From: Candidatus Omnitrophota bacterium
Lineage (GTDB): Bacteria > Omnitrophota > Gorgyraeia > Tantalellales > Tantalellaceae
Assembly: GCA_015231405.1 (NCBI GenBank)
Contig: JADGBR010000017.1
Location: 1,651-65,482 of the forward strand
DNA: 63,832 nt
Reading direction: 5' to 3'
Shown here: piece by piece, positions 1-63,832 of the stretch
How positions within the stretch are numbered: position 1 is the stretch's first letter
How the letters are laid out: the number at the start of each line of letters is the position of its first letter
Position numbers and translations under genes: made by a program
The notes under the pieces: model-generated
Seen by the model: only the letters and a program-made list of their open reading frames with translations
What the model was told of the DNA's origin: nothing
Databases searched by the model: none

Positions 1-723
1 TAATCATGGCGAGCTGGAAACCCGCGAGCGAACTCGTACCAGGTATCCCGAAAACAGCGTAATTTTTGATATAGACGGCCGCCACCAGTAGAAACGGTAC
101 TGCCGCCGCAGCTAATACCCGTTTCCAGGCCGTCTTATCCCGGACCATGACAGCGCCGAGAGCGAATAGGAACCATACCAGATGGAACATACTCCCGGTC
201 AGTATAATGGCCGCGAGCAGAGAGAAAAACGCCGCGACGAAAAATATTTTCTTCGTCGACAGATACTTATACAGGGCTAGCGCGGCGAGGCACAGTAAAA
301 GGGTTATCGGGTACGTGTAGAAAAGCGTCTTCTCATAAGCGGCGCATGAGGGGCTTATTGAAAATATCCCGGCAAGAACCGCGGACAAAGGTTTTGGAAC
401 GCTCATCGCCCTCATCAAAAAGTACAGGGATAAGAGCATGGCCAGACCCATCACCCAGTAAGCAAGGCCGAAAAACGCTCCGTAATGCTCCGGTAATGCT
501 TTAAGTACCGTTCCGAGCATCAGATTGAATAAAGGCGGCTGGTAGTGGAAATAGAACACGCTCCGGAGGAGATCATGCTTAAGGAGATCCGCGTCGATAT
601 ATTGTATGTAATACATCACACTATCCGAAAAGAACCTTATGCCGGACGCGAAGAACATGAGCCTTGAAACAAAGAACGCCATGACCAGCGCCAGCGCGAA
701 ATGTATATCTCTCCACTCTTTCA
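1..723 (-). CDS. Multi-pass integral membrane protein, C-terminally truncated by the left window edge; possibly a GT-C (ArnT/PMT-like) glycosyltransferase
   Basis: Absent from the ORF track because there is no stop in the window. The reverse complement from ATG 723-721 reads MKEWRDIHFALALVMAFFVSRLMFFASGIRFFSDSVMYYIQYIDADLLKHDLLRSVFYFHYQPPLFNLMLG... with no stop down to nt 1. It has several long hydrophobic segments. The 'HYQPPLFNL' loop resembles GT39/GT83 family loops. Confidence 0.6.
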
Positions 724-898
724 TAATATCCCCCGAATTGGTTTAATTTGAGTATACTTAAGAAGGTGCCTGAAGTAAAGGGAGAGAACAGCGTCTTTGG
801 GGATCACTTATAAGTTGAGAAAAAGCGTTTTGGGCCTGATAAGCAAGCCAATAGGACTCAGCTGAAATTTTTGACGATTTTTAGTTTTTTTATGCGGA

Positions 899-925
899 GG
901 GGTGTCCCTTTTGGGACTGTCCCCC
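899..925 (-). repeat. REP copy (RAYT-associated family), inverted orientation
   Basis: GGGGTGTCCCTTTTGGGACTGTCCCCC is the exact 27-nt reverse complement of 22516..22542. The core hairpin is GTCCC-AAAA-GGGAC. It abuts the -35 box of the amtB promoter. Confidence 0.85.
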
Positions 926-954
926 TTGACCAAAGGCTTGAAAAACTGTATAAT
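926..954 (+). promoter_or_regulatory. Sigma-70-like promoter for amtB-glnK
   Basis: TTGACC (926-931), a 17-nt spacer, then TATAAT (949-954), about 135 nt upstream of the amtB ATG. Confidence 0.5.
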
Positions 955-962
955 TTCGGGAA

Positions 963-994
963 TACACTGACGTATAGGGTTGTACACTGACGTA
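963..994 (+). promoter_or_regulatory. Operator-like direct repeat just downstream of the -10 box
   Basis: TACACTGACGTA occurs at 963-974 and again at 983-994. The repeats are exact 12-mers whose starts are 20 bp (two helical turns) apart, overlapping the predicted transcription start. Confidence 0.4.
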
Positions 995-1010
995 GATCGA
1001 GTTTGAACAT

Positions 1011-1070
1011 AGAGGCGTTCAATTTACATGAAGCCAAGTGGCTTTTGTAGTTGGGCGCCTCTTTTTTTTT
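1011..1070 (+). terminator. Terminator-like leader hairpin plus T9 run in the amtB 5' leader (possible attenuator)
   Basis: AGAGGCG (1011-1017) pairs with CGCCTCT (1056-1062). An inner hairpin AAGCCA/TGGCTT lies at 1031-1044. A run of nine T (1062-1070) follows, then RBS AAGGAGG (1076-1082) and ATG at 1088. Confidence 0.3.
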
Positions 1071-1087
1071 AACGCAAGGAGGCGGAA

Positions 1088-2323
1088 ATGAACGAATCGG
1101 CTTTGGCTATAAGTCTCGACAAAATGGTGTCGAGCGGGAACGTGCTGTTCCTTTTACTGGGAGCGATGTTCGTGTTCTCGATGCACGCGGGGTTCGCGTT
1201 CCTCGAAGTGGGGTCGGTCAGGAAGAAAAGCCAGGTGAACGCGATGGTGAAGATACTCACCGACTGGGGTTTTTCGACGATAGCGTATTTTCTAATTGGT
1301 TTTCCTATCGCCTACGGCATATCTTTCCTTAAACCCGCGGCCGAGCTCATCGGCCCGGACAAAGGGTTCGACCTGATCCATTTCTTTTTCCTCCTCACTT
1401 TCGCGGCATGTATACCCGCCATCATTTCAGGCGGCATAGCTGAAAGAGCTCGTTTCTGGACCCAGGCGCTCGCGGGCGGGATACTTGTCGCTTTCGCTTA
1501 TCCATTCTTCGAGGCGCTTGTTTGGGGGCGGATACCGCTTTTGGGGCAAGCGGGCTCATGGCTCGCTTCCCAGACCGGCGGGGTCCCTTTTCACGATTAC
1601 GCAGGATCTATTGTCGTCCACTCGATGGGAGGTTGGATGGCGCTCCCGGCCATCATCATCCTCGGGCCCCGGTTAAAAAGATATTCTAACGGCCGAAGCC
1701 AGCCTATTAAGGTCAGCAATATCCCATTCCTCGGGCTCGGAAGCTGGCTCTTATGCGTGGGGTGGTTCGGGTTTAACGTCATGAGCGCCGGCAAACTCGC
1801 GGATATCTCGGCCCTCGTAGCTGTCAACTCGCTTATGGCGATGGTCGGCGGAACTATCGCCGCTTTGGTCGTTTCCAAGAACGACGTGACTTTTATTCAT
1901 AACGGCGCCCTCGCCGGACTTATCGCGGTCTGCTCGGGTTCCGACGTAATGCATCCGATGGGGGCCCTCGTAACCGGCGGCATTGCCGCGTTCCTTTTCG
2001 TGAAACTGTTCCACATAGAGACTGAAATAATGAAAATAGACGACGTCCTCGGCGTATGGCCTCTTCACGGCGTCGCGGGCACATGGGGCGGACTCGCATG
2101 CGGCATTTTCGGGCAAAGGCTCCTGGGCGGCACGGGCGGAGTAAGCCTCAGAGCGCAGATAATAGGCTCTTTAGCGGCGCTTTGTTTCGCGCTTCTCTCG
2201 TCGGCAGCGCTTTATTCGGCGTTCAAAAAGCTGTTCGGAATAAGGCTAACGGCGCATGAAGAGATAATGGGGCCGGATCTGTCGATACATCATATTGAGG
2301 CGTATCCGGAGGAGGCGTTGTGA
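1088..2323 (+). CDS. amtB: Ammonium transporter (Amt family)
   Basis: 411 aa, multi-TM. Amt signatures: FAFLEVGSVRKKSQVN, HDYAGSIVVHSMGGWMALPAIIILGPR, GVWPLHGVAGTWGGLACGIF. Good RBS. A P-II gene follows. Confidence 0.93.
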   Translation: MNESALAISLDKMVSSGNVLFLLLGAMFVFSMHAGFAFLEVGSVRKKSQVNAMVKILTDWGFSTIAYFLIGFPIAYGISFLKPAAELIGPDKGFDLIHFFFLLTFAACIPAIISGGIAERARFWTQALAGGILVAFAYPFFEALVWGRIPLLGQAGSWLASQTGGVPFHDYAGSIVVHSMGGWMALPAIIILGPRLKRYSNGRSQPIKVSNIPFLGLGSWLLCVGWFGFNVMSAGKLADISALVAVNSLMAMVGGTIAALVVSKNDVTFIHNGALAGLIAVCSGSDVMHPMGALVTGGIAAFLFVKLFHIETEIMKIDDVLGVWPLHGVAGTWGGLACGIFGQRLLGGTGGVSLRAQIIGSLAALCFALLSSAALYSAFKKLFGIRLTAHEEIMGPDLSIHHIEAYPEEAL

Positions 2324-2354
2324 TGAATTCCCCGTCAATGCGAGGAGCAAGAGA

Positions 2355-2452
2355 CGTCATCATTGCGAGGAGTCTCGCCACCGAAGGTGGCGGAACGACG
2401 AAGCAATCTCTATAGGGATTGCTTCGGGCGCTGATGCGCCCTCGCAATGACG
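2355..2452. repeat. Nested-palindrome interspersed repeat (GTCATTGCGAG family), copy 1
   Basis: Outer inverted repeat CGTCATCATTGCGAGG ... CCTCGCAATGACG. Inner palindrome GAAGCAATCTCTATAGGGATTGCTTC. It sits in the intergenic spacer between amtB and glnK. Confidence 0.85.
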
Positions 2453-2502
2453 AACTTCCGCGAAATGTATTTACATAAAATAAAGTATACCAGGAGGAGC
2501 TA

Positions 2503-2844
2503 ATGAAAAAAATTGAGGCGATCATACAGCCGGAGAGGCTGGACGCGGTTAAGGAAGAACTGTACAAGGCAGACGTGTTCAAGATGACGGTGAGCCGTGT
2601 TAAGGGTTGCGGCCAGCAAAAGGGGTACACGGAAACTTACAGGGGCGCCATTTTCAAGGTCATACTTCTGTCGAAGATAAAGCTCGAGATAGCCGTGAAC
2701 GACAATTTCGTTAAACCCACCGTCGACGCCATCATTAGAGGCGCGCGTACGGGCGAGATAGGCGACGGCAAGATCTTCATAACGGATCTGCCGGAGTGTA
2801 TTCGGATAAGGACCGGGGAGACGGGGCCGCAGGCGATCGGGTAA
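2503..2844 (+). CDS. glnK: Nitrogen regulatory protein P-II
   Basis: 113 aa. [20 protein letters not shown]..., a T-loop region [13 protein letters not shown], and C-terminal GDGKIFI. It is linked to amtB. Confidence 0.93.
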
Positions 2845-2875
2845 CTACCGTGATTCGTGGGTCGAAAAGGGGGGA

Positions 2876-3208
2876 TTAGAACTCCTGAGCGATCTTTTCC
2901 TTAAGCGCTGGCAGTTCGTTGGTAATTATGTCCCAGAGGATCTTATTGTTTACCCCGAAGTATTCATGGATTATGACATTGCGAAAATCTGTCATGTCCC
3001 TCCAGGGTATTTCGGGGCATTTTGATCTGATCTCTTCCGGAAGCTGATTGGCGGCTTCTCAGAGTATCTCGAAATTCCTAATAACGGCGTCCCTTGTTTT
3101 CTTGTCGCTGATAAAGGCATTGAACGAAATACCGCGAGTATATTCGAAGATACTGGCGATAGCCTCTTTTATCTCATCCAAGTAAAGCTCGTGATTTCTT
3201 TTGCTCAT
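2876..3208 (-). pseudogene. HEPN (DUF86/HepT-like) toxin gene interrupted by a single in-frame TGA
   Basis: The minus-strand frame from ATG 3208 reads MSKRNHELYLDEIKEAIASIFEYTRGISFNAFISDKKTRDAVIRNFEIL*EAANQLPEEIRSKCPEIPWRDMTDFRNVIIHEYFGVNNKILWDIITNELPALKEKIAQEF*. The stop (TGA, 3061-3059) replaces the Gly of the conserved 'E-I-[IL]-G-E-A' motif. The Rx4-6H motif (RNVIIH) is intact. The start overlaps the MNT stop (ATGA). Confidence 0.8.
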
Positions 3209-3492
3209 ATAAGATCTTCCGCTTCCTCGAAAATGGAGGCTTTCATCTTTTCTTTCAGCGAATCTTTGCAGACAAGGTCGACTTTGTGCTCGAATAAGGC
3301 TTCATACGCGCGCAAGGAGCCTATATAGTTGCGAAAGGTCGGTTCCGTGAATTCTACGAGAAGATCTATATCGCTTTCTTCGTTCGCGTCTTCCCTGACG
3401 AATGACCCGAATAAAGCGAGCGATTTGATCTTATATTTTTTTGCGATCTCAATATTTTTCAATATTTTCTTCTTTATCTCATCTTTCCCCAT
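3205..3492 (-). CDS. Nucleotidyltransferase-domain antitoxin (MNT/MntA-like)
   Basis: 95 aa. It has the GS-x9-SDIDLLV minimal nucleotidyltransferase motif (LFGSFVREDANEESDIDLLVEF) and a 4-bp overlap with the downstream HEPN frame. Confidence 0.85.
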   Translation of the reverse strand: MGKDEIKKKILKNIEIAKKYKIKSLALFGSFVREDANEESDIDLLVEFTEPTFRNYIGSLRAYEALFEHKVDLVCKDSLKEKMKASIFEEAEDLI

Positions 3493-3580
3493 AGCAGCTC
3501 CCCTGTTGCCCCGAACACTTCATATTATACAAGGGTTTTCCTATTTGACAATCGCCCCCGAAAAAATAATAACCGAAAGG

Positions 3581-3629
3581 TCCATGGTCTATGGTCTATG
3601 GTCCCTAGTCAATGGTCCAGGGTCTATGG
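3581..3629 (+). repeat. Heptamer tandem array (TCYATGG)x7
   Basis: TCCATGG TCTATGG TCTATGG TCCCTAG TCAATGG TCCAGGG TCTATGG. It overlaps the annotated 3' end of the response-regulator ORF. Confidence 0.85.
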
Positions 3630-4008
3630 TCTTCCCGATCCACTTACGTAACATCTGGACCAGCTGTTCCTGGCGAAAGGGTTTCATCATGTAGTCGTTC
3701 ATGCCGGCTTTGAGACATTTTCCCTCGACCCAGTCCATCACATGGGCCGTCAAGGCGACGATAGGGACTTCCTTATTGATCTCCCGAATGGCAATCGCCG
3801 CTTCATACCCGTTCATGACAGGCATACGGACGTCCATCAAAACAAGATCTATCCCGCCATGTTTAACCTTCTCAACGGCTTCCTTCCCGTTCACCGCAGT
3901 ATCGAACGCCCCGCCCATCTTCTTCAGTATCACCTCAAGAAGAAGCCTGCTGTCAGGGTGATCGTCCACGATAAGTATTTTTTTATTGGCGAGTAACTCT
4001 TCGTTCAT
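3589..4008 (-). CDS. Single-domain response regulator (CheY-like receiver)
   Basis: ILIVDDHPDSR..., DLVLMDVRMPVMNG..., ALTAH..., KPF. The track start (TTG 4029) is unlikely; ATG 4008 is preceded by AAGGAGG. The last ~14 aa (GKTIDPGPLTRDHRP) are encoded by the heptamer array. Confidence 0.85.
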   Translation of the reverse strand: MNEELLANKKILIVDDHPDSRLLLEVILKKMGGAFDTAVNGKEAVEKVKHGGIDLVLMDVRMPVMNGYEAAIAIREINKEVPIVALTAHVMDWVEGKCLKAGMNDYMMKPFRQEQLVQMLRKWIGKTIDPGPLTRDHRP

Positions 4009-4024
4009 TGCCCCCTCCTTGAGC

Positions 4025-4103
4025 GGCAAAGCGCAGAGCGCATGGCGTATTTGTATTCCGTTATAGACATTTCTCCTTTACGCTATGCGCTCTGCGCCAT
4101 GCC
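4025..4103. repeat. 25-bp inverted repeat (long hairpin) between the kinase and response-regulator genes
   Basis: GGCAAAGCGCAGAGCGCATGGCGTA (4025-4049) against TACGCTATGCGCTCTGCGCCATGCC (4079-4103). 23 of 25 positions are complementary, with a 29-nt loop. Confidence 0.8.
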
Positions 4104-4118
4104 CCATGCCAAATCAGC

Positions 4119-7100
4119 CTACGCTATATCCAGATCCAGCGTTACCACGAACTCACTGCCGACCCCGACCTCAGATTTAACGCTTATCTCTCCGCGCATC
4201 ATATCGATGAGCGTTCTGGTTATATAAAGCCCCAGACCCTCTCCTTTTCTGGCTTTCCCGCCATCAAATTCATGGAACCGCGTGAAAGCGTCGTATATCC
4301 TGGGTAATTTCTCGGCGGGTATGCCCAGCCCCGTATCCCTGACAGATATCTTCACCCTGCATTTGCCCGTGGGCTCTTTTTCGCGGTCCCGGCTCAGGTT
4401 CACGGTTATTTCCCCCTTATCGGTATATTTAACCGCGTTACCCAGGATATTCGCGAGGATCTGGCTTATCCTCGGTGAGTCTCCCTTAAGAAGCGGGATA
4501 CCGTCATCTACCGAACAGGATACCGCGACCTCTTTACCCCCCAATTCCAGTTTAGCGTTCGCGACAGCCTCAGCCACGGACTTATTCATATCGAATCCGA
4601 CTTGCCTGAGCTCGGCCTTGCCGGACTCAAGCCTTGAAACGTCCAGAAGCTCCTCTACAAGCCCGATAAGTCCGCCGGCGGTCCTATCGATTATCCTGGC
4701 CCATTCCATCTCTTCCCCGGAAAGCTCCCGGGAAAGGAGCTGCAGGCTGAATCCCTGGATGATGTGTACAGGCGTCCGGAAATCATGGGCGATATTCGTC
4801 AGGAACTCGCTTTTAGCTTTTGCCGCCGCTTCCGCGGCGTCCCTGGACCTTTCCAGCGCCTCTTCCGCGCGCATGCGCTCGAGCTCTCCGGCTGCCCGCA
4901 CGGCGACCAGTTTCAATATCATCTCGGAGACGCGCTTATTCCCCATGGGCTTTTTTCCGATAACGGCTATAAGGCCTATCGGTTTACCTTCAAAACCATA
5001 CAATGTGGTGCCTATATAACTTTCGGCCTCGAGCTCGCGGAGCGCCGCGTCGTTCGGGAATAAACGGCACACATCCCTCTCGAAACAGCATATATCCTTC
5101 CCGACCACGTCGCCGCAAGGGGTATCCTTGAGTGTGTATTCCACATTATCCTCGAACTTGCCGTTATGGTAAACGGCCAGCGTCCGCGCGTTAAGCCCGT
5201 CGCCTTCCAGCTGGTCGATACAGATATAGTCCATCCCCAGCGTCCGCGCGAGGTACTGGGCCAGGAGCTGGAAAAAATCCTCATGCGGGGAGGTGTAGCC
5301 GCATACCGAAAGGAATGCTTGCGCGTCCTCCATGATCTTACGCTCGGTGATATCCGTATGGACCGAGATACACACCTTCCCGTATTCAGGGTGGTCGAAG
5401 ACCGCAACGTTCGCGTAACACCAGAACGGAGTGCCGTCCTTCCTGATATTCCTGACCTCACCGTGCCATTCACTTTTCTTGTCCAGCGCATCGACGATCC
5501 CGTCCCTCTTCTCTCCGGGCGTTTTATGGTCCGGCTCGTTAAGGACGGAAACTTCCCTGCCGTTCAATTCCCCGGGTCCATAGCCGAACATTTTTTCAAA
5601 ATTCGGGTTCGCGTAAAAGATCACCCTGTCCGCTAACCTGTAAAGATAAATGCCTTCATTTAGGTTCTTCGTTATCTCGGCCTGGAAGCGCATCGCTTCC
5701 TCGGCGCGTTTGCTTTCGGTAATGTCTTTATCCACGCCCCGATAGCCTTTGAGCGCCCCATCCTTATCGAGTATGGGCACACCGTTCGTAAGAATACATA
5801 CCTTTTCGCCGTTCTTATGTATATTCCAATTCTCTATGTCGATTATGGGTTCCTTCCTGGACGTTATCCCGGAAAATATCTCCCCAACCCTCTTCGCTTC
5901 GCCCGGCTCCATAAAATCTAACGGCGTTTTGCCCAGGACCTCTTCGCTGGATCTTCCCAAAAGGTCCGCATCCTTATGAGAGCTAAAGGTGTACACTCCG
6001 TTCCGGTCAACTTCCCACACCCAATCGGCCATGCTGAACGTTATATCCCTGAACCGCTTTTCGCTCTCTTTCAGCTCTTCTTCCGCGATCTTGCGTTCCG
6101 TTATGTCCTCAAAAACCGCCGCGAAACGGAGTTTCGCGACCCGGTACGCGCTGATATTGAAATACCGGTTCGACGGTTCGACGAACATCTCGAACGAGAT
6201 CGGCTCGCCGGTGAGCGCGACCTTCCCGTATTTTTCTATTAGACCGGTTCTCTCAATGCCAGGGTGGGTCTCTGTAACGCGTTTACCTATGATATCCGCG
6301 GCACGCGTTCCGGTATGTTTGTCAAAACCGGGATTGGCCTGAAGAAAGACATAGTCTACGGGACGCCCTTTGTCGTCAAGAATGATCTCGTGGATAGCCA
6401 CCGCGTTCAAGGCATTATCGAACAGGCTCCTGAACCGTTCTTCGCTTTCCTTAATGGCCTCCTCCGACCTCTTCCTCTCGGTGATATCCAGACATATGCC
6501 TGTCATGCGGACAGGCCGTCGTTCAGCGTCATAGACAACGGACCCCAGGGCGTTTATCCAGCGTGTCTCCCCGGAAGAGAGGATCACCCGATATTCGTTC
6601 TCGAGAGGTTTCCCTGTCTTAACCGCTTCCTCGATGCGATATTCGGCTCCCTTCAGGTCTTCCGGATGCACCACTTGCCGCCAACTCTCGAAACTCGCTG
6701 TTGTCTCGTCAGGGACCCTCCCGAACATCCTGTATAGTTCATTCGACCATTTAAGTTCCCCGCTGGAAAACTCCCAATCCCACATCCCCGCTCCGGCCGC
6801 GCGCTGGGTCAGTTCCAGCCGGAATTGGCTTTCCCGAAGAGCATCATCCGCGCGTTTACGGGCAGTGATGTCGCGCACGAATTCTATTCCAGCGATAACG
6901 GTGCCGTCGGCGTCCCTGAGAGGAGACGCTATGTTCTCATAATAGCGCGTCTCTCCTCCGACGGTAACAACCCTTTCAGAATGATGGACTTTGCCGTCCT
7001 CGAACGCCATCTGAACAGGACATCCTTCACAGCGGCTTTCCTTGGACTCATAGACCCGGTAACAATGTTCGCCCACGTGCCTGCCGAAAGTTTTTTCCAG

Positions 7101-8606
7101 GATCTCGTTCTGGTAGACTATCCTGAACTCCCTGTCGTGTATGCTTATCCCGTCTCTGATCGCCGCGATGATAGTCTCGGTCTTGACCCTCGCTTCTACA
7201 GCTTCCCGTAAAGCCACCCGGAGCTCTTCATCCGAACGCATACGCGCTGTGATGTCAATATTCATTCCTACATACCCGATAATATTCCCATCGGATCCGA
7301 TCTGAGGCGCGGCCAGACCGTAAACCCAGGTCGTTCTCCCTTCTTTATCCATAAACCTGTATTCCCTGCCCCAATGTCCGCGGGATGATACCATCCTGTC
7401 CCAGCTTTCAAGGACCATAGCACGGTCTTCGGGATGGATACCGTTCACCCATCCATTTCCAAGCGCTTCTTCGATCGTAAGCCCGGCCATCTCGATCCAG
7501 CGTTCATTGACATAATGGCACTCCCCATTAGGCGCGGTCAAGTAGATACCGGCCGGAGCCAGCTGCGCAATGAGGCGGAACTTCTCCTCGCTCACCCTGG
7601 TCTTCTCTTCCCCGCGTTTAAGCTCGGTGATGTCCCGGACTACCGACACCGCCCCGATGATATCCCCCGAGGCGTCATGGACGGGGGCCGAGCTCACGAG
7701 ACGGTGCCTGAGTTCTCCGGTAGCGGGTGTCCGGACTATCTCCTCTTCGCAGTATATAACCTCTCCGGAGAGGGCGCGTAGCGGCTGGGCTTCTTCAGGC
7801 GGCCTGAGGCTCATGTCGGGACGGAACACTTCCACGCTCCCGGCCAGATTTTTCATTTCTATATCTATCCCGTTAGATGTGTCGACCCCGAACCTGGCAC
7901 GCGCCACGGGATTAGCCAGGATGAATTTCTTATTCATATCGGTGAACCAGACCTCGTCGGGTATGCTGTTCACGAGGGACCTGAGCCTGTCTTTTTCGGA
8001 AATGACGTATCCGAACAGCCTTTTCGCCTCGTCCTCCGCGAGCTTCCGGTCTGTTATATTGACCATGACGGCGCGGCATACCGGAGCGCCATGGGTATCA
8101 ACGGCGCGCGTGGCGAAGAGCCGCACCCAGACATTATCTTTGCCGGCACGCGTCATCCGGAGTTCGCATACCTGGGGCTGGCCTGTTTTGAACAGTTCAT
8201 TGCGATGCAGATAATAAATGTCCTGATCTTCGGGGATGATGAACCCGGTGAAAGGGTGTTTGACGATATCCGCCCTCCCCGCGCATAACAATTCCGCGGC
8301 GACGAAATTGGCTTCGTTGACCAGCCCTTTTTCGCTTATGGTAACATACCCCACCGGAGCGAGATCGTACAGGTCGAAATAGTTCGCCCGCGCCGTTTCC
8401 AGCTCTTCTTGGGTCCGCCGGAGCTCTTCGTTCTGCATCTCGAGCTCGATCTGGTGAACCTTGAGCTCGTGGATAGCGTCCTTCATAGCCGCCGGCGTCA
8501 TCTTTTCCGGGGCTTCTTTATCCTTGTCTCCTTTCTTCCGAAGCTTCGCCTCCGCCTTCTCGCGAAGGAGCCGTTTCTTCTTGCGCGGGTCGATCTTGCC
8601 GGGCAT
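4119..8606 (-). CDS. Multi-PAS/GAF sensor histidine kinase
   Basis: 1495 aa. N-terminal coiled coil (HQIELEMQNEELRRTQEELE), many PAS/PAC-like units (recurring 'DITERK' boundaries), a GAF-like segment, HisKA (FLTNIAHDFRTPV) and HATPase_c (GLGLYITRTLIDMMRGEI). Confidence 0.9.
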   Translation of the reverse strand: MPGKIDPRKKKRLLREKAEAKLRKKGDKDKEAPEKMTPAAMKDAIHELKVHQIELEMQNEELRRTQEELETARANYFDLYDLAPVGYVTISEKGLVNEANFVAAELLCAGRADIVKHPFTGFIIPEDQDIYYLHRNELFKTGQPQVCELRMTRAGKDNVWVRLFATRAVDTHGAPVCRAVMVNITDRKLAEDEAKRLFGYVISEKDRLRSLVNSIPDEVWFTDMNKKFILANPVARARFGVDTSNGIDIEMKNLAGSVEVFRPDMSLRPPEEAQPLRALSGEVIYCEEEIVRTPATGELRHRLVSSAPVHDASGDIIGAVSVVRDITELKRGEEKTRVSEEKFRLIAQLAPAGIYLTAPNGECHYVNERWIEMAGLTIEEALGNGWVNGIHPEDRAMVLESWDRMVSSRGHWGREYRFMDKEGRTTWVYGLAAPQIGSDGNIIGYVGMNIDITARMRSDEELRVALREAVEARVKTETIIAAIRDGISIHDREFRIVYQNEILEKTFGRHVGEHCYRVYESKESRCEGCPVQMAFEDGKVHHSERVVTVGGETRYYENIASPLRDADGTVIAGIEFVRDITARKRADDALRESQFRLELTQRAAGAGMWDWEFSSGELKWSNELYRMFGRVPDETTASFESWRQVVHPEDLKGAEYRIEEAVKTGKPLENEYRVILSSGETRWINALGSVVYDAERRPVRMTGICLDITERKRSEEAIKESEERFRSLFDNALNAVAIHEIILDDKGRPVDYVFLQANPGFDKHTGTRAADIIGKRVTETHPGIERTGLIEKYGKVALTGEPISFEMFVEPSNRYFNISAYRVAKLRFAAVFEDITERKIAEEELKESEKRFRDITFSMADWVWEVDRNGVYTFSSHKDADLLGRSSEEVLGKTPLDFMEPGEAKRVGEIFSGITSRKEPIIDIENWNIHKNGEKVCILTNGVPILDKDGALKGYRGVDKDITESKRAEEAMRFQAEITKNLNEGIYLYRLADRVIFYANPNFEKMFGYGPGELNGREVSVLNEPDHKTPGEKRDGIVDALDKKSEWHGEVRNIRKDGTPFWCYANVAVFDHPEYGKVCISVHTDITERKIMEDAQAFLSVCGYTSPHEDFFQLLAQYLARTLGMDYICIDQLEGDGLNARTLAVYHNGKFEDNVEYTLKDTPCGDVVGKDICCFERDVCRLFPNDAALRELEAESYIGTTLYGFEGKPIGLIAVIGKKPMGNKRVSEMILKLVAVRAAGELERMRAEEALERSRDAAEAAAKAKSEFLTNIAHDFRTPVHIIQGFSLQLLSRELSGEEMEWARIIDRTAGGLIGLVEELLDVSRLESGKAELRQVGFDMNKSVAEAVANAKLELGGKEVAVSCSVDDGIPLLKGDSPRISQILANILGNAVKYTDKGEITVNLSRDREKEPTGKCRVKISVRDTGLGIPAEKLPRIYDAFTRFHEFDGGKARKGEGLGLYITRTLIDMMRGEISVKSEVGVGSEFVVTLDLDIA

Positions 8607-8624
8607 GGTTTCCTTTTATTAGTC

Positions 8625-8746
8625 CGTCATTGCGAGCCAATCTCTATAGGGATTGCTTCGTCGGCCTCTGGCCTCCTCGCAATGACGGTCGTCTCTCGCT
8701 TCTCACAATGACGGTCGTCTCTCGCTTCTCGCAAAGACGACGTCAC
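8625..8746. repeat. Nested-palindrome repeat (GTCATTGCGAG family), copy 2, with a 26-bp tandem duplication of its right end
   Basis: CGTCATTGCGAGCCAATCTCTATAGGGATTGCTTCG...CCTCGCAATGACG, then AATGACGGTCGTCTCTCGCTTCTC[A/G]C x2. It fills the whole spacer between two co-directional genes. Confidence 0.85.
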
Positions 8747-11700
8747 TCGCTAACCTCCCTCTCCACCGTACTCACCCCGTACATCTTCCCCTTCCCGTCG
8801 ACTAGCGCCGTGGCTGTCAGCTGAACTTTGACTATGCGGCCGTCTTTATGGACGCGTTCGGCGGGGTATGGGGCGAGCTTTTCGGCGCGGCTCAGCTGTT
8901 TTACCCTGGATATAGCTTCCCCCCGGTCTGACTCCGGGATAAGTTCCCGGATATCCATCTTGACCGCCTCGGCCTCGGTATAGCCGTACATTTTAACCGC
9001 CCTTGGGTTCCATGCCAGTATCCGCCCCTCAAGGGAATGCGTTATAATAGCGTCCGAAGAGTCGCGGACCACAGCCGCGAGATGCCTGAGCGCCATGGAT
9101 TCGGCGACCGCTTCCCTGGCCTTCTTCATGTCGGTTATGTCGACGAATGTCACGACCGCGCCGTCTATAACGTTCTCGAGCGTGCGATACGGCCGGATAT
9201 TGAGCAGATACCACGCACCCGCCTTGGCCCGGACCTCTATCTCTTTGGGTATCAGCGTTTCAAGTACTTCCCGGATATCCGTCTCCAGAGAGTCATATCC
9301 GTCGATATTGAACGATATATTCCCGACCGGCCTTCCCACATCGGCCGGGATCAGGTTGATCACCTTTATTACGGCCTGGGTGTACCTCTTGATGCGAAGC
9401 GCCCTATCCACAAATATCGTACCTATGCCGGTCGCGGCCAGGAGGTTAGAGAGGTCGTTATTGGCCTGTCCGAGATCCGCCACCTTCGTCTGGAGCTCGG
9501 CGTTGACGGTCGATAGCTCTTCGTTCACGGACTGCAGCTCTTCCTTGGATGTCTCCAACTCCTCGTTGGTGGACTGGAACTCCTCGTTGATGGACTGCAT
9601 CTCCTCGTTCGAGCTCATGAGCTCCTCATTGGCCGTCTCGAGCTCCTCGTTGGCCGCCCGGAGATATTCTTCCTTATCCCTAAGCTCTTTTTTCAGGGCC
9701 ACGACGGTGGTATCCCCGCCAGGGACCTTCTTCCCTATTTTCCCCGGGGTCTCTTTCCCCCGGCGTTTCTCTCCCGCGTCGGGACATTCTTCCAGTACGA
9801 CGAGGAGCAGTTTCGAACCGGCAGGCGCTCCGAGATCCGCGGATAACACCTGTACCGTAAGGTCGACCGGCGTGTACCCTCCGTTGGTCTTGACCCGTAG
9901 TCCTCTATGCCGTACCGGGCCGGCCTGGCCGGCGGCTTTTCGGAGCGCGAGCGCGAGATCCTGGCGCAGCCCTTCCCTGGACATCTTCAGAATATCCATG
10001 CTTGACTCGCCCGGCGCGAGCTCGAAATATTTACCGACCCTCCCGTGGAGATACAGGATCTCGCCGTTTTCGGCGAGTAAAAGCGCCGCCGGGTTATACA
10101 GTCTTACTATCGCGCGTTCAGTCAGCTCCCTGAGTTTTGTCTTCACTTCATCCCTGGTTTTCCCGGTGAGGCGCCCGGCCCCCTCGGAATGAACTTTTAC
10201 GTTCATCCTTATCTCCGGAAGAAGCATCCTGCGGATACTCTCTTTCCGCTCGTATATCTTAGCCTTCCGGTCAAGCGCCGTGAAAAGGTCATGGGACTCG
10301 CCGACCGTCTCGGCCGTTCCCAAAAAAAGTATACCCCTGGGGTTAAGCGCGTAGTTGAATAAAGGCATAAGTTTTTTCTGGAGATCGCCGTTAAGATATA
10401 TGAGGAGGTTCCGGCAGCTTATCATGTCCAGCTTCGAAAAAGGAGGGTCTTTGATAACGTCCTGCTCGGAAAAGACCAGCATATCGCGGATATTCTTATT
10501 GACGCGGTAGGATCCGTCCTGTTCCCTTATGAAGAATCGCGCGAGGCGTTCCGGAGTGACGTCCGCGGCGATCGCGGCGAGATATTTACCGGAACGGGCC
10601 TGATCGATAGCCAAGCCGTCGATATCGGTCGCGAACACCTGTATCTTAAAATTCCTCTTAAGCGCCTCATGCCGTTCATGAAGTAAAATGGCTATCGAAT
10701 AAGCTTCCTCGCCGGTAGAGCATCCCGGCACCCATACCCGTATCGACGACCCATGGGGCTTAGCCTCAAAAAGGCGGGGAATGACGGTTCCCTCTAATGT
10801 CTTGAACACTTCGCGGTCACGAAAAAAATTCGTGACGCCTATCAAAAGGTCCCTGAAAAGCCCGTCCGCCTCGGCCTCAGTCACTTTCAGATATTTCCTG
10901 TACTCTGCCAGTGATCCTATCTGCTGGATAGCCATCCGCCGTTCGATGCGCCGGATGACCGTATTATATTTGTATTGCGAAAAATCGTGTCCCGTCCGCG
11001 TTTCGAGGAGGATGAATATCTTTTTGAGCTCGTTCTCGCACGTCTCCGACAGGCACGGTCCGGGGAGACCCGTTTTATCGAACGACCGCTTCATATAGCT
11101 AACGAGCCTGGCCGGCATCTTTTCCGGAGCGAGCACATAATCCACGAGACCCGTATCGATAACGCTTTTAGGCATGCCGTCATACTCACATGTACCGGGA
11201 TCCTGGGCAATGACGAGGCCTCCTTCCCCTTTAACCGCGCGCGCGCCGAGCGTGCCGTCCATCCCCGTTCCCGAAAGGATGACCGCTATCGCGCGCTCAC
11301 CTTTCTCCCCGGAAACCGAACGGAAGAAATGATCGATAGGCAGTCTCTGCCCCCGGGGGATATCCGGCTCCTCGAGCATCAACTTCCCGTTCGAAAGCGA
11401 CATGTTATGGTTGGGAGGTATTATGTAAACGCGGTCCGGCTCGACAGCCATTCCGTTCCTGACGTCTTCCACCTTCATCCGCGTATAACGTCCGACCAGC
11501 TCGCTCAATATGCTCTTATGCTCGGGGGCGAGGTGCTGGACAATGACAAAAGCCATCCCGGTATCTGTATCGGCAGGCATCCCGGAAAAGAAAGCCTTGA
11601 ACGCCGCGAGGCCCCCCGCGGAAGCGCCGATACAAACGACCGGGATATTATCTAACGGAAGGGCCTTATCAACCGCAGGCAAACCGCTACAAACACGCCT

Positions 11701-11796
11701 TTTAGCGGGATCTCTCTTTTTAAAAGTTTTCGGCTCTTTCTTCATCATCGATCGCCGTTTTTTTAGGCCGGATAACCAGCTCCCTATCCAGCCCAT
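8743..11796 (-). CDS. CheB methylesterase / CheR methyltransferase fusion with coiled coil and C-terminal PAS domains
   Basis: 1017 aa. CheB-like VVCIGASAGGLAAFKAFF and IVQHL. CheR-like TNFFRD and VWVPGCSTGEEAYSIAILL. Heptad-rich NEELETANEELMSSNEEMQSINEEFQSTNEELE. PAS units at the C-terminus. Confidence 0.88.
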   Translation of the reverse strand: MGWIGSWLSGLKKRRSMMKKEPKTFKKRDPAKRRVCSGLPAVDKALPLDNIPVVCIGASAGGLAAFKAFFSGMPADTDTGMAFVIVQHLAPEHKSILSELVGRYTRMKVEDVRNGMAVEPDRVYIIPPNHNMSLSNGKLMLEEPDIPRGQRLPIDHFFRSVSGEKGERAIAVILSGTGMDGTLGARAVKGEGGLVIAQDPGTCEYDGMPKSVIDTGLVDYVLAPEKMPARLVSYMKRSFDKTGLPGPCLSETCENELKKIFILLETRTGHDFSQYKYNTVIRRIERRMAIQQIGSLAEYRKYLKVTEAEADGLFRDLLIGVTNFFRDREVFKTLEGTVIPRLFEAKPHGSSIRVWVPGCSTGEEAYSIAILLHERHEALKRNFKIQVFATDIDGLAIDQARSGKYLAAIAADVTPERLARFFIREQDGSYRVNKNIRDMLVFSEQDVIKDPPFSKLDMISCRNLLIYLNGDLQKKLMPLFNYALNPRGILFLGTAETVGESHDLFTALDRKAKIYERKESIRRMLLPEIRMNVKVHSEGAGRLTGKTRDEVKTKLRELTERAIVRLYNPAALLLAENGEILYLHGRVGKYFELAPGESSMDILKMSREGLRQDLALALRKAAGQAGPVRHRGLRVKTNGGYTPVDLTVQVLSADLGAPAGSKLLLVVLEECPDAGEKRRGKETPGKIGKKVPGGDTTVVALKKELRDKEEYLRAANEELETANEELMSSNEEMQSINEEFQSTNEELETSKEELQSVNEELSTVNAELQTKVADLGQANNDLSNLLAATGIGTIFVDRALRIKRYTQAVIKVINLIPADVGRPVGNISFNIDGYDSLETDIREVLETLIPKEIEVRAKAGAWYLLNIRPYRTLENVIDGAVVTFVDITDMKKAREAVAESMALRHLAAVVRDSSDAIITHSLEGRILAWNPRAVKMYGYTEAEAVKMDIRELIPESDRGEAISRVKQLSRAEKLAPYPAERVHKDGRIVKVQLTATALVDGKGKMYGVSTVEREVSE

Positions 11797-11853
11797 TATC
11801 CCCCTTTTATCCCACCAATGTCAAACATTCCTTTCCACAGAATAGATGATAAT

Positions 11854-11878
11854 GGGGACAGTCCCAGAAGGGACACCC
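11854..11878 (+). repeat. REP copy (RAYT-associated family)
   Basis: GGGGACAGTCCCAGAAGGGACACCC, with one substitution in the loop. The flanking ...CGCACAAA..CAAAAT.. also resembles the flank of the 22516 copy. Confidence 0.8.
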
Positions 11879-12133
11879 TTACGCACAAATTCGAACAAAA
11901 TTCACTTAGTTTTCCTCGACATCTCTCGTCATGCCCTTCCCGGAAAGCTCGCTCGGGCGGCACCCAGACATGAACGCGCCTGTATTTTGAAATTTAGGTT
12001 ATTTGTTGAGATCGCTTCGGGCGATCACGACGGTTCGTCCCACAACTGAACTATTACGTTCTTTCTTTCTCTTTGCGAAGACATATCTTCTTCCTTGCAT
12101 AAAACCCTTTTACCCTTAAAATGATAATCAAAC

Positions 12134-13168
12134 ATGTTAAGAAAAATACTGCTTTCGCTGGTGGCTATCACTTTCTTTCTGGTCTTGCTTGTATCGCTTG
12201 AACTTTGCTATCGTGCCTATTACGAAACCAGAACGAAATCATCAATACGCTCGACGAAGATGGACAATTATCTCGGGTGGGCGCAGGAACCTTTTATAGA
12301 TTCTGAAACACCCATCCCGGGGTACGGCATAGTGAAAAGAACCACCGACAAATACGGATTCAGGGTATTCGGGGATCCGGGCACGAAAAAGACAAAGATC
12401 CTTGTTCTTGGGGATTCATATACCGAAGCCGGGAATGTTTCGGACGGGTACACTTATTACGAAACTATCGCTAAACTGAACCCTAATGTCGAGATATTCG
12501 CTTACGGGGAAGGCGGGTACGGATCTCTCCAGGAATACCTGGTCCTGGACAGGTATTTTGACGAGATAAAACCGGATATCATCATATGGCAGTTCCACTA
12601 TAACGATCTCGTGAACAATTCATATGACCTGGAAATAAGAAGCTATAAGAACAACAACCTCAACTGGAGGCCATATCTCAGGGATGGAAAGATCGAGTAT
12701 TTGTACCCTTACCACAAAAAAGGGCTTCTCGCGCGTTTAAGCAGATATTCCCATGTGGCGAAGAACATCAATATGAAGCTTGATTATCAGAAATTCAAAG
12801 AGCTTGGCACGATCGAGAGCAAAATAACAAAAGGCGACAAACTTTTTGACGAGGCGGCAAGGACGACCGGTGAAATAATGGCTCTTGTCCGGAAAAGGTC
12901 CGGGAATATACCTATCGTGGCTTTCCTGGGAGGCCGGTGGCTGGAGAACTGGCCGGAGGATACTTACGCGAATATTTGCCGCGGCCAGAGGATGTTCTAC
13001 ATCCCGAATATGCAGAATGTCATGTACGACGCCAAAAAAAAAGGGATACAGACCGACGGAGCGCCTTTTGACGGCCATTGGGGCATGAACGGCCACCTGA
13101 TAGCGGGAAGACTGCTGCACGATTTTATGCTAACCCGACGCCTCATTCCCCCTCTGGCCAGGCGTTAA
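12134..13168 (+). CDS. Membrane-anchored SGNH/GDSL-type hydrolase
   Basis: 344 aa with an N-terminal TM helix. Block I is VLGDSYTEAG and block V-like is DGHWG. It looks AT-richer than its neighbours by eye. Confidence 0.55.
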   Translation: MLRKILLSLVAITFFLVLLVSLELCYRAYYETRTKSSIRSTKMDNYLGWAQEPFIDSETPIPGYGIVKRTTDKYGFRVFGDPGTKKTKILVLGDSYTEAGNVSDGYTYYETIAKLNPNVEIFAYGEGGYGSLQEYLVLDRYFDEIKPDIIIWQFHYNDLVNNSYDLEIRSYKNNNLNWRPYLRDGKIEYLYPYHKKGLLARLSRYSHVAKNINMKLDYQKFKELGTIESKITKGDKLFDEAARTTGEIMALVRKRSGNIPIVAFLGGRWLENWPEDTYANICRGQRMFYIPNMQNVMYDAKKKGIQTDGAPFDGHWGMNGHLIAGRLLHDFMLTRRLIPPLARR

Positions 13169-14310
13169 TTCTTCCATATACCCGGGATCTTCTCACCGCA
13201 GGTCCCGCAGGCGCCGTTCTTCATATTTTTTTCCTGTATCGAATACCCGTACCGGCGGATAAGCGTTTTGCCGCATTTCGGGCAATAAGTGTTCTCGGCC
13301 GGATGACCGGACACATTACCGATATAAACATATTTTAACCCGGCAGTCATAGCTATCTTTCTCGCCTTCTCGAGCGTCTCTATGGGGGTCGCCGGGAGAT
13401 TCGCCAGCCGGTACTGGGGGGTGAATTTAGAGAAAAAGACCGGGGTGTCTGGCCCCATATTTTCATAGAGCCATTTACACATCCGCTCTATCTCTTCAAT
13501 ATCGTCGTTCAGTCCCGGGACGACAAGGTTCACCACTTCCACCATTACGCCGAGTTCATGTAATTCCTTTAGCGCCGCGAGGACGTATTTAAGATCGCCT
13601 CCGGTCACTTTCCGATAAAACCGTTCGTTAAAGCCTTTAAGGTCTATTTTAACGACGTCCATATACGGCGCGAGCTTTTTTAAGGGCTCGGGATTTATAT
13701 AACCCGCGCTTACCATGACATTCCTAAGACCCTTTTCTTTCGCGAGTTTGGCGATATCCAGCACGTATTCGTAAAATACCACGGGTTCCGAATAGGTGTA
13801 AGCTATGGATCCGCATTTATTGCGGATAGCGGCGTCCACTATCTCTTTGGGGCTTAATATCTCGGCGTGTTTTCCCGCCTGCTCGGGATAGGTCTGGGAG
13901 ATCTCCCAGTTCTGGCAGAAACTGCATTTTAAATTGCAGCCGACGGTAGCGAGAGAGAAGATGCGGCTTCCCGGAAGCATGTGATAGACCGGCTTTTTCT
14001 CGATGGGGTCGATGTGGACGCTTATGGGCTGGGCGTAAACAAGGGTCCTCAGCTCGCCGCCTGAGTTCATTCGCACCTTGCAAAGCCCCCGGCTTCCCTC
14101 CGGAAGAAAACAGCGGAAAGGGCATAGCTCGCACTCGACGCCTAAACAATCCCGTCTCTGCCAGTCAGCGGTTCTCACACGCGCCGCGTCGACGGGGAAT
14201 ATCCCTCTCGCCGTACCGGGCGGAGGATACGCCGCGATAAGGATGACACACGCTATGGTGAACGTGATATTTAAAGCCAGTACGGTATATGTCCTGATCT
14301 TACCGTTCAT
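13165..14310 (-). CDS. AmmeMemoRadiSam-type radical SAM enzyme (PflA-like) with an N-terminal hydrophobic extension
   Basis: 381 aa. CELCPFRCFLPEGSRGLCKVR, DPIEKKPVYH, GCNLKCSFCQNWEISQ (CX3CX2C), and a C-terminal CPKCG...CGTCG. Confidence 0.75.
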   Translation of the reverse strand: MNGKIRTYTVLALNITFTIACVILIAAYPPPGTARGIFPVDAARVRTADWQRRDCLGVECELCPFRCFLPEGSRGLCKVRMNSGGELRTLVYAQPISVHIDPIEKKPVYHMLPGSRIFSLATVGCNLKCSFCQNWEISQTYPEQAGKHAEILSPKEIVDAAIRNKCGSIAYTYSEPVVFYEYVLDIAKLAKEKGLRNVMVSAGYINPEPLKKLAPYMDVVKIDLKGFNERFYRKVTGGDLKYVLAALKELHELGVMVEVVNLVVPGLNDDIEEIERMCKWLYENMGPDTPVFFSKFTPQYRLANLPATPIETLEKARKIAMTAGLKYVYIGNVSGHPAENTYCPKCGKTLIRRYGYSIQEKNMKNGACGTCGEKIPGIWKN

Positions 14311-14391
14311 ATCTTCTTTCCTTTAATGGTTCGTTCATGACGACTGACTCTAAGCTAAACCCGAACCCGTCAATGCTCGGAAGCGAAAGCC

Positions 14392-14475
14392 CGTCATTGC
14401 GAACCCCGCGCAAGCGGGGTGAAGCAATCTCTATATAGATCGCTTCGTCGTCCTCTGGGCCTCCTCGCAATGACG
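14392..14475. repeat. Nested-palindrome repeat (GTCATTGCGAG family), copy 3
   Basis: CGTCATTGCGAACCCCGCGCAAGCGGGGTGAAGCAATCTCTATATAGATCGCTTCG...CCTCGCAATGACGG. The 3' end of ORF 14394..16670 reads through it. Confidence 0.85.
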
Positions 14476-16670
14476 GCGGCCACTCCTGTCACGCCGATAA
14501 CCGCCGACACATAGAGCACCCCTATAACGCCGCAATAAGGCGTTATGAAATTAGCTATGAATAACGCTCCGAGCGCCGCGCCCCAGAGGTCAGAAGCGTA
14601 AATATTCCCCGCATTTCTCATTACATCTTCCCCGCGCGACGCGAAACCCGCAATGACAAAAGCCGCGCCGAGAATGCCTCCGGTAAGAGCCATAAGCGTT
14701 ATGAACACCGCCAGGTCCCAAAGCGCCGGTAAGTCTAAAAGTCCCGGCAAAAGACGCGCCGCGAGAAGCGACAACCCCGTTATGGCCAGGGTCAATCCCT
14801 CGAGGACGAGAAAATTCCCGCGCCGGGAATCATTATTGAAAAACCCGCCTACAAACGACCCAGCGGACGCTCCGACCATGAATGACGCGAAAAGGACGCC
14901 CATACGCCAATAAACATTGCCCGAAATTATCTGGTACGAAAGTAAGAACGTCAGTTCGAGGAGCATCCCGATGAAACCCAGAACAAAAATGAGGACAGCT
15001 TCTTTTTCCATTAAAAACGCGCCGAACGCTCTTCTTTTTTTAAAGGCCGCGAACACGGCCAGAACGAGAACGGCGCCCGCCATCAGGTCCCGGTACGGCG
15101 AAGCGAATTTGTCCAGCCAGTGCCCGGCAAAATAGTACGAGGCGGTCGGTTTCAGGTCCCGGTTAACGCGGGCCTCGGGTGTCTTACCCAAAAGCTCTTT
15201 GAGTTCCGCGCGCCGCGCCGGATCGAGCTTATATTCGATATATGACGGGATAAAGTACTCATTTATTATGGATCTAGTCCCGAACCGTTCAAGAAATGTC
15301 TTATTATCCGTATCTATCGCTTCCCTCCCCGAAAGGAACATGAGGTTATCTCCGGGAATGACCTCCACAAACCTGAACACCGACTTTAACGTATTGTAAA
15401 CCGAGGCGTTGAATATCCTGGTCGCCATGGAAAGATAATTTTCCGAGGAGACAACGCTTAACCCGAGGATGCCGCCCGGAGCCAGGATGTCACTTATCCG
15501 GCCGTAGAATTCTCTTGTGAAATACCGGTTCATTTTAAGGTTCGGCACACCCGGGATATTGATGATCACGGCGTCGTATTTCTCTTTCGTATCCCTTATG
15601 AAAATACGGGGATCACCGTAATGGATATGGACGGCCGGGTCCTTTAAAGCCCGGATATCCTCATGCTCGAGAAATTGTCCGGCCACGGCGTCGAATGAAT
15701 TGTCGGCCGCGGCATGATCCACGCGTAGAGGTCCGTGCTTGAGGACTTCTTTGACGATACCGGGAGATGAATCGCCTATTATCAGTACACGGACCGGTTT
15801 CGCGTTCGCGAGAAGCGGCCAGTGGGCCGCCGGCTCATACCCCTCGGGGTCGGGGAAACTCGCCGAGAGCATGCCGTCCGAGAAAACAGTCGTTATGCTT
15901 CCCATCTTAACGACGGCAAGCGTCGCGTTCCTCGCCTCTTTCCCGGCGATGAACTCATATTTATTCCATTCAAACCTGTTCACCGCCGGCTCAATCCTCT
16001 GTAAAACGAATAATCCCAAAAGAGCCGCCAGGACAGGCAGAACGCGTAGCGGGAATATTTTTTTCGGCATAAGCGCGAAACTCACTAAAATACATCCCAG
16101 TGACAATGCCAGGACCATGGCAAACTGAGGCACGCGCCCGATAAGAAGATAAGTGAATATCACTCCCCCTATAACCGCGCCAAGGGACTCGAATAGATAT
16201 ACCCGGCCCACAGCCGTTCCTCTTTTTGCCGTATACGGCGCCGCGGCTGAAGCTAAACTGAAGAGACTTCCTATCACCGCGCAAAGAACGCTCATCACGG
16301 CGAAGGTGTAGATCACCGTCCCGACCGGCCCGATAAATTCCCCGAAGCTGAAGACGCTTTTACTCGCCCTTATTAAGAGCACTATCGCCGGGAATAACAA
16401 AGATACCGCCAAAAACCCGTATGAAAAATATTCCGGGACCCGACGTGCGCGGACAGGCAAACGGCGCGCGGCGAAGCTCCCCATGCCCACCCAAAATAGC
16501 CATGAGGCGAGAAATGTCCCGAGAAAAAGCTCGTTACCGTAAAAGAGCACGGCGAGCTCCCTGAAGACGATGAGCTGGGCGATCATCGCCAAAAAACCGT
16601 AATAGATGACCGTAAGGTTATACATGTTCTTATTGTCCCCGCCATTGTGGGCCAAGAGTAAGCCCGTCAT
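14394..16670 (-). CDS. Fused polytopic membrane domain / spermidine-synthase-like (class I MTase fold) protein
   Basis: 758 aa. It has many TM helices on both sides of a soluble core with VLIIGDSSPGIVKEVLKH and YDAVIINIPG. The probable true start is ATG 16625 (MYNLTVIYYGF). Both track ends (MTGLLLAH... and ...RSDLYRDCFTPLARGSQ) are repeat-encoded. Confidence 0.7.
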   Translation of the reverse strand: MTGLLLAHNGGDNKNMYNLTVIYYGFLAMIAQLIVFRELAVLFYGNELFLGTFLASWLFWVGMGSFAARRLPVRARRVPEYFSYGFLAVSLLFPAIVLLIRASKSVFSFGEFIGPVGTVIYTFAVMSVLCAVIGSLFSLASAAAPYTAKRGTAVGRVYLFESLGAVIGGVIFTYLLIGRVPQFAMVLALSLGCILVSFALMPKKIFPLRVLPVLAALLGLFVLQRIEPAVNRFEWNKYEFIAGKEARNATLAVVKMGSITTVFSDGMLSASFPDPEGYEPAAHWPLLANAKPVRVLIIGDSSPGIVKEVLKHGPLRVDHAAADNSFDAVAGQFLEHEDIRALKDPAVHIHYGDPRIFIRDTKEKYDAVIINIPGVPNLKMNRYFTREFYGRISDILAPGGILGLSVVSSENYLSMATRIFNASVYNTLKSVFRFVEVIPGDNLMFLSGREAIDTDNKTFLERFGTRSIINEYFIPSYIEYKLDPARRAELKELLGKTPEARVNRDLKPTASYYFAGHWLDKFASPYRDLMAGAVLVLAVFAAFKKRRAFGAFLMEKEAVLIFVLGFIGMLLELTFLLSYQIISGNVYWRMGVLFASFMVGASAGSFVGGFFNNDSRRGNFLVLEGLTLAITGLSLLAARLLPGLLDLPALWDLAVFITLMALTGGILGAAFVIAGFASRGEDVMRNAGNIYASDLWGAALGALFIANFITPYCGVIGVLYVSAVIGVTGVAAVIARRPRGRRSDLYRDCFTPLARGSQ

Positions 16671-16790
16671 TGCGTGTTACGCATAAGACCGTCATTGCGA
16701 GCGAAGCGAAGCAATCTCTATATGGATCGCTTCGTCGGCCTTCGGCCTCCTCGCAATGACGCCGTCATTTCCTCCTCGCTATGACAACGC
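16664..16790. repeat. Nested-palindrome repeat (GTCATTGCGAG family), copy 4 (with an extra half-site)
   Basis: CGTCATTGCGTGTTACGCATAAGACCGTCATTGCGAGCGAAGCGAAGCAATCTCTATATGGATCGCTTCG...CCTCGCAATGACGCCGTCATTTCCTCCTCGCTATGAC. Confidence 0.85.
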
Positions 16791-16797
16791 CATTTAC

Positions 16798-17421
16798 TCA
16801 TCGCAATAAACCCGCTATTCCTACTACCAGGAACCAAACCCCCGAAAGAAAAGCCACCATCATCCCTATTTGTTTTATCCTTTCGCCCCGGGCCAGGTAC
16901 GGGACAAAGATCAAAGGGGCCATATAAACGGACGTTCCGGCGAAGAACGCGGCGAAGAATACCGCGCCTCCGGATACATCCGCCATCGTTAATATCCTGC
17001 TGGCGCCAAGGAGAAACGGCGGACACGGGTTCAGTCCCGTGAATAGCCCCAGAAAAAAAGGCACACGGGCCAGACGTGAACGGGAGACATAAGAGGAACA
17101 AGCTCCGTCGTGCCGCCCCTTAATAAGATTGGCGACAGAATAACCCAGCATCAGTAATGACGCCCCAATCAGACAAATATGCGATGCCCCGGACGTGAAG
17201 ACGTCCCTGTACGCGTTCCCGATAAGACCTATGATCAGCGCGAAAGCTATATACGCTATGAACCGGCCGGCTAGGAACGACGTTATTTTCCTCACATTCG
17301 AAGGGATCTTCCTCTCACCCTCGGCCATGAGATAAGGCATAAAGAAGGCAAGGCATGACCCCGCGCAGTAAATACCGGCGGAGAGCCCTAAGGCGAACCC
17401 TTCCAGTAATATCCGCGTCAT
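16798..17421 (-). CDS. Cys-containing polytopic membrane protein (DsbD_2/TauE-like)
   Basis: 207 aa, about 6 TM helices. GLSAGIYCAGSC near the N-terminus and GLNPCPPF in a later helix. It has a 4-bp overlap with the upstream polyferredoxin gene. Confidence 0.4.
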   Translation of the reverse strand: MTRILLEGFALGLSAGIYCAGSCLAFFMPYLMAEGERKIPSNVRKITSFLAGRFIAYIAFALIIGLIGNAYRDVFTSGASHICLIGASLLMLGYSVANLIKGRHDGACSSYVSRSRLARVPFFLGLFTGLNPCPPFLLGASRILTMADVSGGAVFFAAFFAGTSVYMAPLIFVPYLARGERIKQIGMMVAFLSGVWFLVVGIAGLLR

Positions 17422-18503
17422 CTGAGACCCGCTAGCCGCAAAAAAACATTCGGAACAAAAGACCCCGACAGCGCCCCGGCGACAAGGAGCGAAAGAAAAA
17501 TAAAGATATCCCTCGTATCTATCCTCGCCCCGGACGGCCCGGAAAATATGCTTATAGCGTCAGACGGGCATATATCGATACACTTAGAGCACCTTGTACA
17601 GAAATTAGTTGTTTTATACTCCCCGGAGGCCGTGGTTTCTACCGCCAATGAGGGGCAGACTTCCATGCATTTCCCGCAGCGCGAGCATTTCTCCTTATCG
17701 ATCGTCACCGCGTACGGGCTCGCCTTGCCTGAGATACTTACAAGCGCCCCGAAAGGGCAGATAAAAGAACAGAATATCCTTTTTCCGGTAAGGATCGGGA
17801 TAATTATCACGGCCCCCGCGAGGATCGACCAGAAGAGTACAGCCTGGGCTTTCCGCGTCACGGGATCCGCGGCCCAGAAAGCTTCCGTCATCTTAAAAGG
17901 ACAGAACCACGAGCAAAATACCGGAAGTCCCTGCAAAAAGGTCACGACTAGGATGAATATAAGAAAAGCTATCGGAAGATCGCGCCACCGTCCGGGAGCC
18001 TTGAATTTCAGGATCGGCCTTTTCGCTATCTTCGAGAACCCTTCGTCTATCCCGCCGAAAAAACACACCCATGAGCAGATCCCCTGGCCTATCGTAAAGA
18101 TGATGAGAAGCCACAGGAACCCCATGGTCAGCACCCCCCAAACCCGCCAATCGCCGCTCTTTATGGCCAGGACCTGGCTATGAACGAAATTCGACAGGGT
18201 TGACGCCTCCGCTATATGACAATACGGGGCGGACGGCGTATTCCCGAAGGATATGAACCTGAAAAATTTGAATTCCAGAAAAAATAAAAAAGCCGTAAGG
18301 ATGAACAGTATGGCCCTGTATCTCGAAATTACCCCGTCCCGATATATCCGAAAACCAAGAAAAGCCACGACCGTTGACCACGAGAGCTTAGCTAACAGAA
18401 GCGGAACATCCCGCCCCGCCGAAACAAAAGACAGAACAGCCAAAACCCCCAAAATCCCAAAAGCCAGGCCTGCGCTTTTACGGAATGAACCATTCTTCAC
18501 CAC
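17418..18503 (-). CDS. Membrane polyferredoxin (NapH/MauN-like 4Fe-4S binding protein)
   Basis: 361 aa. TM-embedded CSWVCFFGG, CSWFCPF and CSFICPFGAL, plus two CX2CX2CX3CP motifs (CSRCGKCMEVCP, CTRCSKCIDICP). Confidence 0.8.
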   Translation of the reverse strand: MVKNGSFRKSAGLAFGILGVLAVLSFVSAGRDVPLLLAKLSWSTVVAFLGFRIYRDGVISRYRAILFILTAFLFFLEFKFFRFISFGNTPSAPYCHIAEASTLSNFVHSQVLAIKSGDWRVWGVLTMGFLWLLIIFTIGQGICSWVCFFGGIDEGFSKIAKRPILKFKAPGRWRDLPIAFLIFILVVTFLQGLPVFCSWFCPFKMTEAFWAADPVTRKAQAVLFWSILAGAVIIIPILTGKRIFCSFICPFGALVSISGKASPYAVTIDKEKCSRCGKCMEVCPSLAVETTASGEYKTTNFCTRCSKCIDICPSDAISIFSGPSGARIDTRDIFIFLSLLVAGALSGSFVPNVFLRLAGLR

Positions 18504-18586
18504 ACGCTCCAGGTAAGCAGTAAACCGGAAAGATTATTTTATTGTATCACAAAGATGTATAAGGTTCTATGTCGAGCGTACTCGTT

Positions 18587-18739
18587 GGCGTGAAGGAGAT
18601 GGGGTTCTTCGTACGGCATCTTGCTGTCCCACCGACCGAAATCGCCTTGTGCATTGACCTTGCAAATATACCATTGCAGACAACATACCGAACTAGAAGT
18701 TCGCAAGGTGCCGGTAGAAGGTTCCCATATCCTTCGCGC
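18587..18739 (-). repeat. Long-hairpin structured element, copy A (candidate ncRNA or MITE)
   Basis: Its reverse complement aligns end to end with copies B and C. The arms are GCGCGAAGGATATGGGAACCTTCTACCGGCACCTTGC and GCAAGATGCCGTACGAAGAACCCCATCTCCTTCACGCC. It lies 84 nt upstream of the minus-strand polyferredoxin operon. Confidence 0.8.
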
Positions 18740-18801
18740 TATCGTAATACGCTTGCTAAGCGTTACCATTCTGGATAGAATACTCGCTTTAATGGAAGAT
18801 C

Positions 18802-19740
18802 ATGAACACTATTCTATACATGGCCCCTATAATGGGCGTAACAGGGTGTATCTATCGTAACGTCTACTCCCGGTTCTTCACCGGCTATGACAAAGCCGTA
18901 ACGCCCTTCATCGGCAATACCAAGGGAAGAAGATCGTCCTTGAAGGATGTCCTCCCTGAAAATAACCGCGCCGGGTTCGCGCTCGTGCCTCAGATCCTTG
19001 ACGATCAACCGGCAAATTTCATTAAACTCGCTAAAAAGCTTTACGATATGGGCTACGGTACCGTCAACTGGAACCTGGGCTGCCCCATGAGAATGATACG
19101 AAATAAAAGAAGAGGCTCGGGCATGCTCCCTTATCACGCCGACATAGTCTCTTTCCTGGATAAGACCATTTCCGTTATCCCCAACCGGGTATCCCTTAAA
19201 GTCAGGCTCGGCTCGGAAGAAAGATCCGATCTCGCCGTACTTCTGCCGCAATTGGACCGGTTCGATCTGGAAGAGATCATCGTCCATCCCAGGACAGGCG
19301 TCGAGATGTATTCCGGTAAAGCCGACATATCCGCATTCGAGGAATGCCTTTCGCTGTCGAAACACGCCTTCGTTTACAACGGGGACATCGATTCCCTCGA
19401 AAAATATCAAACTCTTTCGGAACGTTTACCGTCCATAACACGCTGGATGATCGGCCGGGGAGGCATAACGAACCCGTTCCTCCCGGAAGAGATAAAGGCC
19501 CAAAAGAGCGTCCCGCTCCATGAAAAGGAAAAACGCTTTAAGTCTTTCCACGACGCGCTTCTCGAAGAATACCAGAAAACGCTTTCAGGCCCCTCGCACC
19601 TAATAGGCAAAATGAAAGAAGCATGGGAATACTGGTCAGGCGCGATGAAAGACGGTGAAACTCTTTTCCTCGAGATATCCCGGGCTAAAAGCTTAAAACA
19701 ATATCACGCCGCGATCAGCGCGTCCCGCATGATCTCGTGA
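18802..19740 (+). CDS. tRNA-dihydrouridine synthase (Dus) family flavoenzyme
   Basis: 312 aa. MAPIMGVTG, NWNLGCPMRMIRNKRRGSGML (Dus active-site Cys region), and IVHPRTG. Confidence 0.75.
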   Translation: MNTILYMAPIMGVTGCIYRNVYSRFFTGYDKAVTPFIGNTKGRRSSLKDVLPENNRAGFALVPQILDDQPANFIKLAKKLYDMGYGTVNWNLGCPMRMIRNKRRGSGMLPYHADIVSFLDKTISVIPNRVSLKVRLGSEERSDLAVLLPQLDRFDLEEIIVHPRTGVEMYSGKADISAFEECLSLSKHAFVYNGDIDSLEKYQTLSERLPSITRWMIGRGGITNPFLPEEIKAQKSVPLHEKEKRFKSFHDALLEEYQKTLSGPSHLIGKMKEAWEYWSGAMKDGETLFLEISRAKSLKQYHAAISASRMIS

Positions 19741-19857
19741 TAGCGCCCGATCCCCTATCCTTTCGGCCTCTGGGAGAAGTGATCTCCATAAAGATCTTCT
19801 CCAAACTTGGGTGCGTAACGTAAAAAGGAAGTAGTATTTATTTAGCCTTGATCTTAT

Positions 19858-20658
19858 TCATATCTGTTTTCTGAACGCAAAAACGGTCCTGAACATAATA
19901 TATTTCAAGAACGTTCTGCCAAGATCGGTATATTTCTCGAACCTGCCTAAATAATAGCTTATTTTCTCCGGCCAAAGGGAAATACTCTTTCGCCTCCGGT
20001 ATGCAACCGCGGCTTCTCCGCCTAAAAGTTCTAACCCCCGGAAATGAATATTTTCATAACCTGATCTTATGATATCTCTTCGGATCTCAAAGGGGTTCAA
20101 AAAACATATATCCTCATCTCTCTTTACATACCTTTTGTACAAAAAAGGTAAAATGATCCCTAAAATACCGGTTATTGAAAAAGGGTTGGGCATACTGATA
20201 ATAAAATGCCCGTTCTTTTTCAAGATCCTGCTTATCTCCGACAATATTTGTTTTTTATCTCTGATAAAGGGCATCGTGTGCAGTAAATAAACCATGTCAA
20301 AACTGCCATTTCCAAAAGGCATCTTTTCGGCTTCCGATAAAACATATTCGATCTTTTCCGCCTGATCGTCCGAGTTTTGCCGTGCTGCCCGGATCATCGC
20401 TGGAGAGTTATCGACCGCCGTAACAATGGCCCCTTCCTTGACCGCTAACATAGAGAATACCCCGCATGCGCATCCTATATCAAGAACAGATTTACCTTTA
20501 CATGGCACAAGTTCTAAAATTAACTCAAATTCCTGCTTTTGCCATATATTGTATATTTTCCCCCATCTCCGAACAACTTCCGGATCATTATAATAATCTT
20601 TGATCTGTTTTTTGTTTTTCTCGACCATAAATCCCGCTTTGCATCCATAGATCGGCAC
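19858..20658 (-). CDS. Class I SAM-dependent methyltransferase
   Basis: 266 aa. Motif I is VLDIGCACGVFSMLAVKEG and the acidic loop is VTAVDNSPAMI. It looks AT-richer by eye. Confidence 0.75.
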   Translation of the reverse strand: MPIYGCKAGFMVEKNKKQIKDYYNDPEVVRRWGKIYNIWQKQEFELILELVPCKGKSVLDIGCACGVFSMLAVKEGAIVTAVDNSPAMIRAARQNSDDQAEKIEYVLSEAEKMPFGNGSFDMVYLLHTMPFIRDKKQILSEISRILKKNGHFIISMPNPFSITGILGIILPFLYKRYVKRDEDICFLNPFEIRRDIIRSGYENIHFRGLELLGGEAAVAYRRRKSISLWPEKISYYLGRFEKYTDLGRTFLKYIMFRTVFAFRKQI

Positions 20659-20732
20659 GTCTAATAATACACGGATGCTCTGCGCACCCGGACATCCCTT
20701 TCACCGTACAAAAGACGTTATTTTATAAAAAC

Positions 20733-20786
20733 ATAGGGACAGCTCCCTATCCGAGTTAAATAGCTTTCTAAGGAAGCTGTCCCTAT
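20733..20786 (-). terminator. Rho-independent terminator downstream of tRNA-Arg
   Basis: ATAGGGACAGCTCC (20733-20746) pairs with GGAAGCTGTCCCTAT (20772-20786). On the minus strand the stem is followed by GTTTTTATAAAAT. Confidence 0.55.
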
Positions 20787-20796
20787 ATATTTTCAC

Positions 20797-20873
20797 TGGC
20801 GTGCCTGGCGCGATTCGAACGCGCGACCAACGGCTTCGTAGGCCGGTACTCTATCCAGCTGAGCTACAGGCAC
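20797..20873 (-). tRNA. tRNA-Arg(ACG): tRNA-Arg (anticodon ACG), CCA encoded
   Basis: The reverse complement is GTGCCTG TA GCTC AGCTGGATA GAGT A CCGGC CTACGAA GCCGT TGGTC GCGCG TTCGAAT CGCGC CAGGCAC G CCA. The acceptor stem is a perfect 7 bp, the T-loop is TTCGAAT, and the anticodon loop is CT-ACG-AA. Confidence 0.93.
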
Positions 20874-20887
20874 ACGCGAGCGCTCTA

Positions 20888-21229
20888 TCACTCCGACTTC
20901 AGGAACTTCGGATCTTCCATCATCTGCGCGTAGTTGGCCGGAACAGGGACAGGGAAAGTAACTATTTCATATGCTCCCCCGAGAAGCCTCATGCAGGTGT
21001 TGGCCATACCGTGTACTATCCCTTTGGTCATTCCGACCGCGAGATTATCCTTCTTCGTATCCCTTATCATCGTACCCGGCACCTCTACAAGCCCGTCGAA
21101 TATGTTGAGTATGCCTCTTCCGAGTTTAGCCGTAGGATTACTCGGCGCGCCTAACTCGCCCGCGTAGGACGGGACAGCCGAACCCAGGAACATGACGGCC
21201 AGAACGACCAGAGCTAAAACCTTTTTCAT
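20888..21229 (-). CDS. Small secreted protein, exosortase-system-associated TIGR04073-like
   Basis: 113 aa. Signal peptide (…SAVPSYA|GE), then KLGRGILNIFDGLVEVPG, GIVHGMANTCMRLLGGAYEIVTFPVP. Confidence 0.55.
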   Translation of the reverse strand: MKKVLALVVLAVMFLGSAVPSYAGELGAPSNPTAKLGRGILNIFDGLVEVPGTMIRDTKKDNLAVGMTKGIVHGMANTCMRLLGGAYEIVTFPVPVPANYAQMMEDPKFLKSE

Positions 21230-21342
21230 CTCTTCTCCTTTGTTAAAATATTACGGCCGCGTTTTGATCGGATCACGGCCTCCCCCCGAATTATCAGCCT
21301 ACAGTTTACACTTAATGGCGTTTTTTTTCAAATCGTTTCATT

Positions 21343-22434
21343 TCACGGCCTGATATCGGGCTCAAAAGAGATAGCGCCGACCTGGAATCTTCTCATGATA
21401 TCTTCCTTGTCGAAACTTTTCGCGAAGGCCTCGCGGGGTTCGATTATCCCGTCCCGGACAAGTTCGAAAAGCGACTCGTTCATGAGTTTCATCCCGGCTT
21501 TTTTTCCGGTCTGAATAACGGACGGGAGCTGGAAGGTTTTGCCTTCCCTTATGTTCGAGAATACGGCGGTCGTGGCCAGCATTATCTCGAAGGCGGCGAC
21601 GCGCCCTTTGTTCTTCCGTTTGCACAGGTTCTGCGACACGACCCCGCAAAGAGCCCCGGCTAGCATCGTCCTTATCTGCGACTGCTTGTCGGCCGGGAAC
21701 TGGTCGATTATCCTGTCGACCGTGGCGTAAGCCGAAGTAGTGTGAAGAGTTCCGAAGACGAGATGCCCCGTTTCAGCGACCTCGAGCGCTATCTCAACGG
21801 TCTCCAGGTCGCGGAGCTCCCCTATCAGTATGATATCCGGATCCTCCCTCAAAGCCGCCCTTAAAGCGTTCTTGAAACTTTTAGTGTTCTTGTGGACTTC
21901 CCTGTGATTGATAAGACAGCCCTTGCTCTCATGAACGAATTCCACGGGGTCTTCAATGGTTATTATGTGGTCGGTCCTTTTCCTGATTATATAGTCTATC
22001 ATCGCGGCGAGCGTCGTGGATTTACCGCTCCCGGTCGGGCCCGTGATGAGGACCAGCCCTTTTGTCAGATGGCATAGGTTAACGACACCCTGGGGAAGTT
22101 TCAATTCCTCCATCGTTATCACTTTTGAAGGTATCAGCCTAAAAACCGCTCCCGGGCCGTTAATATCGTAAAAATAGTTCGCCCTCAACCTTCCCACTCC
22201 ATCTTCCTTATACGCGAAATCCGTATCCCAACGCTCCGTAAATTCCTTCCAATTCTCTACCGGAGCTATTTCCTCCAGATATGCTCGGACTTCTTCCGCC
22301 CCGAGAATCCCGTACCCCTCGACTTCCTCAAGATCCCCGTCCACCCTGAAAAAAGGTTTACGCTCCGCCCCCAAATGAAGATCCGACGCCCCAAGCGCCC
22401 ACATTTTCCTGAACATTTCCGAAAGCTTAGCCAT
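21343..22434 (-). CDS. pilT: Type IV pilus retraction ATPase PilT
   Basis: 363 aa. ASDLHL, Walker A GPTGSGKSTT, HIITIEDPVEF, the Asp box LREDPDIILIGELRD, and GHLVFGTLHT. Confidence 0.9.
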   Translation of the reverse strand: MAKLSEMFRKMWALGASDLHLGAERKPFFRVDGDLEEVEGYGILGAEEVRAYLEEIAPVENWKEFTERWDTDFAYKEDGVGRLRANYFYDINGPGAVFRLIPSKVITMEELKLPQGVVNLCHLTKGLVLITGPTGSGKSTTLAAMIDYIIRKRTDHIITIEDPVEFVHESKGCLINHREVHKNTKSFKNALRAALREDPDIILIGELRDLETVEIALEVAETGHLVFGTLHTTSAYATVDRIIDQFPADKQSQIRTMLAGALCGVVSQNLCKRKNKGRVAAFEIMLATTAVFSNIREGKTFQLPSVIQTGKKAGMKLMNESLFELVRDGIIEPREAFAKSFDKEDIMRRFQVGAISFEPDIRP

Positions 22435-22515
22435 TTCCCTCCCCCTTCATCGCGTGATCCGATAATCCAAGTATAACCGCAAACTTCATCGAATCAAGCA
22501 ATTATTGCATGTTCC

Positions 22516-22542
22516 GGGGGACAGTCCCAAAAGGGACACCCC
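22516..22542 (+). repeat. REP flanking RAYT (left)
   Basis: GGGGGACAGTCCCAAAAGGGACACCCC, 100 bp upstream of the RAYT start. Confidence 0.85.
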
Positions 22543-22641
22543 TGCGCACAAAAATGACCAAAATCTCTAAAAAAAAAATAATTTAATATTTTTTGAAACA
22601 TTTTTCCTTTTTCCTGTGTCTATAATAAGAAAGGGGGAATT

Positions 22642-23232
22642 ATGCCGCGTAAACCAAGATTTTTACTCGAAGGGCCTTATTACCATATCGTTCAAAGGGG
22701 AACTAATAAACTAGGGTTATTTTGGGACAAGGAGGATTACGAAGTATTCATGGATCTTGTCTTGCGATACAAAAGAAAATACTCTTTTGAACTGTATAAT
22801 TACTCTCTCATGTCAAACCACATCCATCTGCTGATAAAAGCGCTCAACGGCGTATTACCAAAAATTTTTCAGGGCATATTTCAGGTTTACCAGTACCATT
22901 ATCGGAAAAAATACTCCTACGTCGGCCATTTATATCAGAACAGGTTTAAAAGTATCCCCATAACATGTGATTCTCAACTGTTGTGCACCGCGAGATATAT
23001 CGATAGAAATCATTTCAAAGATGTCCCTATCCCCAAGTTTATCGGATACGAATGGTCAAGCTGTAACTTTTATGTAAAGAATGAAAAAAATACTCTAATT
23101 ACGCCAAACCCGGCTTATCTTGAACTGGCCGGAACACCTGCTAAGCGGAGAAACATTTATCTGGATTATCTGCAAACCAGCAATTCACATACCAGGACAT
23201 TTGATGTGACGATCGACAAACTGGCTATTTGA
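22642..23232 (+). CDS. REP-associated tyrosine transposase (RAYT; IS200/IS605-type Y1 HUH transposase fold)
   Basis: 196 aa. YHIVQRG, the HUH motif SNHIHLLI, GHLYQNRFKS, and the Tyr helix ARYIDRNH. It is flanked by inverted REPs and looks AT-rich by eye. Confidence 0.8.
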   Translation: MPRKPRFLLEGPYYHIVQRGTNKLGLFWDKEDYEVFMDLVLRYKRKYSFELYNYSLMSNHIHLLIKALNGVLPKIFQGIFQVYQYHYRKKYSYVGHLYQNRFKSIPITCDSQLLCTARYIDRNHFKDVPIPKFIGYEWSSCNFYVKNEKNTLITPNPAYLELAGTPAKRRNIYLDYLQTSNSHTRTFDVTIDKLAI

Positions 23233-23302
23233 ATTTATTAGCCTATGGAACGCCTGTGACTTTGCCGGAACAAATTATTGCCGAAAAGATCGTTTCTCAT
23301 GC

Positions 23303-23749
23303 TCAAGGGTGTCCCTTTTGGGACTGTCCCCTGAGAGACGAAAAAAAATATACGCTAAGGGCGCACACTAAAGCTATAACACAGGACGTATACACTCCTC
23401 TGGCTGAAAATAACCCGTAAAAAGGGTTAACGGCGGAAGGGAAAAACGGGCGGATGTCGGTATACAAAAATGAATCCAGTAAAACATGCGAATACGCGCC
23501 GGCGACGCAGCTTATCATCCCTTTCCGCGAGCGAAACAACAAAGCCCAAAGGCAGATCGCCGCGATCGACGCGCCGATAAAAGTATGGAAAAAACCATGA
23601 AGGTTTGAATTCAGGCCGAAGACCATGACAATAAGGGGCTCTATATCCGACACGACCCCGGAAACGATGAACGCTCTGGGACAGATCTTCCCCCGGAAGA
23701 CAGCCGCTATGAGAGAAAGCGGGCCAAAATGGAACGGAGTGAAAGGCAT
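23303..23749 (-). CDS. Small polytopic membrane protein, possibly a metal-dependent hydrolase (YdjM/DUF457- or DUF4184-like)
   Basis: 148 aa. MPFTPFHFGP, HGFFHTFIG, and 4 hydrophobic helices. The last ~9 aa (…GQSQKGHP) are REP-encoded. Confidence 0.35.
   Translation of the reverse strand: MPFTPFHFGPLSLIAAVFRGKICPRAFIVSGVVSDIEPLIVMVFGLNSNLHGFFHTFIGASIAAICLWALLFRSRKGMISCVAGAYSHVLLDSFLYTDIRPFFPSAVNPFYGLFSARGVYTSCVIALVCALSVYFFSSLRGQSQKGHP
23307..23331 (-). repeat. REP flanking RAYT (right, inverted)
   Basis: GGGTGTCCCTTTTGGGACTGTCCCC, 75 bp downstream of the RAYT stop. It overlaps the 3' end of ORF 23303..23749. Confidence 0.85.
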
Positions 23750-23751
23750 GA

Positions 23752-25137
23752 CTAAAAATCCACCTGTATCCTCGTGAGTGCGATGTCCGCTCTCCCCACA
23801 CCGTTCAGGTTGGCATGTATGTAATTGATCATGGCCTTGACATTCGGCGTCAGGTACCAGTTAATTCCTATCGTCGAATCGGACAGTATACCTCCCGAGA
23901 CGCCTTCATCCTTAAGATCAAGGTATGAGTATCTGGCCACGAGCTCGACCGCCCCGAAAGTTCCGTCCGATATCGAAAAATTATGGTGCGGCTTCAGCCT
24001 CGTGAATAACCCCTGCGTCTTCGAGTAAGGCATATGTTCCCCGGTAAGAAAAAAACTCCCGTACGCGTAAAGCCCGTGAAGATCGCGGTGCGATCCGAAG
24101 CCGCTCTGGTCGACGACCGATCCCTGATACTCCGACACGAAAGAGAGCGGGCCGAGGACAACCGCCGCTTCGGTGCCGTAAAGGTTGACGGATCTCGCCT
24201 TTATGTTCCCCGTATCGACAAAGTTCGGCGAAAGATGCGATTCGGGCCGTGAAGCGTAACGGACAGTATCCTCCGGATACCTCAGGCTGTATGATCCTCC
24301 CACGTGCAGGAGTTTCGCTCCTTCATCCTCGTACCACGGAAGAGCCGTGACGCGGCTCGTCCAGTTGCTCTCGTTCGAGGTCAGGCGCCCCGTGTCGTCG
24401 GCGTCGCGGAACACCCCTGTCGCCCAGGTCATCCTCTGCTCGAACGCGTCGTTAAAGAGCATTATGCCGGCGTTGCGGACAGGCGAGAAAGCCACGGGGA
24501 GCCCATACTCCACGAACTGGAGATAATTAGTGCTCACTATATTCTCGAACCCGAACGGCTCGTAGAAATGACCCGCCTGGACGCTCCCCAGATAAGGGAT
24601 ACCTTTATAACCGATGTAGGCGTCCTTAAGCGAAACCGGATCGGACACAAAATCGTATTCCAGCTTATAGAAAAAATCCTTATACGCGTTGCCCGACATC
24701 GAGAATCGCGCGCGCCTCATCTCTCCGTCGTCCTTTACCTTCCCAAACCGGCCGCGCATCCTTGCGTCCTCGTCCAGAGCTACCACGTCATAGTTCAACC
24801 TTCCGCCCACTTTTAGGTCGAATTTCTTATCCTCGGTCGCGAAACATACGCCGTCCTTGTAACATACTTTGAGATCGTTCGGTGCGGCCGCCTTCGGCGC
24901 TGTCTCCTTGGAGTCTTCCGGGGCTTCCTTGGCCGGGCCGGCCTTTTCCAAAGCCGCCACTTTCTCAACGAGAGCCCTTATCATCCTGTCCTGGTCGCCG
25001 ATGAGCTTAAGCTGCTTTTCCTGCTCTTCCCTCATTTTCAGCATCTCGACCTTCATATCCGACACGTCGTCCGCCCGGACCGGCAATACCCCCACCGCGG
25101 CAAGGAACACCGCCGCCAATAGAACGATCCTTCTCAT
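23752..25137 (-). CDS. Phosphate-selective porin O/P family outer-membrane protein
   Basis: 461 aa. Signal peptide, N-terminal coiled coil, alternating beta-strand pattern, and a C-terminal aromatic residue (...RIQVDF). Confidence 0.7.
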   Translation of the reverse strand: MRRIVLLAAVFLAAVGVLPVRADDVSDMKVEMLKMREEQEKQLKLIGDQDRMIRALVEKVAALEKAGPAKEAPEDSKETAPKAAAPNDLKVCYKDGVCFATEDKKFDLKVGGRLNYDVVALDEDARMRGRFGKVKDDGEMRRARFSMSGNAYKDFFYKLEYDFVSDPVSLKDAYIGYKGIPYLGSVQAGHFYEPFGFENIVSTNYLQFVEYGLPVAFSPVRNAGIMLFNDAFEQRMTWATGVFRDADDTGRLTSNESNWTSRVTALPWYEDEGAKLLHVGGSYSLRYPEDTVRYASRPESHLSPNFVDTGNIKARSVNLYGTEAAVVLGPLSFVSEYQGSVVDQSGFGSHRDLHGLYAYGSFFLTGEHMPYSKTQGLFTRLKPHHNFSISDGTFGAVELVARYSYLDLKDEGVSGGILSDSTIGINWYLTPNVKAMINYIHANLNGVGRADIALTRIQVDF

Positions 25138-25213
25138 CGCAATTTCCTCCTCTTCCGGTTCTCTACATTTTATACTCTACAATTTTGGTAGACATTTCCA
25201 GATTCTACCCGCC

Positions 25214-27343
25214 CTACGGAATATTGTCAAGATTTATCAGATCCCTCGCCCCGATCGCGGCGGGAAATTTTAGTATCATCGTCGTCCCCTTTCCCTCTAC
25301 GCTCTCAACCTCGATCGAGCCTTTATGGGCCTTCATTATCTTCGACGTGACCGAAAGGCCCAGCCCCGTACCCCTGGGTTTCCCCGTGAACAAGGGCTGG
25401 AATATCTTTTCGATATTCTCTTCCGGTATCCCTACTCCTTCATCCTTTACCGCCACGACCACATTCGCGCCGTCTTCATGGCCCGTAACGTTTATTTTCC
25501 CTCCATCCGGCATGGCTTCGATGGCGTTAGTGAGCACATTCGTGAACACCTGTTTCAGCTGGCCGGCGTCACCCATTATCTCTTTGGCAAGCCCGGCTGA
25601 GTCCAGTTCGATCCGTATCTTGTCCGGGACCGGGAAGGCTTTTGTGATAATAACCTCCTTGACGATATCGTGGACGATCACTCTCTTAAGGATCGGAAGC
25701 TTCGGACTCGCGAAAGAAAGTATGTTGGTTATTATGCCATTGCTCCTCTTCGCTTCCGATTCGATCATGCCCACGTGTTTTAGGACCATGGGATCCGAGG
25801 CGAATACGTCCTTCTTCATCCTGAGAAAATATACGGAGGTCAATATGGCAGATAAGGGATTGCGCAGCTCATGCCCGAGCATCCCGGAAAGTTCCCCCAG
25901 AGCCGCCAGCCTCTCCGACTTCCCGATCCTGTCATAAGCCTCCCGGAGCTCGTCCGCCTGTTTGTTGAGATCCTCGATCATGAAGAGCATGGCCTTCTGG
26001 TCCAGTAAAAGGTCTTCATTCTTCTCCCGGAGTTCCCCGGCCCTCTCATCCACCTCATTCTCGAGCTTCACCTTCAATTCCTCGAGCTCGGAGGTCCTCG
26101 CCTTTACTTCGGATTCGAGCCGCGCGCTGTAGCCCAGCATTTCCTGGCGGGACCTCTTGAGTTTAGCCGCCATATCGTTGGTAACTTCCGCCAGGACCTG
26201 AAGCTCGTCGCCGGTATCAACCCGTACAGGATGGTCCAGATCCCCTTCAGCTATTTTTCCAACGGCCCTCACGATGGATTCCACCGGCTGAGAGAGCACC
26301 CCGCCCACGTAGCGCGAGGCTAACGCGGAAATAACGATCGTCAGGGCCATCAAGAAGAGCGCTATCCTGAAATAACTTTTCAGCGGACTATAGATCTCGT
26401 CCTTGTCCTGCTCAAAAACAACTATCCATCTGATCCCTTTTTTTGCCAATACAGGGTTCTTCACGAGCGCGAACACCTTAATGTCCTTTTCATCGAGCAT
26501 CACTATCGTACCCGTCTCCTTGAAATATATCTTTTTTACGTTCTCCCCGGAAACGAACTTTTTACCTTTAGGAAAAAACGAGGGGGCGAACAGGACCTCT
26601 GCCTTCTCGTCGATGAGGAACGCGAACCCTGTCTTGCCGTACCGGAACTTCTCCAGGGACTCCATGACCTTGCCTACCGCGACGACATTCTTGCATACCC
26701 CTATCACGGAGCCGTCGGCGCTTTTTATGGGTACCGCCAAAGGGATCGACATGGACCGGATCGATTCGTCATACTCGACCTTACCGACATAACTCGCTCC
26801 TTTGCCGCCGTTAAAAGCCTCCTGCCACCATTCCTCGTCGGCCTGATAAAAATCGGATGTCTTCCCCGAGGCCGCGACCAGGCCCCCGTACCTGTCAGTC
26901 AGGAATATTTCCCTGATATCGGCGAGGGTCTTAGTCAGGTCAGCCAGCTCTTTGCTCGCTCCGGTGTCGAGGATACGCTTCAGTTTATCGTTAACCAACT
27001 CTTTTTCGGACCACATCCTGTCCATATCCGCGAAGAATCCGGGCATATCAGCGTCTTTCATGCCCGCATAAGAAGCGTTCGCTCCTTCCGCTTCATTTAT
27101 GAACATGAACGAAGACAGAAGCACTTTAGTGTCAAGAAGTTCCTCGTCCAGGGTCTCGCCTATGTGCCCGGCAAGCATGGCGGTGATGGTCTCATAACGT
27201 TTATATATCTCGTTCCGGGCGCGGTCCATCCCGGCGAACATTAACACAGTGACCGGGAGCGCGACCATGAACAAGGTGATAAGGAACACCAGTATGGCCG
27301 TTTTGGCCCTGAGACTCAATGTAATATCCTCATCCCTTCTCAT
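25214..27343 (-). CDS. Cache-HAMP sensor histidine kinase
   Basis: 709 aa. Two TM helices flank a periplasmic Cache-like domain. HAMP (AEGDLDHPVRV...GDELQVLAEVTNDMAAKL), coiled coil, HisKA (GHELRNPL), HATPase_c (GTGLGLSV). Confidence 0.88.
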   Translation of the reverse strand: MRRDEDITLSLRAKTAILVFLITLFMVALPVTVLMFAGMDRARNEIYKRYETITAMLAGHIGETLDEELLDTKVLLSSFMFINEAEGANASYAGMKDADMPGFFADMDRMWSEKELVNDKLKRILDTGASKELADLTKTLADIREIFLTDRYGGLVAASGKTSDFYQADEEWWQEAFNGGKGASYVGKVEYDESIRSMSIPLAVPIKSADGSVIGVCKNVVAVGKVMESLEKFRYGKTGFAFLIDEKAEVLFAPSFFPKGKKFVSGENVKKIYFKETGTIVMLDEKDIKVFALVKNPVLAKKGIRWIVVFEQDKDEIYSPLKSYFRIALFLMALTIVISALASRYVGGVLSQPVESIVRAVGKIAEGDLDHPVRVDTGDELQVLAEVTNDMAAKLKRSRQEMLGYSARLESEVKARTSELEELKVKLENEVDERAGELREKNEDLLLDQKAMLFMIEDLNKQADELREAYDRIGKSERLAALGELSGMLGHELRNPLSAILTSVYFLRMKKDVFASDPMVLKHVGMIESEAKRSNGIITNILSFASPKLPILKRVIVHDIVKEVIITKAFPVPDKIRIELDSAGLAKEIMGDAGQLKQVFTNVLTNAIEAMPDGGKINVTGHEDGANVVVAVKDEGVGIPEENIEKIFQPLFTGKPRGTGLGLSVTSKIMKAHKGSIEVESVEGKGTTMILKFPAAIGARDLINLDNIP

Positions 27344-28244
27344 TTTTCCTCAAAAGTTCTATTTCATCGGACAGCTCTTTCATCCGTATCTCCCGGCCTA
27401 TGGTCGCCCGCCGGAACCTCTCGAGTTCGGCTATTTTTTCGTTCAGCTCTTTTGTCTTATCGATGACTTCAGATCTCATCACGACTCCGTAACCCGCCTG
27501 CATTTCCCTGGTTTCCCTCAATTTGCCCAACATGTCGTTCAGAAAGAGAGCTATATCCCCCAACTCGCCCGGCCTTGAATCGTCCAACCGGAAATCCAGG
27601 TCACCCTGTTTCACCCTTTTCGAAAAATTCAGAAGCTCGCCGATGAGCCTGTCCATGAAGGTCTTTACCAGGATGGTCAAATAGGCCATCATCCCAAAAA
27701 GCAGAGCTGTGAGGAGAATAAAAACAACCCCGAGGCCCTTACCCGCTATGTCCGTCTTTTTCCAGGACGAGCTGGTCACGCGCGACATATCGTCTAAAAG
27801 AAGACGCGTACAGGCCAGTATCTGTTCGAAAAGTATTTGCCGTTTCGAAGCGGCCTCGTCCGAAAGTACTTTTCCCTCAGCCCCGGAAGAAATCCCGGCC
27901 ATTTCATGAAAGAGGCCCTGTATTATGCCGTTGTCCCTCCTCATCCCCTCGATGGAACCCTTAATCTCCCTGTCCTTATCGAAAACAGCCGACTCCAGGA
28001 GCTCCCCTATCTCATCGTTCATCTTTACCCACTGGGCCCGGGCCATTAGCCCTTCTTTGCCAAGGAACAGCCCCTGTTCGAGCACGTGCTGGTCGATCAT
28101 CTTTTTACCCAGCTCCGAAGATATCCTGCTGAACTCAGCCATATCCCTGAAATGCCCCAGGCTCAAAGCCCCGGCTATCCCCGACAGTATGGCTATAACG
28201 GCGAATATGGCGAAATATGCCCGTATTTTGGACCTTATATTCAT
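27330..28244 (-). CDS. Membrane HAMP-domain protein with a coiled-coil tail (no kinase core)
   Basis: 304 aa. Two TM helices, HAMP (KQGDLDFRLDDSRPGELGDIALFLNDMLGKL). It has a 14-nt overlap with the downstream kinase gene. Confidence 0.7.
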   Translation of the reverse strand: MNIRSKIRAYFAIFAVIAILSGIAGALSLGHFRDMAEFSRISSELGKKMIDQHVLEQGLFLGKEGLMARAQWVKMNDEIGELLESAVFDKDREIKGSIEGMRRDNGIIQGLFHEMAGISSGAEGKVLSDEAASKRQILFEQILACTRLLLDDMSRVTSSSWKKTDIAGKGLGVVFILLTALLFGMMAYLTILVKTFMDRLIGELLNFSKRVKQGDLDFRLDDSRPGELGDIALFLNDMLGKLRETREMQAGYGVVMRSEVIDKTKELNEKIAELERFRRATIGREIRMKELSDEIELLRKNEKG

Positions 28245-28388
28245 GCATTCCCCCCGATGCCAGCCGAAAAATCCCTCCGGCCTTGCTCTCTCTCCCGGTA
28301 TTGATCAAATATACATTATAAAACCAGCAATAGTAAATTTTCCAACCCGTTTTGTTATTTCGGGTTTAAATGATATACTTGATGTCAA

Positions 28389-28943
28389 ATGAGACGGCTC
28401 CTGACAATATTCCCGCTGATTTCTTTTCTTATCGCCCTCTCCGGTTGTTCCTCAGGCTCCGCAGGAACAACGGGTAAAGGGGGTTGGGAATACCGGCCGC
28501 TAGGCATAAGGATGGATATCCCGGCCGGATGGACCGCGGAATCGAAAAAGGCCGTTTTTTTTGATTCCGTAACTATTTCCCGGAACAATTCCTCCGACGC
28601 CGGGATCATAATTACCGGCCCTTCGCCCCTCGTCCAGGCTTATTTCCGGTTTACCCGTTTCAAACTTGTCGATTATATGGACTGGACGCTAAAGACCTTC
28701 GACACGGGATTCTTCGAAATATCCGGGAAGAAGGAGGACAAATTTAACGGGATGCCGGCGTTCGAAGCCGATCTTAAGCTTTCGACATTTTTGCCCGGAG
28801 GGTCAAAAGTCGAGGGTAAAAGCTGGTTTTTCGCCCGGGGTAAAAGATTTTATGCGGTCTCGTACTGGCTTAACGACCGGATCGACTACGGAAATACCCT
28901 GAAAAAGATCCTTAGCGCACTGGATTCCATGGAGTTCAGTTAA
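28389..28943 (+). CDS. Hypothetical lipoprotein
   Basis: 184 aa. Lipobox LIALSG|C. No recognisable domain. Confidence 0.6.
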   Translation: MRRLLTIFPLISFLIALSGCSSGSAGTTGKGGWEYRPLGIRMDIPAGWTAESKKAVFFDSVTISRNNSSDAGIIITGPSPLVQAYFRFTRFKLVDYMDWTLKTFDTGFFEISGKKEDKFNGMPAFEADLKLSTFLPGGSKVEGKSWFFARGKRFYAVSYWLNDRIDYGNTLKKILSALDSMEFS

Positions 28944-28944
28944 C

Positions 28945-29000
28945 AGAATACAGAGTTCAGGATACAGAATCCAGAATTCAGAATATAGAATTCAGAATGG
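28945..29000 (+). repeat. Heptamer tandem array (CAGAATW)x8
   Basis: CAGAATA CAGAGTT CAGGATA CAGAATC CAGAATT CAGAATA TAGAATT CAGAATG. It fills the spacer between two convergent genes. Confidence 0.85.
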
Positions 29001-29009
29001 GGGGGCGGG

Positions 29010-31160
29010 TTAAACGTTCTTTAATGAAGCAGCTTTCTCCGCAGCGCGTAGCCCCTTCTCCGCTTTCAGGTCGCCGGGATCTATCTCGATCGCCTTCCGG
29101 AAATTCTCTACGGCTTTCGCGTAATCTTTGGCTTTATAATAAGCGTACCCGGAATTATAATACGTTTTGCCGTAAGAAGGGTCGAGCTTTATGGCGGCGC
29201 TGAAAAGGGACAGAGCTTCCGCGCCGTTGCCGGAGATGACGTACAACTCCCCGCGCTTATTGAGAGAAGATGCATCATCCGGGATATCGTTCCTCTTTTT
29301 GACGAGGATCCCGAACCCCTTCCCTTTTAGCGGTGTTTTGCCGAAAACAAATATGTCCGTATAGTTCTTATCTATCCAGCTCCCGAGCTCTTTCGCGTAA
29401 TCGCGCCCGAAATACTCGCTCCCGTACTCTTTTGTGTTCCTGTCCATTATCACGGCATAATCCGGGCTTTTCTCCTTAAGGGTAGAGAGCATGACCTCCT
29501 CGGAGAACATGATCACCTCCGGCGGGATGAAATCTATATGCCCGGTCGGGTTGACCTTCCTCGTCATGTAATTCAGCATTATCCCTTCGGGAAATACCGT
29601 GACCGTCGCTTTTTCGGGCATGAGATAGCCGTGGAATTTGATGAACTGGCCGAGCCAGTACCCCTTGGAGGACATCTTAGCGGAATATGTGACGACAGCG
29701 TCTCCTCCGCTTCCGACCGTATAGTCTTTGATCCCGTAATATCTGCTGCCCGATACGGCGAACTGGAACAAAAGCGCCGCGAGGAACGCTACGACCCACA
29801 CCCTGGCCTCGAAAAAAGCGCCGGCGTATCTCCCCGCTAAGGTCGGGACCTCGGCCGCCAGGATAGCCGTCATGACCAGGAAGCCCGGCATCGCCAGGGC
29901 GAAACCGTAATGATACAGGTTGGTGTTGAGAACGATCTTAATGAGAAGAAAACACGCGAAGACCGAGAATACCAAAATGATAAGTTCTTTTTTGATATCT
30001 CCGCCGTTCCTCGAGACCCGAGCGGCCCTGGCGGCGATGGATACCGAATAAACCCCCAAAACTAACGCCATAGGCCTGAGGGAATACGCCCAGTATTTAC
30101 CCGCGAGAAAAAAGGCCATGCCCGCCGCGATAATGGCGGCCGCGGCCGTGACAAGCGTCCGGGCTCCGGGTTCGGTCTTCTTGAGCGCGTACGTCCCGGC
30201 CCCAAAGAAAGCCAGGATACCCGCGTAGGCTCCGAGACATTTCATCATCACCATGAGATTCCCCGGCACATCGTCCCTTCCGGCAACCTTCATGTAAAAG
30301 ACCAGGTCGACCATATTGGGATTGAGCGCCTGGGCGAACTGGAAAAATATCCATGGAACGGCGGTGCTTAAAGGCATATACCTCGACAGATAGAGGGAAA
30401 ACAGAACCATCGGAACGGCCGCGCCGATAACGAGATATCCGGAAATTTTCAATATCCCCGGAACGCCCATCTTTACGCGATATGCCGCTCCCACCAGACC
30501 CAATAACACCGCCGGCGTTAGGGCGATCGTCACTTCCAGCTTTGTCAGGGCCACGATACCGTAAATGAGCCCTATCACGGCCCACAGCGCGTCTTTTTTC
30601 CTGTCGAGATACACGGAGTATACGTAAATGAGCAGCACCGAAAATATTATCCCGTGCGTAAGCTCATGGGAATAAGGGGAAAGAAAATTGTAATTGCCTA
30701 CCTTGACGTACTGGCTGAAAGCGAACACCGAGACGAAGCTCATCCCGGCAATGAAAGCGGCGAGCCTGCCATAAGCCTTCCTGAAGATCCGGTCGATACC
30801 GAAGAACAGGGACATCGCGAGCAAAAAATTAGCGGCCGCGAGAGTGATCACCCCCGGGGAAAAGACCCTGAAAAGGAAAGCGTTGAAATAAGCCGAAAAA
30901 GGCCCCCTGAAATAAGCTATGTCCCTGTACAGGACCTTTCCCTCGGAGAGCTGCCACGGCACGTACAGCTCTCTGCCGAAATCGATCAGTATATCAGGCC
31001 ACTTCCTCCACCCGAGCGAGATCATGATCATCCCCGTCAGGATGACGGGTAAGTATACCAGGAAAGGGTAGCGGTCAAGCTTCTGTTGTATTCCGGACAT
31101 CGCGATCATCGGTAAAAGGATACATCTATCGCGGACAAAAGAAAAGAGTAAAGATTCCAA
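29010..31160 (-). CDS. Polytopic membrane protein (GT-C/ArnT-like) with a C-terminal soluble domain and TPR repeats
   Basis: 716 aa, with about 12 or more TM helices. The C-terminal TPRs are YYNSGYAYYKAKDYAKAVENFRKAIEIDPGD. Confidence 0.6.
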   Translation of the reverse strand: MESLLFSFVRDRCILLPMIAMSGIQQKLDRYPFLVYLPVILTGMIMISLGWRKWPDILIDFGRELYVPWQLSEGKVLYRDIAYFRGPFSAYFNAFLFRVFSPGVITLAAANFLLAMSLFFGIDRIFRKAYGRLAAFIAGMSFVSVFAFSQYVKVGNYNFLSPYSHELTHGIIFSVLLIYVYSVYLDRKKDALWAVIGLIYGIVALTKLEVTIALTPAVLLGLVGAAYRVKMGVPGILKISGYLVIGAAVPMVLFSLYLSRYMPLSTAVPWIFFQFAQALNPNMVDLVFYMKVAGRDDVPGNLMVMMKCLGAYAGILAFFGAGTYALKKTEPGARTLVTAAAAIIAAGMAFFLAGKYWAYSLRPMALVLGVYSVSIAARAARVSRNGGDIKKELIILVFSVFACFLLIKIVLNTNLYHYGFALAMPGFLVMTAILAAEVPTLAGRYAGAFFEARVWVVAFLAALLFQFAVSGSRYYGIKDYTVGSGGDAVVTYSAKMSSKGYWLGQFIKFHGYLMPEKATVTVFPEGIMLNYMTRKVNPTGHIDFIPPEVIMFSEEVMLSTLKEKSPDYAVIMDRNTKEYGSEYFGRDYAKELGSWIDKNYTDIFVFGKTPLKGKGFGILVKKRNDIPDDASSLNKRGELYVISGNGAEALSLFSAAIKLDPSYGKTYYNSGYAYYKAKDYAKAVENFRKAIEIDPGDLKAEKGLRAAEKAASLKNV

Positions 31161-31228
31161 GTTAATATGACCTGTTAGTGTAAAAAAGTATGCTGACTTT
31201 TAAAGAGTTCCTTGCTTATCGTGCCGAT

Positions 31229-31382
31229 GGCGTAAAGGAGATGGGAACCTTCTACCGGCACCTTGCAAACTTCTAGCTCGGCATACCGCCTTCACTGTAA
31301 TATTTCCAAGGTCCACGCACAAGGCGATTACAATTGGTGGGACAGCAAGGTGCCGTACGAAGAACCCCATCTCCTTCACGCC
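31229..31382 (+). repeat. Long-hairpin structured element, copy B (candidate ncRNA or MITE)
   Basis: 154 nt. GGCGTAAAGGAGATGGGAACCTTCTACCGGCACCTTGC...GCAAGGTGCCGTACGAAGAACCCCATCTCCTTCACGCC. Conserved flanks extend to about 31209..31409. Confidence 0.8.
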
Positions 31383-31440
31383 CTCACCACTCACGCAAAA
31401 ACCTGAAAACCCCTCCCTGATTCATGACAGGGACGGGTCA

Positions 31441-31640
31441 AGGTGTGGATATCCTCTTTAAGCAAAGGGGCACCTTTGGGAATTTCAGCCTTTAACATGC
31501 CTTTTTATGACAACCACCTTTCTTGCGGCTCGCCCCCCGAAGCCGAAGGCGGAGGAGGGTGAATGCGCAAGTTCTAAAAACGGCATGTTAAAGGCGTTAA
31601 GAAATTCCCTGGGGAAGGCTTGAAGAGGATGTCCACACCT
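31441..31640. repeat. 200-bp imperfect inverted repeat (very long hairpin)
   Basis: AGGTGTGGATATCCTCTTTAAGC..GGGAATTTCAGCCTTTAACATGCC (31441-31501) against GGCATGTTAAAGGCGTTAAGAAATTCCC..GCTTGAAGAGGATGTCCACACCT (31582-31640). The apical CTTGCG...CGCAAG sub-hairpin lies between them. Confidence 0.75.
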
Positions 31641-31775
31641 CACCGATCGCGTGATCATCGTCTGCATAAATGGTTACATTATCCATGACCTAACCCATTT
31701 GCAATTCATAACGCAACGGTGTAAAATAGAAGGTGCTTAATATCTTCAAGAGCGATAACAAGGAGAGAGATCCCT

Positions 31776-32759
31776 ATGGAAAATGTCCTATACAAGCTCG
31801 AAACTTACCTGAAGAAACAGATCTCACGAAAAGCTTTTCTGAAATTCGCGCTGGGGGGATTGACGCTCTTCATCGCGAACAACCGGTTCCTGAAACTCGC
31901 CTTCGCGAAAGCGGAGGATTCGACCGGCAGACCAAAGAACAAGGTCAAAGGTAACTACGACCTCGTAACGGCCGAAGGGCCTGACCCGTATAAAAACACC
32001 GTCCAGGCGGTAGCCGCCCTCGGCGGCATGGAAAAGTTCGTCAAAAAAGGCGCCGTCGTCGTGATCAAACCTAACATGGGCTGGGACAGGACCCCGGACC
32101 AGGCCGCCAACACAGATCCTATGGTAGTGGCGGCTCTTGTAGAAATGGCCTATCAGGCGGGCGCAAAAAAGGTGACAGTGTTCGACGTCCCCTGCAACGA
32201 CGAAAGGCGATGCCAGGAAAATAGCGGCATAAAAAAAGCGGCGGAAGAAAAAGGCGCCAAAGTCACGTTCGTCGACCATTGGAACGTCGTTAAAGCCAAA
32301 TTCCCATATAAGAGCGATATGGAGAACTGGCCCATACTCCGCGACGCCGTGGAATGCGACACCTTCATAAACGTTCCCGTTCTTAAGCACCACATGCTCA
32401 CGGGTTTAACGCTCTCGATGAAGAACCTGATGGGAGTCTGTTCCGGGACCAGAGGCCTTATGCACGTCGGCATCGACAATAAGCTCGTGGACATCACCGA
32501 TTTCATGAACCCGGACCTCACTGTCATCGACGCGACCAGGCACCTCACAAAGAACGGTCCGAGCGGCGGCAACGTGAAGGACGTAGTGACCATGAATAAA
32601 GTCATAGCATCGACCGACCCGACGCTCGCCGACATCCACGCCGCGAAACTCGTGGACAAAGACCCGATGAGCGTTCCATACATCAAGGCGGCCGTGGCCA
32701 GGAAATTCGGCATATTTGATCCCGCGTCGGCGAGCATACACGCGCTCACATCCGTATGA
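31776..32759 (+). CDS. DUF362-domain protein with a Tat-type signal
   Basis: 327 aa. The N-terminus is SRKAFLKFALGGLTLF and the DUF362-like core is VVIKPNMGWD...VPVLKHH. Confidence 0.7.
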   Translation: MENVLYKLETYLKKQISRKAFLKFALGGLTLFIANNRFLKLAFAKAEDSTGRPKNKVKGNYDLVTAEGPDPYKNTVQAVAALGGMEKFVKKGAVVVIKPNMGWDRTPDQAANTDPMVVAALVEMAYQAGAKKVTVFDVPCNDERRCQENSGIKKAAEEKGAKVTFVDHWNVVKAKFPYKSDMENWPILRDAVECDTFINVPVLKHHMLTGLTLSMKNLMGVCSGTRGLMHVGIDNKLVDITDFMNPDLTVIDATRHLTKNGPSGGNVKDVVTMNKVIASTDPTLADIHAAKLVDKDPMSVPYIKAAVARKFGIFDPASASIHALTSV

Positions 32760-34261
32760 AGAAGCTGGTCCTCACGCGAAAAGCGTCGCAGATGGTCTTT
32801 TTGGGGCTTTTCGTTTATATTTTGTGGTCCACGACGTACCCTCTTAAGGGCTTGTTCCCGTCAGACGCCTTCTTCAAGATCGACCCTTTGACGGTCATGT
32901 TCACTTCCTTAAGCGAAAGGGTATTTCTCCCGGGATTTATTATATCGCTCCTTATGTTGGCTCTCACCCTCGTCTTTGGAAGATTTTTCTGCGGATGGGT
33001 CTGCCCTCTGGGGACATGCCTCGACCTCACGGCTTTCGGAAAGAAGAGAAAGACCGTGCTCCGGGAAGCAGCGGGAGAGCGTATCCGGCGAATCAAGTAC
33101 ATCGTTCTTGGGACGATCTTCCTCTTCGCCGTTCTCGGCGTCCAGTGCGCGTGGGTGTTCGACCCGATCGTCATCGCCGCGCGGTTCGTGTCGCTCAACC
33201 TGATCCCATGGGTCACGATGGGAGTTGAAAGATCTATGGTCTTCGCTATCCAAAGGTTCGATCTCTACGGCCCTTTCTACGATCTTTACAGGGACCTTAG
33301 ATCGTCTTTCCTCGGTATAAACATAAACATGCCCGAGAACTCCGGAGTGATCTTCGCCTCGTTCGCGCTCTTACTTCTCGCCTCCGGCCGTGTCCCACGC
33401 CTTTGGTGCCGGACATTATGCCCGCTCGGAGCTCTCTATTCCCTCCCCGCGAAACTGTCGCTATTGGAACGGCGCTCCGAAAAGTGCACGCGTTGCGGGG
33501 TATGTTCGAAAAATTGCCGTATGGGCGCCATCAAGGATACCGGCGCGTACAATAAAGCCGAATGCGTCCTTTGCATGGACTGCGTTTATGACTGCCGGCC
33601 GGGCACTTCTTTCAACTGGCACAAGGCAAAACGCCGGGACAGAGCCCAGGCGAAAGACGCCCGGGGGATGTCGCGGAAAGATTTTCTTTTATTCTTCATT
33701 ATTCCCCTCGTAGCCGGCTTTAAGAACAAGGACGAAACTGCCGGAATGCCGGATATCGGGCTCATTGACGCCGCGGTGATACGCCCGCCCGGAGCCCAGA
33801 ACGAGAAAAAATTTCTCAACCTCTGCGTAAGATGCGGAAACTGCATGAAAGTCTGCATAACAGGGGCACTGCATCCGGTAATGTTCGAATCGGGGTTGGA
33901 AGGGCTCTGGTCGCCGCGCCTGGTCCCTGAGCTCGGTTACTGCGAATACAATTGCAACCTCTGCGGGCAGGTCTGCCCAACGGGAGCCATACCGTCCCTC
34001 CCGTTACCGGAAAAGAAAAAACAGATACTCGGGCTCGCCGTAGTCGATAAGACCATCTGTTTACCCTGGGTCAAAGGCAAGGACTGCATAGTATGCGAGG
34101 AACACTGCCCCACGCCGGACAAAGCCATAAAAATGGAAATTGACACCAGCGGCATCCGCCGTCCGATAGTTGATAAAACACTCTGTATAGGCTGCGGGAT
34201 CTGCCAGACCAAATGCCCCGTCCGGCCGCAAAGGGCGATACGCGTTATACCGACCGCTTAA
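32756..34261 (+). CDS. Membrane polyferredoxin (NapH-like N-terminal half plus multiple 4Fe-4S ferredoxin motifs)
   Basis: 501 aa. FCGWVCPLGT, WCRTLCPLGAL, then CTRCGVCSKNC, CVLCMDCVYDC, CVRCGNCMKVC, CNLCGQVCP, CIVCEEHCP, CIGCGICQTKCP. It has a 4-bp overlap with the DUF362 gene. Confidence 0.85.
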   Translation: MKKLVLTRKASQMVFLGLFVYILWSTTYPLKGLFPSDAFFKIDPLTVMFTSLSERVFLPGFIISLLMLALTLVFGRFFCGWVCPLGTCLDLTAFGKKRKTVLREAAGERIRRIKYIVLGTIFLFAVLGVQCAWVFDPIVIAARFVSLNLIPWVTMGVERSMVFAIQRFDLYGPFYDLYRDLRSSFLGININMPENSGVIFASFALLLLASGRVPRLWCRTLCPLGALYSLPAKLSLLERRSEKCTRCGVCSKNCRMGAIKDTGAYNKAECVLCMDCVYDCRPGTSFNWHKAKRRDRAQAKDARGMSRKDFLLFFIIPLVAGFKNKDETAGMPDIGLIDAAVIRPPGAQNEKKFLNLCVRCGNCMKVCITGALHPVMFESGLEGLWSPRLVPELGYCEYNCNLCGQVCPTGAIPSLPLPEKKKQILGLAVVDKTICLPWVKGKDCIVCEEHCPTPDKAIKMEIDTSGIRRPIVDKTLCIGCGICQTKCPVRPQRAIRVIPTA

Positions 34262-37200
34262 GCGGCGACCATGGTCCGGAGCGATTGGAGGTATTCCTGA
34301 TAACGTTCTTCCATATCCAGCGATATCTTCCTTACCGCGGGCAGGATGACCAGCCACCCCTCGCTCCCGGCCTTCTCCCGGACATCCATCGCCAGCCTTA
34401 AAGCCATGGCGAAAGAATATATCGCCTTTTCCATGCCGAAAACGACGACGGGCACTTCCATTTTGCGTGAAAGTCCGGCAAGCCTTTCCGGGTCTTTTGT
34501 GGCGCCCTTAAAAACGCCCAGGATCTCACGGGCGCCGCGGGCCCTGGATATTTTTATGAGCGCCCTGACAAGCTCCGTCTCGGAACTTATCTCCTTCCTC
34601 ATCGATACGTCGGAGCTAAGGATCACGACCGTCTCGAACGTAGTTCCGGCGGTCTTTATCATCTTCTCCAATAGGAGCGCGTTCTCGGGGACTTCGGCGT
34701 AAATGACTATTTTTCCGTTACGGAAAATATTATTCTTCTTCGATATAATCTTCATAACGGGCCCGATATCCGTCATAAAAGCGTTATTCACTATATCGTC
34801 CGCGAAAAGTATCATGCTCTCGCCGTCGGACTCATACCCGGATATCTTCTTCTTAACGGAAGATGCTTCCGCGGAATATATGCCTTTCGCGTCCGAGCCC
34901 AGATCCTTGCCTGCTTTACCGAACCCGCCGAAAGCCTCGTCCAAAGCCGCGTCATCATCCGGATACCACGATACCGCGCTCTCATTTTCCGCCGCGATCA
35001 GTGATCCTTCCTGCCCCTGCTGGTCCCTGGCCTGGACGAAAATGACATCCAAAGTTTTATCTGCTCTTCCGACCAGACACCCTTCGATATCCTGCGCCAT
35101 CCCGAGGTCCTTTTCAATATCCAGGGCATATCCCATTATCCGCCTGAGTATCCCGTCAACCGAGCCGTCTTCGGCATCGAATATATCGTTCGAATAGTCC
35201 GCTTCCTTCTCGACGAGCCTCCTTCCCTCGACCACTATCTTAAGGTCCTTGTTGGCGAAAGCGAGCCTTCTGATCTCTTTGGTCAGCCTATTCACCGCGA
35301 ACCTGTGGGGCAGGCCTTCGTATCGCGTTTTGCCGCTCACGAGCGTCTCGCCCTGCCCCTGGACAAGTTCTATTATCATCTCTTCGTTATCAGAAGCCGA
35401 GGGGTCCCTCGTATGAACGACAAAACCGTAATCGGCGGGTATCAGTTCATGCACAAGGACCGCCATCCTCACGGAATCGTGGTCTATATTGTTCGCTTCG
35501 CGGTCATAAAAAGCCCTGGGATTCCAAACCGACGCCCAGACCGCTTTTACGTATTTATCGATATCGTCCAGATCTGTCGGGTCGATCATCCCGTACGAAT
35601 CGTATAATCCCGCCCCGGCATAACCGAAAAGGTCCTCGGCGTTGGTCGAAGACCTGAAAAAGACAGGTTTATCCCCTACCTCGCGCCTTATGGCCTCGCT
35701 TATGTCTTTAAGCGTCTCCCTCGGGATCGTGAGCCCTTTTATCTTCCGCTGAACAAGCCTTAAAAGGATGGGAATATCCTTTTCCCCTGCGGTTCTCAGT
35801 CTCGAAGAAAGACCGCGTATCATCCCCGCCGAACGTTTATTCTCGAAAACACCGAGGATCTTTTCATAGAACCCGAAACCGAGCGCGAGATGTTTGGACA
35901 TCTTATCCCCGCGCGTTATCTCTCCCAGCCTCATCGCCTTATTTCCGACATTACCCGGGCGGTAATCTCCGGGCAAAATTATCCCGCCGTTCGACAGGTC
36001 CGGATCGGGTATCTCAACATAATCTTTCCACTGTATTTTTGTCTCGGCTCCGCCGGACTCGTCACCCTCGGGAACGACCACGAGCTTATTCCCGGCGATA
36101 TCCGCCTCGATATTTTTACCCTGGTACTCCTCAATGATCTCATCCATGACCCTCTCGTCAGGGCATACGGCGAAAGGAACGCCGTACTGCCTGGCCCTTA
36201 TGGCGGGGTGGGATAAAAGGCTGTCTTCCGAGAACACGATTATACCGCCCACGTCCTTGAGAGGAGGACTATCGGCCGGGATATTATCCGCGACGATTAT
36301 ATCGCCCTTCCCGCACATGGCAAGTTCGGCGGGGTCTTTTATCATTTTGAATTTTCCGCGCATTTTCCCGGGGACTACCACCTGCCACATAGAGATATTA
36401 CCCTTCTCCATGACCTTACGTTTTATGTCCTTTAGCGCGAGCGCGAAAAGATAGATGTTGTCCGAACGGAAAATATTCGACGAGAAATTCTCGACCCAAA
36501 TTTTGTCGTCCTCGGAGACATTGATACCCACAGCTGTATGTTCCGCGAGTTCCTGATATCTCCGGACGCCGTGCATGGCTTTCAGGTTAATGTAACGTTC
36601 CATGCGTTTAATGATAGAGTACAACTTCCCGAGGTCCGTTCCCTTTCCGGAAGCCGACATAGCCGCGAGCTCTTTCATCATGTACTCCAAAGCCCCGGGA
36701 TCGTATCCGTTGGCTATGACGTTATTGGAAAGTATCCTTAAAATATCCATGTCCCCGTGTATGTCGTCATAGTTCTTATCCATTCCTGTATACAGCCTAA
36801 AAAAAAGGACCTCGAGAGCGTTAAGAAGCTTCATCCCGGGAAGAGCCGACTGGCCCGGCGAATTGATTATTATTTGTTTCAGCTTGAGCCTGGCCGTGCT
36901 TAAACGGTCAAGGACCTCGATGGAAGGTTTTCCGCCCGCCCGGGAATCGCGGATAGCGCCCTGGATAAACTCCTTCTCTTCGGCCATATTTTCAAGTGAT
37001 CTTGACCACTCGGTGAACATTTCATCGAGTTTATTCTCGTTACCTTCTCCGTAAACTTCCTCAAGAGAGATAAGCAACGGTTCGCAGGCCGCGAGCACTC
37101 TTTCCCTTCGCTCCGGATCTGTTATTCTATCGCTATCGTCGACCGGATAACCCATACGGGACAGCCTCGACTCCAGTGCCGGGTCCGAGCATTCTGCCCG

Positions 37201-40200
37201 GAGCCAGTCCATGAGGACTTTCATCGTCTCAAGCTGCAGCGGCGAAGGCCTGTTATGAATGTCGTTCCGGAGATTTCCTATCAGGCCATCCCTTCTGTCG
37301 CTGCCGCTCCGCGCTATGACCATTTGTCTCGCCTGCTCCCTCATAGTATTCAGGAAATCCTCGTCCCCGAGGGGCATTACTTTCATAAGCTGGCGTTTAG
37401 TCAGAAAACTTATATCGCGTACAGGCAGGAGATTGACTACCGCGTTCCTTATCCGCGGGAGCCTGTCCTCCACGTCCGCCCATGTCCCGAAGCCGACATC
37501 GTCCCCTACCCCCTGGCGGAGGAACCGTAGCGACACTATGATCTTATCGAGAAGCATCTCTCCCAGGACGGGATGGGCGACGGCTTCTTCCACAAAAGCC
37601 TGGACACCGTTCCAGCCGCCGGTGAGCCTCCTGTCCATCTGCTCGCGCACGGCCGGATTTATGTTTACAAGACCGTTCCTCGCCTCGGTAACTACCGCCT
37701 CGATCGAATTTGTCGCCGCTGTGTCCGATGAGTCCGCGAGTCCTCCTTCCCGCTCGGATAAGAAGCCTAAGAAACTGTCGAATTCTCCTTTACGGAGATA
37801 CGCGAAAGCAAGTCTGAACAATTCGCCTATCGCGTCGCTATCGACGCTTTTTGAGGCCATTTCAAATACCGTGTCCAGCGCCATGATGTCGCGCTTCTCG
37901 GCAAGACCGAAAAGGAAACCGAAACCGTAGATCATATCCTCGTCGCTGACCCCGAACCCCCCTCCCAGGCTTTTAAGAAGATCGTAGATCTCCTCGCTCT
38001 TAGTCGCCGGGGTTTTGAGCGCCACCCCCTCGGCTACGTCCAGTATATCGTGTTCCTCCACCGGGTTAACGCCCTTACGCAATCTGTCAACGAGATCGGA
38101 AAGCACCTTTTTGCCCTCGCCGTAAGGGTCGAGCGCCGCCACGGTTATAAGAAATCCCCTGGTCGATTCGGCGATCTGGTTAAACGTCACTTTAAGATAC
38201 GGCAATATCTTTTCGACCAAAGCAGGGGTTATGTAAGACCTGTCATTGGTTATGATGACCGTGAGCGCGTCAATAATATCATTCGTCGATGCGTGCCCTT
38301 CTAAATGCTCGAACATTTTACCTATGATTCTTTCACCGTAAGCTTTATCCGCGCCTTTCACAAATTCGGCGAGAAGAAGCGATACATCCCCGGCCAAGCC
38401 GTATCTCTCCATACCGATAGCCCTTTCCACCAGGTCTTTAAGGTCGGGGGTAAAAAGTTCAGGCCTCGACCGGTAAGCCCCGATATACGCCAGACAAGCC
38501 GCGCCTTTCGTATGCGACGAGCTGTCGACCACGACATCTTCCCTCGGCATATCGTCGTCCAGGAGTTTACGCACTTCGTTTATCATGTCCCTGTCCAATA
38601 GATCTCCCCTTTTCTCGGCCGCTACGCTGAAAACCCGGGCTATATCCTGTTTCTTGAAGGCTTCGCCTTTTTTCATCCCTTCTATCATGTCGAGAAGGTC
38701 GCTCTTTTTCAAATCGCCCGGTTTTTCGACGATATAAGCCTGGCATATTTCCCTGAAACCGAGGTCCGAAACCCTTGACTGCCCTGTGATCAACAGCAAT
38801 TTCAATATTTTATTAAAGAACTTTCTGTCGATGATATCGAAGTTAATATCAAAAGATCCCTCCAAAACATGGTAGACCGATCCGCTCACCCAGATATTCG
38901 GATCGTCGGGAAGATTCCTGTCACCCTTAACATCGAGAGCCGCGGACAATCTCCTTATGACCTCCTCTCTCCTCTCGGGGTACCTCTTAGCGATAAGCGC
39001 TAGGATACGCCCGTAATTTTCCATACTCCTGTAATGTTCGGAATGCAGGGTCGAGAATATTTTTTCAATGATCTTATCGCGGTATTCCGGCTTTTCGGCG
39101 TACAGCCTGACTATCGCGTGGACATTGGCACGGCTATCCATTTTCATCATGAGGGCCCTAAAAAGATTCTTGAATATACCGTCGTCCACCTGGCCTGGAT
39201 CCGCGCCATATATGACGGTATACACTTCCATATCATCCTGTTCATATTTGAGCTCTCCGCCAGATAACGTCATAGTGGAGGCGAGAATATCCATGAATTC
39301 ACGGGCTCTTGCCGGTTTGGCTCCGGCGATCTTCGCTATAGTGTTCTGGACGCGCGTTTTATCTTTACCTATCATCTCGACGTCGTAAAGTTTATCAAGA
39401 ACACGGCTCACCACATTATCACCTATCAGTTCCGGCTTGACCGCGGCTATGTCGCCTATAAGGCCCATGGCCGCGAGGGCCTTGGCTTTATTCACGCTCT
39501 CGAGCATATCGCAAAAAACATTCACCATATTAGGCATTATGAGGTCCGGACGCTTTTTGATTATAAGCGACAGCTTATACGCATATATGCTGAAATCATG
39601 GTCTCCGAGTGACCCCTGTTCGACGAACAATCGGATGAGTTCGTAAACAATGATATGCGGCATCAGGTCCTTTGAGGCGTCGAAGAAAGTCTTGAAGTAG
39701 TCGTATTCCTTCGTTACCTCGTTCCTCAAAAGCTCGAGGTACTCGTCATGCCTGCCGTTTTTAGCCGTAACGGGAATATCGAACTGGACTTCCTCGCCCC
39801 TGGTCGTAAGAAGGCTCCTGACCAATATCTCGCGGGCGTTCCCCGAAAATAACAGATCCGTAAAGAACGTATCACGATAAAACGTTATCACGGGACTTAC
39901 CGCCTCCACGAAGCATTTTTCTTCCGGAGAAAGCTCCGCGTCGAGAATATAACCCTTCCCGTCCCCGGTGAGCGATACTAAACTGATAGCCTCAGCCATC
40001 ATTCGAATGAAGAATATGTCCTTTTTAGAGCGATATTTTCTCGCTTCAGGAATGAAGCGGTAATAAGCCGATATTATTTCGCGCTTTTTCAGCGTTTCGT
40101 CCCTGACGAGAGTATAAATTCCGGACCGCGTTCCGGCGAGATAAGAAAGTGCCATCCGTATCTCTTCGTAGGCCAATTCTTTCATGAGGCGCTTTGGATC

Positions 40201-40476
40201 GCTTCTCAATTGTTCGGACGCCAGGATCTTCCCGTGCCCGTTGAAGAGGATCCCCTTCCCGAAGTATTCCAGTTTCTTCCTGTCAAGTTCGGTATTCTCC
40301 CTGACAAGCCTGGTCTCCTCAAGTTCCTTAAGCCATACTGACCGCTTGAACTCGGGTTCGGCCATGCCGGTCCATGGAGACAGAGTGTCCGCTCCAAGCC
40401 CGAAAGACAATGGTTCGATCAAAAGGGTAAATATAAGTAATGAAGATATTATCTTACGCATTCTTATGGAGCCCAC
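34258..40476 (-). CDS. Giant (2,072 aa) protein: signal/anchor, ~1,200 aa helical-repeat region, PEP-utilizer phospho-His swivel, PPDK_N-type ATP-grasp, and an unknown C-terminal domain
   Basis: The probable start is ATG 40461 (MRKIISSLLIFTLLIEPLSFGLGA). The swivel is GDIIVADNIPADSPPLKDVGGIIVFSEDSLLSHPAIRARQYGVP (His codon 36208-36210). The nucleotide-binding domain has GNKAMRLGE, FFRSSTNAEDLFGYAGAGLYDSY, VWASVWNPRAFYDR, MAVLVHELI, GQGETLVSG and AQDIEG. Confidence 0.85.
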   Translation of the reverse strand: MGSIRMRKIISSLLIFTLLIEPLSFGLGADTLSPWTGMAEPEFKRSVWLKELEETRLVRENTELDRKKLEYFGKGILFNGHGKILASEQLRSDPKRLMKELAYEEIRMALSYLAGTRSGIYTLVRDETLKKREIISAYYRFIPEARKYRSKKDIFFIRMMAEAISLVSLTGDGKGYILDAELSPEEKCFVEAVSPVITFYRDTFFTDLLFSGNAREILVRSLLTTRGEEVQFDIPVTAKNGRHDEYLELLRNEVTKEYDYFKTFFDASKDLMPHIIVYELIRLFVEQGSLGDHDFSIYAYKLSLIIKKRPDLIMPNMVNVFCDMLESVNKAKALAAMGLIGDIAAVKPELIGDNVVSRVLDKLYDVEMIGKDKTRVQNTIAKIAGAKPARAREFMDILASTMTLSGGELKYEQDDMEVYTVIYGADPGQVDDGIFKNLFRALMMKMDSRANVHAIVRLYAEKPEYRDKIIEKIFSTLHSEHYRSMENYGRILALIAKRYPERREEVIRRLSAALDVKGDRNLPDDPNIWVSGSVYHVLEGSFDINFDIIDRKFFNKILKLLLITGQSRVSDLGFREICQAYIVEKPGDLKKSDLLDMIEGMKKGEAFKKQDIARVFSVAAEKRGDLLDRDMINEVRKLLDDDMPREDVVVDSSSHTKGAACLAYIGAYRSRPELFTPDLKDLVERAIGMERYGLAGDVSLLLAEFVKGADKAYGERIIGKMFEHLEGHASTNDIIDALTVIITNDRSYITPALVEKILPYLKVTFNQIAESTRGFLITVAALDPYGEGKKVLSDLVDRLRKGVNPVEEHDILDVAEGVALKTPATKSEEIYDLLKSLGGGFGVSDEDMIYGFGFLFGLAEKRDIMALDTVFEMASKSVDSDAIGELFRLAFAYLRKGEFDSFLGFLSEREGGLADSSDTAATNSIEAVVTEARNGLVNINPAVREQMDRRLTGGWNGVQAFVEEAVAHPVLGEMLLDKIIVSLRFLRQGVGDDVGFGTWADVEDRLPRIRNAVVNLLPVRDISFLTKRQLMKVMPLGDEDFLNTMREQARQMVIARSGSDRRDGLIGNLRNDIHNRPSPLQLETMKVLMDWLRAECSDPALESRLSRMGYPVDDSDRITDPERRERVLAACEPLLISLEEVYGEGNENKLDEMFTEWSRSLENMAEEKEFIQGAIRDSRAGGKPSIEVLDRLSTARLKLKQIIINSPGQSALPGMKLLNALEVLFFRLYTGMDKNYDDIHGDMDILRILSNNVIANGYDPGALEYMMKELAAMSASGKGTDLGKLYSIIKRMERYINLKAMHGVRRYQELAEHTAVGINVSEDDKIWVENFSSNIFRSDNIYLFALALKDIKRKVMEKGNISMWQVVVPGKMRGKFKMIKDPAELAMCGKGDIIVADNIPADSPPLKDVGGIIVFSEDSLLSHPAIRARQYGVPFAVCPDERVMDEIIEEYQGKNIEADIAGNKLVVVPEGDESGGAETKIQWKDYVEIPDPDLSNGGIILPGDYRPGNVGNKAMRLGEITRGDKMSKHLALGFGFYEKILGVFENKRSAGMIRGLSSRLRTAGEKDIPILLRLVQRKIKGLTIPRETLKDISEAIRREVGDKPVFFRSSTNAEDLFGYAGAGLYDSYGMIDPTDLDDIDKYVKAVWASVWNPRAFYDREANNIDHDSVRMAVLVHELIPADYGFVVHTRDPSASDNEEMIIELVQGQGETLVSGKTRYEGLPHRFAVNRLTKEIRRLAFANKDLKIVVEGRRLVEKEADYSNDIFDAEDGSVDGILRRIMGYALDIEKDLGMAQDIEGCLVGRADKTLDVIFVQARDQQGQEGSLIAAENESAVSWYPDDDAALDEAFGGFGKAGKDLGSDAKGIYSAEASSVKKKISGYESDGESMILFADDIVNNAFMTDIGPVMKIISKKNNIFRNGKIVIYAEVPENALLLEKMIKTAGTTFETVVILSSDVSMRKEISSETELVRALIKISRARGAREILGVFKGATKDPERLAGLSRKMEVPVVVFGMEKAIYSFAMALRLAMDVREKAGSEGWLVILPAVRKISLDMEERYQEYLQSLRTMVAA

Positions 40477-40512
40477 CCAATTTTATTGATAATCCAACAA
40501 AAAGATAGCTTT

Positions 40513-40541
40513 ATTTTAGTATAACACAGGATATTTGTAAA
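40513..40541 (-). promoter_or_regulatory. Sigma-70-like promoter for the 2,072-aa ORF
   Basis: Minus strand: TTTACA (40541-40536), 17 nt, TAAAAT (40518-40513), about 40-50 nt upstream of the start codons. Confidence 0.35.
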
Positions 40542-40645
40542 CATTTTTTTTCATAAGGATTCTTGTAGTTGTCCCGAACAGAAAGAACTGGCATAAGAAG
40601 ATGGCCGGAACACCCGAAAAGACTAATTTGGATTTTAATAAAAGG

Positions 40646-40697
40646 AAAAAAGGGGGCCTAATGTCGTAAAAGAGAAACCATTAGACCCCCTTTTTTT
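40646..40697. terminator. Bidirectional rho-independent terminator
   Basis: AAAAA-AGGGGGCCTAATG (40651-40663), loop, CATTAGACCCCCT (40679-40691), then TTTTTTT. It lies directly downstream of the small minus-strand gene 40708..40959. Confidence 0.7.
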
Positions 40698-40707
40698 CAA
40701 CGCATGA

Positions 40708-40959
40708 TCATTTACCGCAAGAACTCGATGACCCGCAAGAACCAGCAGCGCCTTCGCCTTCGGCGGCGGTTCCCTCGCCTTCCGCGGCTGCTTTTTTACC
40801 GGCTTTCGCGCTCGCCGTGTCGGCGGCCTTTTCTCCGCCTTCTCCGGCGCTCGGACCGCAAGCGCCGCATCCCGCGTAAGCGCTAGCGGCCATGAAAACC
40901 GACAAAAAGACCGCGAGGCTTATCCCTGCCAGAACTTTCTTCAATTTGCTCATTTCCAT
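40708..40959 (-). CDS. Small secreted Ala/Gly/Glu-rich peptide with terminal Cys pairs
   Basis: 83 aa. Signal peptide ...AASAYA|GCGACGPSAGEGGEK...AAGSCGSSSSCGK. It has its own terminator. Confidence 0.55.
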   Translation of the reverse strand: MEMSKLKKVLAGISLAVFLSVFMAASAYAGCGACGPSAGEGGEKAADTASAKAGKKAAAEGEGTAAEGEGAAGSCGSSSSCGK

Positions 40960-40976
40960 TCCTTTCCTCCTTTTTT

Positions 40977-41621
40977 TTAACGTCTCCTTACTACTGCTCT
41001 CACCGGCGAGGCTTCGGATCCGGCCAACCTTAGGGGAAGGACTATCAGGTCGTATCTTCCCTCTTTCACGCCGGAAAGGTCAAGCCCTTCGATTATGGGG
41101 ATATTCGCGCTCATAAGGACTTTGTGCGTCCCGCGGCCTTTCGCCGCCTTATCGATCCCGCCTATGGAATAGTAATCGATACCCACGAGCCGGACCTTTT
41201 TCTCCGCCAGATACCTGGCCCCGTCAAGAGTCAAGTATACATAATCTTTTCTAAAATGCCTAATTTTACCGATGATCCCGGAATTAACTGTCTTAAGAAG
41301 CAGCCGCTCCCCTTTCCTTATGGAATGCTTCGCGAGTTCTTCAGGCTTTATCGCTCGTGCATCTTTTATCACTACGACCCTGGACGGGCCTACCATCGAA
41401 CCTATCGGAAGTTTATCCACGGACGGGCCATTCTCCAAAAAATGCAGCGGCGCGTCCAGATGCGTGCCGGTATGGGCGGATAGCTCCAGTTTTGAACCGT
41501 ACACCGTATCCCCTTTACCCATATCCTTGAATAGGGTCCTTTTAAAGACCGGGTCCCCGGGCCAGCCGACCATTCCGTTGAAAACCGGAAGACTTATGTC
41601 TATCCACTCTTTACCCCGCAT
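40977..41621 (-). CDS. Cyclase-family protein / kynurenine formamidase-like
   Basis: 214 aa. WPGDP and HTGTHLDAPLHF (the metal-binding motif of the putative-cyclase family). Confidence 0.8.
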   Translation of the reverse strand: MRGKEWIDISLPVFNGMVGWPGDPVFKRTLFKDMGKGDTVYGSKLELSAHTGTHLDAPLHFLENGPSVDKLPIGSMVGPSRVVVIKDARAIKPEELAKHSIRKGERLLLKTVNSGIIGKIRHFRKDYVYLTLDGARYLAEKKVRLVGIDYYSIGGIDKAAKGRGTHKVLMSANIPIIEGLDLSGVKEGRYDLIVLPLRLAGSEASPVRAVVRRR

Positions 41622-41622
41622 T

Positions 41623-42204
41623 TCAAGCTATCCTTTCGGCTATTTGCTCAACTTCGTCAAGCATATCTGCTCTATGATCCTGGGACACGAAAGGCACCGC
41701 GGAAAAGAACTCATGCCCGATAACTTTCATCCCGCAAAACTCGAAGATCCCGGTATCCATCGTATTGTAAAAACTTTTGAACATTCCCATGGCTTCGTAA
41801 CGTTCCCGGGGAGAGCCTGTTGTGTTCAGGATGAGGACTTTTTTACTTTTCAATAATCCCTCAGGGCCTTTTTCGGTATAAGCGTAAGCGAAGCCTGGGG
41901 TAAATACACGCTCGATATACCCTTTAAGCCTGGCCGGCAGACCCGTCCACCATATGGGATATATGAACGTAATAGTATCCGCCCATACTATATTCTTCTG
42001 TTCTTCCTCGACATCTTTTTCGACCTTTCCCTCTTTCATGAGCATGAGATCCTTACCTTTAAGCACCGGGTCGAGATCCAGCTGGTAAAGGTCCCTGATC
42101 CTGACCTCGTTTTTTCCGTTCTCGAACGTTTCCTTCACTTTCTCGAGAATGGCATGGTTAAAACTCGCCGGGTTCGGATGACAATACACGATAAGATGTT
42201 TCAC
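41623..42204 (-). CDS. NAD(P)H dehydrogenase (quinone), flavodoxin-like fold
   Basis: KHLIVYCHPNPASFNHAILEKV and IYPIWWTGLPARLKGYIERVF. The track start (42327) is unlikely; GTG 42204 is preceded by AAGGAG at a 7-nt spacing. Confidence 0.75.
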   Translation of the reverse strand: MKHLIVYCHPNPASFNHAILEKVKETFENGKNEVRIRDLYQLDLDPVLKGKDLMLMKEGKVEKDVEEEQKNIVWADTITFIYPIWWTGLPARLKGYIERVFTPGFAYAYTEKGPEGLLKSKKVLILNTTGSPRERYEAMGMFKSFYNTMDTGIFEFCGMKVIGHEFFSAVPFVSQDHRADMLDEVEQIAERIA

Positions 42205-42399
42205 GGCTTCGCTCCTTTTTGTAAGGCCTCTAATATCGGCTCTCACTGGTCTTATTCTATCACAGATCCTCTCAAAGCGGGCAAGAAGAAGCCATGCTGG
42301 TGAGGAATCAAAATAGGAATAGTACACCCCGACCCCCGTGTCGGGGTATAATTCCCTTGGTCGGGCTAATTTATGGTAAGATATGAGCAGGAGGTAATT

Positions 42400-42861
42400 A
42401 TGAAATATTTCTTTATTCTAGTCCTTTTATCGTCCCTTATGTTGTCTTCCCCTAACCCTCTAATTTTCGCGGAGGAGAACAAGGTGTCGCTCGAAATGGA
42501 TTTTTCGTGCTACGATAACGCGTCCATCGCCGGGCTCGTCAAATTCTTTTCCGTCAGATCCCCCAGAGAATACAGGGCGGAGATCCTCGTCCTTAACGGG
42601 ACGGGTAAACAGCTCGACTTGAACGATATGAAAGTCTACGCACTGGACGAAAAGGGCTTGAAATATGACATGGAGTTCATACGCGTTGCCCGGAAAAGCT
42701 CGGCCGCGGAGAACCTGGTCGTCGCCCGGGATGATAGCCTAAAACTGGACTACCGCGTCCCCATCGACCCGTCGAGCCGCCAGCTCACCGATGTTATTGC
42801 GGAACTCGCCGACGGCACGAAGATCACCTTTAAGCCCAACCCGAAACTCATGAAACCTTGA
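42400..42861 (+). CDS. Hypothetical secreted protein
   Basis: ATG 42400 is preceded by AGGAGG. MKYFFILVLLSSLMLSSPNPLIFA is a signal-like N-terminus. No recognisable domain. Confidence 0.55.
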   Translation: MKYFFILVLLSSLMLSSPNPLIFAEENKVSLEMDFSCYDNASIAGLVKFFSVRSPREYRAEILVLNGTGKQLDLNDMKVYALDEKGLKYDMEFIRVARKSSAAENLVVARDDSLKLDYRVPIDPSSRQLTDVIAELADGTKITFKPNPKLMKP

Positions 42862-42900
42862 CGCGAACTTACTCCGGATCTCTGTGACTTATTGTTGCGG

Positions 42901-42949
42901 GGATCGCTGCGTCGTTCGCTCCTTCGTCGCTGTCTCCTCGCAATGACAG
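42901..42949. repeat. Partial (right-half) copy of the GTCATTGCGAG-family repeat, copy 5
   Basis: GGATCGCTGCGTCGTTCGCTCCTTCGTCGCTGTCTCCTCGCAATGACAG. Confidence 0.6.
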
Positions 42950-42978
42950 ATAGGCTAATATTCTAATTGCGCCTAAGT

Positions 42979-45006
42979 CTAACTACTTACTGCTTTCTGT
43001 CCTGCCCCCAAAGGAACTTCTATGAAAAACTCCGAGCCTTCACCGAGCGCGGACTTGAGCCATATCCTGCCGCCCATGTTCTCGACTATCTTCTTGACCG
43101 ATGTGAGCCCCACGCCCGTACCTTCCTCCGCGCCGCTTTCCTTCCCGACCCTGAAGAATACCTCGAATATCTTTTCATGGAATTTCGGGTCTATCCCGAT
43201 GCCGTTATCTTTTACGCCGAACCTGATCACATCGGGCCCGACGTCGTCCGAGGAAAGCTCTATCCGTTTATTTTTCCCTGGACCTATGTACTTTATCGCG
43301 TTCCCTATCAGGTTATCGAAGATCTGCTTTACCCTGTTAGGATCGGCCCTGAACACTCCTTTTCCGGACACCTTGACGGTCAAATCTATATTTTTCGCCT
43401 TCATTATTTCCTTGAGCGCCTCTTTGATATCGCCGAAAAAGCTCCTCATGTCTATGTCGGCCGCTTCGCCGGTTATACGGCCTATCCGGGACAGCTCAAG
43501 AAGATCGTTTATGAGCTTATTCATTTTCCTGATGTTGGAACGCATCCTCTCGAAATAATGCGTGCTTTTCTCGCTCAGGGTCCCCTTTAACTCCTCGAGG
43601 ACAAGGTTGATAAAACCCTGTATGGCGAATAGCGGAGATTTAAGGTCATGCGATACCGTGTAGAGGAACGACTCCATTTCCAGGTTCTTGTCGATTATCT
43701 CCTTCTCCATCTTCATCCGTTTGTCCGATTCCTGTTTGAGGCTGGCCGCCATCCTGTCGAAAGAATCGGACAGGGTCCCCATCTCGTCCCCCGACCTGTA
43801 CCCGGTCCGGTATCCGAGGTTGCCGCGTCCCAGCTCCTTTATCCCGGAGATCACGATCTTAAGAGGCCGTAGCACCAGTAGCCACACAATGAGCGGGAGC
43901 GCTATCATGAGAAACCCCGCTATGAAGACCGCCAGAAGCAGGAAAGTCCTCATCATCTCGGGCATGAATTTGAGTATTTCCATCTCGGGTATGACCATTC
44001 CGAAATACCAGTTCAGAAAATTAATTTGGTACGTGATGAGATAGTAATTACCTCCGTTCCTCGAAAAAAGCACGGGCTTAGAGTACCTGTCCTTGATAAC
44101 GGCCGTTATGGCTTCTTTCAGGCCCTTTTCCTTAAGCTCCTTGAAATTCAGGTACTCGCCCATATCGGCTTTCTGGACGAGCTTTTCCAGATATCCGGGG
44201 TGGACGATGATATTCTCGTCGCTGTCGAAAATGAAGCCGTACCCGGTGCGGAAGTACCTTTTATTGAGGACCCTGTTGTAAATATCATCGAGAATAACGT
44301 CGTGCCCGACTACCCCGAAGAATTTCGTGCCCATATACATGGGAACTATAACGCTCGTCATCCAGTGGCCCCAGATCGAATTGTAATACGCCGGCGTCCA
44401 CACGGGTTTCTTGGCGCGGTCATGCCTGGGATCGCCGGAATAAAATGAAAAATCGCTGTTAAAGTCGTGGCTGGCCTCTATCTCCACAGCCCAGTCTTTC
44501 TCGTAAGTCCTTAGGAGCTGGTGCCATGTTATGAGGTACATGTTGTAGACGGTCCCCATGACGCCTTTGGCGTAATCGTCGAACCCGTTCTCGGTGAGTA
44601 GAATGATCTTTTTTATCTCGTCGTCAAGCGGAACAAGGTTCGACAGAAAAACGGCCGAAACGTCTTTGTCCGGGAAAGCCCCGAGATCTGTCCGCACGGC
44701 TCCGTCTATCACCCTGTACCTGGAGTCAAAACCGTCAAGCCCCTGACGTGATATCTTATCTTCCGATAAAAGGTTTTTAACGAACCTTACCGACCTTAGC
44801 CCTACCCGTTCCCTTTCCTTGAAGAACCTTTCGATCCACTGCCCCTCGAGCTTGGTAGCCGATATGGCGTTATCGAGTGCGTTCTCCACAAAGAACTGCC
44901 TGATCACGTTCCTGCCGGCGTAATAGGATAGATAGAACGCCGTAATGAGGACTAACAGGAGAGTGCCTATAATTTTCCGGGTAAGGCTCAGATGGATCTT
45001 CACCAT
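42979..45006 (-). CDS. dCache-HAMP sensor histidine kinase
   Basis: 675 aa. TM, large periplasmic Cache-like domain, TM, HAMP (GNLGYRTGYRSGDEMGTLSDSFDRMAASL), HisKA (SHDLKSPL), HATPase_c (GTGVGLTSVKKIVE). Confidence 0.88.
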   Translation of the reverse strand: MVKIHLSLTRKIIGTLLLVLITAFYLSYYAGRNVIRQFFVENALDNAISATKLEGQWIERFFKERERVGLRSVRFVKNLLSEDKISRQGLDGFDSRYRVIDGAVRTDLGAFPDKDVSAVFLSNLVPLDDEIKKIILLTENGFDDYAKGVMGTVYNMYLITWHQLLRTYEKDWAVEIEASHDFNSDFSFYSGDPRHDRAKKPVWTPAYYNSIWGHWMTSVIVPMYMGTKFFGVVGHDVILDDIYNRVLNKRYFRTGYGFIFDSDENIIVHPGYLEKLVQKADMGEYLNFKELKEKGLKEAITAVIKDRYSKPVLFSRNGGNYYLITYQINFLNWYFGMVIPEMEILKFMPEMMRTFLLLAVFIAGFLMIALPLIVWLLVLRPLKIVISGIKELGRGNLGYRTGYRSGDEMGTLSDSFDRMAASLKQESDKRMKMEKEIIDKNLEMESFLYTVSHDLKSPLFAIQGFINLVLEELKGTLSEKSTHYFERMRSNIRKMNKLINDLLELSRIGRITGEAADIDMRSFFGDIKEALKEIMKAKNIDLTVKVSGKGVFRADPNRVKQIFDNLIGNAIKYIGPGKNKRIELSSDDVGPDVIRFGVKDNGIGIDPKFHEKIFEVFFRVGKESGAEEGTGVGLTSVKKIVENMGGRIWLKSALGEGSEFFIEVPLGAGQKAVSS

Positions 45007-45035
45007 TCTCCCTCAGGAACTCGGAATCTATAAAA

Positions 45036-45995
45036 TCACGCGCCGTATTCCGACAAACGTTTTATTCTTTTCAGCATATTGGGATGAGTGCTGAGAACTT
45101 CCATAAGCTTATCGCCGAAACCGAGAGTCACATTTTTCCGGCGCAGCTGGTCAAGCTCCGCGGTGTCGATCGTTCCGCTTTTGTCCAGGTCGAGGTACCT
45201 CAGCTCTTTTATCTCAGATTGAGCCCTCGACGGGTCGTTCGCGAAGAAGGCTTTCATGCCCTCGACGTCCTTGATCTTTTCCCTGTCCATCCTGGCCGCG
45301 CCGTAAACCAGTTTGTAAAGCGCCGACGCGAGGGCGCTCGGCTTATTCCCCAGCTCGACGGAGCCCTTATCGGCGAAATACTCGCGTATGCGCGAACCGT
45401 AGAGGACCAGAATATTCGTCAAAAAATAGAAAAGGAACGCCGCTATACCTATGACAGCCGTATTCCCCCCTCCCTCCCTCCTGCGGTCCCCGCCGTACCA
45501 GAGAAAATGCCAGGCTATCCGGTAGAGGATCATGGGTATCACGGAAAGGAGCGTTATGGTAAGGACGTCCCTGTTCTTTATATGCGAGATCTCGTGCCCC
45601 AAGACGGCAGCAAGCTCTTCTTGGCTCAATAGGCCCATTATGCCGGTCGTTACGCATACCCTCCCGTCCCCGAGGCCCCGCCCAAAAGCGAAAGCGTTCG
45701 GCAGGCTCATCTCGGCTATGCCCACCCTCGGTACCGGTATCCCGGCCCTCGCGGCGAGGGACTCGACCACGCGGTGAAGCTCGGGATACTCGTTCTTCCC
45801 GACATATTTGACCCGCATCGACCATTCGACGAGCTTAGGCCCGATCATGTACTGTATGGCCATCATTCCCAGCGACAGAAGAATATAAAAATAAAAATTG
45901 GCGACCCCGAAATAGGCCCCGATCATAGAGAACACCGCGTAGATGATCGCGAATAAAATCGAAAGCAGTAAATACATCCGTATCTTGAGCGACAT
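45036..45995 (-). CDS. htpX: HtpX-like M48 zinc metalloprotease with an inserted EF-hand-like loop
   Basis: 319 aa. TM helices, HEISHIKNRD (HExxH), C-terminal STHPNMLKRI. The DLDKSGTIDTAE loop is at 45156..45191. Confidence 0.8.
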   Translation of the reverse strand: MSLKIRMYLLLSILFAIIYAVFSMIGAYFGVANFYFYILLSLGMMAIQYMIGPKLVEWSMRVKYVGKNEYPELHRVVESLAARAGIPVPRVGIAEMSLPNAFAFGRGLGDGRVCVTTGIMGLLSQEELAAVLGHEISHIKNRDVLTITLLSVIPMILYRIAWHFLWYGGDRRREGGGNTAVIGIAAFLFYFLTNILVLYGSRIREYFADKGSVELGNKPSALASALYKLVYGAARMDREKIKDVEGMKAFFANDPSRAQSEIKELRYLDLDKSGTIDTAELDQLRRKNVTLGFGDKLMEVLSTHPNMLKRIKRLSEYGA

Positions 45996-46070
45996 TTGTT
46001 CCTCCTTGGTTCGATAATATTTTAATCGGTTGGTGCTTTAAACACAAGGGTATTCGGTTCGATGGGCGGA

Positions 46071-46168
46071 CCAATGGGACCATGGACTATGGACCATAGA
46101 CTATAGACCTTCAAAGCAATAGCCATTCCATTCAACAAGGTCCATGGTCTATGGTCCATGGTCTATAG
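46071..46168. repeat. Inverted pair of heptamer arrays (TCYATGG family) in a divergent promoter region
   Basis: Left: CCATGGA CTATGGA CCATAGA CTATAGA (46080-46107, plus degenerate units from 46071). Right: TCCATGG TCTATGG TCCATGG TCTATAG (46141-46168). Confidence 0.85.
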
Positions 46169-46216
46169 TCCAACTTCATTTCCCTTTTCCCCACTGAGAT
46201 GCTATAATCGTCCTAA

Positions 46217-48139
46217 ATGAAACTCGATCCTTTCCAGGAACAGGCGATAGAATACATCAATAAGGGGTTTTCCGTGCTTGTCTCCGCTCCTACGGGAGCG
46301 GGAAAAACGGTCATCGCGGAACATGTCATAAACGACTCGCTCGCGAAAGGGGTGAAGGTCGTATACACAGCGCCCATTAAAGCTCTTTCGAACCAGAAAT
46401 TCCGTGACTTCCAGGGGATATACGGGGATAAGATCGGGATATTGACCGGAGACGTCAGCATCAACCCGCACGCGCCTGTACTCATAATGACCACGGAAAT
46501 ATTCCGCAATAAGGTCCTTTCGGAAAAGCCGGAGCTCGAAGGCTACTCATGGGTGATATTCGACGAGATACATTACCTCGACGACTATGAGCGCGGCACG
46601 GTTTGGGAAGAGTCGCTTATTTTCCTCCCGGACCATATGAAACTCCTCGGCCTCTCAGCAACGGTCCCGAACATAGAACAATTCGCCGAGTGGATAAGCT
46701 CCATCCACTCGAAACACATGAAAGTGGTCGTCGAAAAAACGAGGCCCGTGCCGTTGTCTTTTCTTTTCCAGCACAATAACAGGATCGTCGACAATTTCAG
46801 GAAGATACGCCCCGAGGTCAGGAAAAACTATTATCACAAGGGTCGCCCCCGAAGGATGATGACGGACGAGAACACGAAACCCAACAAGCTCTCGACGCTC
46901 ATAACCGAGCTCGACGAGAACAACAGGCTCCCATCGATATATTTCGTTTTCAGCCGCAAACGCTGCGAGATACTCGCCGACGAGATATCGTGTTTCGATT
47001 TTCTCGACGAAGCAGAAAAGGACGAGATCGTCTCGCTTTTTGACCGGCTATGCGAGCGTTTCTCGCTCACGGGAGAGAAAAGCGCCGAGAACCTGAGACC
47101 GCTTGTCAGAAGAGGCATAGCGTATCACCATGCCGGAATGCTCCCGACCTTAAAGGAGGTCGTGGAAAGGCTTTTCACGAGCAGGCTCATTAAAATGATA
47201 TTCACTACAGAGACTTTCGCTCTTGGGATAAACATGCCCGCGCGCACCGTCGTTTTCGACGAGCTCAGAAAATATTACGGGAGCAGTTTCGCCACGCTTA
47301 AAACACGCGATTTTTACCAGATGGCCGGACGGGCCGGAAGGCGCGGCATAGATACCGCGGGTTTCGTTTACAGCCGGGTCAATACCCGATACACCAACCC
47401 CGGCGAACTTAAAAGGATGATCTACGGCGATCCGGAGAACGTATCCTCGAGGTTCAACGCCTCATACGCGACCATACTCAACCTTTACTCGAGATTCGGC
47501 GAGAACCTGTACGATATCTACCCCAGGTCTTTCCACTGGTTCCAGGTCGAGAAAAACCGCCGGGCAAAGGCCCTACAACAGATGCGGAACAAGGTAGCTC
47601 TTCTGGCGTCGCTAGGTTACATCGACGATAAAGGCCTTACCGGAAAAGGGATTTTCGCCGGGAAACTTTACGGATACGAGCTTTCGCTGACCGAGCTTTA
47701 CGAAAAAGCCCATCTTGACGCCCTGTCGGCGCTCGAGCTAGGAGTACTGATAACGGCGCTGGTATTCGAGCCGAGGAAAACAGCCGAACCCCCGAAGCTG
47801 ACGAGGACCGCCAAATATCTGAGAGACATCACCGATAGAACCGTCGCGGAGATACACCGGCAGGAGAAAAAATGCGGCCTCTGGGATAACAGCAAAGAAT
47901 ACGCCTACAACCTCTCGTCTGCGGTTGAAGGGTGGATGCGAAATGAGCCTTTCGAAAAAATACTCGAGGCCACCGACGCCGACGAAGGCGAGATAATAAG
48001 ATATTTCAGGATGTCGCTCCAGATATTCCGCGAGATCCTGGACACGAACGCCCCCGCCCCGCTGAAACACAAGATCAAGGAAGCCATCACTCTCATCAAC
48101 CGCGATGTGGTCGACGCGGAAAAGCAGCTTCGCGAATAA
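46217..48139 (+). CDS. Ski2-like DEAD/DEAH-box helicase
   Basis: 640 aa. Motif I is APTGAGKT, motif II is DEIHYL, then SAT, HHAGMLP, and QMAGRAGRRG (motif VI). Confidence 0.85.
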   Translation: MKLDPFQEQAIEYINKGFSVLVSAPTGAGKTVIAEHVINDSLAKGVKVVYTAPIKALSNQKFRDFQGIYGDKIGILTGDVSINPHAPVLIMTTEIFRNKVLSEKPELEGYSWVIFDEIHYLDDYERGTVWEESLIFLPDHMKLLGLSATVPNIEQFAEWISSIHSKHMKVVVEKTRPVPLSFLFQHNNRIVDNFRKIRPEVRKNYYHKGRPRRMMTDENTKPNKLSTLITELDENNRLPSIYFVFSRKRCEILADEISCFDFLDEAEKDEIVSLFDRLCERFSLTGEKSAENLRPLVRRGIAYHHAGMLPTLKEVVERLFTSRLIKMIFTTETFALGINMPARTVVFDELRKYYGSSFATLKTRDFYQMAGRAGRRGIDTAGFVYSRVNTRYTNPGELKRMIYGDPENVSSRFNASYATILNLYSRFGENLYDIYPRSFHWFQVEKNRRAKALQQMRNKVALLASLGYIDDKGLTGKGIFAGKLYGYELSLTELYEKAHLDALSALELGVLITALVFEPRKTAEPPKLTRTAKYLRDITDRTVAEIHRQEKKCGLWDNSKEYAYNLSSAVEGWMRNEPFEKILEATDADEGEIIRYFRMSLQIFREILDTNAPAPLKHKIKEAITLINRDVVDAEKQLRE

Positions 48140-48193
48140 TCAGTGCACGGGTTTAGTTTGGCGCGCGGGTACATATGGGTCGAACACCCGGTT

Positions 48194-49702
48194 TCACTTC
48201 CAGGAATTACGGCGGGCAATAGCGTGGTCGTAGACGCGCTCGTATTTTTTGGCGGCCTTTTCCCAGGTATAATCCTCGTGCATGGCCTGCATGCGGAGTT
48301 TGGCGATGTGGTGTGGCCTGTCGTAGTAGGTGCTGACCGCCCAGCCGACCGTGTAGTATATCGATATGGGGTCCGGCGAATAGAACGCGAAGCCCGTGCC
48401 TGAGCCGGTGGCTTCGTCATAATTGAAGACCGTGTCGCGGAGCCCGCCGATCGACCTCACTATCGGAAGAGTCCCGTATTTCATGCTGTAGATCTGGCTG
48501 AGGCCGCAGGGCTCGTAAAGCGACGGCATTAGAAAGAAGTCCGCTCCGGCCTCGATCAAATGAGCTTTCCTGTTCTCGTACCCTATCCAGGTGCCGATGA
48601 CGCCGGGATATTCGGCGGGTAGCCCGCCGAAGAAATCCTCTTGGGATTTTTCGCCGCTGCCCACTATCGCGAATTGTACCATCATGTTATTGACGATGGA
48701 TCTTATGATAGGCGCCACGTGCTGGAATCCTTTCTGCTCGGCGAAACGCGTGATTATACCTATAACGGGGATATCGGTCCTTTCCTTGAGAAGGAACTCC
48801 TTCTGAAGAGCTCTCTTACATATGGATTTCCCGGAAATATCCGAAATGCTGTAATTCGCGGGTATAAGCTTATCTTTAGCCGGGTCCCAATGGTCATAAT
48901 CGGCGCCGTTCAGGATCCCGTAAAAGTCGTCCCTCCGACGCTCAAGATATGGCGCGAGACCTTTGGCGCCGTCAGGGGTTAAGAGCTCGTCCCTATAGGA
49001 ATCGCTGACGGTGGTGACATTGTCGGCATAGAATATTGCCCCTTTCATAAAATGCATCTTCTCGTAGCTCTCGAATTTCGGTTCGGTAAAATTCTCGGCG
49101 CCGAGGCCCATGAAAGGATAGAATTCCATGGGGAAAACCCCCTGGTATCCGATATTGTGTATCGTGAAAACGGAAGCGGTGTTAGCGAAAAACGGGTCAT
49201 AAAGGTATTTTATCTTAAGATAGCCCGGGATGAGCCCGGTCTGCCAGTCGTTGCAATGGACTACATCCGGCTGGAAACCGATATCCTTCGCGAGCTGGAG
49301 CGCGGCGTGGCAAAAGAACCCGAACCGCTCGGCATTGTCGAAGAATTCGTCGATACCGTCATCGTAATATCCGGCCCGGCCGAAATAACCCTCATGCTCT
49401 ATAAAATACACGGGAACGCCTTCTAGCTCGCCCTCGAGTACCTCGCACCAGACCGTGCCTAACCCCATCTGTACGCCCATGGGAGATACGGCCTTTTTCG
49501 GGGCATGCTGTGATTTATTGATGTTCCAATAGCGAGGAAGGACGAGTCTCACGTCATGGCCCATTTTCTTAAGGACCTTCGGGAGCGCGCCGCAGACGTC
49601 GCCCATGCCTCCGGTCTTGGCGAAAGGAACCGCTTCTGAAGCGACAAAAAGTATCTTTTTTTTTGTATTGGTTTTCTTTTTCCCGGGCATGGCGTTTATC
49701 AT
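48194..49702 (-). CDS. glgA: Glycogen/starch synthase (ADP-glucose type, GT5)
   Basis: 502 aa. ILFVASEAVPFAKTGGMGDVCGALPKVL (KTGGL-like motif), HCNDWQTGL, PSLYEPCGLSQIYSMKYGTLPIV. Confidence 0.92.
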   Translation of the reverse strand: MINAMPGKKKTNTKKKILFVASEAVPFAKTGGMGDVCGALPKVLKKMGHDVRLVLPRYWNINKSQHAPKKAVSPMGVQMGLGTVWCEVLEGELEGVPVYFIEHEGYFGRAGYYDDGIDEFFDNAERFGFFCHAALQLAKDIGFQPDVVHCNDWQTGLIPGYLKIKYLYDPFFANTASVFTIHNIGYQGVFPMEFYPFMGLGAENFTEPKFESYEKMHFMKGAIFYADNVTTVSDSYRDELLTPDGAKGLAPYLERRRDDFYGILNGADYDHWDPAKDKLIPANYSISDISGKSICKRALQKEFLLKERTDIPVIGIITRFAEQKGFQHVAPIIRSIVNNMMVQFAIVGSGEKSQEDFFGGLPAEYPGVIGTWIGYENRKAHLIEAGADFFLMPSLYEPCGLSQIYSMKYGTLPIVRSIGGLRDTVFNYDEATGSGTGFAFYSPDPISIYYTVGWAVSTYYDRPHHIAKLRMQAMHEDYTWEKAAKKYERVYDHAIARRNSWK

Positions 49703-49799
49703 TATATAGCTTCGGGAATTGCGTGTCCAGATTTAGATTATGCGGAATTGTGTAATAAACATGCTGCCTTCCAAAGTGTCCATTGCTTCTCTTGCCGAT

Positions 49800-49953
49800 G
49801 GCGTGAAGGAGATGGGAACCTTCTACCGGCACCTTGCAAACTTCTAGTTCGGTTTGTGTCCTGCACTGTGTTATTTGCAAGGTCCACGCACAAGGCTACT
49901 TTGGGCGGTGGGACGGCAAGGTGCCGTGCGAAGAACCCCATCTCCTTCACGCC
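49800..49953 (+). repeat. Long-hairpin structured element, copy C (candidate ncRNA or MITE)
   Basis: 154 nt. The first 48 nt match copy B at 47 of 48 positions and the last 47 nt at 45 of 47. Conserved flanks extend to about 49779..49980. Confidence 0.8.
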
Positions 49954-50008
49954 CTCACCCCTCGCGCAAAAACCTGAAAATTCCCGGAACTGATCCATGC
50001 CGTGGAAC

Positions 50009-50029
50009 GTCCTACATCCTACGTCCTAC
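50009..50029 (+). repeat. Heptamer tandem array (RTCCTAC)x3
   Basis: GTCCTAC ATCCTAC GTCCTAC, just downstream of the PilZ gene stop. Confidence 0.7.
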
Positions 50030-50035
50030 GGGACC

Positions 50036-50380
50036 TCAATGCTTGTCTACGTACTTACGAATAACCGCCGTCTGCCACGCGGATAGGGATATGAACTGGA
50101 GGCCTACGAGGAATTCGCCCGGGGAATCGCGGTTCGGTTCGCACCATATAGCTTCGGCGAATATTTCGACCTCGATATCGGCTTCGGGCAATGTCAGTTT
50201 GACCAGGAGTTTCTGGCCGGTGATAAGACATCTGGGTGAAACTAGTTTAAGCCCGCCTTCCGAGATATCGACGCTTTTCAAGCCCCGGATAGTTATTGCG
50301 AGATCTTTCCCCTGGAAAGTGACGCTCTCAGTCTCGCAAGGCGCCCTCTTGTACTTACGTTTTTCCGTATAGTTATCCAT
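50036..50380 (-). CDS. PilZ-domain (c-di-GMP binding) protein
   Basis: 114 aa. The RxxxR-like motif is EKRKYKRAP and the D/NxSxxG motif is DISEGGLKL. Confidence 0.7.
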   Translation of the reverse strand: MDNYTEKRKYKRAPCETESVTFQGKDLAITIRGLKSVDISEGGLKLVSPRCLITGQKLLVKLTLPEADIEVEIFAEAIWCEPNRDSPGEFLVGLQFISLSAWQTAVIRKYVDKH

Positions 50381-50394
50381 GCGACCCTCAGAAT

Positions 50395-50566
50395 AGTAGG
50401 TAGTAAGAAGTATGCAGTAAGCAGTGGGTTAGGCCTACCCGTCATTTTTCCCGCAAACTCCCTACTTACTTAAATCTCTCTGCCTACTGCTTACTTCTTA
50501 CTCCCTACTTTTCCTAAATCCCACATCATACATTAACGTAACACGTGACACATGACACGTGACACG
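50395..50566. repeat. Composite spacer made of three heptamer arrays (AGTARGN, its inverse NCYTACT, and ACRTGAC)
   Basis: AGTAGGT AGTAAGA AGTATGC AGTAAGC AGTGGGT (50395-50429). CCCTACT TACTTAA ... TGCCTAC TGCTTAC TTCTTAC TCCCTAC (50460-50508). ACGTAAC ACGTGAC ACATGAC ACGTGAC (50536-50563). Confidence 0.85.
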
Positions 50567-50567
50567 A

Positions 50568-53500
50568 TTACGCCGCTAACATCGCTTCCTTATCATACTG
50601 ATAAACGCGCCTCAGCTCTTCCTCGTCAAGCGGGATGATCGGAAGTATCTTTTTTAGTTTATCGAGCGCGAACCTCACCTTATTGTAATCGCTCCTCACC
50701 AGGGCCATAATGTCCTTTTCATCCAGGTCGAACCCGGATATCGTCGAAACTCCGGCAAGGTCCCCTAAAGTATCGATGGTCTCCCCGATAAAAGTTTTAT
50801 TATACTCGCCGTTAGCTATATGCACCAGCCTTAAACCCAGGAGCGTGCTCCTAATAAGCCCCGCCATGTCCTTCCCCTCGTCGTACATCCCGACAGGGAT
50901 AAGAATGGTGTCCTCCGGATCCATCATGCCTATCCTTTCCATCATGTCGATATTTGAGCCCAGATCCTCGTCCTTGCCGGTGATGAACAGCGTGACCGTG
51001 TTGGATCTCGACGGCACGATATCGAATTCTTCGCGCGTCATGCCGTATCGGGCATAATCCCGGTCCGTAACGGACCCTCGCCCGTTCGAACTATAAAGAG
51101 CCAGTTTCAGGTTAGACCCGTTCCCCGGCTTAAAGGCCGTGAGAAAATCCCGCGCGTTCTCCTCGCCGATAAGGTCCAACTCCTCGACAGGGACCCTGAT
51201 CACTACCGGTTTACGCCCCGACCCTATGACCCGCGGGAGAAAGTCCCGGCTCGAATCGATAAATCCGTCAAGAGCGATACGGTAAAGCTCTCCCGTCTCC
51301 CGGTAATTTTTGCCTCCCGGACCGTAGTTGCGATAAGTCCCTCCTCCTCCTGCATCGGCCGTCTGAACGGCCGCCGTTTCTTTCTTATGTTCATAAACCA
51401 CCGGCCCCGTAACCTCTTCATTAGGTCCCATTCCGGGCAATAAAAGCTGAGTCTGGCGGGCCGCTGTCTGTCCGGGAAGACCGGGTGTTTTGACTTTATC
51501 GCTTTTCTCAGGCATATCGGCGGGCGGCGCGCTTTCTTCCGGTCCCATCCCTGGAAAGAAAAGCTGGGTCGTCAGGGTAGCCGGCTGTTCCGAGGTCACG
51601 GTTGTTTCTAGATACGGTATGACTTCTTCGCGCGTCGCGAGAATATCGATGAGATCCACCAGTTCCCCGTGCCGGAGGTCCCGAATTCTCTCCGTAAAAT
51701 CTTTTATCCCGGCAAATTGTTTTTCGGACCTTTCACGGACAATAGCGGCTATAACTCTTGAAATAAGCCCTTCGTCTGCCATTAACCGCGGGTGTACCCC
51801 GGGGAGCGCGACCCTCAAGGTCTCGGCGAGATCCTCTTCCCGGGCCGTATTGAGGTACGCGGCAACGGCGTCGCTAAAAACGGCGTTCATCTTCCCTCTG
51901 GAGACCGGCTCTTCCCGTTCCGCTATCGGGAAGGCCGTGCCGGTCCTGGCATACTCTTTCTGAAGATAACCCTTAACTTCTTCCACCAGCTCTTTCATCC
52001 CGGGAGGAACGGATATCCAACTCCCCAACGAAGGGTCTATCTCAGCGGCGAACGCTATGCCGAAAAACTTGCGTAAAAGCTGCCTGCCGTCGCCTTTGAT
52101 CCTCTCTCCCCTAAAGTACCTTCTGAACTCCTTCGCGGCCTTTTTGGCACACCGGGCCGCCATCACATCTCCTTTTTCGGACCTTATCTCCATTATCTCG
52201 AATATTTTTTCGCCTACCTCCTCTATGATCCCGTATCGCAGTTGGTCCTTTATCTCGTCCGGTCGTTTTTTAATGATCCCGCTCGAGAATATTTCGTCTA
52301 TCGCTTTATCCCCGCTCTTATAAAAATCATTGAAAATTTTCCAAACGGTTTTTTCCAGGTCGCTTAATACGAGCTCTATCATATATCTTGGCCTGGACCC
52401 TCCGGAGACAGGCCGGCTTTCATGTTTCTGGCACGTTGATAAGACAAAAGCCTTGCCCTTTGGAGGCTCATTGACCCTAGTATAAGCGATATCCTTATCC
52501 AAAAGAAATCCGAACCCGCTGTCCTTGAAAAGCCTTGAAAGGCCGAAGATCTCTTTATCTCCCCAAACCCTGAAATATTCCGTACTCACGGGTCCATACC
52601 TCCCGGTCTTAGTGTCAAACCCGGGCATGCCCGCAAAAGGCCCGCCTTCAAAAACGGCCGGCGCCGGCCTCAACAGGAACCCTTTGAACTCCTCTTCGTC
52701 ATCCATAAGATACGGCGTGAGGATATCGCTCACCGTCATTACCCTTATGAACAGGCTGAACTCGTTCTGGTCCATAGAAAGGTCCTGAGATATCCTTTTT
52801 ATACTCATTCCTTCCCAGGACCCACGGTTTTCGATTATTTCCGAGGCGATCCTCGGCCGCCTTTTCTCAGCGCCCTTCCCCTTGAACACTCCGCGGAGCA
52901 CGCCGTTAATAAGTTCGTTCTTAAGCCTTTCTTTCGGCGCTTCCCTTAAGCAATCGGCTATCGCCCTCTCGATCCTCTCGTTCAAAGCGTCTCTTCTGTC
53001 AGCGCCTTCTATGTATCCGAGAGAATGACCGTTTTCCTTATACTCCTCCTCCAGAAATCCGGCTTCATCCCTTATCAGCTTTTCCATCCGCTCCGGCAGT
53101 TTCCCATACCATTTCTCAAGGCTCCTGTCGACGTACAAAGCGAAACATTTATTGAAATACTGGGTCACGTTCGGCCATTCTTTTTTCATATCCGAGGAAT
53201 GGCTCTTTCCCGCGGACTCAAGATATTCTTCCACCGCTTTTTGCCCGAATATCATTGCCTCCATATTCCCGGACCTCGCCTTCCTGCCCATCGACAGGAA
53301 TACGGCAACGCCGATATTGGACAGTAAATTCATGCGGTTAATGGCGGCGTACGCCTCTTTTTCGAAAACAGGGTCTTTAGCGGCCGGCTTACTGACAATC
53401 CCCGCCGAGAAGAAAGGCCTTTCCGAGTAGACATGTTTCGCCAGAAAATCCTCGTAATTTTTCAGGTGCAAATCCCGGGGATAATCGCATAACATGAACT

Positions 53501-56500
53501 TATAGAGTTTTCTGGACCGTCCGTTCTCCGGAGACATTTGGTCCGTGCCAGCCGTCCCGATAACCACGTCGGCGGTACTGCCGGTATTCGCGTCCTTTTT
53601 CACCCTTAGGAAGCCCATATCTTTATCGAAGAGAAAATCCAATCCCGCTTTCTTAAAAAGACCGGAGGCCATTCGCAGTTCTTCATCGCCTATGATCCTC
53701 ACGTACCCTTCCTCCGGCCCTTCATACGTCCCATTTTCATAGCCTATGACCCCGCTCACCCTTTTTTGCACTTCATCATGGCTGTCGCCGTAGTTGCCGT
53801 CTTCGGCGAACGGCATACCTTCAAAAACTGCGGGAGCGGGGCGTATGTCATAAGTTGCATGCCCTCCGAAGCCTTGGCGAAGAAGGACCGGTTCCTGGCC
53901 GCGGGATCCAGGCCGGCTTGCTTCGTCTCCCGGGAAGACCAGGTAGGGGTCTATGAGTCTCGACCCCTCCAGCGCCATCAGCGTCATTACGAACTCATTA
54001 CCCTGAAATTTTGGCAGCCTTCGTTTAGCGTCTTCGATCCCGGTGAACGGCGTTCTCCGTTTCGTAATTATATCGTTTATCACCTTGTCACGTTCTCCGG
54101 CGCTCTCAAAAACGGGGGCAACCTGTTTTAATATAGGCTTTAGACCGGCCTTCAACTTATCCTCCGGGGTTTTGTTCAGATAATCGACTACGGCTTTAGC
54201 GAAACATGCGTTCACTTCGGCCCTTTTCTCGGCCGTAAATTCCTCATATTTAAGATATTCTTCATCCCGGTAGTTTTCCCTTATGAACGCCGCCAGTTCA
54301 TCCAGAAAACGCGTCATCGACAACGGCACTTTTATCCATGAAGCGAGATCAGGATCGGCGTAAGCCGCGAACGCTGTAGTGAAATACTCCCTGGCACGGG
54401 CCACGTCAAAGCCCCCCTGCTCGGCGACCTTTCCGAACTCAAAGTATAATTTCCTCGCCAGTTTTAAGCCCTTCCTGTTCCGGGGATCATCCAGAAAAAC
54501 CTCCAGTACCCTCGCGATATCGGTAAACGCTTTATATTTTACGAACGAAACCAGGTCAGGAGGAACATCCGTAATGATCTCCTTGAAGCCCAGACCGGTC
54601 AAAAGAGACCCCGGGTTAGTTCCTAACGTGTTTACCAATCCGTCGTAACGCCCTTCGACCAGATCGTACAGGATAAGTTTAGCTATGGCCCTTTCTTCTT
54701 GGGGCTTTCCGGGGGATGAGACAGCGTCCTTAACGACCGATATGCTTGACAAACAGACCTCTTTTCTATCGGCGGCTTTCACGCGCGAATACCCGATGAC
54801 TTTCCGCAAAATAGGGCCGAACCCCTTACCTTCGACCTTAGCCCAAACCTCCCTAAGGGTTCCGTCGCTCATCAGCCTTTTGTAGCCCGGTTCAGGGTCA
54901 TTATACTTACCGTCAAAAACGACCGGGCCTTCAATAAGAGGATTGATCTCGCCACCCGTACCGTAATTCGTGTCCGCGCCAAGCGGTATCCCCTTATAAA
55001 GCACCGGGGCCGGGAGGAACAGGTCACCTGTTCCGGCGCCTCCGCCATCCTCCGGGTTTTCCTGTTCCAGAGCGCTCTGCCACGGGACTATTATCCCTTT
55101 ATCTATAGCCCTGAACGTTAATTCCACAAGGACGTCTTCCGTAAGGCCGCTTTTCCGGGATATACCGTCTATCCCGCTATACGGGCCGTTTACGCATAAC
55201 TTCATTACGGCGTCCCTTCGTTTCGCCTCGTCACCGGATCCTTTGATCTCCTTTATGGCTTCATATAGCTTAGCCACGCGGTCCGGAGCGTGGCCGTTCA
55301 AAAAATCCGTCAGCGTCGACCCGATCGCTTTTATCTGCTCCGGTCCCGTCAATTCGCCTTTTAACGGCAGATAAAATGCGCGGCCGTGCTCCCGGGCTTC
55401 GTCCCGGTAAAATTCCGCCAACTCCTTGAAGAACACCTTCTCCTCAGGGCTAATAGCCCCGGTATCTATCTTCAGGGCGGGATCGACGAATACGGGGAAC
55501 ACGGCTCTAATGAATACCCCAAGGAACTCGTCCCTTTCCCGTACCGACTTTGGCCATGAATACCAGTCCCGTCGCCGTATTCCCGGAGTGTCGGCGAAAC
55601 GTTTTACGGCCAGCTGAAAGGCCTTTCTGGTCAATTTGCCCGCTCTCTCTCCGCCTCTTGAGGCTTTCTGGCTGAGAACGCTGTATACCGCGCCGCCGGC
55701 CTGATACAGAAGTTCATACCGTACCCACGTCTCGAAAGCTTTCTTTTCAGTTTCAGGTCTCCCCCTGACAGCTTTCACGTTCACAAGATGCCCGACATAT
55801 CCACTCCCGCCGTATAGCTTCCCGACAATGGCCTCGTATACGTCCCGGACACAGTCGTACAATATAAGCTTCCCGTCGACCCAAAACTTTCCTCCGTCAG
55901 GCGCCTCACCCGCTAGGAGCGCTATATTCGAAAATCCCTGTACGGGGCCGGTGCCGGGGTTATTTTTTTCCACCCTGGCAAACCCCATGTCATGGTCCAG
56001 AACCGCCCCGAACCCCGCTCCCGACATTAATGCCGCTATATTTTCTATTTCCCCGTCGCTTACCACCCGTACGTATCCGGACCGGCATTCTTCGTAGCCC
56101 CCTTTTGCGGCGTCGAATGGAACGGTCTCGAGCCCAAGGGCGCCTATCTCGGCCGTCATGTTCCCGAAATTATCGTCCGCGGCGAAATCTGTCCCGCTGA
56201 ATAGGGTTCTCGCCGGGGCCATCGCCGGATAGACAGACCCTTCCTGGCCCCTTCTCTTTCCGGTTTTCTCCCTTAATTTATCATAGTCCACCCTCCCCGG
56301 ATTTTCGGGCATGTATTGCCATATCTGGTCGCCGCCCGTCAAATGCCAGACAAGAAAAGGAAGGTCGTTGTGGTCGTAACACTTAAAAACATCCCTGAAT
56401 TCCCTGAACGATGCGAACGGTTTTTTTCGTAATATCAGTTCCACCATATCGTGTCTTAGGGAAGCGTTTCCGTAACCCGGGCATTGCGTCTTAAGCGCCT

Positions 56501-59500
56501 GGTTCAATAAGATCTCCAGCCTGTCTTTCGGGGTATTATTTACAAGTTTCACGAAAGCGCCGTTAAATACCTCGTCTACCGCCATGAATTCAGCGTCTTT
56601 TGTTTTCGGCCGGGATATAAAATACTTTTCCCCGGCGTATTCCCTTCTGACGAATTCGCTCATTCTCCGGAAAACATTGGTCATTCCGGCGGGCATATCG
56701 ATCAATTCCAGGAGCGACGGATCGGCGTATGCGGCGAAACATATGCCCACGAACATTTCCATCCCGCCGGGCGTTTCGGGAATATTGTGTTTTTGCCTGG
56801 CCTTTCTGTATTCGAGCATGATATTGACCAGCAACTGGTGTTTTCTGAGATCGACGGAATCATTGACCGTCAACCTGGATAAAGTCTCGCCTATCTCCCG
56901 GAGAAGTTCGAACCTGGCGTAATCTTCAAGGCTTCGCGGGGTCCCTTTGATCAGATTGCCCTTATAAACATTCCCGTTAAAGAAAGGGATACCCGCACTT
57001 AAGTTATCCACGGTAAATAATTCGTAAAACACTTCATCGGGATAGTCCAGGAGGTTCAGTTTTATCATATGCCTTTTGAACTCGGACTGCCCGTATACGG
57101 GTTCCTGCTCCCCGATGAGAGTGAAAAGTCCCTGATAGTCCTTATTGACCCCTGATCCCCTGTAACCCTTTCCTTTGGCCCTCGTGAACGCTATGGCCTT
57201 ATCCAGAAATACCCCGAACCCGCTTTTATCCACCAGGTCCGATACCGCACGAACGGTTTCGTCCGACACCGGTCTTTTATATCCTTCCAGAGGGGGGTAG
57301 CTGTTGCTTTTTTCATCATACCGTATTTGTTCGACGATGACGGACCCCAACACATTCAAACGCGCCGCGCTATCGGCGCCGTAACTATCATCACGCGCGA
57401 AATCGGAGCCCGCGAAAATCACCGGTGCGGGCTTTAGTTTCGGCGCTTCTTCCTGAGGCCCGGACATGCTCGTCCCGGCGGACCCATTTTTGGGGACTTT
57501 AAGGCTCTCGCCCGCCACCCTGACGATAAAAGACCTGACCTCACGGGTCGTTTCAAGGACATTTAATAACCGGTTAGCGCCGCCTTCCGTCATTACCTTT
57601 ACCAGTTCGGCTTTCAATGCGGAGAAACTTTCGAACGTCTGATTTTTTTTGATGAACACCGAAATGACCCGCTGTCTTTCGCCGGAAACGGACCCCAGCC
57701 CTTTCAATATTCTGTTAAGCTGCTGCTCGAGCCTTGGTGTTTTCTTCATTACGTTGACATACTCAAGTATCCCCCGATCGATCGTATCCCTTAGCTCCCG
57801 GGCGCGGCTCTCTTGGGACAAGAGAAAGAAAGCGCTCCCGTAGCTGTCGCGTTCTGAAGACAGAAAATCCCTTACTTTACCGGGCAGCGGCAGGATACCC
57901 GTATTTACCGGGCCGTCGATCCATTCGGAGAGCGAAGGGTCCAGATGAAAAGCGAAGGCTTTACTGAAAAGCTCTCTCTGCTCCACCCCCTCGACGTCAT
58001 ACCACCCTTCCCGCCTTTTATTAATGCCCTTCGCGAATATACCGCTGATCTCGGACACCAGGAGGAAAGCGGCTATATCGCCTCTATTACCTTTTCGGAC
58101 AAGCATGTTATATATAGTCTCGCCGATGTTCATTAGCACCTTGTATTTTATGATGATGTTGTATGCTTCGCTCGTGAACCCGTCGTCCCTTGTACCCGCG
58201 CGCTTAGCCTTCTTCGGGTTTATTATCGGCTCATCTCCATAAATATTATTTTCGACTATTCTCCGATAATATGCGTCGAAAGCAGCTTTGTCATAATCGT
58301 AAAAGACGAACTTATTTAACTCCCTGCCGCTTCCGTCTTCTTCTTTACCGAATTCTTCCGCGTACACGGCGCTGCCAAAGATGAGCTGCTTCCTGTCCGC
58401 GCCTTCCCCTTTCTTTTTTGCCCTGGAGTAAGCCATGTCTTTCTCGAACAGGAACCCGAACCCGGCGTTATTGACTAGATCCGATATTTCGCCAACAACG
58501 CCGTCCGGCACGGTCCTCTGCCATCCTTCCTCGCGGGAATACTTTCCGCCGGCGAACGTTACGCTTCCGGCGATATCGGCCTTGAGCGGCTCCTCCAGGT
58601 CGCCGTAGTCGGAATCCGACCCGAACGGAACGCCTCCGAAAACGGCCGGGGCCGGGCTAAAAGGATACTTGCCGCTTTCTTCCTCCCCGGATACCCCAGG
58701 CCCTTCGGCTGAAGCCTCTGTCTCAGATTTCCGTTTGGCCTCATTCGTCGCTTCACCCGTTATTTTTTCACTTATACGGAAGGCGTAACCATGCGATTCG
58801 TATTCGTCTTCAAGAAGATCCCGTATCTCTTCAAACAGCTTCGCTTCCTCATCACTTATCCTGGTATATTCCCGCTTCGCGGCCCGGACCTTAAGCATGA
58901 TACCGTCATCTCTTAACGCGTATAATGGGAAGAAGCCGCCCATGAAGGCGTCCTGCCCTTTTCTGACTTTGTCGATATCGCCGGATCCTTCCTTCTGGTC
59001 CGAAACCATGCCGCGATCTTTCACTTTTACCCTCTCGGCGGCACTGTTGAGCCTGTAAATGAGGCCCGTTGCCCTCATATCGCCGTTCTGTGCCTTCGCA
59101 CGCAATGCCTCTAAGATAATACTCCCCATCCCGCGATATAGATCATAGACGATCTTATCCCTCATAGACGCGTTCTCGATGATCTCATCCAACGCGTGTT
59201 CGTAGTTCAGGTATTCTTCGCGGGGATCCTTAATAGCGATATCGTACGTGACTATTTTTCCGGCTATCCGCGTTTCTTCGCCCTCGCCTCTTAACGGCCG
59301 CCGATCGGTGCCGACGTTCACGTATTCCATTATCCTTCCGGCTTCGACGGTCTCTATCTTCTTCCTCAAACGCGAATGGCCTATATCGCGGTCCAGCAAG
59401 AAACCAAATCCCGCCTCCTCCGCCAAAGCGGAGAACTCCATGATCACATCATCGCTTACCAGCCTTACATATCCTTCCTCCGGAGCCTGATAAACCCCTA

Positions 59501-62500
59501 AAAGATCATCGTACAGGGTTGTCGCCGTTCCGTCGGCAAGGTCATCATTAATTTCCGCGAAATCATCCCCGAAAAAAACCTCTTCCACAGGCCTCAGAAT
59601 GTACGTCACTTCTCCAGGCATGTCTTTTTCGGGATTTCCATCTTCAACAACTTCATCTCTATCCTCTTCCATTCCTGTCTCTTTATCTCCGGCAATCTCA
59701 CCTGCCGCGTTTTTTGTCCCGATGCCACCCGTACCGTTCCTGCCCTTACCGTTATCTTTCGGGTTCTTATACCTGTCGACTAGGGACCGCCACGCGTTCT
59801 TAGTTATCTCGCCGTCGTATATGGCTCGCGAATTGAGCGCCATTATGAGTTCCTGTATCTCGGCCCTGTCTCGGTCCTCCTGGACCCGAACGGCGCCGGA
59901 AGGGTCTATATCCATTTCCTGGCATACATAAGAGACAAAAGCTTTTATCCTGTCGTGATGGGCGCTCTCGTAATATGCCTCGTGGGAGAGCACGAGTATC
60001 TTCATGGCCGTAATAAGCTCCGAGTGTTTACCCTCCGAGTCCGTCTTATCTATGAAATATTCTTTAAGCCTTTTCTGCCAATCCGCGGGACGATCTATCG
60101 TTATACTGCCTTCATGCGGCCATTTCACTATCCCCGCCGCCCTTTCGAGCTCGGCTCTTTTCGCCCTCAGCTCTTTGACCTTATCGTTCATTTCCTCGAG
60201 CACTTTGTCTTTGGCTTCTTTACCGTTACTAAGGCCGGCAAGGCGCGCATCCAGCCATTTTAACGTCGAGTCCAGCTCGTCTTTCATGGCCGTGAACTCT
60301 TCCATTAGGGCATCCACCTCCAGAACGTATTCCTCTTGGGCGGTCTGCCTGGCCATCTTTTCGCGTTCGGCCTTCTTTATCGCCCCGAAACGCGTTGCCG
60401 AGGGTATCCTTTCTTTCATGCGAGGAAGAGCGTCGGCGAGGATATCGACGGCCGACTTCCCATTTATTTCTGACAGGTTATATTTAGCGAGCAGATTTTT
60501 TCCGGCCGCCCCGGACGCCTGATCTCTCTTTATTTTCATGAGCTGTTTTACGACCTGTCCGACCGTAACGAATTCCACGTTCCTTAAAAGGTCCTCCCCC
60601 AGCTGGGCCTTTATCTCGTTAAGCTTCCCTGGGTCACGAAGTATTATCGTCAGCTTATCCGGTAGCCGGTAATTCTCGCCTATCACCAGACGCCCGTTCC
60701 TGTCCTTTATATTCAGGTTCCACAGCCTTTCTATGCTGGGTATGTTCATGCCCCTTATATCTTCCCGGCTGTGCATTTTCATCAACCTCTTGTATTTCTT
60801 CACCGTCTCAACGACATCCTCCACGAGTAACCCCCATTTAGTATCCGCGAAGAACATCCCGCGCCTGAAAAGATCGGGATAGCGTATGTCGGTCGTGAAC
60901 GCGTTCACGGGGAACACCTTATTGAACTCCACGCCCCCGTTCTCCCGGGCTCCATATACGGAAACGTAAAGCCGCCAGACCAGCTCCTCGAATATCCACC
61001 CTTTTAAAAAATTGTAGTTCTTTTCCCCGGGATGGCCGTTCCCGTTTTCACTATCCACGGCCAAAAGCCCGGAGCCGTTCTCATCGCCGTCAGGTCGGTG
61101 TTTTTTTTCGCTTTCCGCGCCCCAGGCCGGGCCTCTCGCGTTCCTTCTCGTCCGAGCCGTGCCTTCCTTCTTTTCGGATTCTTTGGTTTCGACTACGGTC
61201 TCGTCCTTGTAAAGTTCCCATACCACCTGTTCGTCGTTCCTCTCGTCCCGCTCTTCCGCGTTAGGCTCTTCCTTCCTGATATATATCTTTGCCCTGTATT
61301 CGTTCTCGTCCACGCCAAGTATCTGGACAAGGACCCTCCGGCCCTTCGCGCTCTGGTCGTTCTCCATCAGGTGCCCTCCGCCCATCGTCAGTGTGCCGTT
61401 TGCCGGGACGGTGGTGCCGATATAAAGCGACCCCTTAGCGCTATTAGCGAATATGGCCCCTAGATCTTTCTTGTACACACGGCTTTTTCTCTCATTTCCT
61501 TCATTTCCTCTGGCGAGCCTCAAGCCCCATTCGTCGAAAAGCTCGGAATCCCTATAGATATCAAGCGCCAGAAAATTCCTCAAAAGTTTTATTTTACGGC
61601 CATGCTCCCCGTCGTCCTCCAGATAAAAAACACGGTATTTCGCGCCGTCCTTATACTCGACTAGCACCCTCCTGCCGCGATGATCGTCGGCGTGATATAC
61701 GGGCTCCCCGTAAACGCTTAGATATCCATGTTTTGAGACCGGGACTTCCGCGACCAGATAGCCGTATTTGTCAAGGTCAGCCGGTTTTGTGTTGCGGTCC
61801 TTCTGCGACTTGTCAGGAAACTCCGAGATCTCGTACTCGTCCTCATAGGGGTCGTCCTTGTCCGATATCGAACCCATCGAAGCGTGGACGTAGGTATACA
61901 CCTCCCGGTCTTTCACGAACGCTTTCCCAATGAACTCGCCGGCAGCGTCCGAAGTAAAGATCATCCCGAAAACGGCCTCGAGTAAATAGACCCCGTCTTT
62001 CCTGGAAAAATGTTCCTTTCTGACGTTTTTTTTCTCTTTATCCCACCACTCATATTTTTCGAACGCGCCGAAAGGCACAGCCTTTATCCTTCCGGACTCG
62101 GCCCCATCGATATCTATGACCATATCCGCCGAACCTGACACATTGCTTGTTTCCAGCCGGACATTTACATATCTGTCATCTATCAGCCTATCCAGCATGA
62201 AAGCGAATAAGGCCAGCGGATTGTTCATAAGGTCCTTCACCTTGGTCCTAGGCAGGCTGAACCCGAAATGGCCGCGCCTGATAAGGTCGTGATACCCCCG
62301 GGGTGGAAGTCTCTCTATGTACCCTTTAAGGGTCTTAAAAAGACCGGCGTACCTTGTCCCCTCGGTGAGCTCCTCGACGCGGCTAAGATGCAGATACCTT
62401 GAAAAATCTATATCCTCGTCGCCGAACGCTTCGCGCTGGAATACGCGGGAATAATAGTGTTCGTCATCCGACCGGGCCTCTTTCGACAGGCCTTTTATAC

Positions 62501-63832
62501 GGCCCCCTGTGTCGACCCACCAGGACTCCGTCTCCAAACCGCTGAATAACCCCGAAGACACATCGATATCGACGCTCTCATCGGCCTGGACGCCCGGCAC
62601 TTCCGAAAAAATAACAGTTATTTTTTTCCTGTCAGAGGATATGAGAATAAGACCTTTCTTCTGCAGGTATTCGAGCACCTCGTGAAATAGAAGTACGGGT
62701 TTTTCCTTGTAGTCGCAGTACAGGCAAACGATATTGTTTTGTTCCGCCGTGAACCCGAACAGGTCCCCGGAAGTCTCGCCGAACTCGTAGAATTCCGGAG
62801 GAGAATTTAGGAGCAGTTTAAGAAAAATATTAAGTATCCGCTCATGTTCGGGGTGCCTGGCGATCAATGCCTCTAAAACAGGCTTTATTACCGGAAGATC
62901 CCTCGCCGTATCGGCCGGAAAAAGCTCGACCTTTTCCTTTAAGACCTTATGGCCTTCCGGCTCGCCAGCGGGCTCAGTACTTACGATAGTGAAATATTTT
63001 ACTCCGTCCTCTTCTCTGAGCTGAACGGCTTTCGCCCTCTTCCCGATCTGGGAGGAAGCGTCTATTCCCGGCATCTCCCCGAAGATATCCGAACTGTCGA
63101 ATTCGTATTTCTCATAAGCGGGAGTGGTATCCACGCCCGCTTTCCAGCGCCTTTCGAAATACTGTTTATTGATCAGAAGCGCCAGCTTGATGGCTTCTTC
63201 CCTTCTTCCGGGATCGTTAATTAGCGCCGGGAACTCACCTCTGGCCTCCAGGAGCTTCTCTTTCCTTTCGGTGTTCCTCATTTTCCCGACGAGCTCCCCG
63301 TCGACGAAAAGCCAGAGCCTTAGCCTCCTTTCGAACACGTCATTGTCGTACCTGATCCCGTCGCTCGCTAGATATGAGTGGAGGAACCACAGCCACATAG
63401 CGTCGTCGACGACGCTGTAGCGCCTGCCGACAAGATTCGCCATGAGTTCGCTTTCCGCTCCGTATCTCATCTTGACCGCGCCGTCCTCGCCGTAATGCAC
63501 GTGCCCCTCGCCGTCACGGTCCCTGAGATCGAACTCATGCATGGCCGCGCGGTAGCAGATCGAATCGGCCAGGTCTATTACCCTGGTCTTACCGTCCCCG
63601 AACGCGTATCCGAATTTAAGCCTCGCGTTCCGGAGGTCCTTGATATCTTCGATGAACCCGGGGTGAAGAAGAAGTTTTTTTCCGCCGTCGACCAGCCTCG
63701 ATATCCTGTACTGCTCTTCGAGCGTCGGAAAGCTGTTTATTCCGATCTCTACCTTCGCTGCAAGCGCCGGCACATTGTATTTTTCCGCGCCTTTATCCCT
63801 GATGCGCTCGAATATTCCTTCCGTAGTCAGTT
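50568..63832 (-). CDS. Giant protein of at least 4,401 aa (5' end outside the window) with seven tandem ~310-410 aa modules; function unknown
   Basis: The track start is GTG 63773, but the frame stays open (…LTTEGIFERIRDKGAEKYN-VPALAAK…) to nt 63832. Module anchors recur seven times: [LF]xPAPxxFxG, GY[VK]RxxSD, GFGFL[LF]DKD[IM]xxxR[VA]K, FAAYADPxLxxWI. No internal stop in 13.2 kb. Confidence 0.85.
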   Translation of the reverse strand, partial: LTTEGIFERIRDKGAEKYNVPALAAKVEIGINSFPTLEEQYRISRLVDGGKKLLLHPGFIEDIKDLRNARLKFGYAFGDGKTRVIDLADSICYRAAMHEFDLRDRDGEGHVHYGEDGAVKMRYGAESELMANLVGRRYSVVDDAMWLWFLHSYLASDGIRYDNDVFERRLRLWLFVDGELVGKMRNTERKEKLLEARGEFPALINDPGRREEAIKLALLINKQYFERRWKAGVDTTPAYEKYEFDSSDIFGEMPGIDASSQIGKRAKAVQLREEDGVKYFTIVSTEPAGEPEGHKVLKEKVELFPADTARDLPVIKPVLEALIARHPEHERILNIFLKLLLNSPPEFYEFGETSGDLFGFTAEQNNIVCLYCDYKEKPVLLFHEVLEYLQKKGLILISSDRKKITVIFSEVPGVQADESVDIDVSSGLFSGLETESWWVDTGGRIKGLSKEARSDDEHYYSRVFQREAFGDEDIDFSRYLHLSRVEELTEGTRYAGLFKTLKGYIERLPPRGYHDLIRRGHFGFSLPRTKVKDLMNNPLALFAFMLDRLIDDRYVNVRLETSNVSGSADMVIDIDGAESGRIKAVPFGAFEKYEWWDKEKKNVRKEHFSRKDGVYLLEAVFGMIFTSDAAGEFIGKAFVKDREVYTYVHASMGSISDKDDPYEDEYEISEFPDKSQKDRNTKPADLDKYGYLVAEVPVSKHGYLSVYGEPVYHADDHRGRRVLVEYKDGAKYRVFYLEDDGEHGRKIKLLRNFLALDIYRDSELFDEWGLRLARGNEGNERKSRVYKKDLGAIFANSAKGSLYIGTTVPANGTLTMGGGHLMENDQSAKGRRVLVQILGVDENEYRAKIYIRKEEPNAEERDERNDEQVVWELYKDETVVETKESEKKEGTARTRRNARGPAWGAESEKKHRPDGDENGSGLLAVDSENGNGHPGEKNYNFLKGWIFEELVWRLYVSVYGARENGGVEFNKVFPVNAFTTDIRYPDLFRRGMFFADTKWGLLVEDVVETVKKYKRLMKMHSREDIRGMNIPSIERLWNLNIKDRNGRLVIGENYRLPDKLTIILRDPGKLNEIKAQLGEDLLRNVEFVTVGQVVKQLMKIKRDQASGAAGKNLLAKYNLSEINGKSAVDILADALPRMKERIPSATRFGAIKKAEREKMARQTAQEEYVLEVDALMEEFTAMKDELDSTLKWLDARLAGLSNGKEAKDKVLEEMNDKVKELRAKRAELERAAGIVKWPHEGSITIDRPADWQKRLKEYFIDKTDSEGKHSELITAMKILVLSHEAYYESAHHDRIKAFVSYVCQEMDIDPSGAVRVQEDRDRAEIQELIMALNSRAIYDGEITKNAWRSLVDRYKNPKDNGKGRNGTGGIGTKNAAGEIAGDKETGMEEDRDEVVEDGNPEKDMPGEVTYILRPVEEVFFGDDFAEINDDLADGTATTLYDDLLGVYQAPEEGYVRLVSDDVIMEFSALAEEAGFGFLLDRDIGHSRLRKKIETVEAGRIMEYVNVGTDRRPLRGEGEETRIAGKIVTYDIAIKDPREEYLNYEHALDEIIENASMRDKIVYDLYRGMGSIILEALRAKAQNGDMRATGLIYRLNSAAERVKVKDRGMVSDQKEGSGDIDKVRKGQDAFMGGFFPLYALRDDGIMLKVRAAKREYTRISDEEAKLFEEIRDLLEDEYESHGYAFRISEKITGEATNEAKRKSETEASAEGPGVSGEEESGKYPFSPAPAVFGGVPFGSDSDYGDLEEPLKADIAGSVTFAGGKYSREEGWQRTVPDGVVGEISDLVNNAGFGFLFEKDMAYSRAKKKGEGADRKQLIFGSAVYAEEFGKEEDGSGRELNKFVFYDYDKAAFDAYYRRIVENNIYGDEPIINPKKAKRAGTRDDGFTSEAYNIIIKYKVLMNIGETIYNMLVRKGNRGDIAAFLLVSEISGIFAKGINKRREGWYDVEGVEQRELFSKAFAFHLDPSLSEWIDGPVNTGILPLPGKVRDFLSSERDSYGSAFFLLSQESRARELRDTIDRGILEYVNVMKKTPRLEQQLNRILKGLGSVSGERQRVISVFIKKNQTFESFSALKAELVKVMTEGGANRLLNVLETTREVRSFIVRVAGESLKVPKNGSAGTSMSGPQEEAPKLKPAPVIFAGSDFARDDSYGADSAARLNVLGSVIVEQIRYDEKSNSYPPLEGYKRPVSDETVRAVSDLVDKSGFGVFLDKAIAFTRAKGKGYRGSGVNKDYQGLFTLIGEQEPVYGQSEFKRHMIKLNLLDYPDEVFYELFTVDNLSAGIPFFNGNVYKGNLIKGTPRSLEDYARFELLREIGETLSRLTVNDSVDLRKHQLLVNIMLEYRKARQKHNIPETPGGMEMFVGICFAAYADPSLLELIDMPAGMTNVFRRMSEFVRREYAGEKYFISRPKTKDAEFMAVDEVFNGAFVKLVNNTPKDRLEILLNQALKTQCPGYGNASLRHDMVELILRKKPFASFREFRDVFKCYDHNDLPFLVWHLTGGDQIWQYMPENPGRVDYDKLREKTGKRRGQEGSVYPAMAPARTLFSGTDFAADDNFGNMTAEIGALGLETVPFDAAKGGYEECRSGYVRVVSDGEIENIAALMSGAGFGAVLDHDMGFARVEKNNPGTGPVQGFSNIALLAGEAPDGGKFWVDGKLILYDCVRDVYEAIVGKLYGGSGYVGHLVNVKAVRGRPETEKKAFETWVRYELLYQAGGAVYSVLSQKASRGGERAGKLTRKAFQLAVKRFADTPGIRRRDWYSWPKSVRERDEFLGVFIRAVFPVFVDPALKIDTGAISPEEKVFFKELAEFYRDEAREHGRAFYLPLKGELTGPEQIKAIGSTLTDFLNGHAPDRVAKLYEAIKEIKGSGDEAKRRDAVMKLCVNGPYSGIDGISRKSGLTEDVLVELTFRAIDKGIIVPWQSALEQENPEDGGGAGTGDLFLPAPVLYKGIPLGADTNYGTGGEINPLIEGPVVFDGKYNDPEPGYKRLMSDGTLREVWAKVEGKGFGPILRKVIGYSRVKAADRKEVCLSSISVVKDAVSSPGKPQEERAIAKLILYDLVEGRYDGLVNTLGTNPGSLLTGLGFKEIITDVPPDLVSFVKYKAFTDIARVLEVFLDDPRNRKGLKLARKLYFEFGKVAEQGGFDVARAREYFTTAFAAYADPDLASWIKVPLSMTRFLDELAAFIRENYRDEEYLKYEEFTAEKRAEVNACFAKAVVDYLNKTPEDKLKAGLKPILKQVAPVFESAGERDKVINDIITKRRTPFTGIEDAKRRLPKFQGNEFVMTLMALEGSRLIDPYLVFPGDEASRPGSRGQEPVLLRQGFGGHATYDIRPAPAVFEGMPFAEDGNYGDSHDEVQKRVSGVIGYENGTYEGPEEGYVRIIGDEELRMASGLFKKAGLDFLFDKDMGFLRVKKDANTGSTADVVIGTAGTDQMSPENGRSRKLYKFMLCDYPRDLHLKNYEDFLAKHVYSERPFFSAGIVSKPAAKDPVFEKEAYAAINRMNLLSNIGVAVFLSMGRKARSGNMEAMIFGQKAVEEYLESAGKSHSSDMKKEWPNVTQYFNKCFALYVDRSLEKWYGKLPERMEKLIRDEAGFLEEEYKENGHSLGYIEGADRRDALNERIERAIADCLREAPKERLKNELINGVLRGVFKGKGAEKRRPRIASEIIENRGSWEGMSIKRISQDLSMDQNEFSLFIRVMTVSDILTPYLMDDEEEFKGFLLRPAPAVFEGGPFAGMPGFDTKTGRYGPVSTEYFRVWGDKEIFGLSRLFKDSGFGFLLDKDIAYTRVNEPPKGKAFVLSTCQKHESRPVSGGSRPRYMIELVLSDLEKTVWKIFNDFYKSGDKAIDEIFSSGIIKKRPDEIKDQLRYGIIEEVGEKIFEIMEIRSEKGDVMAARCAKKAAKEFRRYFRGERIKGDGRQLLRKFFGIAFAAEIDPSLGSWISVPPGMKELVEEVKGYLQKEYARTGTAFPIAEREEPVSRGKMNAVFSDAVAAYLNTAREEDLAETLRVALPGVHPRLMADEGLISRVIAAIVRERSEKQFAGIKDFTERIRDLRHGELVDLIDILATREEVIPYLETTVTSEQPATLTTQLFFPGMGPEESAPPADMPEKSDKVKTPGLPGQTAARQTQLLLPGMGPNEEVTGPVVYEHKKETAAVQTADAGGGGTYRNYGPGGKNYRETGELYRIALDGFIDSSRDFLPRVIGSGRKPVVIRVPVEELDLIGEENARDFLTAFKPGNGSNLKLALYSSNGRGSVTDRDYARYGMTREEFDIVPSRSNTVTLFITGKDEDLGSNIDMMERIGMMDPEDTILIPVGMYDEGKDMAGLIRSTLLGLRLVHIANGEYNKTFIGETIDTLGDLAGVSTISGFDLDEKDIMALVRSDYNKVRFALDKLKKILPIIPLDEEELRRVYQYDKEAMLAA

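Follow-up and report, generated by a model that had tools for sequence, protein, structure and literature searches.

An unnamed C-terminal alpha/beta domain family of Candidatus Omnitrophota and a common end motif in two giant proteins

The last ~245 residues of a giant open reading frame (ORF B) of a Candidatus Omnitrophota bacterium constitute a member of a large, unnamed and apparently Omnitrophota-restricted family of alpha/beta domains. The window analysed here, a single stretch of 63,832 nucleotides (GCA_015231405.1 JADGBR010000017.1:1651-65482), also encodes a second giant protein, ORF A, which an initial annotation made from the DNA alone had supposed to end in the same domain. Both ORFs and both tails lie where that annotation placed them, and every peptide it quoted was found (Table 1). 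Judged by sequence comparison, ORF A and ORF B appear to have no more in common in the window than the leader and the last ~20 residues.

Table 1. Positions of ORF A, ORF B and their parts in the window
Feature	Position	Strand	Description
ORF A	34258..40476	(-)	2,072 aa
ORF A N-terminal leader (aa 4-53)	40318..40467	(-)	signal-peptide-like hydrophobic helix, then TLSPWTGMAEPEFK
ORF A glucan-water-dikinase-like core	35011..36387	(-)	phosphohistidine domain aa 1364-1467 and PPDK_N ATP-binding domain aa 1562-1822
ORF A tail body (aa 1823-2042)	34351..35010	(-)	orphan region C-terminal to the dikinase
ORF A terminal segment VILPAVRKISLDMEERYQEYLQSLRTMVAA-stop	34261..34350	(-)	end-motif match over the last 20 aa, aligned on the stop
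ORF B	50568..>63830	(-)	at least 4,401 aa; runs open at the window edge
ORF B N-proximal conserved region (aa 20-250, truncated translation)	63081..63773	(-)	matches 11 family members
ORF B, seven tandem repeats (aa 1409-4074)	51609..59606	(-)	jackhmmer
ORF B C-terminal domain (aa 4175-4420, window translation)	50571..51308	(-)	family HMM, hhalign, AF2
ORF B terminal motif ILPIIPLDEEELRRVYQYDKEAMLAA-stop	50571..50648	(-)	family end-motif profile

A family of domains at the extreme C-terminus

An exhaustive phmmer search with the ORF B tail recovered 182 cluster representatives at E<=1e-3, of which 152 remain at E<=1e-10. The ~240-aa match is single per protein in 148 family representatives; it ends exactly on the last residue in 128 of these, and in 147 it stops no more than four residues short of the protein end. 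The final residue is alanine in 145 of the 148 and the last two are AA in 86, while many members end in RA, FA, KA or SA. The named members and the genome loci belong to Candidatus Omnitrophota, with three copies in one MAG. An HMM built from 147 tails, with both ORF B and P0001 left out, recognizes the ORF B tail at 219 bits (E=3e-69); hhalign assigns it to the family with 100% probability and semi-global alignment gives z=31. The ~230-aa domain body is present in ORF B and extends to its last residue, an alanine (...MLAA; ORF A ends in ...MVAA). The family terminal consensus, LLPItPIDaEELRqIYEHAKevliAA-stop, lies in a final helix, and the corresponding motif LLPIxPIDxEELRxIYEHAKxxLxAA is found in full in ORF B and in part in ORF A. 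The near-invariant polar motifs of the family (RVPvE, NTxTLF and TILxPvG...DxAGLIRS) are also present in ORF B.

As the initial annotation had surmised, the domain belongs to no named family. When both tails were searched with hmmscan (E<=10), Pfam-A and NCBIfam returned no family, PDB sequences gave no match to the tails by phmmer or profile searches, and neither tail matches the T9SS CTD or other named C-terminal sorting domains of Pfam/NCBIfam. The guess of an alpha/beta fold also proved right for the ORF B tail, the AF2 model of which (pLDDT 88.4, pTM 0.89) displays four strands and a helical subdomain. A Foldseek search of the PDB with this model yielded no significant match (best E=0.13), the top, non-significant neighbors being phosphosugar-binding SIS domains and PRTases. 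In the model the polar residues E46, N107/T108/T110, D151 and R157 lie where the parallel sheet has its C-terminal edge and the next helix begins.

The family search recovers a recurrent domain at the C-terminus of large, otherwise varied proteins; it is not specific to giants, because the median member has ~1,140 aa and members of ~850 aa exist (range ~850 to 4,700 aa, most 0.8-2 kaa). The regions enclosed between the two ends are highly varied and include an HD domain with GT2, glycogen phosphorylase, GT5 starch synthase, a deaminase combined with PHP and methyltransferase domains, HAD and histidine phosphatase. In ORF B the enclosed region includes seven repeats of ~390 aa: six copies of ~350-395 aa and a first, shorter copy of 282 aa (domain E-values 3e-50 to 8e-199 in a jackhmmer search of one unit against ORF B). 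Many family proteins begin with a signal-peptide-like helix followed by a 'kL(A/S)P' motif; of the 109 members that start with Met and have >=500 aa, 60 contain L[AS]P in their first 130 aa. The N-proximal region of ORF B aligns to positions ~170-450 of 11 family members (E 1e-29 to 1e-54), which implies that ~150-250 N-terminal residues of ORF B lie beyond the window edge.

Comparison of ORF A with ORF B and the family

The by-eye alignment of the last ~190-215 residues of the two ORFs, on which the notion of a common domain was founded, is no better than chance by BLASTP and Smith-Waterman. The best BLASTP HSP of the two tails covers the last 47 aa only (E=0.47); for tails of 190-250 aa, 310-425 of 1000 shuffles reach or exceed the real Smith-Waterman score (p~0.3-0.4), and removal of the terminal 28 aa leaves z=-1.4. 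MAFFT places the tails in a register different from the strand pairings originally proposed. Against the family, the ORF A tail body obtains -3.5 bits with the HMM and 0.8% with hhalign, and its semi-global profile z is 0.18, with 79 of 200 shuffles scoring as high or higher, as opposed to z=23-34 for the eight most divergent held-out family members. The ~230-aa domain body is not detected in ORF A, nor are RVPvE, NTxTLF or TILxPvG...DxAGLIRS, and the tail reads FETVVILSSD and VPVVVFGMEKAIYSF at the places that the initial annotation had aligned. With a body unlike the family profile and the conserved polar motifs absent, the claim that both proteins end in the same domain is unsupported. At the level of sequence, the ~190 residues of ORF A before the end motif are an orphan and not detectably the family domain; no relatives of this tail emerged from a word search of 5.8 billion proteins, and none from metagenome, genome or viral contigs.

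An alternative that we regard as unlikely, albeit worth entertaining, is that the whole ~190-215-aa tail of ORF A is genuinely the ORF B domain, in a form that has diverged to an extreme degree. The two tails are alike in size and position, each is preceded by a linker, in both the end motif is aligned on the stop, and ORF A has a leader of the family type. A single-sequence AF2 model of the ORF A tail, computed without an alignment, reaches a pLDDT of 37.5 and alternates strands and helices at low confidence as the ORF B model does; the body may accordingly be alpha/beta, and a very remote homology of the entire tail is conceivable on this account. A further weak bridge comes from the 'type 2' tail of L094 7552-9792, which shows slight pairwise similarity to both the ORF A (z=2.9) and the ORF B body (z=4.6), but its register conflicts with the original strand pairing. 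The profile scores of the ORF A tail beside those of the held-out members, and the missing near-invariant residues, argue against such homology.

We also considered type 2 tails in general (L094 7552-9792 and L093 2213-8068) as a link joining the two ORFs; with hmmsearch and hhalign, a profile made from these two sequences is insignificant against ORF A and against the B family, and a scan of viral contigs found no further type 2 tails. Recent DNA exchange between the 3' ends of the two ORFs was likewise rejected, as their nucleotide similarity is only at the level of unrelated sequences.

The similarity of the extreme termini, the remaining element of the original alignment, is real when a profile is anchored at the stop and marginal in pairwise comparison, where 11-23 of 1000 shuffles of the last 40-60 aa reach the Smith-Waterman score of the pair. 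The profile was derived from the last 20-22 residues of 148 independent family members, to the exclusion of ORF A and ORF B. When this profile is anchored at the stop, ORF A scores +14.2 bits over its last 20 aa and the ORF B terminus 28.9-40.3 bits, by a statistic defined after the sequences had been viewed. ORF A ranks 18 of 2816 ORF C-termini. Of the 17 that outrank it, 16 have a complete family tail (ORF B and 15 ORFs of the loci), and the remaining one is another Omnitrophota protein, in which a different tail body bears the end motif. Of 119,377 control windows taken from unrelated proteins, none scores as high as ORF A; the fraction of shuffles that do is 4e-5. In an un-anchored local hmmsearch with the end motif ORF A attains just 2.4 bits, so that its signal depends on C-terminal anchoring, and its 'LP' lies 3 residues upstream of the consensus position. 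The anchored test also finds three other Omnitrophota proteins with non-canonical tail bodies (L094 7552-9792, L092 1-2730 and L086 3-1541), which indicates that the end motif is conserved more widely than the domain body.

At its other end ORF A has a leader of the family type, a hydrophobic helix followed by 'kL(A/S)P...eFK'; the N-terminus of ORF B is beyond the window edge. The family leader HMM matches aa 4-53 of ORF A at 19 bits (E=2e-4), a score of a kind inflated for any signal peptide because the HMM includes a hydrophobic segment. Of the 240 six-frame ORFs in the window, ORF A matches best, the next being at E=0.12.

By domain content ORF A is a glucan-water-dikinase-like protein. 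Its core has the GWD/PWD-like pair of PF22973 (5.8e-10, 39.2 bits) and PF01326 (1.1e-32, 114.1 bits), each above the Pfam gathering score of 27, in the GWD order of phosphohistidine domain followed by the ATP-binding PPDK_N domain. All 457 homologues of ORF A are confined to this core region, and hundreds of bacterial homologues are named glucan water dikinase by their sources. ORF A differs from them by an additional ~1,350 N-terminal residues, a leader and a 250-aa orphan tail. The dikinase homologues closest to it end in other tails, of the 'GGIDL/GGIDF' types; among L003-L011, tails of the form 'GGIDL...QNAPGFVPVIINIQP' or 'GGIDF..LPIVTQ...ILVVL' or other ends were seen, with no A-type or B-type tail on an A-like dikinase.

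Possible roles of the tail

We infer that ORF A and ORF B are both 'book-ended' modular proteins and form part of a single class in Omnitrophota. The best explanation, and one that we consider probable, is that ORF B has the family domain, that ORF A has only the leader type and the end motif, and that the terminal helix serves as a common handle. The element truly common to the two would then be a terminal helix with a free C-terminal alanine, by which one common partner might recognize many paralogous enzyme-bearing proteins. The recognized proteins would be N-terminally anchored or exported, and the handle would serve in their docking, assembly or localization. In the canonical family the four-stranded alpha/beta domain would present this helix, and the conserved polar RVPvE, NTxTLF and DxAGLIRS may mark where a ligand or partner binds. 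Such a docking or recognition function of the tail is a conjecture. The initial annotation had gone further and envisaged a dedicated system for giant proteins, an idea that gains no support from gene neighborhoods: in the window and in three family loci of other genomes no conserved partner or 'system' gene adjoins the family members, and no neighbor is common to these loci and the window. As a separate observation, the cargo enzymes depend on ATP or SAM; this fits signal-peptide export poorly and speaks against a handle used in export.

A doubtful, though tenable, view of the domain is that it is a ligand-binding or catalytic, hence regulatory, alpha/beta module controlling the enzymes fused to it, with the helix being just part of the fold. 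The location of the near-invariant polar residues at the sheet edge and the following helix start, the SIS domains and PRTases among the fold neighbors, and the many inserts that are sugar- or phosphate-handling enzymes are in line with this view, but the fold and sequence matches are all non-significant. The strict extreme C-terminal position and the invariant last alanine would also be odd for a plain enzymatic domain, and the end motif is found on other tail bodies too.

To return to the handle, a bolder extension of it, which we offer as speculative and rather improbable, is a phylum-specific sorting or assembly pathway of Omnitrophota. This would read the Ala-COOH amphipathic helix, usually borne on the ~240-aa domain, together with the 'L(A/S)P' leader, and route dozens of paralogous large and giant proteins with enzyme domains per lineage to one envelope or intracellular structure, with A, B and 'type 2' as cargo classes.

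In bacteria the LAA end of the ssrA tag is read by ClpXP, and non-polar ends are read by Tsp/Prc. That the (L/V/I)AA-COOH end might be a built-in degron or processing signal governing the turnover of large proteins is suggested by the MLAA and MVAA ends of ORF B and ORF A and by the prevalence of terminal alanine and AA in the family; however, we hold this to be very improbable, as the end is predicted to lie inside a well-packed helix (pLDDT ~90) rather than to hang free, endings in RA, FA, KA or SA are common among members, and there is no linked protease gene. Least probable of all is a chance resemblance of the two termini, with the ORF A tail an unrelated lineage-specific dikinase extension: the pairwise statistics and the un-anchored score are weak, the pair was chosen by eye among ~50 genes and the closest dikinase homologues have quite different tails, but the anchored score, unequalled in the control windows, survives a ~50-fold correction for selection, among 2816 ORF ends it is reached only within the Omnitrophota family loci, and the leader of ORF A matches the family independently.

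Relation to known C-terminal modules and to giant proteins of Omnitrophota

The Omnitrophota module invites comparison with the T9SS CTD of Bacteroidota (Por_Secre_tail), a module that is also conserved and sits at the very end of numerous proteins, otherwise unrelated and in many cases very large. Its carriers have an N-terminal signal peptide, and it is present in multiple copies per genome and restricted to one phylum. However, the T9SS CTD is a ~70-100-aa beta-sandwich, whereas the Omnitrophota module is a ~240-aa alpha/beta domain with a helix at its end. Cellulosomal dockerins are likewise common, mostly C-terminal modules on varied catalytic cores, and dock enzymes onto one scaffold; they consist of a ~70-aa duplicated Ca-binding loop-helix motif, to which the Omnitrophota module shows no sequence or fold match, and no counterpart resembling a cohesin was found. 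The LPXTG, PEP-CTERM and GlyGly-CTERM signals resemble the Omnitrophota tail in being position-locked C-terminal signatures on many cargo proteins per genome, but they comprise a short motif, a transmembrane helix and a basic tail. The Omnitrophota tail instead has no C-terminal hydrophobic segment and finishes in an amphipathic helix ending in Ala-COOH.

A preprint describes dockerin-type giant proteins of Omnitrophota (bioRxiv 10.1101/2023.11.21.568195). According to passages of this and a second preprint (bioRxiv 10.64898/2026.06.07.730766), the Archaeovorins and dockerin-type long proteins have an N-terminal signal peptide or TM segment and mix metabolic domains such as starch synthase, HAD, methyltransferase and PPDK-like. 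As described in those passages, the published giants share with the family their phylum, similar N-termini and mixed metabolic domains; the C-terminal domain, the AA-COOH end and the 'LAP' leader are absent from the same passages of both. Most family members have 0.8-2 kaa and are thus far smaller than the >=10-kaa and >30,000-aa proteins that are central to both preprints, as far as these passages go.

The handling, localization and function of the very long proteins for which Omnitrophota are known are standing questions. A position-locked, phylum-restricted module with more than 180 sequence clusters and no Pfam or NCBIfam model provides a search key for a class of such proteins. The class marked by this module extends well past the giants, and a shared recognition step becomes directly testable. 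The module also ties enzymes that act in glycogen and sugar-phosphate metabolism (GT5, GT35, the GWD-like dikinase, HAD and histidine phosphatase) to one architecture.

The C-terminal domain of ORF B

ORF B, the larger of the two giant proteins of the window, contains no Pfam domains; seven repeats of ~390 aa stand in tandem at aa 1409-4074, and a ~250-aa tail follows them. A word-indexed search with this tail recovered one relative (P0001, 83% identity), and searching 1.84 billion representatives exhaustively with phmmer yielded 182 proteins at E<=1e-3, 152 of them at E<=1e-10. Among the 148 phmmer matches used to analyze position, end and length, the domain is present in one copy per protein, its end coincides with the protein's last residue in 128 and lies at most 4 residues away in 147; this last residue is alanine in 145 members, 86 of which end in AA, with the consensus ...LKKLIKLLPITPIDAEELRQIYEHAKEVLIAA-stop. 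The proteins range from fragments up to 4,710 aa (median ~1,140 aa). Members with names are Candidatus Omnitrophota, as are the MAGs of 11 of the 11 genome loci (four labeled 'uncultured Planctomycetia'), and one MAG has three copies. An HMM of 147 tails, from which B and P0001 were left out, scores the B tail at 219 bits. By this sequence profile the B tail belongs to an unnamed C-terminal domain family of Omnitrophota.

The initial annotation, which knew no named family for the tail, is borne out by sequence and profile searches against Pfam, NCBIfam and PDB sequences, all of which were empty. Its guess of an alpha/beta fold agrees with the AF2 model from a 22-sequence alignment (pLDDT 88.4, pTM 0.89), which predicts four beta-alpha units and then a helical subdomain, with one helix before them at the N-terminus and another at the very end. 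Foldseek found no significant match to this model in the PDB (best E=0.13, TM<=0.32), the nonsignificant neighbors being generic SIS domains and PRTases.

The repeat units of ORF B start near 'PAPAVFEG.PF' and contain 'GFGFLLDKD'; no Pfam model matches the unit, and it was not found in the other family representatives. Residues 20-250 of B correspond to positions ~170-450 of family members, which indicates that some 150-250 N-terminal residues are missing at the window edge (63773-63832), and this stretch probably includes the leader. P0122, the database copy of ORF B, breaks off there too.

Features of the window
Feature	Position	Strand	Remarks
ORF A	34258..40476	-	2072 aa
Phosphohistidine part of ORF A core	aa 1364-1467	-	PF22973
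Second domain of ORF A core	aa 1562-1822	-	PF01326
Glucan-water-dikinase-like core of ORF A	35011-36387	-	glycogen/starch theme
Glycogen/starch theme	48194-49702	-	
ORF B	50568..>63830	-	at least 4401 aa, open at window edge
ORF B tandem repeats	51609-59606	-	six of ~350-395 aa, shorter 282-aa first copy
4Fe-4S gene	32756..34261	+	convergent with ORF A
Small ORF	40708-40959	-	83 aa, signal-peptide-like start, between ORF A and cyclase gene
IS200-like gene	22642-23232	+	Y1 transposase, PF01797; between T2SS/T4P ATPase-like and phosphate-selective porin genes
CheB-methylesterase/CheR-methyltransferase/PAS fusion	8743-11796	-	1017 aa, adjoins histidine kinase
Multi-PAS/GAF histidine kinase	4119-8606	-	1495 aa

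What ORF A has in common with the family

ORF A consists of a signal-peptide-like N-terminus, a long Pfam-less region, a dikinase-like core and a ~250-residue tail. The initial annotation had aligned the last ~200 residues of A and B by eye; the peptides it quoted are present, but the alignment proved to be no better than chance. The best BLASTP HSP covers only the last 47 aa (E=0.47), 310-425 of 1000 shuffles equal or exceed the Smith-Waterman score of the 190-250-aa tails (11-23 of 1000 for the last 40-60 aa), and MAFFT places the tail bodies in a different register. The A tail scores -3.5 bits against the family HMM, and hhalign gives a 23-residue off-register match of 0.8% probability. With the terminal motif cut off, a semi-global profile comparison gave z=0.18 for the A body, 79 of 200 shuffles being equally good, against z=31 for B and z=23-34 for the eight most divergent held-out family members. 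The near-invariant motifs RVPvE, NTxTLF, TILxPvG and DxAGLIRS are missing in A, no relatives of its tail were found in any collection searched, and its single-sequence AF2 model is too poor (pLDDT 37.5) for a comparison of folds. By these sequence and profile comparisons, ORF A carries no recognizable copy of the family domain.

That the whole A tail is a remote homologue of the B-tail domain, as originally proposed, is conceivable but doubtful. A 'type 2' tail of other Omnitrophota proteins (KKIVLALHDNI...YYPLAEI..ITL...FKLIPKSE...RY...FIAA-stop) resembles that of A by eye; pairwise comparisons give only weak hints (z=2.9 against the A body, z=4.6 against the B body via a shared DMAGL(I/M)RS), in a register that contradicts the proposed strand pairing.

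At the extreme terminus the resemblance is real. A position matrix of the terminal 20-22 residues, built from the 148 members and applied in register with the stop codon, places the A end LDMEERYQEYLQSLRTMVAA far above background, its score being reached by ~1e-5 of 119,000 unrelated-protein windows and 2e-5 of shuffles. It ranks second after B among 238 window ORF ends, and outscores every non-family end among 2,316 ORFs from unrelated loci. With HMMER weighted emissions the anchored score is +14.2 bits (rank 18 of 2,816), reached by 0 of 119,377 windows and 4e-5 of shuffles. Without anchoring, a local search scores the A end at only 2.4 bits, so that this evidence depends on positional anchoring, which is the family's own defining property. 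A chance resemblance of the two ends is very improbable beside these figures, and by sequence A carries the family's last ~20 residues.

The anchored test also finds three Omnitrophota proteins with non-canonical tail bodies (L094 7552-9792, L092 1-2730, L086 3-1541). One supplies the 'type 2' tail, also present in L093 2213-8068; all four adjoin family members or share their genomes, and combine the same kind of terminal helix (...LP...E...Y......AA/SA-stop) with different tail bodies. The motif is therefore conserved more widely than any single tail body.

At the other end, A has the family's type of leader. Its residues 4-53 score 19 bits with the family leader HMM, which describes a hydrophobic helix followed by kLAPplrlsseeFK. 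Of the 240 ORFs in the six frames of the window, A scores best (E=2e-4), and the window's other proteins with signal peptides all have E>0.1.

Inserts, neighbors and alternative ends

Between their two ends, family members carry HD+GT2, glycogen phosphorylase (P0162), GT5 starch synthase (P0189), deaminase+PHP+methyltransferase, HAD, M48-like, MbnB-like or histidine phosphatase+DUF218 inserts; nine scanned members of ~800-890 aa have no Pfam domains. The dedicated gene system envisaged initially finds no support in the gene neighborhood: the neighbors of family members are housekeeping genes and not conserved. The remaining window genes are ordinary bacterial ones (histidine kinases, CheB-CheR fusion, porin, glycogen synthase, M48 peptidase, helicase). 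A glycogen/starch theme recurs in the window (see table), at L001 10001-15379 and in P0162; a stand-alone GT5 glycogen synthase adjoins B, and the core of A is glucan-water-dikinase-like. In the small 83-aa ORF, Cys clusters (GCGACGP ... GSCGSSSSCGK) lie on either side of a body rich in Gly, Ala and Glu. The stop codons of A and the 4Fe-4S gene overlap within the palindrome CTTAAG (34258-34261; TAA at 34259-34261 on the plus and 34258-34260 on the minus strand).

The closest dikinase homologues of A share 36-46% identity with it; their tails are different ones, of the GGIDL/GGIDF types that recur in Omnitrophota, and none of the nearest has an A-type or B-type tail. In other metagenomes, A-like dikinases (L004 49-5886, L005 2-3640, L006 3-3557, L007 3-3566, L008 2-1972, L010 3953-9397; P0002-P0007) end in two recurrent C-terminal modules different from that of A, GGIDLTPA..LQ...IKFH.D.AML.QLQNAPGFVPVIINIQP and GGIDFRNLPIVTQ...EW.EIENLV.SGI.PS.ERIKEY...ILVVL, and some share a distinct N-terminal pattern, FRLPAPG...LSPEF.P..LKGIKVHP.NPF.FDFILDKGD. 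These ends suggest that the lineage uses several 'book-end' classes as alternatives.

A proposed class of book-ended proteins

We infer that A and B represent one class of 'book-ended' modular proteins. The initial observation is partly confirmed, in its end motif but not in its domain-length alignment. Its interpretation is partly supported: the B tail is a genuine alpha/beta domain without a name and the two proteins fall into one class, but a shared domain and a dedicated gene system are not supported. Their common functional element would be a C-terminal helix with a free terminal alanine, probably acting as a recognition or docking handle; a degron-like role of the AA-COOH end is a rival explanation. 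The canonical domain may contribute a ligand or partner site from conserved polar residues at the edge of its predicted sheet, and a regulatory or enzymatic role is the alternative here. Passages of two preprints report giant or long Omnitrophota proteins that combine mixed metabolic domains with a signal peptide or TM segment at the N-terminus, and do not describe this terminal domain or end motif (bioRxiv 10.1101/2023.11.21.568195; 10.64898/2026.06.07.730766). What the initial observation comes down to is a terminal domain family that is so far undescribed and apparently restricted to the phylum, and beside it an end motif that is shorter and occurs more widely.

What the first reader, a model, noticed from the sequence alone, without database searches (positions are those of the whole stretch)
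34258..40476. 2,072-aa protein with the glucan/water-dikinase domain order (His swivel before ATP-grasp) fused to a huge helical N-terminus and an N-terminal signal/anchor
**Domains seen**
- A PEP-utilizer mobile domain with the phospho-His context SLLSHPAIRARQYGVP (His codon 36208-36210).
- Directly after it, a PPDK_N-type nucleotide-binding domain: FFRSSTNAEDLFGYAGAGLYDSY, VWASVWNPRAFYDR, MAVLVHELI, GQGETLVSG, AQDIEG.

**Why the order matters**
- In PEP synthase and PPDK the ATP-grasp comes first and a TIM-barrel PEP domain comes last.
- The order swivel then ATP-grasp, with no PEP/pyruvate barrel, is the arrangement I know from alpha-glucan/phosphoglucan water dikinases. Their motif wording (SS.N.EDL.G.SAAGLY.S, WAS..., MAVLVQE, GLGETL.SG, QD.EG) is similar.
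- A glycogen synthase gene (glgA, 48194..49702) lies 8 kb away.

**What is unusual**
- A ~1,200-aa helical-repeat N-terminus replaces carbohydrate-binding modules.
- A hydrophobic N-terminal signal or anchor is present.
- There is an extra C-terminal domain shared with the other giant ORF.
Basis: partly seen in the sequence, partly recalled or inferred. Interest (0 to 1): 0.65.

Follow-up and report, generated by a model that had tools for sequence, protein, structure and literature searches.

The report
Starch-kinase-like enzyme on exported Omnitrophota protein
This 2,072-residue protein of an uncultured Omnitrophota bacterium carries an apparently working copy of the whole catalytic body of the plant starch-phosphorylating enzyme, but with a helical-repeat arm instead of starch-binding modules and an export-type leader, so what it phosphorylates, and where, is an open question.

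Summary

**What is there**
- Pfam finds a glucan-water-dikinase (GWD)-type phospho-His domain (residues 1364-1467, His1423) followed by a PPDK_N ATP-grasp (1562-1822). There is no PEP/pyruvate barrel.
- Profile-profile comparison extends the homology with GWD to about 810 columns (E 1e-75). It includes the helical region upstream of the His domain, so the whole GWD body minus its two starch-binding modules is present.
- His1423 and the ATP/Mg motifs are invariant in 26 relatives.
- In a maximum-likelihood tree the ATP-grasp falls with the His-first dikinases (96/92), away from PpsA and rifampin phosphotransferase. It sits in its own Omnitrophota-centred clade (98/92), outside the canonical GWD clade.
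- The N-terminal 960 residues are an export-type leader, a ~200-residue "head" shared by eight large ORFs of this genome, and a HEAT-type solenoid. No CBM-like domain is present.

**What does not hold**
- The C-terminal ~200-residue α/β domain is not shared with the neighbouring giant ORF. Only a ~27-residue terminal motif is, and that motif is common to about half of the genome's ≥1000-residue ORFs.
- The glgA link is weak: gene neighbourhoods vary among relatives.

**Verdict:** a new variant of the GWD superfamily, with substrate and site of action unresolved.

The parts
34258..40476 (-). Whole ORF, 2,072 codons from GTG; the likely start is ATG at 40459-40461 (Met6), giving 2,067 aa
   Evidence: the database twin P0002 is 2,067 aa
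40513..40541 (-). Promoter-like site TTTACA-17-TAAAAT in the ~230-nt upstream intergenic region. A hairpin plus T-run further upstream ends the preceding small gene, so the ORF is its own transcription unit.
   Evidence: consensus scan only
40390..40461 (-). Export-type N-terminal leader MRKIISSLLIFTLLIEPLSFGLGA: positively charged n-region, 12-residue h-region, Pro/Gly c-region. It is the only hydrophobic segment of the protein.
   Evidence: equivalent leaders occur in nearly all full-length relatives. No SignalP was available, so cleavage is inferred.
40369..40389 (-). DTLSPWT motif directly after the leader. Variants (TLSPWT, ALSAWT, SLAVWT, KLAPWT, TLAAWS) occur in other large ORFs.
39697..40389 (-). 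'Head' domain (residues ~30-260) shared with seven other large ORFs of the genome that carry other cargo
   Evidence: jackhmmer; phmmer. The model is of low confidence here.
37597..39639 (-). HEAT-type alpha-solenoid (residues ~280-955) occupying the place of the CBM45 pair of GWD
   Evidence: Repeated matches to Pfam-verified HEAT arrays of P0013/P0015/P0008/P0009. The AF2 model is all-helical and Foldseek hits SF3B1, CAND1 and importin-beta.
36397..37614 (-). GWD-type central helical domain (residues ~955-1360), including the IHNRPSP motif at 37240-37260 that aligns with LHNNTTPDD of GWD
   Evidence: hhalign A1 vs A2, E 1.3e-75; AF2 pLDDT ~80-90, all helical
36067..36387 (-). Phospho-histidine (swivel) domain of the GWD type. 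The catalytic His1423 codon is at 36208-36210, in SLLSHPAIRARQ.
   Evidence: Pfam PF22973, 39.2 bits; His and Arg1429 are invariant in 26 sequences
35011..35979 (-). ATP-grasp nucleotide-binding domain (PPDK_N) with K1513, RSSTNAED, WAS, MAVLVHE, GQGETLVSG, QDIEG and VQARDQQ
   Evidence: Pfam, 114 bits; Foldseek match to the rifampin phosphotransferase ATP domain 5hv6_A, TM 0.83; invariant columns
34873..35007 (-). Disordered, acidic/Gly-rich linker (residues ~1824-1868)
   Evidence: pLDDT 25-44
34261..34872 (-). C-terminal alpha/beta 'tail' domain (six beta-alpha units, Rossmann/flavodoxin-like). It is shared with four other ORFs of the genome (C5, C9, C33 6,953 aa, C55 6,552 aa) and with P0003.
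   Evidence: jackhmmer; AF2 secondary structure with pLDDT 80-90; no Pfam or PDB match
34261..34350 (-). Terminal strand-helix motif VILPAVRKISLDMEERYQEYLQSLRTMVAA. Its pattern (hydrophobic-LP, acidic amphipathic helix, ending [SA][AL]) recurs at the end of about half of the >=1000-aa ORFs.
   Evidence: Position-specific enrichment; tail HMM hits lie 28 of 29 at C-termini. This protein's own tail does not score in that HMM.

Best explanation
**What it is**
The gene encodes a catalytically intact dikinase of the glucan-water-dikinase (GWD) superfamily. It belongs to a distinct, Omnitrophota-centred sister family.

**How it most likely works**
- Shown by homology and conservation: residues ~955-1835 reproduce the whole GWD body, that is the central helical domain, the swivelling phospho-His domain and the ATP-grasp.
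- Inferred from the GWD/PPDK mechanism: the ATP-grasp binds ATP-Mg and His1423 takes the beta-phosphate, releasing AMP and Pi. The swivel domain then carries the phosphate to an acceptor hydroxyl held by the central helical domain.
- My best guess for the acceptor is a polymeric glycan, most likely an alpha-glucan.
- Target recruitment is not by CBM45 modules. It would be by a ~700-residue HEAT solenoid.

**Wider frame**
The enzyme is mounted in the frame typical of this genome's large proteins: a Sec-type leader, a ~200-aa head, the cargo, then an alpha/beta tail ending in a shared terminal motif. This suggests that it is exported or membrane-tethered rather than free in the cytoplasm. The site of action and the source of ATP remain unresolved.

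**What the confidence figure covers**
The figure is for the whole statement. The molecular identity alone (an intact GWD-superfamily dikinase outside the canonical GWD clade) I hold at about 0.85. A glycan acceptor I hold at about 0.5 (alpha-glucan 0.4-0.45), and export at about 0.55-0.6.
For: - Pfam gives GWD1_pHisD followed by PPDK_N, with no PEP barrel.
- All top-150 matches in an unbiased search of 1.8e9 proteins lie where a His-first core would sit, most spanning both domains.
- hhalign against 20 canonical GWDs gives Prob 100, E 1.3e-75 over 813 columns. The alignment starts right after the second Ig_N_CWD1 of GWD and includes the HN..P.D motif.
- The tree splits His-first proteins from PpsA/Rph/PPDK at 96/92. 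The family clade has 98/92 support.
- H1423, R1429, K1513, R1608, S1609, E1614, D1615, E1703, G1707, G1709, E1710, D1796, E1798, Q1815 and Q1819 are invariant in 26 sequences that share only 30-42% identity with this protein.
- The AF2 model has pLDDT 81. Its ATP-grasp matches the Rph ATP domain with TM 0.83.
- The HEAT solenoid is supported.
- The leader is conserved across the family.
- The head is shared by eight ORFs, and the head type goes with an [AS]A end in 7 of 7.
- Cysteine is 0.44% against 1.21% in ordinary-length ORFs.
- Some sugar-related neighbours occur near relatives:
  - a GlgX-like gene 1.1 kb from the in-genome paralogue;
  - glgA 7.7 kb away here;
  - one relative lies between gap and pgk-tpiA.
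- A GH13 domain occurs in a 7,588-aa ORF with the same head motif type.
Against: - No carbohydrate-binding module was found by Pfam or in the models.
- HEAT repeats usually bind proteins or nucleic acids, not glycans.
- The protein lies outside the canonical GWD clade and has a different ATP-grasp motif order.
- Gene neighbourhoods are not conserved. Four of nine show nothing sugar-related. The glycogen genes that are nearby are leaderless and in separate transcription units.
- An ATP-dependent enzyme outside the cytoplasmic membrane has no obvious ATP supply.
- Leader cleavage was not tested with a dedicated predictor.
- The N-terminal model is of low confidence (pLDDT 58, four-sequence alignment).
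- No GWD structure exists, so the role of the central domain as acceptor site is an assumption (PMC12892837).
Confidence: 0.5

Rival explanations
1. First reader's reading. It is a genuine glycogen (alpha-glucan), water dikinase acting on the cell's own cytoplasmic glycogen together with GlgA, GlgP and GlgX. The N-terminal hydrophobic stretch would only tether it to the inner face of the membrane or be non-functional.
For: - The full GWD body is present and intact.
- The genome makes and degrades glycogen: two glgA, glgP and GH13/CBM48 genes.
- Both in-genome paralogues lie near a glycogen gene.
- ATP is available only in the cytoplasm.
Against: - Charge distribution around the leader (positive N-flank, net negative C-flank) predicts N-in/C-out.
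- Several relatives have textbook AxA signal peptides.
- There is no CBM, and no operon link to glg genes.
- Neighbourhoods are not conserved in relatives.
- Among 120 sampled species genomes of the phylum, none outside this genome has an orthologue at E<=1e-40. Whether those genomes make glycogen was not checked.
Confidence: 0.15
2. It is an exported effector. The dikinase is one cargo of a two-ended (head plus tail) sorting or delivery system of Omnitrophota. It acts outside the producer, for example inside a host or prey cell using that cell's ATP, or on an envelope or matrix glycan.
For: - The leader, head and tail frame is shared with many large ORFs carrying unrelated cargo.
- The same HEAT plus GWD body rides on two different head/tail chassis in different lineages.
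- Cysteine content is low.
- The literature proposes that Omnitrophota giant proteins are extracellular and aid predation, and lists HEAT and PPDK_N among their commonest domains (10.1101/2023.11.21.568195).
Against: - No delivery machinery is linked to this gene; it is monocistronic.
- No experimental localisation exists for any family member.
- The terminal motif of this particular protein is too weak to score on its own.
- Topology predictions for such proteins are admitted to be unreliable.
Confidence: 0.15
3. The dikinase phosphorylates a non-glycan acceptor: a protein bound by the HEAT solenoid, or a small molecule as in rifampin phosphotransferase. The resemblance to GWD would reflect only a shared scaffold.
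For: - HEAT repeats are typical protein-binding scaffolds.
- The superfamily has repeatedly changed acceptor: pyruvate, rifampin, glucan (PMC4844700).
- The clade is separate from canonical GWD, and there is no CBM.
Against: - The GWD-specific central helical domain, with its most conserved motif, is retained over ~400 residues. That is hard to explain if the acceptor chemistry had changed completely.
- No known protein-histidine-relay partners are encoded nearby.
Confidence: 0.12
4. It is a pseudo-enzyme. The module is a structural or scaffolding remnant in a large surface protein and no longer catalyses phosphotransfer.
For: Many giant Omnitrophota proteins carry highly divergent domains. 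The location may lack ATP.
Against: The catalytic His and every nucleotide/Mg-binding motif are invariant across 26 relatives at 30-42% identity to this protein. That pattern indicates purifying selection on catalysis.
Confidence: 0.04

Closest known systems
Alpha-glucan, water dikinase (GWD1/GWD2, EC 2.7.9.4) and phosphoglucan, water dikinase (PWD, EC 2.7.9.5) of plants and algae, with their uncharacterised ~1,170-aa bacterial homologues (e.g. Gemmataceae)
   Same: - The same three-part body in the same order: central helical domain, GWD-type phospho-His domain, C-terminal ATP-grasp. Homology covers ~810 columns (E 1e-75).
- The catalytic His lies in LSH..RAR.
- There is no PEP/pyruvate domain.
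- Both belong to one tree clan that excludes PpsA and Rph.
   Different: - There is no tandem Ig_N_CWD1/CBM45 (or CBM20). A leader, a head and a HEAT solenoid of 960 aa stand in its place.
- The protein lies outside the 100/100 canonical clade.
- RSSTNAED precedes WAS, as in PpsA, whereas canonical GWD has it after GLGETLVG.
- There is an extra ~200-aa C-terminal alpha/beta domain.
- It has an export-type leader.
- The substrate is unknown.
PEP synthase (PpsA, EC 2.7.9.2) and pyruvate, phosphate dikinase (PPDK)
   Same: - ATP-grasp of the same fold and motif order: 109 bits to TIGR01418 on that domain only, and PDB 8a8e/2ols matches.
- The swivelling His mechanism.
   Different: - The domain order is reversed.
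- There is no PEP/pyruvate TIM barrel.
- It scores far below the equivalog cut-offs (109 vs 740 bits).
- It separates from them in the tree.
- The genome has its own canonical PPDK (C33).
Rifampin phosphotransferase (RPH-Lm; PDB 5FBS/5HV1; PMC4844700)
   Same: It is the best structural match for the ATP-grasp (TM 0.83 to 5hv6_A). It is also a three-component dikinase that phosphorylates a hydroxyl group.
   Different: RPH has the order ATP-grasp, then rifampin-binding domain, then C-terminal His domain. The rifampin-binding domain has no counterpart here, and RPH sits in a separate tree branch.
Large and giant multi-domain proteins of Omnitrophota ('Archaeovorins'; West-Roberts et al. 2023, bioRxiv 10.1101/2023.11.21.568195; 2026 preprint 10.64898/2026.06.07.730766)
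   Same: - The same phylum.
- HEAT repeats and PPDK_N are listed among their most frequent domains.
- Signal peptide or TM at the N-terminus.
- Cytoplasm-type enzymes in apparently exported polypeptides.
   Different: - Neither paper identifies the dikinase modules as GWD-type, nor describes the head/tail frame or the terminal motif (text searches of both papers for 'C-terminal', 'dikinase' and related terms).
- This protein is 'only' 2,072 aa with a single N-terminal hydrophobic segment, and it is not next to a type II secretion locus in the window.

Membership tests
Glucan/phosphoglucan, water dikinase (GWD/PWD) | Phospho-His domain placed N-terminal to the nucleotide-binding domain, with no PEP/pyruvate domain | tested here: met
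   Pfam coordinates are 1364-1467 then 1562-1822, with no PF02896
Glucan/phosphoglucan, water dikinase (GWD/PWD) | GWD-type pHis domain with a conserved catalytic His (potato His992 equivalent; PMC12892837) | tested here: met
   PF22973 scores 39.2 bits against a cut-off of 27. H1423 is invariant in 26 relatives and is aligned with the GWD LSHVSVRARN His.
Glucan/phosphoglucan, water dikinase (GWD/PWD) | Central helical region between the CBMs and the pHis domain | tested here: met
   hhalign gives Prob 100, E 1.3e-75. The alignment starts at P0028 residue 302 and ~residue 955 here, and IHNRPSP aligns with LHNNTTPDD.
Glucan/phosphoglucan, water dikinase (GWD/PWD) | N-terminal starch-binding modules (tandem CBM45 / Ig_N_CWD1, or CBM20 in PWD) | tested here: not met
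   There is no such Pfam hit at E<=1, whereas P0028 and P0060 each have two. The N-terminal model is all-helical.
Glucan/phosphoglucan, water dikinase (GWD/PWD) | Nucleotide-binding domain falls inside the canonical GWD clade | tested here: not met
   The canonical clade (22 rows, 100/100) excludes it. It lies in a separate 22-row clade (98/92) within the His-first clan (96/92).
Glucan/phosphoglucan, water dikinase (GWD/PWD) | Canonical motif order in the nucleotide-binding domain (WAS, MAVLVQE, GLGETLVG, then RSDSNGEDL..AGAGLYDS) | tested here: not met
   Here RSSTNAED (1608) precedes WAS (1647). In P0028/P0060/P0101 it follows GxGE.
Glucan/phosphoglucan, water dikinase (GWD/PWD) | Transfers the beta-phosphate of ATP to C6/C3 of glucosyl residues of alpha-glucan | not testable with these tools
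   This needs an enzyme assay.
PEP synthase / PPDK | Order ATP-grasp, then His domain, then PEP/pyruvate TIM barrel; score above the equivalog cut-off | tested here: not met
   The order is reversed and there is no barrel. TIGR01418 scores 109 bits against a cut-off of 739.75.
Rifampin phosphotransferase | ATP-grasp, then rifampin-binding domain, then C-terminal His domain | tested here: not met
   NF041857 scores 95.5 bits against a cut-off of 999, on the ATP-grasp only. It forms a separate branch.
Omnitrophota leader-head-cargo-tail large proteins (unnamed; seen in this genome) | N-terminal export-type leader | tested here: inconclusive
   The hydropathy and charge heuristic is positive, and the leader is conserved in relatives. 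No dedicated signal-peptide predictor was available.
Omnitrophota leader-head-cargo-tail large proteins (unnamed; seen in this genome) | Head domain shared with paralogues that carry other cargo | tested here: met
   jackhmmer converges on eight ORFs of 1,005-4,338 aa.
Omnitrophota leader-head-cargo-tail large proteins (unnamed; seen in this genome) | Shared C-terminal terminal motif | tested here: inconclusive
   At population level, 77 of 150 ORFs >=1000 aa end in [SAKT][LAV], against 111 of 1,681 shorter ORFs, and there is a position-specific pattern. This protein fits the pattern by eye and ends in AA, like all 7 complete head-family members, which end in [AS]A. It does not score in the 34-residue HMM.

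The most novel reading that the evidence does not exclude
The dikinase really is exported. It would be one payload of an undescribed two-ended (leader/head plus tail) sorting or delivery route of Omnitrophota, and it would work outside the producer's cytoplasm. The most interesting version places it inside a host or prey cell. There it would use the victim's ATP to phosphorylate, and so loosen, a storage or envelope polyglucan, which co-delivered glycosidases would then harvest. This would mirror the way GWD opens starch granules for amylases in plants.
Probability: 0.12. Interest if true: 0.85.

Novelty: new variant of a known kind. Interest (0 to 1): 0.55.

Why it matters
- **Few characterised relatives.** GWD and PWD are known experimentally only from plants and algae. 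They have no solved structure (PMC12892837). A 2024 review of prokaryotic alpha-glucan enzymes does not contain the words 'dikinase' or 'GWD' in the portion held for search (PMC11046441).
- **What this family offers.**
  - A compact, un-permuted, CBM-free version of the whole GWD body. It could be a tractable object for structure and mechanism work, including the unknown role of the central helical domain.
  - Evidence that the His-first dikinase clan is much broader than starch metabolism.
- **A general puzzle, made testable.** Omnitrophota place ATP-dependent, cytoplasm-type enzymes behind export-type leaders, between shared heads and tails. This protein is a clean single-enzyme case on which that puzzle can be tested experimentally.

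Tried and rejected
- **PpsA/PPDK or Rph identity.** Rejected on domain order, the missing barrel or RIF domain, equivalog scores and the tree.
- **Tail domain shared with the 4,420-aa neighbour.**
  - BLASTP finds nothing.
  - jackhmmer families of the two tails do not overlap.
  - hhalign aligns only 27 terminal residues (E 0.035).
- **A 34-residue tail HMM.** Built from 77 C-termini, it finds 28 C-terminal hits but not this protein. The motif is too short and diverse for single-sequence calls.
- **Search of 5.8 billion proteins with residues 1-960.** It returned only the protein itself. Local phmmer was needed to see P0003, the paralogue and the HEAT arrays.
- **Search of 120 species-level genomes of the phylum.**
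  - No orthologue at 1e-40 outside this genome.
  - Only seven other genomes match at 1e-8, in most cases over the pHis/ATP-grasp part only.
  - The family is therefore sporadic.
- **Foldseek against the PDB.** It gave no match for the central helical or tail domains.
- **Conserved glycogen-gene neighbourhood.** Not found: contexts are mixed.
- **A dual-specificity (SEX4/LSF2-like) phosphatase partner.** Only a sub-threshold 154-aa DSPc hit elsewhere in the genome.
- **Literature search.** It gave no paper linking water dikinases with Omnitrophota; the one co-occurrence read in full text concerned selenide, water dikinase and the second paper was not opened.

Full report
**1. The observation**

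The minus-strand frame 34258..40476 is open for 2,072 codons. An identical database protein starts at Met6 (2,067 aa).

The gene has its own upstream region. A promoter-like TTTACA-17-TAAAAT site lies at 40541-40513, after a hairpin plus T-run that closes a small upstream gene. At its 3' end it converges on a 4Fe-4S gene. I therefore read it as monocistronic.

Pfam finds three domains:
- GWD1_pHisD at 1364-1467 (39.2 bits, cut-off 27);
- PEP-utilizers at 1390-1437;
- PPDK_N at 1562-1822 (114 bits).

There is no PEP-utilizers_C barrel. NCBIfam PEP-synthase, RPH and PigC models hit only the ATP-grasp, far below their cut-offs. The codon at 36208-36210 is the His of DSLLSHPAIRAR.

**2. How close is it to glucan, water dikinases (GWD)?**

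*Database searches.* The length-filtered search could not have seen ~800-aa PpsA or RPH. I therefore ran the core (residues 1340-1835) through an index-free phmmer search of 1.84 billion representatives.
- 10,076 proteins match at E<=0.001.
- Most of the top 150 match over both domains in the order His then ATP-grasp; the rest match the ATP-grasp part only or are short fragments.
- The first ~25 (36-48% identity) are 1,100-3,500-aa proteins. Those with names come from Candidatus Omnitrophota, plus one from Firestonebacteria, and many have HEAT/PDS5-type Pfam hits.
- The next tier in the earlier, length-filtered search is ~1,170-aa bacterial proteins labelled alpha-glucan, water dikinase, and then plant GWD1/GWD2.

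*Pairwise scores.* On the ATP-grasp alone, scores to canonical GWD (53-115 bits for the best stretch) and to PpsA/RPH fragments (~67 bits) are similar.

*Tree.* I built a tree of 75 ATP-grasp domains (IQ-TREE, LG+C20, careful search).
- All His-first proteins lie on one side of a 96/92 branch. PpsA, RPH, this genome's canonical PPDK and its other PPDK_N paralogues lie on the other side.
- The protein lies in a 22-row Omnitrophota-centred clade (98/92).
- The canonical bacterial plus eukaryotic GWD clade (100/100) is a different branch of the same clan.

*Profile-profile comparison.* This is the strongest evidence. A 26-sequence family alignment against 20 canonical GWDs gives probability 100, E 1.3e-75 over 813 columns.
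- The alignment begins about six columns before residue 961 here, and at residue 302 of the bacterial GWD P0028. That is directly after the second Ig_N_CWD1 (CBM45-type) module of P0028.
- The ~400-residue helical region upstream of the His domain is therefore the GWD central region, not part of a generic repeat.
- Its best conserved GWD motif, WHQKLHNNTTPDD, aligns with IRNDIHNRPSPLQL.

*Differences from canonical GWD.*
- Both Ig_N_CWD1 modules are absent.
- In canonical GWDs the RSDSNGEDL..AGAGLYDS motif follows GLGETLVG. Here, as in PpsA and RPH, RSSTNAED precedes WAS.

**3. Is it likely to be active?**

In the 26-sequence alignment (30-42% identity to this protein) the following are invariant:
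- His1423 and Arg1429;
- Lys1513 of the GNK loop;
- R1608, S1609, E1614 and D1615;
- E1703, G1707, G1709 and E1710;
- D1796 and E1798;
- Q1815 and Q1819.

AlphaFold2 on residues 961-2072 gives mean pLDDT 81.4 and pTM 0.68. In model numbering the segments are:
- an all-helical domain (1-400);
- a beta-rich His domain (405-510);
- the ATP-grasp (540-860);
- a disordered linker (864-908);
- a six-strand alpha/beta domain (909-1112).

Foldseek matches the ATP-grasp to the rifampin phosphotransferase ATP domain (5hv6_A, TM 0.83, E 9e-13). It finds nothing solved for the helical or C-terminal domains. This fits the statement that no GWD or PWD structure exists (PMC12892837). I infer a working ATP to His~P to acceptor relay. 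Only an assay can show it.

**4. The N-terminal 960 residues**

- *Leader.* The only hydrophobic segment is the leader MRKIISSLLIFTLLIEPLSFGLGA. It has a positive n-region, a 12-residue h-region and a Pro/Gly c-region, and the following stretch is net negative. That is the pattern of a Sec signal or an N-in anchor. Nearly all full-length relatives have such a leader, several with textbook AxA sites. No signal-peptide predictor was available.
- *Head.* After the leader comes DTLSPWT and a ~200-residue 'head'. jackhmmer finds this head in eight large ORFs of the genome, 1,005-4,338 aa, with other cargo.
- *Solenoid.* Residues ~280-515 hit the Pfam-verified HEAT arrays of relatives many times over.
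- *Model.* A model of residues 1-960 has low confidence (pLDDT 58, four sequences). It is almost wholly helical with regular helix pairs. Its Foldseek matches are SF3B1, CAND1, importin-beta, condensin and CRM1. No beta-sandwich that could be a cryptic CBM appears.

**5. The C-terminus**

The ~200-residue alpha/beta domain is shared with P0003, with the in-genome paralogue, and with three other ORFs: 1,287, 6,953 and 6,552 aa.

It is not shared with the neighbouring 4,420-aa ORF:
- BLASTP finds nothing.
- The neighbour's tail belongs to another eight-member family.
- hhalign of the two families aligns only the last 27 residues (E 0.035).

What is shared is a terminal pattern: a hydrophobic strand with LP, an acidic amphipathic helix, and an end in [SA][AL]. 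It is common in this genome.
- 77 of 150 ORFs of >=1000 aa end in [SAKT][LAV], against 111 of 1,681 ORFs of 250-699 aa. There is clear position-specific enrichment.
- A small HMM finds 28 of its 29 hits at C-termini.
- All seven complete members of the head family end in [AS]A.

**6. Genome and family context**

- The genome (3.66 Mb, 96% complete) has 97 stop-to-stop frames of >=1,500 aa.
- It has ten PPDK_N-bearing frames:
  - one canonical PPDK;
  - one paralogue of the same architecture (C5, 43% identity);
  - several with PPDK_N followed by receiver-like domains.
- Among relatives, the same HEAT plus GWD body is carried on two different frames. One has an LSPWT head and a ..VAA tail, as here. 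The other has an FWVNL head and a GGIDL tail.
- The family is sporadic. In 120 species-level genomes of the phylum there is no orthologue at 1e-40 outside this genome. Only seven others match at 1e-8, in most cases over the pHis/ATP-grasp part only.

**7. Substrate clues**

*For a glucan:*
- The GWD central domain is retained.
- The genome has two glgA genes, glgP and GH13 enzymes.
- glgA lies 7.7 kb from this gene.
- A leaderless CBM48 plus GH13 (GlgX-like) gene lies 1.1 kb from the paralogue.
- One relative sits between gap and pgk-tpiA-secG, after two GalT-like genes. Others lie near PFK or an enolase megaprotein.
- A 7,588-aa ORF with the same head motif type carries a GH13 domain.
- West-Roberts et al. 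report glycogen-synthase-like GT5 domains as the second most common kind of domain in these giants, after HEAT repeats.

*Against:*
- There is no CBM.
- Four of nine neighbourhoods show nothing sugar-related.
- None of the links is operonic.
- HEAT repeats are not known glycan binders.

I put about 40-45% on an alpha-glucan acceptor.

**8. Location**

The leader, the head/tail frame and low cysteine (0.44% against 1.21% in ordinary ORFs) point to export or tethering outside the membrane. The need for ATP points the other way. Published work meets the same paradox and calls topology predictions for these proteins unreliable. I lean to export (about 55-60%) but regard it as open.

**9. Comparison and novelty**

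- The text searches of the two Omnitrophota papers turned up HEAT and PPDK_N only as frequent domains of Omnitrophota giants (10.1101/2023.11.21.568195).
- No paper in the searchable library links water dikinases with this phylum; the one co-occurrence read in full text is selenide, water dikinase and the second paper was not opened.
- Public annotations of relatives read 'PEP/pyruvate-binding domain-containing protein' or even 'sister chromatid cohesion protein PDS5'.
- Earlier notes of this scan on other genomes had already described GWD-like modules between shared heads and tails. I used them as leads and re-tested the claims on this protein.

**Verdict:** a real, probably active, new variant within the GWD superfamily. 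It is not a member of GWD sensu stricto. Its substrate and site of action are the interesting unknowns.

Noticed in passing
whole genome (G000); window 34261-34350 and 50568-50650: About half of the >=1000-aa ORFs of this 3.66-Mb genome share a ~27-30-residue C-terminal pattern: hydrophobic-LP, an acidic amphipathic helix, and an end in [SA][AL]. The genome has 97 ORFs of >=1,500 aa. Head type and terminal dipeptide co-vary: all 7 complete members of this protein's head family end in [AS]A.
   Followed up: partly
window 50568-63830 (-): The neighbouring 4,420+-aa ORF is 5'-open. The contig has a run of N just upstream. It has no Pfam domain above threshold. It contains at least five tandem modules, mostly ~390-410 aa apart, each starting PAPxxFxG..D..YG and holding GFGFLLDKD. 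Its 235-aa tail belongs to a different tail-domain family with eight members in the genome.
   Followed up: partly
genome contigs C3, C5, C11, C16, C22, C31, C48: The genome has ten PPDK_N-bearing frames. Four combine an ATP-grasp (N-terminal in C3 and C5b, internal in C11 and C48) with a weak receiver-like domain, in ORFs of 984-2,655 aa. These form a long-branched clade of their own in the tree.
   Followed up: partly
proteins P0028, P0060, P0101 (canonical GWDs): In canonical bacterial and plant GWDs the RSDSNGEDL..AGAGLYDS motif lies after GLGETLVG. In PpsA, RPH and the Omnitrophota family it lies before WAS. This looks like a rearrangement of the nucleotide-binding domain specific to the canonical GWD clade.
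   Followed up: partly
window 40710-40958 (-): A small gene encodes an ~80-aa secreted-looking Gly/Ala/Cys-rich peptide, with a signal peptide followed by CGACGPS...SCGSSSSCGK. It ends in a strong hairpin terminator, just upstream of the dikinase gene.
   Followed up: no
L032 (GCA_020063045.1 contig), gene at 10001-16090: The relative P0016 (2,029 aa, with leader) is inserted between gap and pgk-tpiA-secG, after two GalT-like genes, all on one strand.
   Followed up: no
L018 (G013:C54): The only full PEP-synthase match (TIGR01418, 745 bits) among 60 sampled Omnitrophota genomes lies inside a 2,737-aa open frame. A complete PpsA is thus embedded in a much larger protein.
   Followed up: no
protein P0005 (2,496 aa): This relative carries two tandem copies of the helical, pHis and ATP-grasp body in one chain.
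   Followed up: no
genome contig C55 (7,588-aa ORF) and C93 (1,915-aa ORF): A GH13 alpha-amylase-family domain sits inside a 7,588-aa ORF that starts with a leader plus an SLAVWT motif. A weak GT5 (glycogen-synthase-like) match sits in a 1,915-aa ORF with a leader and the shared terminal motif.
   Followed up: no
window 4119-8606 (-) and 8743-11796 (-): A 1,495-aa multi-PAS/GAF histidine kinase lies next to a 1,017-aa fused CheB-CheR-PAS protein.
   Followed up: no

Follow-up and report, generated by a model that had tools for sequence, protein, structure and literature searches.

A giant seven-module protein from a Candidatus Omnitrophota bacterium, member of a rare, uncharacterised family

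The giant repeat adhesins of the Bap, RTX and SiiE types are arrays of Ig-like domains. ComEA is an exported DNA receptor, and the anthrax lethal factor contains a degenerate domain that has lost its HExxH motif. In uncultured bacteria, and especially in the Omnitrophota, giant proteins that lack annotation are known to be a blind spot; in this phylum they are suspected of helping cells to attach to a host or prey cell and to attack it. Proteolytic processing of larger proproteins is named among the functions encoded by Omnitrophota giants (West-Roberts et al., bioRxiv 10.1101/2023.11.21.568195), and many long Omnitrophota proteins are predicted to be anchored by transmembrane helices and to face the cytoplasm (Nielsen & Lui 2026, bioRxiv 10.64898/2026.06.07.730766).

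The protein analyzed here is encoded in a stretch of 63,832 nucleotides from a Candidatus Omnitrophota bacterium (the window), and it carries seven tandem modules between two conserved end domains. The reading that we favor, and put forward tentatively, is that of a binding scaffold that is exported, multivalent and non-catalytic; its ligand may be nucleic acid.

A single reading frame and its family

The giant ORF occupies positions 50,568 to 63,830 on the minus strand (4,420 codons plus the stop at 50,568 to 50,570), and its 5' end is cut by the end of the contig. The original prediction described a single uninterrupted frame that runs on upstream of the first listed start, GTG 63,773 (from which the ORF listing counts 4,401 aa), and concluded that the true protein is longer. 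Both points hold: the translation has one stop, at its end, and is still open at the window edge, and the start has been lost at the contig end. The same 4,420-aa partial protein is found in the public record on a contig of 66,011 nt, and so the gene is truncated by the contig end and not by the window alone. A query with the last 71 nt of the window found no match among genome or metagenome contigs, and exact look-ups with the giant protein and two neighboring proteins returned no entry. By alignment to full-length relatives, the missing N-terminal part probably measures about 150-170 residues and includes a Sec-type signal peptide, and the complete protein would measure roughly 4,600 aa.

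The ORF is a genuine single gene. The assembly is of the metagenome type and the contig ends inside the gene, which might suggest a mis-assembled repeat region or a decaying, unexpressed gene, but this explanation is close to refuted. The frame stays open for 13.2 kb at 52% GC, and a complete homologue of 3,192 aa (P0004) is colinear with the entire protein. Independent homologues from other assemblies are likewise colinear with the giant from end to end. Furthermore, as the original prediction argued, the module copies have diverged too far in their DNA for collapse or mis-joining during assembly, and the dN/dS of the C-terminal domain is low (see below).

A profile search run exhaustively over 1.84 billion protein representatives returned 12 clusters, the giant's own included; on this evidence the protein is a member of a very rare, unnamed and uncharacterised family. 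The members that define the family by its end domains are the window protein, P0003, P0004, P0007, P0009, P0013/P0016, L003, L005 and L007, and the named relatives come from Candidatus Omnitrophica/Omnitrophota and "uncultured Planctomycetia" MAGs. The common layout consists of a Sec-type signal peptide, a conserved N-terminal domain, a variable interior and a conserved C-terminal alpha/beta domain. Relatives mostly hold 0-2 copies of the module, up to 2-3, versus seven in the window. When Pfam, PHROGs and NCBIfam were searched with the whole protein and all homologues, the only family match was the GT5 domain of P0010.

The giant protein is probably exported. A signal peptide-like N-terminus is present in all six complete relatives (P0003, P0004, P0007, L003, L007 and L002), with a K/R-rich n-region, a hydrophobic core of 12-15 aa and an end of the A/S-x-A/S type; the argument has to be made from homologues because the window protein's own signal peptide is missing. 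The visible 4,420 aa contain no TM-like stretch (Kyte-Doolittle averages over 19 residues peak at 1.57).

An uncleaved N-terminal anchor could instead hold a cytoplasm-facing scaffold at the membrane, where it would organize, for example, glycogen or nucleoid-related factors. This is the topology predicted by Nielsen & Lui (2026) for many long proteins of the phylum. A GT5 glycogen synthase gene lies two genes downstream of the giant on the same strand, a 2,072-aa glucan-water-dikinase-like gene is nearby, a module is fused to GT5 in P0010, and elements of the helix-hairpin-helix (HhH) and PD-(D/E)xK kinds, both of which have look-alikes in the giant (see below), usually work on intracellular DNA. 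We nevertheless consider a cytoplasmic location improbable. In the relatives, the hydrophobic segment is preceded by positive charges and followed by a motif of small residues of the cleavage type, an arrangement that places the bulk of the protein outside the cytoplasm. The GT5 adjacency is probably coincidental, because gene neighborhoods are not conserved in the family (other members adjoin Ala racemase and IlvD, glycine-cleavage genes, or FecR and PEBP), and GT5 domains are common in long Omnitrophota proteins anyway. An operon link to glycogen synthase was considered and is ruled out by these wholly different neighborhoods. A PilZ-domain gene (50,036 to 50,380, minus strand; 114 aa; Pfam PilZ E = 1.9e-12) begins 187 nt past the giant's stop and is also found downstream in the relative L008.

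Conserved ends and a variable interior

The N-terminal "bookend" domain (63,081 to 63,830, minus strand; aa 1-250) is 42-51% identical to five relatives, with 58 invariant columns in their alignment (A4). Its invariant motifs include DLADSI.YR.AMHEF.L..R.G..H and VG..YS.VDDAMWLW.LHSY, and the domain has no match in Pfam or the PDB.

The C-terminal bookend (50,571 to 51,353, minus strand; aa 4160-4420) is 36-83% identical to four relatives (alignment A2), and the same domain ends L003, L005 and L007. It is preceded by YR.YGPG..YRETG and finishes with the residues MLAA (-[AS]A in the family). The predicted fold is a four-stranded parallel alpha/beta unit with helices (AlphaFold2 pLDDT 70.7, pTM 0.75), in a model that rests, like that of module 2 below, on a shallow alignment of 5-7 sequences. 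The best Foldseek match of this model in the PDB had E = 0.024, which is not significant, and comparison of the region with PDB sequence profiles and Pfam gave nothing significant. A dN/dS of 0.075 against L008 shows strong purifying selection on the C-terminal domain. The DNA of L008 is 78% identical to the window up to the boundary of this domain (nt 51,363), and nothing alike is seen upstream of that point. Between the last module and the C-terminal domain lies a linker (51,354 to 51,578, minus strand; aa 4085-4159) with a duplicated Q[LF][LF][LF]PGMGP[EN]E motif; it is without counterpart in P0015, the 83%-identical relative.

A conserved region (62,271 to 62,963, minus strand; aa ~290-520) with the pattern SPP...GDLFGF...PV..FHEVLEYL follows the N-terminal domain. 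The giant protein has a single HE..[HE] motif, HEVLE at aa 383, and HExxH is absent from all 4,420 aa. The alignment of this FHE..EY region (A7) found no match in the PDB. Homology between it and the module core was considered and rejected (hhalign probability 0.2%).

The original prediction described a duplicated G.L...G....GRRVLV..Y unit and long coiled-coil stretches in this part of the protein, and each stands in part. Local alignment places the two GRRVLV units at 61,626 to 61,766 (aa ~689-735) and 61,281 to 61,436 (aa ~799-850), both on the minus strand. Both copies are kept in P0004 and P0007, but within the window the duplication barely exceeds what chance would give (local alignment score 39, z = 2.7, a score reached by 9 of 500 shuffles). 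Similarly, the coiled-coil assignment holds, weakly, for one stretch of about 90 aa (60,126 to 60,383, minus strand; aa ~1150-1235), which has weak Pfam matches to coiled-coil families (CENP-F_leu_zip at E = 2e-4, under the family cut-off), but no other stretch gets a profile match.

The conserved interior of ~1,150 aa ahead of the modules holds this coiled-coil-like stretch and also a basic, nuclease-like region (60,741 to 61,019, minus strand) with the pattern KG.IFEE..W ... RYPD ... ADTKWG. Residues 931-1100 have a pI of 9.5. In an alignment of four proteins (A5), 22 columns are invariant, FEE, RYPD and ADTKWG among them, and the PD-(D/E)xK string E ... PD ... (D/E)xK is present at conserved positions. 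The resemblance is at the motif level: Pfam McrBC was matched at E = 0.016 by one of the four sequences, and the PDB gave no match.

Seven diverged modules

The modules make up residues 1410-4084, or 60% of the visible protein, and all lie on the minus strand. Module 1 (58,668 to 59,603; aa 1410-1721, 312 aa) is truncated and lacks the HhH-like tail. It is followed by module 2 (57,441 to 58,667; aa 1722-2130, 409 aa), module 3 (56,226 to 57,440; aa 2131-2535, 405 aa), module 4 (55,023 to 56,225; aa 2536-2936, 401 aa), module 5 (53,850 to 55,022; aa 2937-3327, 391 aa), module 6 (52,677 to 53,849; aa 3328-3718, 391 aa) and module 7 (51,579 to 52,676; aa 3719-4084, 366 aa). These borders were drawn from a MAFFT alignment (A1) and an HMM built from it, against which each copy scores 313-479 bits. 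The original prediction of seven consecutive modules is thereby reproduced with essentially the same lengths, and self-BLAST of 150-aa windows recovers the seven-fold periodicity (E down to 2e-22). The predicted anchors are all found in order, namely the PAPAVF entry, D.NYG (in five of the seven copies), GY.R..SD, GFGFLLDKD..Y.R.K and FAAYADP.

The seven tandem modules are old and diverged, as had been proposed. Pairwise identity among them is 20-28%, and Tandem Repeats Finder detected no DNA-level repeat of module size. The residual DNA likeness consists of patches of 43-50 nt with 60-79% identity at the GFGFLLDKD motif, located where the motif had been placed and spaced 1,128-1,242 nt apart. 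Recent tandem duplication and assembly collapse are both ruled out by this divergence.

In the AlphaFold2 model of module 2 (pLDDT 72.6, pTM 0.75), a disordered entry of 43 aa leads into a small alpha/beta subdomain, followed by a bundle of helices and a multi-helix tail. The original prediction could assign the module to no known family and saw no recognizable catalytic domain anywhere in the protein. Wider searching leads to the same result: nothing significant was found for the protein in Pfam, PHROGs, NCBIfam or PDB profiles, the PDB profile searches with module alignments A1 and A3 included, and Foldseek comparison of the module model with the PDB and BFVD (viral) gave nothing below E = 0.1. 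A word-indexed search with the module alignment found no match and also missed the giant's own protein.

The module also occurs elsewhere in distant, single-copy versions (in P0005, P0006, P0008 and P0010), which carry LHE[IV][GS]E on one helix and, on a helix further along, F[AS]D.F. These versions sit inside multi-enzyme giants, and the P0010 copy is fused to a GT5 starch synthase domain. Because they adjoin cytoplasm-type enzymes such as this one, the module is not intrinsically extracytoplasmic, a point against the reading that we favor. Among 18 modules, the positions that are fully or almost fully invariant are limited to R, G, R, D and F. The His of HE..E is absent from all seven window modules, which read NIGET, GMGSI, EIGET, QAGGA, DIARV, NIGVA and EVGEK at this site, and from the close-family copies. 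We infer from this loss that the modules are non-catalytic, with the reservation that one lost His does not prove lost activity.

The modules might, conversely, be active enzymes of an undescribed class, together forming a multi-catalytic machine that works on a polymer such as the cell-wall glycan, nucleic acid or protein of a host or prey cell. The metal-site-like HE..E ... D pattern is kept by the distant homologues, whose location in multi-enzyme giants, one with a GT5 domain, fits an enzymatic role. In addition, all modules share R, R and D as invariant or almost invariant residues, and the literature takes many Omnitrophota giants for degradative effectors. Activity is unlikely all the same, given that the His is missing from every window copy and from the close family, that 20-28% identity is a high divergence for seven copies sharing one chemistry, and that no structural neighbor offers an active site for comparison.

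The entry of each module is a disordered acidic linker (residues 1-43 of the module 2 model have pLDDT below 50) in which a [KR]PAPxxF peptide is conserved; homologues have KPAPVLF, KPFPKLF, QPYPVVF or EPAPVAF. These linkers raise the question of whether the giant is a polyprotein or pro-protein that is cut at them into units of ~400 aa, by a protease in the same protein or family. No other feature of the module borders is as position-specific as the entry motif, which is conserved in homologues and lies in predicted disorder, as cleavage sites often do. Zincin-like HExxH motifs occur in the family members P0009 (HEGRH) and L007 (HEKAH and HEALH), and the proprotein processing attributed to Omnitrophota giants in bioRxiv 10.1101/2023.11.21.568195 is of this kind. 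The window protein, however, has HEVLE in place of any HExxH, Pfam and NCBIfam reveal no protease family, and a short conserved linker motif fits a docking peptide or an inter-module contact equally well. Cleavage into units is about as improbable, in our judgment, as a cytoplasmic scaffold.

The module tails bear on the binding scaffold that we favor. The last ~85 aa of modules 2 to 7 follow the pattern LN.A..E.L ... G.G ... R..I...I...R...PF.S..D...R, and the module 2 model has six helices over residues 286-388, spanning the tail. The original prediction called this tail ComEA-like. That description stands to the extent that the tails of modules 2 to 7 look helix-hairpin-helix-like: a profile of 12 tails matched the HhH part of PDB entry 2i5h at E = 7e-5 and entry 27ae at E = 1.4e-3, over ~30 residues only. 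The matches in Pfam are below threshold, and module 1 has no such tail. Module 7 gave E = 4e-4 with HHH_6 (20.9 bits, under the gathering score of 25.6) and E = 0.06 with DUF655, module 5 gave E = 0.15 with HHH_6, and the other four of the six tails had no HHH_6 match at E <= 1.

The net charge of the tails is mixed (three basic, three acidic), and the whole visible protein is acidic (pI 5.5), which is atypical of a DNA binder; both observations speak against nucleic-acid binding.

A possible scaffold and its described counterparts

Because no described domain matches the module, its function can only be inferred. In the model that we favor, the array would form a multivalent, non-catalytic scaffold outside the cytoplasm, in which every module binds a polymeric ligand as one unit. 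The leading candidate for this ligand would be nucleic acid, on account of the HhH-like tails and the nuclease-like motif. Module copy number could set avidity or reach. The end domains may handle export, anchoring or assembly, and the interior between them, strongly conserved as they are, would evolve or recombine fast.

A more elaborate proposal is speculative and very doubtful. The module would represent an undescribed domain superfamily, descended from a single-copy, metal-dependent HE..E ... D ancestor in multi-enzyme giants of the Omnitrophota type, that became a His-less binder, acquired a ComEA-like tail and multiplied to seven copies. With the nuclease-like region it would make up an exported machine that captures and processes extracellular or prey nucleic acid, its interior diversified by recombination between fixed ends.

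The locus is a tractable example of the annotation-free giants: it has two conserved end domains, a swappable interior and a new module of ~400 aa, for which the borders and conserved residues are now charted, as is the variation in copy number from 0 to 7. Characterization of the module or the end domains would allow three unannotated domain families to be named, and would give a handle on export, anchoring and diversification. So few clusters (12 among 1.84 billion) mark the family as extremely rare, and the immediate impact is therefore limited to specialists; it would be wider if the nucleic-acid-capture or the polyprotein idea proved true.

Giant repeat proteins of uncultured bacteria are already known, and the module core and the N-terminal and C-terminal domains appear, from the searches above, to match no described family. 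The zincin metallopeptidases offer a lead only. The distant modules have HE..E on a long helix after a small beta-sheet subdomain, and the window modules have lost the His much as the degenerate domain of lethal factor lost its HExxH. However, the motif is HE..E rather than HExxH, Pfam and the PDB give no sequence match, and ERAP2 and lethal factor, which are among the top Foldseek matches of the module, reach only E = 0.3-0.75 and TM-scores of 0.12-0.17, which are not significant. The tails of modules 2 to 7 share with the ComEA/(HhH)2 domains (HHH_3/HHH_6) a sequence pattern, predicted helices and a profile match to HhH proteins over ~30 residues. They differ in their sub-threshold scores, in a G-hydrophobic-G hairpin that is degenerate in several tails, and in the acidity of half of them, and the tail is only about one fifth of each module.

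Like the giant adhesins, the protein appears to be exported, is very large, and has a diverged tandem domain between distinct ends, with copy number varying among relatives. Unlike them, it has a module of ~400 aa that combines an alpha/beta part and helices with a disordered acidic linker, versus a beta-sandwich of ~100 aa; Pfam and NCBIfam detect no Ig-like, cadherin, RTX or type I secretion signal families in it; and, judging from the relatives, its export would depend on an N-terminal Sec signal.

The closest counterparts are the tandem-repeat-scaffold and "Pfam-dark" long proteins of the Omnitrophota, as presented in the two preprints. The giant, at ~4.6 kaa, is shorter than the 10-kaa cut-off of the catalogue (Nielsen & Lui 2026). 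Its visible part is without TM helices, it has neither a SecA-like domain nor a dockerin, and its repeat is not a Pfam family. An architecture of N-terminal and C-terminal bookends is not found in the consulted portions of Nielsen & Lui (2026) or West-Roberts et al. (2023). Compared with the features that define the tandem-repeat-scaffold class, the protein has one dominant domain and a dissolved nucleotide tandem, at a length below the class minimum of at least 10,000 aa. It shares with the long proteins of the phylum its great length, a signal peptide in the family, one repeated domain whose copies have diverged until the nucleotide tandem was gone, and a mostly unique sequence, and its named relatives are Omnitrophota MAGs.

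A single giant gene with seven diverged modules

The giant minus-strand frame had been predicted to run uninterrupted and to stay open beyond its first listed start, and translation bears this out. From nt 63830 to nt 50568 there are 4,420 codons with a single, terminal stop; upstream of the first GTG (nt 63773, giving 4,401 aa in the ORF listing) the frame is stop-free up to nt 63830, and the contig ends inside the gene. An identical 4,420-aa partial protein is in the public record on a 66,011-nt NCBI contig, arguing that the gene is cut by the contig end and that the window edge is not the sole cause. Alignment to relatives indicates that about 150-170 N-terminal residues are missing. Because the window has a GC content of about 52%, chance is excluded as the origin of a 13.2-kb stop-free frame.

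Self-comparison in 150-aa windows recovered seven in-register copies, with E values down to 2e-22. Borders were set by a MAFFT alignment (A1) and an HMM built from it, with which each copy scores 313-479 bits: M1, aa 1410-1721 (312 aa); M2, aa 1722-2130 (409 aa); M3, aa 2131-2535 (405 aa); M4, aa 2536-2936 (401 aa); M5, aa 2937-3327 (391 aa); M6, aa 3328-3718 (391 aa); and M7, aa 3719-4084 (366 aa). Every ordered anchor listed in the original prediction was found, in the same order, and M1 is truncated, without the tail of about 85 aa that ends M2-M7. Module pairs are 20-28% identical over aligned columns. The DNA of the giant gene contains no module-sized tandem repeat; the surviving likeness is confined to 43-50-nt patches of 60-79% identity, solely at the GFGFLLDKD motif and spaced 1,128-1,242 nt apart. 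The divergence first cited against an assembly artefact is therefore confirmed, and it is implausible that copies collapsed or were joined chimerically. The giant ORF is one real gene, and the alternative that it is an artefact or a pseudogene is very improbable indeed. Five modules (M2, M3, M5, M6 and M7) cluster in a poorly resolved neighbour-joining tree, a grouping that suggests a lineage-specific but old expansion.

A detectable known catalytic domain is absent from the giant protein, as had been supposed. The full protein has no significant match in Pfam, PHROGs or NCBIfam, and nothing significant was found among PDB sequences with the module, the N-terminal domain, the C-terminal region or two other conserved regions, used as single sequences or profiles. 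The AlphaFold2 model of M2 (pLDDT 72.6, pTM 0.75), based on an alignment of the seven window copies, begins with 43 disordered residues, comprising PAPAVF and the acidic part. A small alpha/beta subdomain follows (GY.R strand, helix, GFGFLL..Y.R.K strand and KL.LYD strand), and then a long helical bundle and the multi-helix tail. For this model neither the PDB nor the viral library contained a Foldseek neighbour with E < 0.1. The C-terminal domain is modelled by AlphaFold2 as a four-stranded parallel alpha/beta unit with helices (pLDDT 70.7, pTM 0.75), and its best Foldseek matches, to SIS isomerases and HPRT, are generic and non-significant (E = 0.024). The PAPxxF linkers at the module entries are where a processed polyprotein would be cleaved, a reading of the protein that we regard as improbable.

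A rare family with conserved ends

The module retrieved no match in a word-indexed search; exhaustive HMM screening of 1.84 billion representatives gave only 12 clusters at E <= 1e-3, including the window protein itself. The window protein and its relative P0004 (3,192 aa) are colinear throughout, P0004 having two modules and the window protein seven. P0007 likewise has two modules, P0003 two modules and extra tail-like units, and P0002 at least two, while P0009 combines one module and an HEGRH motif with a C-terminal domain as in the window protein. Searches with the end domains added four loci whose proteins lack the 400-aa module: L003, encoding a 1,856-aa protein in a "Planctomycetia" MAG; L005 and L007, with metagenome proteins of 1,910 and 2,982 aa; and L001 (Omnitrophota MAG JAPLMG010000093.1, 5369-10554), where the family protein is divided among three neighbouring genes (381, 878 and 439 aa). 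In L001 the first gene overlaps the second by 4 nt, and a Y[RH]DEGPG motif lies near each junction; the layout reflects either a natural split at this motif or assembly frameshifts.

The window protein belongs to this rare "bookend" family, defined by a conserved N-terminal domain (alignment A4), a conserved C-terminal domain with Y..GPG before it and -[AS]A at its end (alignment A2), and a variable interior holding 0 to 7 modules. Instead of the module, L003 (990-6560; examples KALFLDLVKQAAN and GGYPGVFTVWREDIAKAIEEATG), L005 (8012-13744) and L001 (6511-10554; example IPDAI..LYDNGVDLNA.AI..DT..ET..LL..V.G..RTG..LY) carry other internal repeats of about 70-90 aa, arguing that unrelated repeat cassettes fill the interior in different lineages. 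The nearest relative, P0015 at locus L008, shows how sharply the ends and the interior differ. Across its C-terminal domain, identity is 83% at the protein level and 78% at the DNA level (dN/dS = 0.075, dS about 1.3), and the likeness stops exactly at the boundary of that domain, window nt 51363, upstream of which there is no DNA or BLASTP similarity between the two. P0015 also holds a tail-like unit upstream of its C-terminal domain.

A small non-polar dipeptide closes the chain of every family member (-LAA, -VAA, -IAA, -TAA or -TSA), as seen in the window protein (50571-50582, ...MLAA), P0004, P0009, P0015, P0016, L003, L005 and L007. Tail-specific and C-terminal-processing proteases recognise non-polar C-terminal tails, which these termini appear to resemble. 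At the other end, every complete N-terminus among the relatives carries a Sec-type signal peptide, and for this reason the window protein is probably exported. No TM-like segment was found in its visible 4,420 aa; an anchored scaffold facing the cytoplasm is a rather doubtful alternative.

Tails, distant modules and the N-terminal region

The tails had been called ComEA-like. A profile of 12 tails (A6, with six tails each from the window protein and from relatives) matches the helix-hairpin-helix (HhH) part of PDB 2i5h (E = 7e-5) and PDB 27ae, a "DNA-binding protein" entry (E = 1.4e-3), but single tails fall below the Pfam cut-off: against HHH_6 the best, M7, reaches E = 4e-4 and 20.9 bits (cut-off 25.6), and M5 gives E = 0.15. 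Net charge differs in sign among the tails. The label is a reasonable, sub-threshold one.

Four distant relatives (P0005, P0006, P0008 and P0010) have one module core each, without a tail. Two of them, P0008 (5,487 aa) and P0010 (2,869 aa), are large and built of several domains, in P0010 including a Pfam GT5 starch-synthase domain, and multi-enzyme proteins of this type are described as typical of Omnitrophota (Nielsen & Lui 2026, bioRxiv 10.64898/2026.06.07.730766). In P0008 a G-A-R-[LIM]-[AS] peptide (GARLA, GARLS, GARMA) recurs about ten times, apparently between unrelated regions, one copy directly ahead of the single module; the peptide may serve as a linker or for processing, much as PAPxxF may in the window protein.

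Common to the four distant copies are a helix with LHE[IV][GS]E and, further along, another with F[AS]D.F. The His of the first motif is missing from every window copy and every close-family copy. Over 18 modules, complete or nearly complete conservation is limited to two Arg, one Gly, one Asp and one Phe. We infer that the unit found in the bookend family is non-catalytic and descends from an ancestral domain that was possibly metal-dependent. Because of the lost His, the window modules would be non-catalytic, and the rival view that they are active enzymes is unlikely. A zincin-like origin is no more than a lead: the module's Foldseek list is headed by ERAP2 and anthrax lethal factor, but with E = 0.3-0.75, the 4,420-aa protein contains no HExxH, and the module core proved unrelated to the N-terminal FHE..EY region.

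In the region of 1,409 aa before the modules, P0004 and P0007 can be aligned over aa 227-1420 with an identity of about 25%. Within the window the proposed GRRVLV duplication is a weak one (z = 2.7), although two homologues retain both copies. The long coiled coils expected here reduce to one coiled-coil-like stretch (aa 1150-1235) with weak Pfam matches, and the coiled-coil insert of about 650 aa in P0003, P0004 and L003 is missing from the window protein. A basic stretch at aa ~938-1030 contains the invariant string FEE ... RYPD ... ADTKWG, which looks like a PD-(D/E)xK nuclease motif; profile searches with four sequences gave only Pfam McrBC, matched by a single one of them at E = 0.016.

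Gene neighbourhood and interpretation

Neighbourhoods differ entirely between family members. A PilZ-domain gene (50036-50380, minus strand, 114 aa) directly downstream of the giant gene is common only to the window and L008, with 84% DNA identity, and this conserved pairing hints at co-regulation. PilZ domains typically bind c-di-GMP. The adjacency of a GT5 glycogen synthase two genes downstream (48194-49702) is probably coincidental. On the giant gene's strand, tandem heptamers lie 3 nt past its stop (50539-50565; GTGTCAC/GTGTCAT/GTGTCAC/GTGTTAC, including CACGTG palindromes) and in the intergenic DNA after the PilZ gene (50010-50029; GTAGGAC/GTAGGAT/GTAGGAC). Neither repeat recurs within the window, and both may be regulatory or terminator-substitute elements.

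Elsewhere, a second large ORF (34258-40476, minus strand, 2,072 aa), not far from the GT5 gene, is annotated only in its alpha-glucan water dikinase-like C-terminal third (phosphohistidine domain and PPDK_N), its approximately 1,350 N-terminal residues having no Pfam match. Signalling genes are unusually abundant in the window, among them a CheB methylesterase-CheR methyltransferase-PAS fusion (8743-11796, minus strand, 1,017 aa) and the adjoining histidine kinase with multiple PAS domains (4119-8606, minus strand, 1,495 aa).

Our preferred, though tentative, reading of the giant protein is an exported multivalent binding scaffold. Its ligand may be a polymer or nucleic acid, a suggestion prompted by the nuclease-like motif and by the tails with their sub-threshold HhH matches.

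Giant repeat proteins whose content lacks annotation have been described from uncultured bacteria, Omnitrophota above all. What is new here is the bookend architecture with its swappable interior, and also the module and the two end domains themselves, which are missing from the domain and structure libraries searched. The protein is solid and genuinely unannotated, yet it is one among very many dark giant proteins, and an extremely rare one.
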